19,923 nucleotides of DNA from Candidatus Thorarchaeota archaeon (GCA_048882385.1 JBHLRQ010000056.1:1-19923), one strand, 5' to 3'; positions 1 to 19,923 are shown, counted from the stretch's first letter. The notes: a model not told the origin generated them from the sequence alone. Numbers and translations: made by a program.

Positions 1-924
1 TTTGGCGATTTCTACGCATTGAAGGGAGCATCCTTCTTTGCAAATAAACGAGAATTCCTCGGTGTAATCGGAGCCAGTGGAGCAGGTAAGACAACAGTGC
101 TTCGAGTTCTTACAGGACAGATCAAACCGACAGATGGTCAAGCCTTTGTTGGGGGTTATGATGTCACTAAGAAGTCAGCTTTGATCAGTCTACTCGTTGG
201 CTACGTCCCACAACTCGAATTCCTGAGTCTATACTATGACTTCAATCCTCTGCAGAATGCACAGTTCTTTGGTAGACTCTTTGGTATGAGACCAAAGGAG
301 ATTGAAGAACGCGCCAGGAATATTCTCACAATCCTAGGATTTGATGAAGAACTTATCACAAAAAGAGTGGATCGACTCTCTGGTGGAGAACGTAAGAGAG
401 TATCGATCTGTCTTGGTATGATTCACGACCCACCCGTTTTGTTGCTTGACGAACCAACAACCGGGCTGGATGCACACTTACGTCATGAAACCCTGAACTA
501 TCTGAAGGAACTCAACTATGAGCTAGGGACAACGATGGTCATCATTAGCCACGATCTTGAGATTGTGGACTACTGCACCCGTGTCTGTCTGCTTGAAGAG
601 GGGAATGTCAGCCAGTTCGGAACACCGGAAGAGCTGATCTCATCACTCCCAGGAAAAGGAGAGAGCGTGAGAGTAGTTCTGAAGGCCATGACACCTGAGA
701 TAATCAGACGGGTAGAGTCCCTTCCAGGAGTGCAGTATACAGCTGCAGCGGGCAGGAATGCCATGAAACTGTTCATTGACAATCCGGCTGAACAGATCCT
801 GCCAATCATCTCGAAACTAAATGAGATGAAGCTACCCTTTGAAGAGGTCAGCCTTGTGGAGGCGGACTTCTTTGACTATTTTGCTGTGAAACCATGGAAA
901 GAAAATGGAGGAACCGCACCATGA
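1..924 (+). CDS. ABC transporter ATP-binding protein (ABC-2/DrrA-like exporter ATPase), 5'-truncated by the window edge
   Basis: Frame is open from base 1 (FGDFYALKG...). It contains Walker A GASGAGKT, Q-loop YVPQ, signature LSGGE, Walker B LLLDEPT and H-loop SHD, plus a C-terminal accessory extension. Stop TGA 922-924 overlaps the next ATG (ATGA). Confidence 0.95.
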   Translation, partial: FGDFYALKGASFFANKREFLGVIGASGAGKTTVLRVLTGQIKPTDGQAFVGGYDVTKKSALISLLVGYVPQLEFLSLYYDFNPLQNAQFFGRLFGMRPKEIEERARNILTILGFDEELITKRVDRLSGGERKRVSICLGMIHDPPVLLLDEPTTGLDAHLRHETLNYLKELNYELGTTMVIISHDLEIVDYCTRVCLLEEGNVSQFGTPEELISSLPGKGESVRVVLKAMTPEIIRRVESLPGVQYTAAAGRNAMKLFIDNPAEQILPIISKLNEMKLPFEEVSLVEADFFDYFAVKPWKENGGTAP

Positions 925-3900
925 AAAAATATCATGTAATCATAGCTCTGCTGGTAGTCTGTGCTCTAGCAGGTATGCAGGTACAGACAGAAGATACAAT
1001 TCTTCAGCCTGTTACTAGTCCTATACTGCAGGCACCTTACTCAGTTGCAGAGATTGCACCTTTTAGCACAGCTATTGTTTGGTCTACTACAACTGGCAAC
1101 CAAGTTGTTGATCTTGTTGTGGATAACTTTGATGCAGACTTGAGAGAGGAGATAGCAGTCATCACACAGAATGGTTCTTTGTTCTTGTTCGATGACAATA
1201 GCTCATTGCTATGGCAACTTAACTTAGGCTCAACACCCCACGCATTGGTTTCGATTGATGGAACTGCTGCATCTGGTAAGGAGATACTAATCGGAACGGA
1301 TTATGGCGCTCTCGTTATTGGAGCTGACAAGACAGTTCAGATGAATATGTCTCTCCCAGAACCAGTATATGCTGTTGCAGCTGGACACTTTGATGCTGAT
1401 GGATTTGAAGAGATTGTGGTAGGTTGTGACGACTTCTATGTTTACGCTTTCGAGATTAACACAACTCCACTTTGGAGCTATCTTAGCAACGGCAGAGTGC
1501 GCTTGATTGCTGGTGCAGATATCGACTCTGATTCAAGGACCGAAGTAGTAGTGGCTTCTGAGGGTAAGCGGTTCACCCTCTTGCAAGACACTGGTGCTGT
1601 TGGATTCGAGAAGACGAGCGGCACAACAATTACTACTGTAGCCATGGGAGATATCACAACAGCTGGAAATTGGGACGTTCTCTATGGAAACGCCAACGGA
1701 ACGCTGAATGTTTGGTACGACACCGGAATCCTTGCGTTCAAGGTTGAACTAGGGAGTAGTATTTCAGCACTTGAAGTTGGAGACCTTGTCACTGGTGGAA
1801 GACATGAGTTCGCTCTTGGAACATCTTCTAACCAGTTGAGAGTCTATACATCAGCTGGACTACTTTCCTGGAACAAGACCATGGGTGGCCAACCAAATGA
1901 CATTCAGTTCCCTAATATTGGATTCACTCTAAATTCACAGGTTCTTGTGGGAACACCAAACACGACCAATATCTATAATTCTACAGGATGGCGTGTCAAT
2001 CAACTCACGGCTAATGGTTTCACTGGAGCGCTAAGTTTCGGAAACCTGGATGACTTTGAGGGAGATGAATACGCTTTCGGTACAAACTTTGGTGTTGTGT
2101 CTACGTACGGTCGCGACTTTGACAAGGATAACCTCGCAGACGCCCGCGAGATCATCATGGAGGGCACATTCTATGATGATAGTGACAGTGACAATGACAA
2201 CTTGAATGATGGGCAGGAAGTTCTGACATATGGGACTAATCCACTTCTCGCAGACACAGACGGAGATAAGCTGTCTGACTTTGCAGAAGTCATCACTCAT
2301 GGGACCGACCCCAATGAACCTGATTCAGATGGGGACAAGCTCACAGATTGGCAGGAAGTCTACTTGGGAACCAATCCAAATCAGGCAGACACGGATGGAG
2401 ACTCGTTAACTGATTACGAGGAAAATAACATCACGCTTACTCTCCCCACTGATGTTGACAGTGATGGAGATGACATCAATGACGCACAGGATGATAATGA
2501 TGGAGACGGTTTGACCAACATCCAAGAGGTGAGGCTCTCAAAGACCGACCCGAATGACGTTGATACAGACGGAGACACCATTACCGACTACTATGATGAC
2601 CAGGATGCAGACAACCTCGCAAACTGGAAGGAGATCCAGGTTGGCACAGGTCTCTATGACCCTGACTCTGATGATGATCTCTTGAACGATGGTTATGAGG
2701 TGAAGATCAGCAAGACATCGCCGCTGAACGAGGACACAGATGGAGACTCACTGACAGACTACGAAGAGGTCATGATTGTCCACTCTAATCCTCTAAAATC
2801 AGACGGAGATGAAGACGGTCTCTCGGACTATGATGAATATGTCGTCTATGGAACTGGAGTCTTGGATAGTGACAGCGATGATGATAATTTGGAAGATGGT
2901 GAAGAAGTCAATATCTACTTCACAGATCCGTTGAACAATGATACTGATTCAGATAACATCGCTGACGGATTAGAGGTCGATTTCTGGGGGTCAGACCCGA
3001 ATTCTGCGGACACTGATCTCGATAATCTTGATGACTTTGCAGAGTGCTACATCTGGAACACGAATGTCACAAACAGCGACACTGACGGAGATACGTTGGG
3101 AGATGGATTAGAAGTTCTCACGTATGGAACTAATGCGACTCTTGTGGATACAGACTTTGACCTCATTAGAGACCCTGATGAAGTGAAATACATAGTGAAC
3201 GGCTGGGACCCAACTAACCCGAACACATTCGATCCTGGCACCTTAGATGGAAACTGGGACTTTGATGGCGATTTCCTTACGAACTACGAAGAAATCTATC
3301 TGACGCGTACGAATCCAACATTGGTTGACTCCGGAGGGTTGCCCCTAACTGACGACCTTGAGGACAGCGATCTCGACGGATTGACCAACATCGACGAGCT
3401 TCGTGTGACATTCACCCATCCCAGAAGACCAGACACTGATGAAGACAAGGTAAAAGATGGAGATGAATGGTATATTCTGGGAACTGACCCCAACGATGAA
3501 GATAGTAATGATAACGGGGTTTCTGATTACGACGAAGATTTTGACGGTGATGGATTAAGCGATGGTGTCGAGTTGTACATCACGCTGACTTTCCACGATG
3601 ATGCGGATTCTGATGATGACTTCATCTCAGATTATGATGATGACGAGGACTCCGACTTCCTACCAAACTGGTTTGAGGTGGAGATGACAGGTACTGATCC
3701 TCAATACAACGACACCAATGATAATGGAACATTCGACTGGGAAGAAGACCCCGATGATGACGAGCTCAACAATCTGCAAGAGTTTCTCAATGACTGTGAC
3801 CCGCTCCTCGCAGATACGGATTCAGATCAATTGACTGATGGAGAAGAGGTCCTCTACACGAAGACAGACCCCACAGATAGTGATGATGACGATGACGGAA

Positions 3901-6900
3901 TTCTCGACGGTCAGGATGACAAAGATAACGACGGACTGACGAATCTCGAAGAATTAAGGACCTATAACACAAATGTTACTCTATGGGACACTGACGGAGA
4001 TCGCATCCGAGACGGACTCGAAATTCAAATAGGTCTCAATGCTACAAATCCAGATACTGATGGAGACTCCTTGTACGATGGATGGAATGACATCATTCCC
4101 AATGGCATCTATGAGCCACATCTAGGAGAACGTGGAGAGGATGTCAATGCAAATGGTGTCGTCAATGTTGGGGAAACCTCACCATTTGAAGTCGATAGCG
4201 ACTTTGATAATTTGGATGATAACGAAGAATACCTGTACGGAACTTCACCCATTGATGATGACTCTGATGACGACCTATTGTTAGACGGAGATGAGATATT
4301 CGAGTACTTTACTAATCCGCTCAATAATGATTCAGATTCGGATCTTCTGTCCGATTACACAGAAGTCGAACTGACTCTCACAGACCCTAACAATATGTGG
4401 TATAACGGAACACACACTCACTACATGATTGACAGCGATGGAGACCTGTTGATCAACGGGGATGAGATAGATATCTATGATACAAACCCCGGAGATTTCG
4501 ATAGCGACGATGACAATATTGGTGATGGAATGGAAGTCCTCGTCTATCTCTCTGACCCGCTGTCGAACGATAGTGATGGGGACGGACTTCTGGACAACGA
4601 AGAACTGTTCTATGGTACTGAAATCAACATTCAGGACACAGATGGAGATCAACTGGATGACTATGTTGAGATTGAACTTCTGGGAACTGACCCATTGTTA
4701 CCATCAACTTTCATGAATGGAACTCTTGATGGAGATCTAGACCACGATGGTGACGAATTGTCCAATCTAGTTGAGATCTATGGCTACTTCTCAGATCCAA
4801 TATCCAACGACACTGACATGGATGGTTTAGAAGACGGTTTCGAGGTGTTTGTGTCAGGCACATCACCCACAGACATGGATTCAGACAATGATCAGCTGAG
4901 TGATTATGACGAGTGGATGATATACGGAACAGACCCAAGCGGGAGTGATAGTGATTCCGATGGTCTTGATGATTATGTGGAAGTCTATGTGTCACTCACT
5001 TCACCAACTCTTTGGGACAGTGATGGAGATACCCTTAGTGATGGACTTGAGTGGAATGAGTATGGAACAGATCCGAACTCTGTTGACTCAGATAATGATC
5101 TTCTCAATGACAACATCGAGATAGACATTGGTACAGATCCAAACCTGAATGACACAGACTCAGATACATTATCTGACTGGGAAGAATGGATTCTCTACGA
5201 TACAGACCCAACTGAAGCAGACATTGATGAAGATGGATTGAATGATGCTGAAGAAATCGAGAACGGTACTGACTGGGAAAATTGGGACAGTGATTTCGAT
5301 ACCATCAGTGATGGAGATGAAGTGAACATCTACGAAACCTCACCAATTAGTGATGACACTGATATGGATAATTTAGCTGATGCTGACGAGATATTCAACA
5401 GTCACACAGACCCACTCCTTGCAGATACAGATGGAGACCTGATTCCGGATGATCTTGATGATCAGGATGCTGATGGTCTTACCAATCATGATGAGATCTA
5501 CCTCTATGAAACCAACTGCACAATGATTGATACTGACATGGATCTCCTTTCTGACTATGATGAGATCTTTGTATGGGACACATCACCAAAATTGTTTGAT
5601 AGCGATGAGGATGGTCTCGGAGACTGGGATGAGCTCTTCTACTGGTCAAGTGACCCCAACGACAGAGATAGCGATAATGATGGTCTAGAAGATTCAGAAG
5701 AAGCTCTCACATGGCACACATTACTCAACAGCACAGATACAGATAATGACCTCATCTCTGACTATGATGAGATAAAGGTCTTTGAAACAGATGCATTACA
5801 CTGGGACACTGATGGAGATTCACTCTCAGATGGTAATGAAACCTACTTCCTCAACACCTCACCGTTGCGAGAAGACACAGATGGAGATCTACTTCTCGAT
5901 GGAGAAGAAGTCAATGGATTCTACATGACATTCAACGTGAGCGGTGTAGTAACTAGCAGATGGGTCTATACGAATCCAAGATTGACAGATATGGATGGAG
6001 ATTCTCTTACGGATTACGAAGAGGTGACCAAAACAAATACTGATCCAACACTGTACAGCACTCAGGGAACTTCAGTATCAGATGCAGATTGGGATATTGA
6101 TGGGGACCAGCTAACCAACGCACATGAGATTCGCCTTACAAGGACCGATCCACGAGTCTATGATAGTGATTCGGATGGCAAGTCTGATGGTGCTGATGAC
6201 GAGGACAGAGACCTGCTCACCAACTACTGGGAGTGCGTTCTGACAAAGACCGATCCTAGAGACCCCGATTCAAATGATAATGGCATCTCCGATTACAATG
6301 ATGATCAAGATGGAGATACCCTCTCAAATGGTGAGGAGTGCAAGATTTATGGTACTGACCCAAGAAATAGAGACACAGATCGTGATGGATTATATGATAA
6401 CGAAGAGATTGAAGATTGGTTTACAGACCCATTGAACAAGGACAGCGACTTCGATCTGTTGGAGGATGGACCAGAGGTCAATACCTATGGAACCATGCCG
6501 AATCTCAATGACACAGATTCTGATCTACTGAGTGACTATGAAGAAGTATTCCTGACAGCGACTAGTCCGACAACAAACATGACACACCCTGGTGTCTTAG
6601 ACAGCCTCTGGGACTCGGACGGAGATGGTATCAATAACATCGACGAGCTGAGAGTCTATGGTACATTGCCAAATGATCGGGATTTCGACAACGATGATCT
6701 GGAAGACGGTGATGAACTTCTTCTAGGCACAGGGATCAATAATCCAGATACAGACATGGATTCGCTTACAGATGGTGAAGAATTCCACCTCTACGGAACC
6801 TCTCCGTTGTTAAATGATACAGATGGCGATCTGGTCGGAGACTACGACGAAGTCATTGTATACTTTACCAACGGAACACTTCCAGATTCAGACTTTGATT

Positions 6901-7718
6901 TATTGACGGACTATCAAGAGATTTTCGTGTACGAAACAGACCCGCTCTCAGAGGATACAGACATGGATCACGTCAGCGATTATGATGAGGTAATCACGTA
7001 CAACTCAGATCCCTTGTCACAGGACGGAGACCTTGATGGGCTGAGCGATTTCGAGGAAATCTTCGAATACTTCACAGATGCGCGTGATAATGATACAGAT
7101 GGAGATCTGATAGCGGACGGACTGGAAATCGAAGTCTACGAAACTGACCCGCTTATGGCGGATACGGATCTTGACACCATAGACGATTACACCGAAATCT
7201 TCGTGCTCGGTTCTGACCCATTGCGGCAAGATTCGGATCAAGACGGTCTCCTTGATGCCGTCGACTTCATGCCGACTGTGCATTGGATATTCCCGTTGAT
7301 AGGACTGGGAATTGTCCTGTTCATAGTAGCAGTGGGTGTGAGGCGGTTCCGAGAAACCTACATGGTAGAGGAGTACGTGACCAAGGCGGAGCCTGCGAGT
7401 CTGGGCTTGGAGCCAGGAATGGACATCGCTGTAGAGTACAAGATACGCGATGGACGAGTGATATTCGGTGTGGTCGTGCGGAATGGTGCTGACAACCCAA
7501 TGCAGAACGTGCAAGTGATACTGGGAATCCCAGACCTGACTGATGCGATAAAGACAGAGAATCTAGGCACAGTTGAACCAGACACGATTTCACTAGCTCA
7601 GATTGAGTTTGAGCTCCAGCCAGGTGCTGAGGGCGAGCTAGTTGGAATGGTCGAGTACGACAGTGTTGATGGCGAGCACAAAGTTGTGAACCTGAAGCCT
7701 GTCAGGATCGTGGCATAG
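921..7718 (+). CDS. Giant secreted, membrane-anchored calcium-binding repeat protein (about 2265 aa): signal peptide, FG-GAP/VCBS-like beta-propeller, TSP3-like DxDxDG repeat stalk, TM helix, cytoplasmic beta-sandwich
   Basis: Start placed at ATG 921 (MKKYHVIIALLVVCALAG, signal-peptide-like; GGAGG upstream; ATGA overlap) rather than 894. About 8 blade motifs (e.g. GHFDADGFEEIVVG, ADIDSDSRTEVVVA, GDLVTGGRHEFALG). Repeats of T(D/N/S)PxxxD(T/S)DxDxLxDxxE. TM segment WIFPLIGLGIVLFIVAVGV is followed by RRFR. Confidence 0.9.
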   Translation: MKKYHVIIALLVVCALAGMQVQTEDTILQPVTSPILQAPYSVAEIAPFSTAIVWSTTTGNQVVDLVVDNFDADLREEIAVITQNGSLFLFDDNSSLLWQLNLGSTPHALVSIDGTAASGKEILIGTDYGALVIGADKTVQMNMSLPEPVYAVAAGHFDADGFEEIVVGCDDFYVYAFEINTTPLWSYLSNGRVRLIAGADIDSDSRTEVVVASEGKRFTLLQDTGAVGFEKTSGTTITTVAMGDITTAGNWDVLYGNANGTLNVWYDTGILAFKVELGSSISALEVGDLVTGGRHEFALGTSSNQLRVYTSAGLLSWNKTMGGQPNDIQFPNIGFTLNSQVLVGTPNTTNIYNSTGWRVNQLTANGFTGALSFGNLDDFEGDEYAFGTNFGVVSTYGRDFDKDNLADAREIIMEGTFYDDSDSDNDNLNDGQEVLTYGTNPLLADTDGDKLSDFAEVITHGTDPNEPDSDGDKLTDWQEVYLGTNPNQADTDGDSLTDYEENNITLTLPTDVDSDGDDINDAQDDNDGDGLTNIQEVRLSKTDPNDVDTDGDTITDYYDDQDADNLANWKEIQVGTGLYDPDSDDDLLNDGYEVKISKTSPLNEDTDGDSLTDYEEVMIVHSNPLKSDGDEDGLSDYDEYVVYGTGVLDSDSDDDNLEDGEEVNIYFTDPLNNDTDSDNIADGLEVDFWGSDPNSADTDLDNLDDFAECYIWNTNVTNSDTDGDTLGDGLEVLTYGTNATLVDTDFDLIRDPDEVKYIVNGWDPTNPNTFDPGTLDGNWDFDGDFLTNYEEIYLTRTNPTLVDSGGLPLTDDLEDSDLDGLTNIDELRVTFTHPRRPDTDEDKVKDGDEWYILGTDPNDEDSNDNGVSDYDEDFDGDGLSDGVELYITLTFHDDADSDDDFISDYDDDEDSDFLPNWFEVEMTGTDPQYNDTNDNGTFDWEEDPDDDELNNLQEFLNDCDPLLADTDSDQLTDGEEVLYTKTDPTDSDDDDDGILDGQDDKDNDGLTNLEELRTYNTNVTLWDTDGDRIRDGLEIQIGLNATNPDTDGDSLYDGWNDIIPNGIYEPHLGERGEDVNANGVVNVGETSPFEVDSDFDNLDDNEEYLYGTSPIDDDSDDDLLLDGDEIFEYFTNPLNNDSDSDLLSDYTEVELTLTDPNNMWYNGTHTHYMIDSDGDLLINGDEIDIYDTNPGDFDSDDDNIGDGMEVLVYLSDPLSNDSDGDGLLDNEELFYGTEINIQDTDGDQLDDYVEIELLGTDPLLPSTFMNGTLDGDLDHDGDELSNLVEIYGYFSDPISNDTDMDGLEDGFEVFVSGTSPTDMDSDNDQLSDYDEWMIYGTDPSGSDSDSDGLDDYVEVYVSLTSPTLWDSDGDTLSDGLEWNEYGTDPNSVDSDNDLLNDNIEIDIGTDPNLNDTDSDTLSDWEEWILYDTDPTEADIDEDGLNDAEEIENGTDWENWDSDFDTISDGDEVNIYETSPISDDTDMDNLADADEIFNSHTDPLLADTDGDLIPDDLDDQDADGLTNHDEIYLYETNCTMIDTDMDLLSDYDEIFVWDTSPKLFDSDEDGLGDWDELFYWSSDPNDRDSDNDGLEDSEEALTWHTLLNSTDTDNDLISDYDEIKVFETDALHWDTDGDSLSDGNETYFLNTSPLREDTDGDLLLDGEEVNGFYMTFNVSGVVTSRWVYTNPRLTDMDGDSLTDYEEVTKTNTDPTLYSTQGTSVSDADWDIDGDQLTNAHEIRLTRTDPRVYDSDSDGKSDGADDEDRDLLTNYWECVLTKTDPRDPDSNDNGISDYNDDQDGDTLSNGEECKIYGTDPRNRDTDRDGLYDNEEIEDWFTDPLNKDSDFDLLEDGPEVNTYGTMPNLNDTDSDLLSDYEEVFLTATSPTTNMTHPGVLDSLWDSDGDGINNIDELRVYGTLPNDRDFDNDDLEDGDELLLGTGINNPDTDMDSLTDGEEFHLYGTSPLLNDTDGDLVGDYDEVIVYFTNGTLPDSDFDLLTDYQEIFVYETDPLSEDTDMDHVSDYDEVITYNSDPLSQDGDLDGLSDFEEIFEYFTDARDNDTDGDLIADGLEIEVYETDPLMADTDLDTIDDYTEIFVLGSDPLRQDSDQDGLLDAVDFMPTVHWIFPLIGLGIVLFIVAVGVRRFRETYMVEEYVTKAEPASLGLEPGMDIAVEYKIRDGRVIFGVVVRNGADNPMQNVQVILGIPDLTDAIKTENLGTVEPDTISLAQIEFELQPGAEGELVGMVEYDSVDGEHKVVNLKPVRIVA
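2115..7265 (+). repeat. Protein-level tandem repeat array, about 66 acidic Ca2+-binding units (bacterial TSP3-like/binary-toxin Ca-binding type)
   Basis: Manual count gives about 66 units. Most are 22-23 aa; about 15 are longer 34-35 aa units with a second DxDxDxLxN motif. The units are degenerate at the DNA level. Confidence 0.85.
7686..7718 (+). repeat. Direct repeat copy 1 (last 11 codons of the giant gene), attL-like
   Basis: GTGAACCTGAAGCCTGTCAGGATCGTGGCATAG is 29/33 identical to 8109-8141. The 20-bp core 7689-7708 is exact. Confidence 0.9.
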
Positions 7719-7773
7719 AACAGAAGCAGAAAGATTCATGGGTTTGGGTCGAGAAGTGTAATATGTGGATTCA

Positions 7774-8109
7774 GTGGAGAATGGGTTTCAACAGCAGAAT
7801 AGAGAATACAGACAAGCATTGTGGCTTAGGGACATTAAGGTCGGTGAATCACATCATCCAGCATTTGCATGGGGACGCTGGATAGTATTTCTCTGCATTG
7901 TAATCATGTTCCTAGCAGCTTTAACTGGGTTTATCCCACAATCCCTACAACAGGCATTCATAGTCCTATGGATTGCAATTGTAATATTCGGTGGAGTTCT
8001 ATCGTGTGTGGGATTCTCCAAGTCATTTGATAGAGGTGTGTATCCCTTATTTGCTGCTTTGGTACTCGTCGGAATCATTATGATAGTAATCTTGTACTAC
8101 CTTGGTTAG
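7774..8109 (+). CDS. Small 3-TM hypothetical membrane protein (about 111 aa), paralogue of 9389..9721
   Basis: Hydrophilic N-terminus followed by three hydrophobic segments. Motif GESHHPAFAWGRWIVFLC is shared with the paralogue. GTG 7774 is preferred over 7765 because it aligns with the paralogue's ATG. Confidence 0.75.
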   Translation: MENGFQQQNREYRQALWLRDIKVGESHHPAFAWGRWIVFLCIVIMFLAALTGFIPQSLQQAFIVLWIAIVIFGGVLSCVGFSKSFDRGVYPLFAALVLVGIIMIVILYYLG

Positions 8110-8141
8110 TAAACCTGAAGCCTGTCAGGATTGTTGCGTAG
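8109..8141 (+). repeat. Direct repeat copy 2 (orphan duplicate of the giant gene 3' end), attR-like
   Basis: GTAAACCTGAAGCCTGTCAGGATTGTTGCGTAG still encodes VNLKPVRIVA-stop. All 4 differences from copy 1 are at third codon positions. Confidence 0.9.
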
Positions 8142-8146
8142 ATAGT

Positions 8147-9229
8147 CTACTGTGGTACCACATCAGGAATCCGGTCTGCGGCCTTTCGAGGAAGGATGAG
8201 TACAACAACCATTAGTGCAATTCCAACAATGCAGAATTGATAGTATGGTGTCGGATCCTGCCAAGGATTCCAGACATCAACAACCGTCTCTATTGAAAGG
8301 TCGACTACCGCATCTTGGGTAATCCGTCTGAGTCGGACTGTAAACTCAGTCAAGTTCTCTCTGGGGAGCTCAAATTGCAAAGGACATGGCGATACAAACG
8401 TGACCGTTTCGAGTTCTAGGCTCTCATTAACCCCCGCAGGGATGATTGTGATAGCCACTGGAACTTCATTAGTTGAGAAGTTGGCAATCTTGACAAAGGA
8501 GTCTGAATCTCCCAACTCCACAGACTCATTGAATTCGATGATAGGACTTGATGCATTCAACTCGAACTGGTGATTATGACCTTCTTGCATCAGTTCATGT
8601 TGTATAGGCTCATAATCATGATTGTATGTGTAGACCAAAAGTGGAGCTATGAGGAGAGCACTGATTACTATTACGAAGATTATTGCATATCCACGTACAT
8701 CTGGTCTAGAACCCCAATTCTTGGACACAGAATAGTATAGGGGGAAAGTGAGAATCAGAAAGACACTTGGTCCCATATTCAGGAAGTCAGTAGAAGAATA
8801 AGTACCCCTGAATCCGAATCTTGCTAGAACTTCCACTGACTCATTGCTATATCGCGTTATACGAACAGCGAGTATCACTGATTCCTCTAGTCTTTTGCCC
8901 ACCAAAAAGACGTCTCTAATCTCAGTAACATTCTGTATGATTGCACTGGGATTCTCAAAGTCGCTGTTCTCATATAGATTGATGATAACGGGAGAACCAT
9001 TTGTGGTGAGTTCTTCGATCATTATCTTATCTGCAAACGTAGGTGTGAAGTCATAGGTGGGAGATTCATCACTTAGGACAAAGAACTGATCATACTCATG
9101 AGTATAATTAACGGGATATGTGGGAGTATACAGGGTCGTGAATGGAGCTGCCGCAATTCCGATAAAACCGATTAGAATGACCAATGATAATCTTCTAGTT
9201 AGGACTAATGTCTTGTCAGAGCTCCCCAT
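8147..9229 (-). CDS. Hypothetical 4-TM membrane protein (360 aa) with two related extracytoplasmic beta-rich domains
   Basis: TM-domain-TM-TM-domain-TM layout with several NxS/T sequons. Internal similarity: FVLSDESP..F...IEELTTNGSPVII...VRITR vs FELNASSP..F...IANFSTNEVPVAI...VRLRR. Confidence 0.8.
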   Translation of the reverse strand: MGSSDKTLVLTRRLSLVILIGFIGIAAAPFTTLYTPTYPVNYTHEYDQFFVLSDESPTYDFTPTFADKIMIEELTTNGSPVIINLYENSDFENPSAIIQNVTEIRDVFLVGKRLEESVILAVRITRYSNESVEVLARFGFRGTYSSTDFLNMGPSVFLILTFPLYYSVSKNWGSRPDVRGYAIIFVIVISALLIAPLLVYTYNHDYEPIQHELMQEGHNHQFELNASSPIIEFNESVELGDSDSFVKIANFSTNEVPVAITIIPAGVNESLELETVTFVSPCPLQFELPRENLTEFTVRLRRITQDAVVDLSIETVVDVWNPWQDPTPYYQFCIVGIALMVVVLILPRKAADRIPDVVPQ

Positions 9230-9388
9230 AACTAATCATAGTTCATTTACATTATTGACCAATTAAGTTTCTTATTCGAGCGTTCAAACCTTACGAATGA
9301 CACATGAATCACGCCATGATTGAGGTATAATTCCGATACATGGGTAAGATTCAATACTCTAACCGAGTAAATACGACTGGTTGAATCA

Positions 9389-9721
9389 ATGGAACGAGGA
9401 TGGGAGCTAGAGGAAGATAGAAAATCTATGAGAAGCCATTGGTATAAGAACACGAAATATGGCGAGACCTATCATCCTGCTAGTCTATGGGGACGCCTGA
9501 TAGTCTTGGCCTGCCTTGTGGTCATGTTCATTCTATGGGTCACGGACATTGTTCCATACGCTCTGCAGCCAACTGTCATTGCATTACTGGTGATGTTCAT
9601 GATCGCAGGGTTTGTTCTCACCATCGTGGGATTCTTCAGGTATTATGGAAGAAATGCAATCATTTTCCTAGTAGTAGTGATTTCAGTTGCACTCATTATG
9701 ATTTGGTTCTCAATACCGTAA
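9389..9721 (+). CDS. Small 3-TM hypothetical membrane protein (110 aa), paralogue of 7774..8109
   Basis: Motif GETYHPASLWGRLIVLACLVVMF, with the same length and hydrophobicity pattern as the upstream paralogue. Confidence 0.8.
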   Translation: MERGWELEEDRKSMRSHWYKNTKYGETYHPASLWGRLIVLACLVVMFILWVTDIVPYALQPTVIALLVMFMIAGFVLTIVGFFRYYGRNAIIFLVVVISVALIMIWFSIP

Positions 9722-9736
9722 TCTACTGAGAACAAA

Positions 9737-10942
9737 TTAGGATTGAAAGTTGTCGGTAGAATAAGCCCCCACGGCTCTTGCGATCTCTTGGACCTCCTCA
9801 GGATGTCCAAATAGCGCACAAGGTGTGTCCTCGTTCGTGAGGAGATGCTCATTCTCACGGATTGTTGTGAACAGAGGGCTTGCTAGGCCATCCCTGAAAG
9901 ATGAAGTGGACAGGTTGTGGGTCGCAAGGTTCGAAACCGGACATGCAGTGAGGTCTCCCTGAGGAGTCACATGAGCAAACCCTCGACCTGCAGAAACGCA
10001 ACCACCGAAGTAGTCTTCGTCACCAGGCGAGTGAATTACATAGAGAGAGTTTTTCTTCCGATACTCAAGAACACGAGCGCGGAACTCAGCACGTTCTTCA
10101 GGGCTCAGCATCAGGGACTTGTCATAAGACCCACAGGAATCTCCTGTAAGGTTTTCAGCCATAACTGGGATGTATTCGATGAATACACTCACCAGAACTC
10201 CGAGCTTTACATAGTGGTCAAGGTTCTCCTTCTGCATCCAATATTGATAGTTCCGATTGGTGATTGTCACTGAGATGCCAGTAGGAACTCCTGAGGACTT
10301 CAGCTTGGACAGGGTCTCGAGAGCCTTTCGGTGGACTCCTTTACCTCTCCTAAAATCAGTCTGGTCCTCACTTCCCTCAACACTAACAATCACTGCGACA
10401 TTCTTTGTTGAACGTAACCGTTCGTGATCATTGCGTGTGAGGGCTGTCCCGTTGCTCAGGATGATGAAGAAGCGGTCCTTGAAGGACTCACACAGTTCGA
10501 GAAGACCACGGAACAGAAAGGGTTCACCACCAGCGATGATGAATCCAAAGACTCCCTGTTCAGCAGCGTCTCTGATGATGCTATACCACTGCTTCCAATC
10601 AAGTGTTGGTCGCTTCTCAGAACAGTCTGTTCTGGTCATGGTATCCAGGGTGCCCACAGCAGCAGCATAGCATCCGGCACAACTTAGGTTACACTTCGAT
10701 GTGATACTCAGGATCAGGAAAGGAGGAACTTTGAGTCCCACACTTTCGGCCTCTCTTCGAAGTCTCTCAGTCTTCTTGTAAGACCGGGCAAGTCTGATTC
10801 CAGCCCTAAGGTACCTTGGGTTACGAAGGACCCAGGGTACAAAGAGCTTCGTCATGTTGGGATCCAGTCCATCAAGGACGTTTCCCATGAGTCCGGGTGT
10901 AGGTATTCCATTAGCGTGCTTCTTGACTGTTGTTGTTATCAT
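9737..10942 (-). CDS. Radical SAM protein with C-terminal SPASM/twitch-like domain (COG0535-like)
   Basis: CxxxCxxC motif CNLSCAGC, GGEP motif, SNGT, and C-terminal GCVSAGRGFAHVTPQGDLTACP...C. GTGTGA RBS-like sequence upstream. Confidence 0.92.
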   Translation of the reverse strand: MITTTVKKHANGIPTPGLMGNVLDGLDPNMTKLFVPWVLRNPRYLRAGIRLARSYKKTERLRREAESVGLKVPPFLILSITSKCNLSCAGCYAAAVGTLDTMTRTDCSEKRPTLDWKQWYSIIRDAAEQGVFGFIIAGGEPFLFRGLLELCESFKDRFFIILSNGTALTRNDHERLRSTKNVAVIVSVEGSEDQTDFRRGKGVHRKALETLSKLKSSGVPTGISVTITNRNYQYWMQKENLDHYVKLGVLVSVFIEYIPVMAENLTGDSCGSYDKSLMLSPEERAEFRARVLEYRKKNSLYVIHSPGDEDYFGGCVSAGRGFAHVTPQGDLTACPVSNLATHNLSTSSFRDGLASPLFTTIRENEHLLTNEDTPCALFGHPEEVQEIARAVGAYSTDNFQS

Positions 10943-10959
10943 TGTGTATCACACTTGGT

Positions 10960-11079
10960 GGCGGCGCGTATGCTATTCTTTGTGTCAAAAGTATATAAGA
11001 TGTTTGGTAAGCGCCAAACGTTACAATAAGTGCCAAACGTTTAAATATCTTCAAAATTAGATAGAGGATACGCGCCGCC
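10960..11079. promoter_or_regulatory. Symmetric divergent promoter region bounded by 12-bp perfect inverted repeats
   Basis: GGCGGCGCGTAT (10960-10971) and ATACGCGCCGCC (11068-11079). TATA-like boxes CTTATATA (minus, 10992-10999) and TTTAAATA (plus, 11040-11047) each lie exactly 20 nt from the nearer repeat. Confidence 0.75.
11002..11041. promoter_or_regulatory. Putative transcription-factor operator (palindrome plus direct repeat)
   Basis: GTTTGG-N6-CCAAAC at 11002-11019. TAAGYGCCAAACGTT occurs twice, at 11008-11022 and 11027-11041 (14/15 identical). Confidence 0.65.
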
Positions 11080-11110
11080 CATGTTTTACATATGGGGGAG
11101 ATGAAAGTCA

Positions 11111-11602
11111 ATGAAAAAGGTACTAATCCTATATGATACAATGTTTGGGAATACTAGAAAACTCGCACTTGAGCTCGCCACAGGAATCCAACAAATCGAA
11201 GGTATCACAACCAAGGTTGGCAATGGAGATACCCTTGAGAAAGAAGAACTCTCAAAGTATGATGCAGTCCTCTTCGGTGGCCCCACTCGTGCCTTCAAAG
11301 CTACACGAGGTGCTATGAACACCATAAAGGTAGCAGGGAAAATCGGACTCGCTGGGAAGGTCGTTTCAACCTTTGGCACATTTATGGCAGGGAATGAGTC
11401 CAGAGGTGTGAAAGGAATGGACAAGAAGCTCCGTAAGCTCGCACGTGATGCCAAAGTGATCAGTCCAGGTTTCTCGGCCAAGGTCGAAAGTCCCAAAGGA
11501 CCAATCAAAGCTGAAGAGATTCCTAAGGCTCATGAGTGGGCAAGAAGATTTGGACGAGAGGTTCTCGAGCACACTCCTCAGACTCTAGTACAAATAGCAT
11601 AG
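11111..11602 (+). CDS. Flavodoxin-family protein (FMN-binding)
   Basis: N-terminal FMN phosphate loop LILYDTMFGNTRKLA, plus YDAVLFGGPT and GKVVSTFGT motifs. 163 aa. Confidence 0.9.
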   Translation: MKKVLILYDTMFGNTRKLALELATGIQQIEGITTKVGNGDTLEKEELSKYDAVLFGGPTRAFKATRGAMNTIKVAGKIGLAGKVVSTFGTFMAGNESRGVKGMDKKLRKLARDAKVISPGFSAKVESPKGPIKAEEIPKAHEWARRFGREVLEHTPQTLVQIA

Positions 11603-11629
11603 ACCCTTGAATCACATTACTTAAGGGTC
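11602..11629 (+). terminator. Hairpin immediately after the flavodoxin stop (possible terminator, processing site or operator)
   Basis: GACCCTTGA-N10-TTAAGGGTC forms a 9-bp stem with one G-U pair. There is no U-tract, and it overlaps a TATA-like TTACTTAAG upstream of the next gene. Confidence 0.35.
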
Positions 11630-11651
11630 AGGATAATTTGCAGAGGGGGCT

Positions 11652-12341
11652 ATGTCACTAGAACTCTATAGTGCGGCCTTCTGGGTCGTAGCAATAATCT
11701 CAATATTCCTTCAGGACAGAAAGGCAGAGTCCGGAGATACAAAGGTCGCCTCTGTAACCACTGTGGTCAAGTTCATACCTGCACTGTTGGCGGTCGTCTT
11801 TGCTGTAATCCACCGAACGCCGACAATGTTCACACTTCTGCTTGCAGCAGCCTTGGTATTCTGTATGCTGGGAGACATAGGAATGGAGATAGATCTCGTT
11901 CCTGGAATTGGAATGTTTCTGCTAGCTCACATCCTGTACACAACCAACTTTCTGTGGCATTCTATTGTTGCAGGGCTGATGATGACTCCTATACTGTTGG
12001 GTATGGGATGCATGATTCTTGGTGTGGTCTTCGTCATCTTGTTCATCAGATATTTACGTGCTGATGGACCTGAGATACCACCATTTATCCTTCGGGCGGG
12101 TTCACTCTACTTTATCATAATATGCGCGACTCTAAGCACCTCCCTGCTCCTCTGGCAGGCGGCTCCAGCTTCACTTGGGTATCTCCCTGTGCTTGGGGCA
12201 CTCATATTCATCATATCGGACTCTTTCATCGCTGTGAACGAGTTTCGTCGCAAGATACCTCGTCATGAGTTCTACATAATGCCGACCTATTACATCGCAA
12301 TATTCCTACTGTCACTCAGTGTGTTTGTGTATGGGTTGTAG
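11652..12341 (+). CDS. YhhN/TMEM86 family (lysoplasmalogenase-like) membrane protein
   Basis: About 8 TM helices with family motifs KxxP, LGDIGM, FLLAHILY, FIISDSF and TYY. Confidence 0.85.
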   Translation: MSLELYSAAFWVVAIISIFLQDRKAESGDTKVASVTTVVKFIPALLAVVFAVIHRTPTMFTLLLAAALVFCMLGDIGMEIDLVPGIGMFLLAHILYTTNFLWHSIVAGLMMTPILLGMGCMILGVVFVILFIRYLRADGPEIPPFILRAGSLYFIIICATLSTSLLLWQAAPASLGYLPVLGALIFIISDSFIAVNEFRRKIPRHEFYIMPTYYIAIFLLSLSVFVYGL

Positions 12342-12437
12342 TTCTAGACTGAAATAGCGTTCCTATATCAAATTGGACATCATACAAGTAGCAAAGTTTG
12401 ATAAGAACATTAGCTAAACGTGCCGGAGGGAACACGA

Positions 12438-13694
12438 TTGAACACTGATGAGCTACTGGAAGCAATTGATGACAAACTTTCGAAGTTAAATTCTCCAGTT
12501 GAGATTCAACCAGAGAGCATACGTCCAGTAGCGATAATGACCAGGGAAAGAAGGCAGCTAGGAGACCTAGAGAAGGAATTCCAACAAGTACTCGACATGA
12601 TAAAGTACGACGAACGCGTTCCAGGACTCATTACAAGACTGGCTGACGTGCATCTGCGAGAAGCCAATTACGGTCGCGCCATAATCCTCTATGAGATATC
12701 TCTTGGACTTGATAGCGACCAAGTTGGGGCATGGATCCATATGGGTCTTGCATACTTGTTAGTGGGAGACCCAATGGATGCAATCAGTTGCTTGGGTAGC
12801 GCACTTGCTATTGAACCAAACAACACTCTTGCACTAGTTTATCTCGCAAGCGCAGAACTAAGGCGAGGAGAACTGGACAAGTGTAATGAGAACCTAGACA
12901 GAGTTCTTCAGCTTGATCCAAACATGTCTAGAGCGATGCTAGTCAAAGGGAAGTATTTTCGAAAGAATGGAGAGCCAGAACTCGCGGTGACTTGGTTGAG
13001 ACGAGCAATAGCAATGGACCCACAATTTCTACCTGCTCTCATGGAGTTGGGACAGGTGTATCATTCTCTAAAGAGATATGATGAAGCGATTGAAACGCTA
13101 AACAAAGCCATAGCACTTGATAGTGAACAAGCATATGCTCTGGCTGCGATGGGAGATGTTTATTCAGACCAACATGACCTTGAATCTGCACTCTATTACT
13201 ACGACAAAGCAGTCAGCATAAAATTCGATGACCCCGAACTCTGGATCAAAAAAGGAGACATCCACAAGTTCCTGAAATCGTATCAACAAGCAGCAAATGC
13301 CTATCAGAAGGCAATCAATGCAAACCCCGAACATGTTAGAGCTTGGGTTAAGAATGGTGCAGTTATGCTTCTACTAAATGATGAAGGTACAGCTCTTGAG
13401 TACCTCAATACAGCACTTGCGCTTGAACCAAACAACGCAGAGGTGGCTCATCAACGCGGACTAATCTACTACTCGTTAGAGAGATATGATGAGGCTTTAA
13501 CCGATTTTGATGCTGCTTTTGCTGTAGATCCGTCGAATCCCATGCACCTCTACTATCGAGCAATGATGCTGGAATTCCTGGAAAAAAAACCGGATGCAAA
13601 ACGAACCTGGCAGGTGGCTATCAAGCTTTTTGAAGAGATGGGTGATGAAACAAAGGTTGCAGAGTGTTCTGCACGGATGAAGCGTCTGACGTGA
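12438..13694 (+). CDS. Tetratricopeptide repeat protein (about 10 TPRs)
   Basis: 34-aa periodic motifs (AWIHMGLAY...A...EP, ALMELGQVY...A...LD, AWVKNGAV...ALALEP). TTG 12438 has GGAGG 8 nt upstream and is preferred over GTG 12420. Confidence 0.9.
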   Translation: MNTDELLEAIDDKLSKLNSPVEIQPESIRPVAIMTRERRQLGDLEKEFQQVLDMIKYDERVPGLITRLADVHLREANYGRAIILYEISLGLDSDQVGAWIHMGLAYLLVGDPMDAISCLGSALAIEPNNTLALVYLASAELRRGELDKCNENLDRVLQLDPNMSRAMLVKGKYFRKNGEPELAVTWLRRAIAMDPQFLPALMELGQVYHSLKRYDEAIETLNKAIALDSEQAYALAAMGDVYSDQHDLESALYYYDKAVSIKFDDPELWIKKGDIHKFLKSYQQAANAYQKAINANPEHVRAWVKNGAVMLLLNDEGTALEYLNTALALEPNNAEVAHQRGLIYYSLERYDEALTDFDAAFAVDPSNPMHLYYRAMMLEFLEKKPDAKRTWQVAIKLFEEMGDETKVAECSARMKRLT

Positions 13695-13696
13695 GC

Positions 13697-16600
13697 CTAC
13701 TCTATCACTTCAGGCAGATCACTCAATATTTCCACAGTATCAACACTGTCTGAGATCACCAAATAGCCTGCAAGACTTGTACTCTCGTCTACCTTAAGTG
13801 CACGTCGTTCACGTAGTCCAAAGATTTGCGCCTTTTCGGAGAGTGTATCAATGTAGACCGTTTCATCCCACTTGTACGCTGAGATGATCCCAAGAACAGT
13901 ACTATCATTAGGACTCTCATACGCCCCCCAACTTGAGCGTCCTGCGAAAAGATCGACACCAATGGTGGTGGGTTCATAGACTAGTCTCTTTCGCTCCTTG
14001 ACTGTGTGGACCCTACTACATGGATTACCACCAGGCATTGGAATTCCTCTGAAACCCAATAGTGGCTTGTTCCACTGCTTGCTCGTGTTTGTGAGCGAGA
14101 TTTGTATATACAAGAGGGGTGTTCCAGGTAGTATGAGATACTGAGCTGTGGCTTTCAAGCCATTTAGACCGGGACTGTGTGTTAGAGTCGTTGCAGCTTT
14201 GAAACCAACCCATGGACCAATCTGATCATTCGAAACATCCCATGTTTCCTCTTGGAGTGCAGACTCCCAATCCCATACATCGAGTCCGATGAGCATAGGA
14301 TTAAGACCACTGTAAACTTTATTCATCCAGACGAAGGGACCAACTTCAGGAAATGTGTCATAGAGAACACTACTTTTTCCTTCTTTCCCATATTTGACCA
14401 GACTTCCACCCTGTTCGGGGCAAGTACCAATGTAATAACCTCCAGTGCTTAATGAGTGGAGTGTAGCATTTTCTGCCTTGGTGACATGCCGTTCGACTTC
14501 GAGAGTGGAATCAAAAACTACTGCAGATAGGGACTTCCGATAGATCCGTGACTTGAAACGAATCTCAATCTCACCATTTCCACGAAACCAAGAGCCATCC
14601 TCTGAAGCTTTGATCCTCAATGGATGAGAGAAGGGTTTGTCCAGCCCAACCTCATCGACCCTCATCTCAACCTCTCTATTACCGTTGGTAGTTATGCCAT
14701 CGGGCAGTGTCAGACGAATATCTGCATCTAGAGGGGTCTCATGAATAAGTCGCAGACGGAGTTCATACTCGCTTTCCTTTGAACGATCGACAAGAATCGG
14801 ACTTGGAGTTTTCCTACGATACTTGTTCTTCTTGGGGGATATCTCTACTTCAATGTCTGACCGTAGGTCGATAATCTCTGTATCTGGTTCATCTTTTCCG
14901 TTGAGCTTTCGATAGAGTGCTCGTACTTTACGCCAATCACCATCTCCGAGATACATTCTATGAGCAGTCTTCGTTAGATTTTCGCCAGGTTCGAGGTCAG
15001 GCAATCTATATTCAGCTCTAGTGACGTCCCATCCTCTCATGACTTTCAGCTCTTCTGCATGTTCAGATTCCCAGAGGTATCCAAGCAACAATCTCTCTTG
15101 ATGGCGGTGCATTGCAATCCAAGACTCATGATAGTCCTTTGCAGATTTGGGAAGCTGCCTCCAGCCGCCCCAGTCAATCGAGTCCAGGTTGTAGATTTCT
15201 CCTCGCAAGGGTACAAAACCTTGATCGAACACTCCTCCAAACCACCCCACGGTTCTGAGTCCGAGATTGTCGATTTTGGATTCACCAGCGTTCTCAAGTT
15301 CTGATATAGTTTCAAGAATGTTGATACCAGAATGCAATCGATATGTTAGCGTCTGATGTAGTCCGGGTCGTTCTTGAAAATCGCCCATCAGCTTAACTTC
15401 TGCATATTCGTTAGATGACTTCAGTTCAATCTTAGGAGTGAGCCTGCTCCACTCATCCCCTCCTGATGGAAACGGATATCCAATTTCAATACCTAAAATT
15501 CGCCAACCGCCTAGACTCCTGTTCAACGGTTTGTAAGTTAAAGAACGAAATCCCGTAGCGGGTCGATCATTCATGACTGCGCGGATGCTCTCAGTTTCAA
15601 GAACTATTCGTTCATCCATACTCTTGTAGACCACTGCACCTTTCACGCCTATAGCAGGAATGTTGAACTTCTTTGAACTGACCCTAACAGGTTTTCCTTT
15701 GTAATCTAGATCGAGTGTGTAATCGATGGATATTAGATTTCCATTAAAGTTCTCGCTGGATATCGTGACCTGTTCTTCAATAACTTCACTAGGTTCCAAC
15801 TCAAAATTGAATCTCTCAGGAATGATTCTAACACCCTTGGGGGGTGCTAGACTAATTTCGCCCTGCAGTTTCTTACCTGTATTGTTGCGTGCTCCAAGAC
15901 CTATTGTGCTTGATCCAACCTTTGAGATAGATGGATAGACAGGTCCAGGAGTTACGGTCACAGCCTCAATAGGGATGAGTCCACTATAGAGTGAGATTGA
16001 GTCTTTACCTATCGTGAGAACCCACTCAGCAAAGGTTGCAACCTTCTCATCTGCATTTGTTTCACGATTAATAGGACGTGCAGAATTAGAGAGGGAGTAG
16101 AGTCCGGTAGTTGTAAACGACTCTCCCGAATCTATTTTTCCAGTTGTTTCTCCTTCTATCTGGAAAACAATATCCTTCTCGGGTTTAACGTCAACTGAGA
16201 ACTCTAGCACCTGTTCAAGATTGTTCTGAATTGTCAGCTCAACAGGATATTGATCATATCCTATGTACGCAGTATGATTCTTTGGCTGAACACTCGCTGA
16301 AACCGTATTTCCATCAAGTGTTAATCGGAATGCACAGATTCCCTTTGCTTCCCGATCGACTTTGATGTCAAGAGAGTCACCATTCTCACCCTCAAACTTG
16401 TACGTGAAGATTCCAATCCCATCTTCAACCACATCATCAGGTTCTTGCTCGATTTCTCGTTTATACGAGTCATACCAACCATATCTTTTGAAGAAAGGTC
16501 TGAACATGTCAGTCATTAGAATTGCAGGGATATGCGACTCCATTAGCACTCTTGTGCCTGGAACCCAGTTGTATCCAGTACGCTTGTACAGAGGAAGTGC

Positions 16601-17002
16601 CTTGAGATTTCCCGCCCAGGTGTGCAAATCTATTCTTCGTTTTCCTGCATCGGCTGCAGTTTGGGCCGCCTCAATCAAGAGCGCTTTCCCAAATCCTTTC
16701 CCTTGGTATTTTGGATTTACGCCTAAGAGTCCAACATAGGCGGCTTCTTTGTCTAGTGTAGCATGACAAACATTGCATTCTCCAACAATCTTGTCATCAG
16801 TGTAGGCAACAAGGTCACGTATGTCTTTCTTCTTCTTCTTATCATCGAATACGCGCTCCGCAGTGAAAGGGGTACCATGAGTAAAACCATCAGGCCAACT
16901 ATCTGAGTCATCAAACGAGTTCAGGCATTCAGCTAGTCTGCCAGCATCATCTAATGTCAACTGGAAATCGCGGACCTTACCTCGTGTATACTTGTCACTC
17001 AA
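13697..17002 (-). CDS. Large GNAT-family N-acetyltransferase fusion protein (1101 aa)
   Basis: N-terminal GNAT domain with acetyl-CoA motif VNPKYQGKGFGKALL and NLKALPLYKRTGY, followed by about 900 aa of beta-rich sequence. TTG start with GGAGG upstream. Confidence 0.88.
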   Translation of the reverse strand: MSDKYTRGKVRDFQLTLDDAGRLAECLNSFDDSDSWPDGFTHGTPFTAERVFDDKKKKKDIRDLVAYTDDKIVGECNVCHATLDKEAAYVGLLGVNPKYQGKGFGKALLIEAAQTAADAGKRRIDLHTWAGNLKALPLYKRTGYNWVPGTRVLMESHIPAILMTDMFRPFFKRYGWYDSYKREIEQEPDDVVEDGIGIFTYKFEGENGDSLDIKVDREAKGICAFRLTLDGNTVSASVQPKNHTAYIGYDQYPVELTIQNNLEQVLEFSVDVKPEKDIVFQIEGETTGKIDSGESFTTTGLYSLSNSARPINRETNADEKVATFAEWVLTIGKDSISLYSGLIPIEAVTVTPGPVYPSISKVGSSTIGLGARNNTGKKLQGEISLAPPKGVRIIPERFNFELEPSEVIEEQVTISSENFNGNLISIDYTLDLDYKGKPVRVSSKKFNIPAIGVKGAVVYKSMDERIVLETESIRAVMNDRPATGFRSLTYKPLNRSLGGWRILGIEIGYPFPSGGDEWSRLTPKIELKSSNEYAEVKLMGDFQERPGLHQTLTYRLHSGINILETISELENAGESKIDNLGLRTVGWFGGVFDQGFVPLRGEIYNLDSIDWGGWRQLPKSAKDYHESWIAMHRHQERLLLGYLWESEHAEELKVMRGWDVTRAEYRLPDLEPGENLTKTAHRMYLGDGDWRKVRALYRKLNGKDEPDTEIIDLRSDIEVEISPKKNKYRRKTPSPILVDRSKESEYELRLRLIHETPLDADIRLTLPDGITTNGNREVEMRVDEVGLDKPFSHPLRIKASEDGSWFRGNGEIEIRFKSRIYRKSLSAVVFDSTLEVERHVTKAENATLHSLSTGGYYIGTCPEQGGSLVKYGKEGKSSVLYDTFPEVGPFVWMNKVYSGLNPMLIGLDVWDWESALQEETWDVSNDQIGPWVGFKAATTLTHSPGLNGLKATAQYLILPGTPLLYIQISLTNTSKQWNKPLLGFRGIPMPGGNPCSRVHTVKERKRLVYEPTTIGVDLFAGRSSWGAYESPNDSTVLGIISAYKWDETVYIDTLSEKAQIFGLRERRALKVDESTSLAGYLVISDSVDTVEILSDLPEVIE

Positions 17003-17136
17003 TCTGATTGCCTCCTAGGAAAAGCGCAATCTCCCCGCTCTGGCAGTTCCTAATAAGGAATGCGAAAAACGCGATTATCGTTTATTATTTGAATTTAACA
17101 AAACAGTTTTTGAGTGCTAATAAATAAGACACAAGC

Positions 17137-17175
17137 AAAAATGAAAAAGAGAGAGATGAGGGGTCTATCCCCCTC
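17137..17175 (-). terminator. Probable terminator of the minus-strand operon
   Basis: GAGGGG/CCCCTC stem (17158-17175) just after the stop at 17182, followed on the minus strand by TCTCTCTCTTTTTCATTTTT. Confidence 0.6.
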
Positions 17176-17181
17176 TATTTA

Positions 17182-17934
17182 CTAAGTTAGAACTGCGTCG
17201 ATTTCACCCACATCAGTCTGAGCTAAGATGGTAATTGACTGTGAAGCTGTACCATAGTCAGTGGTTTCATAGTGATTGGAAGTTATTTCAGTCCAACCAG
17301 CAGCTGTTATATCAACACCACCAACAGTTGTAGCACACTCGATACTTCCACCCACATCTGGAGGCAAATCCACAACTATGAAGATTCCGCCGGTGGTGGA
17401 TTCCAAATCGAATGATGGACTTCCAAGTAGAACCACTGCGTCACTCATTACGAAATTGATTTCACCTGCAGTCACTTGTACAGATATATCACCAACATGA
17501 GCGCCTTCATCTAGAATGATGTCAGCATCACCTGCTGAGGCAACTATATCAATTGTGTAATTAAGACCACTTCCAAGTGTGACATTTACGCCTGCTGCAG
17601 TGTAATCCAGTCGAATTACATTACTAGTGAATGTTACTGTTGGTGCGCCATCACGATCAAGAGTTGTGTTATCAACTCTAATGTCGACATCGTACAACAG
17701 TGTGGCATTATCGACAAATGTGACTACTACAGCTCCTGCAGCAAGATCTACATCCAGCATAACAGTTCCAGTGGTGGCTCCTACCTCTGCCTCAAAGGCA
17801 TAGTCGGTAGTCACAGGATTCCAGTTCCAATTCGTTGTGCCATAGTAGGATAATGCTCCTACAACCACAGCTCCAATGATTAGAACTGCAAATATGCACA
17901 CAACCATGCTTGTGTTTCTTTGATAATTACTCAT
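17182..17934 (-). CDS. Membrane-anchored DUF4097/LiaF-like beta-strand-repeat (toastrack) protein, 250 aa
   Basis: Start MSNYQ at 17934 with AAGGTG upstream, avoiding overlap with the regulator gene. One N-terminal TM helix, then repeated motifs AAGAVVV, SAGDADI, TAGEINF, TTGGIFI, TVGGVDI, DVGEIDA. Confidence 0.75.
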   Translation of the reverse strand: MSNYQRNTSMVVCIFAVLIIGAVVVGALSYYGTTNWNWNPVTTDYAFEAEVGATTGTVMLDVDLAAGAVVVTFVDNATLLYDVDIRVDNTTLDRDGAPTVTFTSNVIRLDYTAAGVNVTLGSGLNYTIDIVASAGDADIILDEGAHVGDISVQVTAGEINFVMSDAVVLLGSPSFDLESTTGGIFIVVDLPPDVGGSIECATTVGGVDITAAGWTEITSNHYETTDYGTASQSITILAQTDVGEIDAVLT

Positions 17935-17944
17935 TTCATACACC

Positions 17945-18574
17945 TTATGGATTGCGAGAGCGGGCGTGAGAGAGAAAGGCGTGCCAGTTCTCTCTGAGCT
18001 CTCTATATTGCGAATCTTCTTCCAGAGCATAGCGGCGCATGATTCGCGATGCATCGCCTCGTACGGATGATGGAAGGCTATCAAGGCCCTCTTCATCCAC
18101 AATCAGATTTCGAGAACTGATTTCGTTCTCTCGTCCGATCATCGCCGTCAGTAGTTCCACAGCCTCGTCAATCTGACTCTCTGGAATGTCTATACCATAG
18201 ACTGAGAGGCTTTTGATTATGGACTTCAGGCGTTTGGTGGCATCATCCCCAGTAGCTTGTACCATTTCACTGATGCCCATTCTATACTCCCTTGCGGAAG
18301 CACGATAGTATCGTTGAACAATACCTGTCTGGGTCTGCTCTGTTCGTTCTTCGAAGACAATTCCGACTTCTTTCAGCTTCTGAATATGATGCAGGATAGT
18401 ACCAGGGTTCTTTCCTGTCACCTCGGAGAGTTGTTTTACCGTCATTGCATCCTTGACTAGATAGTCAAAGACAATCTTCGCTCTAGTAGGCTCCATTAAC
18501 AGCTTGATCAGCTTCTTGTCTTCGATGATTTCCATATCCTTTATTCGTGGTTTACTTTTCTTGGAGCCACTCAC
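17945..18574 (-). CDS. ArsR-like winged helix-turn-helix transcriptional regulator
   Basis: LLMEPTRAKIV...MTVKQLSEVTGKNPGTILHHIQKLKEVGIV...QRYYRA. GTG start with GGAGGT in the upstream gene's last codons. Confidence 0.9.
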   Translation of the reverse strand: MSGSKKSKPRIKDMEIIEDKKLIKLLMEPTRAKIVFDYLVKDAMTVKQLSEVTGKNPGTILHHIQKLKEVGIVFEERTEQTQTGIVQRYYRASAREYRMGISEMVQATGDDATKRLKSIIKSLSVYGIDIPESQIDEAVELLTAMIGRENEISSRNLIVDEEGLDSLPSSVRGDASRIMRRYALEEDSQYRELRENWHAFLSHARSRNP

Positions 18575-18576
18575 TA

Positions 18577-19524
18577 CTATAGACCTCCTATAAAGCCAGG
18601 ACCGGTTTCACTGTCCTCTTCCTGTGGAATGAAATCCTCATCATCAGCCGTCAGAATCATGTAGACTCTAGTAAGACCAATAGAGAGGGCGGGTAGAGCA
18701 ATAAAAGCGAAGAAAATCGCCATTGGTATTGCATATATTGAAACAGCAACAAATCCAAGCCCTAAACTAGGTGGAAATGCGAATACAGCCACAATTATTG
18801 GTACGATTAAAGCGACTAATATGAGGAGGAAAGCCATCCAGAAACCGAAAACACGATCGAAATAATCAATACTCATTCTGAATGATTTCTTTGTAGCCTC
18901 AACAACAGAGTGTCCATCAATAATCGCTGGAAACAGCATTGTCAAAAACCCAGTAGTCAAGACCAACCAAATGATTCCAAGTCCTGACAATATCGGGCTA
19001 AGTGTAGACACAGATCCAGTACTGATGAAAGCTATATTGAGTATTTCATCTCCAAAGAGGGCTACTCCACCAAAGGCAACAAGAAATATTGGTCCAGCAA
19101 TGATCAGGAACATAACAAGTCCTCCGCCAGCTAGAGCGAAGAACTTCCTCTTGAACCATTGAAAGACTCCTTCTGCTGTTGTCCCCTCACTCTCAACAAT
19201 CTCACGACTCATTCCAAAGAGAGCACCAATTGCTACAAAGAAGGGTGTGACGAAAGGAAGTGCGAAGAGGAAAATTCCCAAAGCTAGGGTAGCACCCGAG
19301 GATGATCCTAAGAGGTTGAAAGAGTTAAGCCATATGACCATGTTTTCGAAGCCCATTATAAGCATGAGCGGGATGAAGACAAGTGCTGCAACTACGATCA
19401 GTAGCAGACCAGCAACAATGAAGACTCCAATTATCGCAAGCACGTAGGATATGACATTCTTTATTGCGAACTTGAAGCTGATCTTCAAGTCTTCAACAAG
19501 TGTTTGAAAGCTCGCGTTTTTCAT
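18577..19524 (-). CDS. Hypothetical multi-pass (about 6 TM) membrane protein
   Basis: Alternating hydrophobic segments, motif FPAIIDG..VVEATKKSF....YFDRVFG, and GGAGTGA RBS upstream. Confidence 0.85.
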   Translation of the reverse strand: MKNASFQTLVEDLKISFKFAIKNVISYVLAIIGVFIVAGLLLIVVAALVFIPLMLIMGFENMVIWLNSFNLLGSSSGATLALGIFLFALPFVTPFFVAIGALFGMSREIVESEGTTAEGVFQWFKRKFFALAGGGLVMFLIIAGPIFLVAFGGVALFGDEILNIAFISTGSVSTLSPILSGLGIIWLVLTTGFLTMLFPAIIDGHSVVEATKKSFRMSIDYFDRVFGFWMAFLLILVALIVPIIVAVFAFPPSLGLGFVAVSIYAIPMAIFFAFIALPALSIGLTRVYMILTADDEDFIPQEEDSETGPGFIGGL

Positions 19525-19550
19525 TGTTATTCACTCCAATAAAGTTGGAT

Positions 19551-19589
19551 GGAGAGTATCTTCAAAGTTTCCATTCGAAGACACTCTCC
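19551..19589 (-). other. Intergenic 16-bp RNA stem-loop
   Basis: Minus strand reads GGAGAGUGUCUUCGAA-UGGAAAC-UUUGAAGAUACUCUCC, giving 14 Watson-Crick pairs and 2 G-U pairs. Confidence 0.7.
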
Positions 19590-19602
19590 GGGTTCATCAG
19601 AC

Positions 19603-19923
19603 CTATACGATTGGTACGTCGTTCACAACACTCTGTGTTGCGATTTTACCTCCGGTAAGTTCCTGATACACCTTGACCCATGCGATCCTAACCATTGGGA
19701 GGAAAAGGAGGAGCCAGAGGAATACAAAGACAACGGTCCAAATCGTGAGCGCGGCAAGTACAGGAACAAAGGTCATTACCGGTACAGTTCCGATGTAGAC
19801 CAGGGCAACTCCCCAGGTGATTATGGGACCGAATGTTATCGCCAACAGTAGTACAATGGCAGTCAGGACACCAAAGACGCGATCGAAGTAACGGATAGCT
19901 AGGGAGTAAGATTCCTTGAAGGC
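19603..19923 (-). CDS. Membrane protein, 3' part only (start lies beyond the window), paralogue of 18577..19524
   Basis: Frame is open to the window end (AFKESYSLAIRYFDRVFGVLTAIVLLLAITFGP...). It shares YFDRVFG and the C-terminal LP...IA..KVY / LP...IG..RVY pattern with the downstream gene. Confidence 0.8.
   Translation of the reverse strand, partial: AFKESYSLAIRYFDRVFGVLTAIVLLLAITFGPIITWGVALVYIGTVPVMTFVPVLAALTIWTVVFVFLWLLLFLPMVRIAWVKVYQELTGGKIATQSVVNDVPIV

Follow-up and report, generated by a model that had tools for sequence, protein, structure and literature searches.

The last bases of a giant surface-protein gene as a probable docking site for small gene cassettes in a genus of Thorarchaeota

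Organization of the locus

The window (the whole stretch of DNA analysed, 19,923 nt of a Candidatus Thorarchaeota assembly, GCA_048882385.1; contig JBHLRQ010000056.1) comprises a giant surface-protein gene, a variable region (7719-11651) and a conserved right flank. The following features were predicted:

894..7718, + strand: giant surface-protein gene (open reading frame, 2274 aa), the conserved anchor gene; its tail is the probable docking site
7686..7718, + strand: M1, the working gene tail (attL equivalent), translating to VNLKPVRIVA-stop
7689..7708, repeated at 8112..8131, no strand assigned: exact 20-bp core, an imperfect 7-6-7 inverted repeat (AACCTGA-AGCCTG-TCAGGAT)
7719..7764, + strand: leader of cassette 1, beginning directly after the stop codon
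7765..8109, + strand: c6-1, cargo of cassette 1, a small three-helix membrane protein (GTG start, 114 aa), the only open reading frame in the interval
8109..8141, + strand: M2, the displaced but intact tail that closes cassette 1 (attR equivalent; nhmmer E-value 5.7e-8)
8147..9229, - strand: c15, cargo of cassette 2, a 360-aa membrane protein with many N-x-S/T sequons
9298..9330, + strand: M3, a possible decayed third tail copy (tentative), aligning with the gene end of the closest relative
9389..9721, + strand: c6', a paralogue of c6-1 (34-35% identity)
9737..10942, - strand: radical-SAM gene (Pfam), resident
11111..11602, + strand: flavodoxin gene (Pfam), resident
11652..12341, + strand: YhhN-family gene (Pfam and synteny), the conserved right flank

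The giant protein is predicted to have a signal/anchor at its N-terminus, many Asp-rich repeats of the TSP3 type (Pfam TSP3_bac) and a region resembling a beta-propeller (Pfam beta-propeller families), and its gene is highly repetitive internally. A single orthologue of approximately 2250-2300 aa is encoded in 81 of 87 genomes of the class, with all 17 genera represented; the C-terminal 65 residues are conserved genus-wide, and the tail peptide VNLKPVRIVA is conserved across the family. A polymorphic toxin with downstream immunity genes was considered for this protein and ruled out, since its C-terminal domain is conserved and not polymorphic.

The duplicated gene tail

A sequence-only reading had described a direct repeat of the gene's end (7686-7718 and 8109-8141) with 29 of 33 positions identical, four synonymous differences and an exact 20-bp core, enclosing a 55-nt leader and one three-helix gene whose stop codon overlaps the second copy; all of this was confirmed by sequence and translation. 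Both copies translate to VNLKPVRIVA-stop, and the mismatches (repeat positions 3, 24, 27 and 30; GTG/GTA, ATC/ATT, GTG/GTT and GCA/GCG) all lie at third codon positions. Synonymous options make up 25 of the 90 single-base changes available in the ten codons, and four of four synonymous differences would arise by chance with P ~0.006. Differences of this exclusively synonymous kind are compatible with two tails that each evolved in use as a gene end, in agreement with the coding selection on both copies that had been proposed.

With up to three mismatches allowed, the 20-bp core has two matches in the window (two or more in 0 of 200 shuffles), and with up to two mismatches it is present only at M1 and M2 in the whole 3.70-Mb assembly (G000). 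M2 lies in the frame of the giant gene (M1-M2 spacing 423 nt, i.e. 141 codons); this is a coincidence, as the corresponding spacings in relatives are mostly not multiples of three. Comparison of M1 and M2 with the tails of relatives, and of the two copies in metagenome locus L077 with at least five relatives, singled out neither copy as 'native'.

The two cassettes of the window

The leader of cassette 1 contains an 'aagattca' stretch common to the leaders of other c6 cassettes (similarity judged by eye); its length becomes 55 nt with the alternative, in-frame GTG start of c6-1 at 7774 (111 aa) that is given in the database record. The c6-1 protein has three hydrophobic segments, and the TAG stop of its gene (8107-8109) overlaps the first base of M2. 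A frameshift fusion of c6-1 to M2, which lies in the -1 frame, was ruled out by the other spacings and frames of the post-c6 tail in relatives. No Pfam or PADLOC family was assigned to c6-1; its family has just 18 representatives among 1.84 billion proteins, no other c6 protein is more than 46% identical to it, a word-based protein search returned c6-1 itself as sole match, and every match in an Atlas search was below 0.9 and to generic small membrane proteins.

Cassette 1 (7719-8141; leader, c6-1 and M2) is the newest insert, and cassette 2 (8142-~9330; c15 and the possible decayed M3) is an older one. The single 423-bp cassette of the sequence-only reading is one of two here, within a hot spot for arrays that extends across the genus. 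A homologue of c15 adjoins the stop codon of the giant gene in three relatives (G022, G001, G002) and is missing from the closest relative, G013 (84, 85 and 81% amino-acid identity in three core genes; 95% in the radical-SAM protein). G013 has the order tail, c6', radical SAM, without the 7719-~9330 segment of the window, i.e. without both cassettes and the possible third tail. M3 is located where G013 has its working tail before the c6' leader, and the alignment extends further upstream; its consensus score was reached by 1 of 500 shuffles, and with the window's own tail as query the match was not significant (z 1.7). The c6' protein is orthologous to that of the first post-tail gene of G013 (91% identity). 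No known RNA family matched within 7400-9800 at E-values up to 1, and no PADLOC defence family matched c6, c15, c12, c21, c19 or two metagenome cargo proteins.

Arrays across the genus

In a synteny set of 24 species-level genomes of the same Thorarchaeota genus, the giant gene and YhhN/TPR are fixed flanks, with zero to about five modules between them in varying combinations. The modules are units of 0.4-1.9 kb with one or two intact genes for small membrane proteins, toxin-antitoxin pairs and others; they occur in both orientations, each with its own leader. Alignment of these loci bore out the proposed insertion or recombination scar, revealing both empty sites, where the giant gene is directly followed by YhhN (G011, G014 and G024; gaps of 47-64 nt), and different cargo between the repeats (a 130-aa membrane protein, a beta-helix protein, a DUF998 protein, HicBA and VapB/Fic); none of the refuting outcomes named in the sequence-only reading was encountered.

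Modules frequently terminate in a repeat of the giant gene's tail, on the gene's own strand. Extra tail copies were found in 12 of the 24 genomes, nine with copies on the contig of the giant gene (G000, G004, G006, G007, G008, G010, G015, G020, G042) and three with copies on contigs without it (G011, G018, G005), and also in four metagenome loci (L074, L075, L077, L079). All extra copies whose direction can be judged are co-directional with the giant gene or YhhN/TPR, and each of the 16 scored copies ends no more than 7 bases from the stop codon (15 of them no more than 2). The copies are 17-44 nt long, apart from one of 82 nt, and their left boundaries vary; gene-proximal copies are intact and distal copies decayed. 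Ten of the 24 loci, with modules or variable DNA, have no extra tail copy and two more have weak copies only; not every boundary is marked. The 130-aa c12 module, which occupies differing array positions between genomes, is bounded by tails at both ends in four of six genomes and at the left end only in G006.

The tail-cassette-tail arrangement of the window is not an assembly artefact: independent Logan contigs span the junctions at 7718/7719 (runs X3, X8, X9) and 8141/8142 (X3, X10), the bridging runs being from three studies, with X3 possibly the source sample. An account in which M2 was left behind by deletion of a tandem giant-gene paralogue, or is a misassembly, as the sequence-only reading had itself considered, is very improbable. 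The internal repetitiveness of the gene and the fragmented state of this metagenome-assembled genome (MAG) would favour such an account, but the bridged junctions, the recurrence of the pattern in many independent MAGs and metagenome contigs, and the short copies ending at the stop codon, unlike the products of random deletion, argue against it.

Neither circle nor empty-site junctions were seen in the assembled contigs, which drop rare forms, of four public runs. In run X9 an 18-letter loose end follows M2; it had no match in 85 loci and control-level matches only in 28 genomes of the genus.

Gain, transfer and loss of modules

One shared order (c21/c19, c6, c18, c12, c15, c6', radical SAM) accommodates all arrays as sub-sequences. 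This absence of order conflict would be expected if a long ancestral array had been diversified solely by differential deletion, a process that direct repeats favour, with no ongoing gain or transfer of cassettes; furthermore, c19 and the radical-SAM and flavodoxin genes track the core phylogeny, the latter two with identities (80-95% and 66-89%) that follow those of the core genes. We nevertheless consider deletion as sole source of diversity improbable. Between L077 and G015, the VapB/Fic cassette shares 81.5% identity over 712 nt, whereas the flanks are 69.7, 66.1 and 67.7% identical, which attests to transfer between two lineages, and the nearest relative of L077, G011, has an empty site. 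In locus L074 the giant gene is 91% identical to that of G022, yet the first cassette is a different one. c6-1 stands first in its array with an intact tail, yet its best counterpart in the other genus loci examined reaches 46% amino-acid identity; the preservation of proximal copies and the decay of distal ones are consistent with additions one after another, and in other genera the giant gene is mostly followed directly by TPR.

The modules might also be what is left of larger elements with an integrase (viruses, plasmids) that decayed after integrating into the gene tail, in the manner of accreted cis-mobilizable elements (CIMEs); we give this account little credence. Insertion at a protein gene's 3' end, as described for e14 in icd (PMC6379469), is the classical origin of attL/attR repeats, accretion in tandem with att sites retained internally has been documented (PMC5704250), and toxin-antitoxin pairs are among the cargo here. 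The units are, however, small and carry one or two intact genes, and the c12 unit recurs with identical limits in several genomes. No recombinase domain, integrase or integrase fragment was predicted in the scanned cassette genes. As to decay from integrative and conjugative or mobilizable elements (ICEs/IMEs), with mobilization by a related element's integrase, the scanned units gave no remnants of such genes, and no integrase was linked to the motif. The sole match on a viral contig (L070/L084) lies in a hybrid histidine kinase, within its receiver domain, and is due to chance.

Restriction to the genus and conservation of synonymous sites

No extra tail copy was found among 19 loci of other genera at up to 8 mismatches in 27 positions. 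With related genomes treated as independent, third-codon-position identity within the genus rises from 0.54 upstream to 0.71 in the tail (18 sequences; P 0.015, one-sided Mann-Whitney test), and in other genera the tail has 0.33 against 0.41 upstream (19 sequences; P 0.92); the extra synonymous-site conservation of the tail is thus confined to this genus. Within the genus tails, synonymous sites are conserved in the arms of the core and free in the spacer centre and in the last two codons, a pattern that fits a protein-bound core site better than uniform homogenization.

Search for a recombinase and structure of the site

The genome search suggested by the sequence-only reading located the core at its two sites alone but returned no tyrosine recombinase: profile searches of G000, a fragmented MAG (95% complete) whose recombinase-bearing mobile elements may be unbinned, gave no match to PF00589 (tyrosine), PF16795 (SSV-type), PF00239 (serine) or PF01797 (Y1-HUH).

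A site-specific recombinase (tyrosine-type or other) that acts in trans on the 7-6-7 core, as in integron cassettes, CALINs and cis-mobilizable elements, would produce the same architecture, and is a possibility that we hold tentatively. All copies include the core and reach the stop codon, and the genus-specific conservation on the arms, with freedom in the spacer centre and beyond the right arm, would suit such an enzyme, as would the imperfect inverted repeat with its 6-bp spacer; however, 8 of the 18 working tails have their right arm disrupted by an Arg/Lys polymorphism, and the tail hairpin (5-bp stem) is not significant (z -0.9 and -1.5). Integrase-less attC clusters are common in Asgard MAGs according to Ghaly et al. 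2022 (PMC9668308). Matches to PF00589 were obtained in 8 of 28 genomes of the genus, some of these integrases being on short contigs, but never at the locus; the other 20, including the array-bearing G008, G010, G006, G004 and G042, have none. No link between integrase presence and arrays is apparent across the genus genomes, and the tail motif was found solely at the giant-gene locus, not on integrase-bearing contigs.

Membership of the repeat in the attC sites, which span 55-140 bp and form a single-strand hairpin through paired R''/L'' and L'/R' inverted repeats, was ruled out, since the repeat comprises about 30 nt with a 5-bp stem and folds no better than shuffles; stretches of 39 nt and 101 nt, folded as DNA on either strand, had z values of -1.45 to +0.67 against shuffled sequences.

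Proposed explanation

We propose, with a probability of roughly three in four, that the last ~30 bases of the giant gene serve in this genus as a docking site for small gene cassettes, which are stacked by crossover between tails. Incoming DNA would bear its own copy of the gene tail beside one or two cargo genes, and a single crossover between this copy and the resident tail would place the cargo directly behind the stop codon, rebuilding an intact C-terminus (M1) and shunting the prior tail downstream (M2). The displaced tail, no longer translated, would decay; repeated events would stack cassettes with the newest adjoining the gene, and recombination between tails could delete or release them.

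Both the crossover and its enzyme are inferred. By analogy with the displacement proposed for rhs genes, the favoured route, at about even odds, would be homologous recombination by the host through a circular (or linear) intermediate. The lack of a recombinase match in G000, the occurrence of PF00589 in only 8 of 28 genomes and the varying left boundaries of the copies count for this route, and the repeat of about 30 bases, which is short for homologous recombination, counts against it. Routes other than this one and a recombinase in trans seem unlikely. More speculatively, the locus could be a dedicated capture platform, integron-like in function but of different construction, on which a look-alike of the tail would be the sole mobility signal of a cassette; capture, and exchange of cassettes from species to species, would then fall to an undescribed recombinase specific for the 7-6-7 core, or else to a host recombination machinery adapted to very short homology.

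Comparison with known systems

In tandem islands at tRNA genes, the 3' end of the anchor is repeated at the borders, older copies decay and growth is by addition; unlike these, the anchor here is the last ten codons of a protein gene, and the copies end at the stop codon. Modules of the pdif type have 11-6-11 sites in alternating orientation and a Xer recombinase in the host, whereas the copies here are direct, with arms of 7 bp, and G000 has no PF00589 match. Tandem accretion at a target gene's 3' end is exemplified by ICESt1/ICESt3 at fda in Streptococcus thermophilus.

With cis-mobilizable elements, the arrays share att-flanked, integrase-less units in tandem behind a single protein gene with internal att copies (PMC5704250); CIMEs as described there are decayed ICEs/IMEs of several kb that use the integrase of a related element, while the units here are single-gene units without transfer or integration remnants. 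As with e14 and phage 21 in icd of E. coli, direct repeats include a regenerated gene end and the displaced old one, a replacement 3' end being supplied and a pseudo-3' end displaced with near-silent differences (PMC6379469). That source describes e14 as an integrase-encoding prophage whose duplicated end spans 163 bp; the units here are stacked, 0.4-1.9 kb in size, and carry neither integrase nor excisionase.

With integrons and CALINs (PMC9668308), the arrays share one platform per genome, small exchangeable one- or two-gene units, toxin-antitoxin cassettes, integrase-less arrays, enrichment in Asgard MAGs, and intact proximal with decayed distal sites, which fits stacking with the newest unit proximal. 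They differ in that no attC structure and no IntI integrase with an adjacent attI (which CALINs lack by definition) was found, the sites are copied from the anchor gene's own end, and cassettes of either orientation occur, each with a leader of its own.

For the integrase-less arrays of displaced C-terminal ends at rhs genes, a circular intermediate with homologous recombination was proposed (Jackson et al. 2009, PMC2935791). As described there, an incoming copy of part of the gene recombines and the old end is shunted downstream, which yields strings of displaced ends of varying length with no integrase; here, too, variable-length displaced ends lie downstream of an intact gene by insertion. 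However, rhs genes exchange a functional toxin tip with its immunity gene and recombine through a long homologous core (PMC2935791), whereas here the C-terminal domain is unchanged, the tail peptide is identical, the homology spans ~30 bases, unrelated genes lie behind the stop codon and the host is an archaeon. The Thorarchaeota tail array is a variant of the known gene-end displacement arrays.

Implications

Asgard archaea, the nearest known relatives of eukaryotes, acquire genes by routes that are poorly understood. The tail of the giant gene provides a precisely mapped, recurring landing site where single genes enter with the anchor gene undisturbed and with no recognizable integrase found, and a concrete, testable model for cassette-wise gene flow in these archaea, one that predicts circular intermediates of tail plus cargo. 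The tail could become a safe insertion site once Asgard archaea are manipulable. Furthermore, the cargo, situated beside a giant surface protein, shows a bias towards small proteins of the membrane or surface and towards toxin-antitoxin pairs, which suggests that the hot spot may diversify the cell surface or defence.

The tail repeat and the 423-bp unit

The last codons of the giant surface-protein gene are present twice in the window. The features of this part of the window are:

894-7718, +, giant surface-protein gene (2274 aa); the product has TSP3-type repeats, a region resembling a beta-propeller and, at its N-terminus, a signal or anchor
7686-7718, copy 1 (M1), the working tail of the giant gene
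7765-8109, +, c6-1, sole ORF of the interval, 114 aa from a GTG start
8109-8141, copy 2 (M2), the displaced tail
8147-9229, -, c15 gene, 360 aa, convergent, ending five bases past copy 2
9298-9330, tentative decayed third tail copy (M3)
9389-9721, c6', a paralogue of c6-1

On reading of the sequence, copies 1 and 2 are identical at 29 of 33 positions, both translate to VNLKPVRIVA-stop, and they share an exact 20-bp core (7689-7708 and 8112-8131); each of the four differences lies at a third codon position and is synonymous (P ~0.006, since only 25 of the 90 single-base changes possible in the ten tail codons are synonymous). The near-identical repeat described in the sequence-only reading is thus confirmed. 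No further core match with up to three mismatches was found in the window (two matches occurred in 0 of 200 shuffles), and a search of the 3.70-Mb, 256-contig assembly of this genome (G000), in which contig C56 is the window in full, gave these two places only at up to two mismatches. As had also been claimed, the repeats enclose one small gene with three hydrophobic segments, whose stop codon contains the first base of copy 2; a database record places its start at 7774 (111 aa). The best identity of c6-1 to other c6 proteins is 46%, and the family has just 18 representatives among 1.84 billion proteins.

Of 87 genomes examined in the class, 81 encode a giant orthologue of ~2250-2300 aa, as do 17 of 17 genera, and the tail EYD...GEH..VNL[KR]PV[KR]I[VT]A-stop is conserved across the family. 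The gene is preceded by an ABC-transporter ATPase ORF (1-924), which overlaps its start at 894 by 31 bases and would fit translational coupling. The giant gene of one relative (G010, contig C58) carries an in-frame TAG ~360 nt before its end, so that either this gene is broken or its assembly is in error.

Assembly support

The window stretch was found, whole or in part, in twenty public sequencing runs. The junction 7718/7719 is bridged by contigs of runs X3 (6900-9272), X8 (7336-7837) and X9 (7655-7826), and the junction 8141/8142 by contigs of X3 and X10 (7933-9500); the bridging runs belong to three studies, and the source sample itself may be among them (X3). This bridging across studies argues against a misassembly. 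Among the assembled contigs of these four runs, as distinct from raw reads, none skips the insert to join its two sides. In X9, one contig (7890-8140) continues directly after copy 2 with 18 unlike letters, which gave no match in 85 loci and only control-level matches in 28 genomes of the genus, and X3 and X8 also contain 151-nt contigs that match the tail alone, with other flanks.

The variable module region in related genomes

The locus was oriented and annotated across the genus, in 24 genomes at species level. Its flanks are constant (left, giant gene; right, YhhN and a TPR gene) and enclose 0 to ~5 modules of the following kinds:

c6, +, small three-helix membrane protein
c12, -, 130-aa membrane protein
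c15, -, 360-aa membrane protein
c18, small ORF without Pfam family
c19, -, DUF998 (Pfam)
c21, 422-aa beta-helix/NosD-like protein (Pfam)
rSAM/flavodoxin module, radical-SAM and flavodoxin pair (Pfam)
TA pair in G015, VapB-like and Fic/Doc (Pfam)
TA pairs in G007, HicB and HicA; RHH/UPF0175 and PIN-like (Pfam)

Both empty-site alleles and alternative cargo are present among these relatives: YhhN follows the giant gene directly in three genomes (G011 contig a, G014 and G024; gaps of 47-64 nt), and a c15 homologue does so in three others (G022, G001 and G002); both query copies matched the one tail present in G022, and likewise the one in G001. Together with the tails at module boundaries (see below), these sites support the earlier interpretation of the repeat as an insertion or recombination scar. 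The c15 product is a 360-aa membrane protein with many N-x-S/T sequons, and has homologues in G022, G002, G012 and G001.

The closest relative of the window is G013, with amino-acid identities of 84% for the last 200 residues of the giant gene, 85% for YhhN, 81% for TPR and 95% for radical SAM. There, the tail is followed by the c6' leader, c6' and radical SAM; the window c6' is 91% identical to that of G013, with an identical 15-bp gap to the radical-SAM gene. Upstream of the c6' leader, window positions 9298-9330 align with the working gene end of G013 and its preceding codons, and their consensus score was reached by 1 of 500 shuffles; this putative third, decayed tail copy is called tentative because it is not significant with the window's own tail as query (z 1.7). 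Compared with G013, the window thus carries the additional stretch 7719-~9330, made up of two cassettes, the first composed of leader, c6-1 and the intact copy 2, and the second of c15 and, tentatively, the decayed M3.

Other variation was observed outside the tail-bounded region. Past TPR, the window and some relatives have a 1101-aa GNAT-domain gene (13697-17002, - in the window), where other genomes have instead a block of three or four different genes (c13, c14, c4), and this region appears to be a second alternative-module site of the locus. A c6-family gene lies between YhhN and TPR in G012 (L036), and other genes lie there in G017 and G006. Further downstream, a LiaF-C-like membrane protein ORF (17182-18102, -) and an ArsR-type HTH ORF (17945-18574, -) overlap by ~160 bases; the start of the downstream ORF was probably called too early.

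Further tail copies at module boundaries

A tail profile built from 17 gene ends of the genus (the row for G010 not being its true end) located further copies at module boundaries in 12 of 24 genomes: on the contig of the giant gene in nine (G000, G004, G006, G007 with two, G008, G010, G015, G020 and G042) and on contigs without it in three (G011 contig b with two, G018 and G005). Weak candidates only were found in G012 and G017, and none in ten genomes. Metagenome contigs scanned with a 23-letter pattern yielded 15 loci, several of them duplicates; L079 has three copies and L074 and L077 have two each, and in L075 three near-perfect copies separate a unit of 174-aa and 390-aa (DUF6036-like) genes from a HicBA unit.

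Wherever the giant gene or YhhN/TPR gives a reference for direction, the copies run the same way as it does; the sole reverse-strand profile match, in G010, is weak (E 0.21). For 16 copies, the distance to the stop codon was measured, each relative to its own giant gene: all terminate no more than 7 bases from it (15 no more than 2), and their starts lie 17 to 44 bases upstream of it, apart from one at 82 bases (L077). Gene-proximal copies are intact; distal copies have non-synonymous changes or a lost stop codon. Tail copies flank the c12 module left and right in G020, G010, G012 and G011b, and on its left alone in G006; the module is first, second or later in the array.

Gain, transfer or loss of cassettes

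The VapB/Fic cassettes of L077 and G015 are 81.5% identical over 712 nt, with identities in the flanks of 69.7% (giant gene), 66.1% (YhhN) and 67.7% (TPR), and the nearest relative of L077 (G011, 82% in the flanks) has an empty site. L074 and G022 have giant genes that are 91% identical, and their first modules are c21 and c15, respectively; HicBA is first in G007 and second, behind another unit, in L075. The modules c6, c12 and c15 diverge far beyond the core, whereas radical SAM, flavodoxin and c19 track it; c15 of G012 and G001 are 48% identical at core-gene identities of 87-93%, so that c15 would either evolve very fast or be exchanged. These observations are taken as evidence for cassette gain and transfer. 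Against gain, gene order alone would be compatible also with loss only, because all arrays examined fit one common order.

Restriction to the genus

A search of the 2-6 kb that follow the gene in 19 loci of other genera, with as many as 8 of 27 mismatches allowed, detected no second tail copy (0-1 matches per 20 with shuffled queries), and TPR directly follows the giant gene in 10 of these loci. Third-codon-position identity in 18 sequences of the genus was 0.71 for the last ten codons versus 0.54 for 54 upstream codons (one-sided Mann-Whitney P 0.015), compared with 0.33 versus 0.41 (P 0.92) in 19 sequences of other genera; significance is overstated, as the tests take no account of relatedness among the genomes. 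In the tail, it is on the two 7-base arms that silent sites are conserved; the 6-base spacer centre and the last two codons are free. In another genus (G045 contig C1, L066), a giant-TPR gap of ~5 kb holds short ORFs only (55-130 aa), without tail copy, and may represent an insert of another kind in this hot spot.

Recombinases and mechanism

No matches to Phage_integrase (PF00589), Phage_integr_3 (PF16795), Resolvase (PF00239) or Y1_Tnp (PF01797) were obtained in G000 (95% complete); the same searches were positive in 14, 3, 12 and 6 of 14 reference genomes, respectively. Within the genus, 8 of 28 genomes have PF00589 matches, of which most are on short contigs and none is at this locus; therefore, no XerA-type chromosome-dimer resolvase is detectable by this search in G000 or in the 20 of 28 genomes without match. 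No recombinase domain was found in the scanned cassette ORFs, and outside the locus the tail pattern gave no matches above control level. One viral-contig match to the tail motif sits in a receiver domain and was rejected as a chance match.

The data appear to require recombination inside the gene tail, between the resident and a cassette-borne copy. Such a crossover would regenerate the C-terminus, and would leave displaced co-directional copies, an intact-to-decayed gradient and the same units at different positions; the right end of the copies would be fixed at the stop codon by selection, because the incoming copy must run to the stop. Tail recombination alone would explain all of these features. 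For the crossover itself, we lean towards host homologous recombination via a circular intermediate, on the grounds that the recombinase searches were negative and that the copies differ in their left boundaries; such a route was proposed by Jackson et al. for rhs C-terminal displacement (PMC2935791). A strong rival is a site-specific enzyme that would act at the 7-6-7 core, given the very short shared homology and the position-specific conservation of silent sites.

Comparison with known systems

Integron arrays and CALINs are enriched in Asgard MAGs (PMC9668308) and have a similar array layout, but the site here is no attC, an identity that was considered and rejected. As described for e14 in icd (PMC6379469), incoming DNA replaces the 3' end of a protein gene, here without integrase or prophage. 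The accretion of cis-mobilizable elements (CIME; PMC5704250) likewise involves integrase-less tandem units, which here, however, are single intact genes without transfer or integration remnants. Displacement in rhs (PMC2935791) is closest in logic, but the protein here is unchanged. Full-text searches aimed at known analogues, which were not exhaustive, surfaced no published account of arrays like these, either for this gene or for Thorarchaeota.

The single minimal 423-bp cassette of the sequence-only reading is real as a unit, but is not the whole story: from the comparison of loci, it appears to be the newest member, in G000, of an additive cassette array that occurs genus-wide and has the last ten codons of the giant gene as its anchor.
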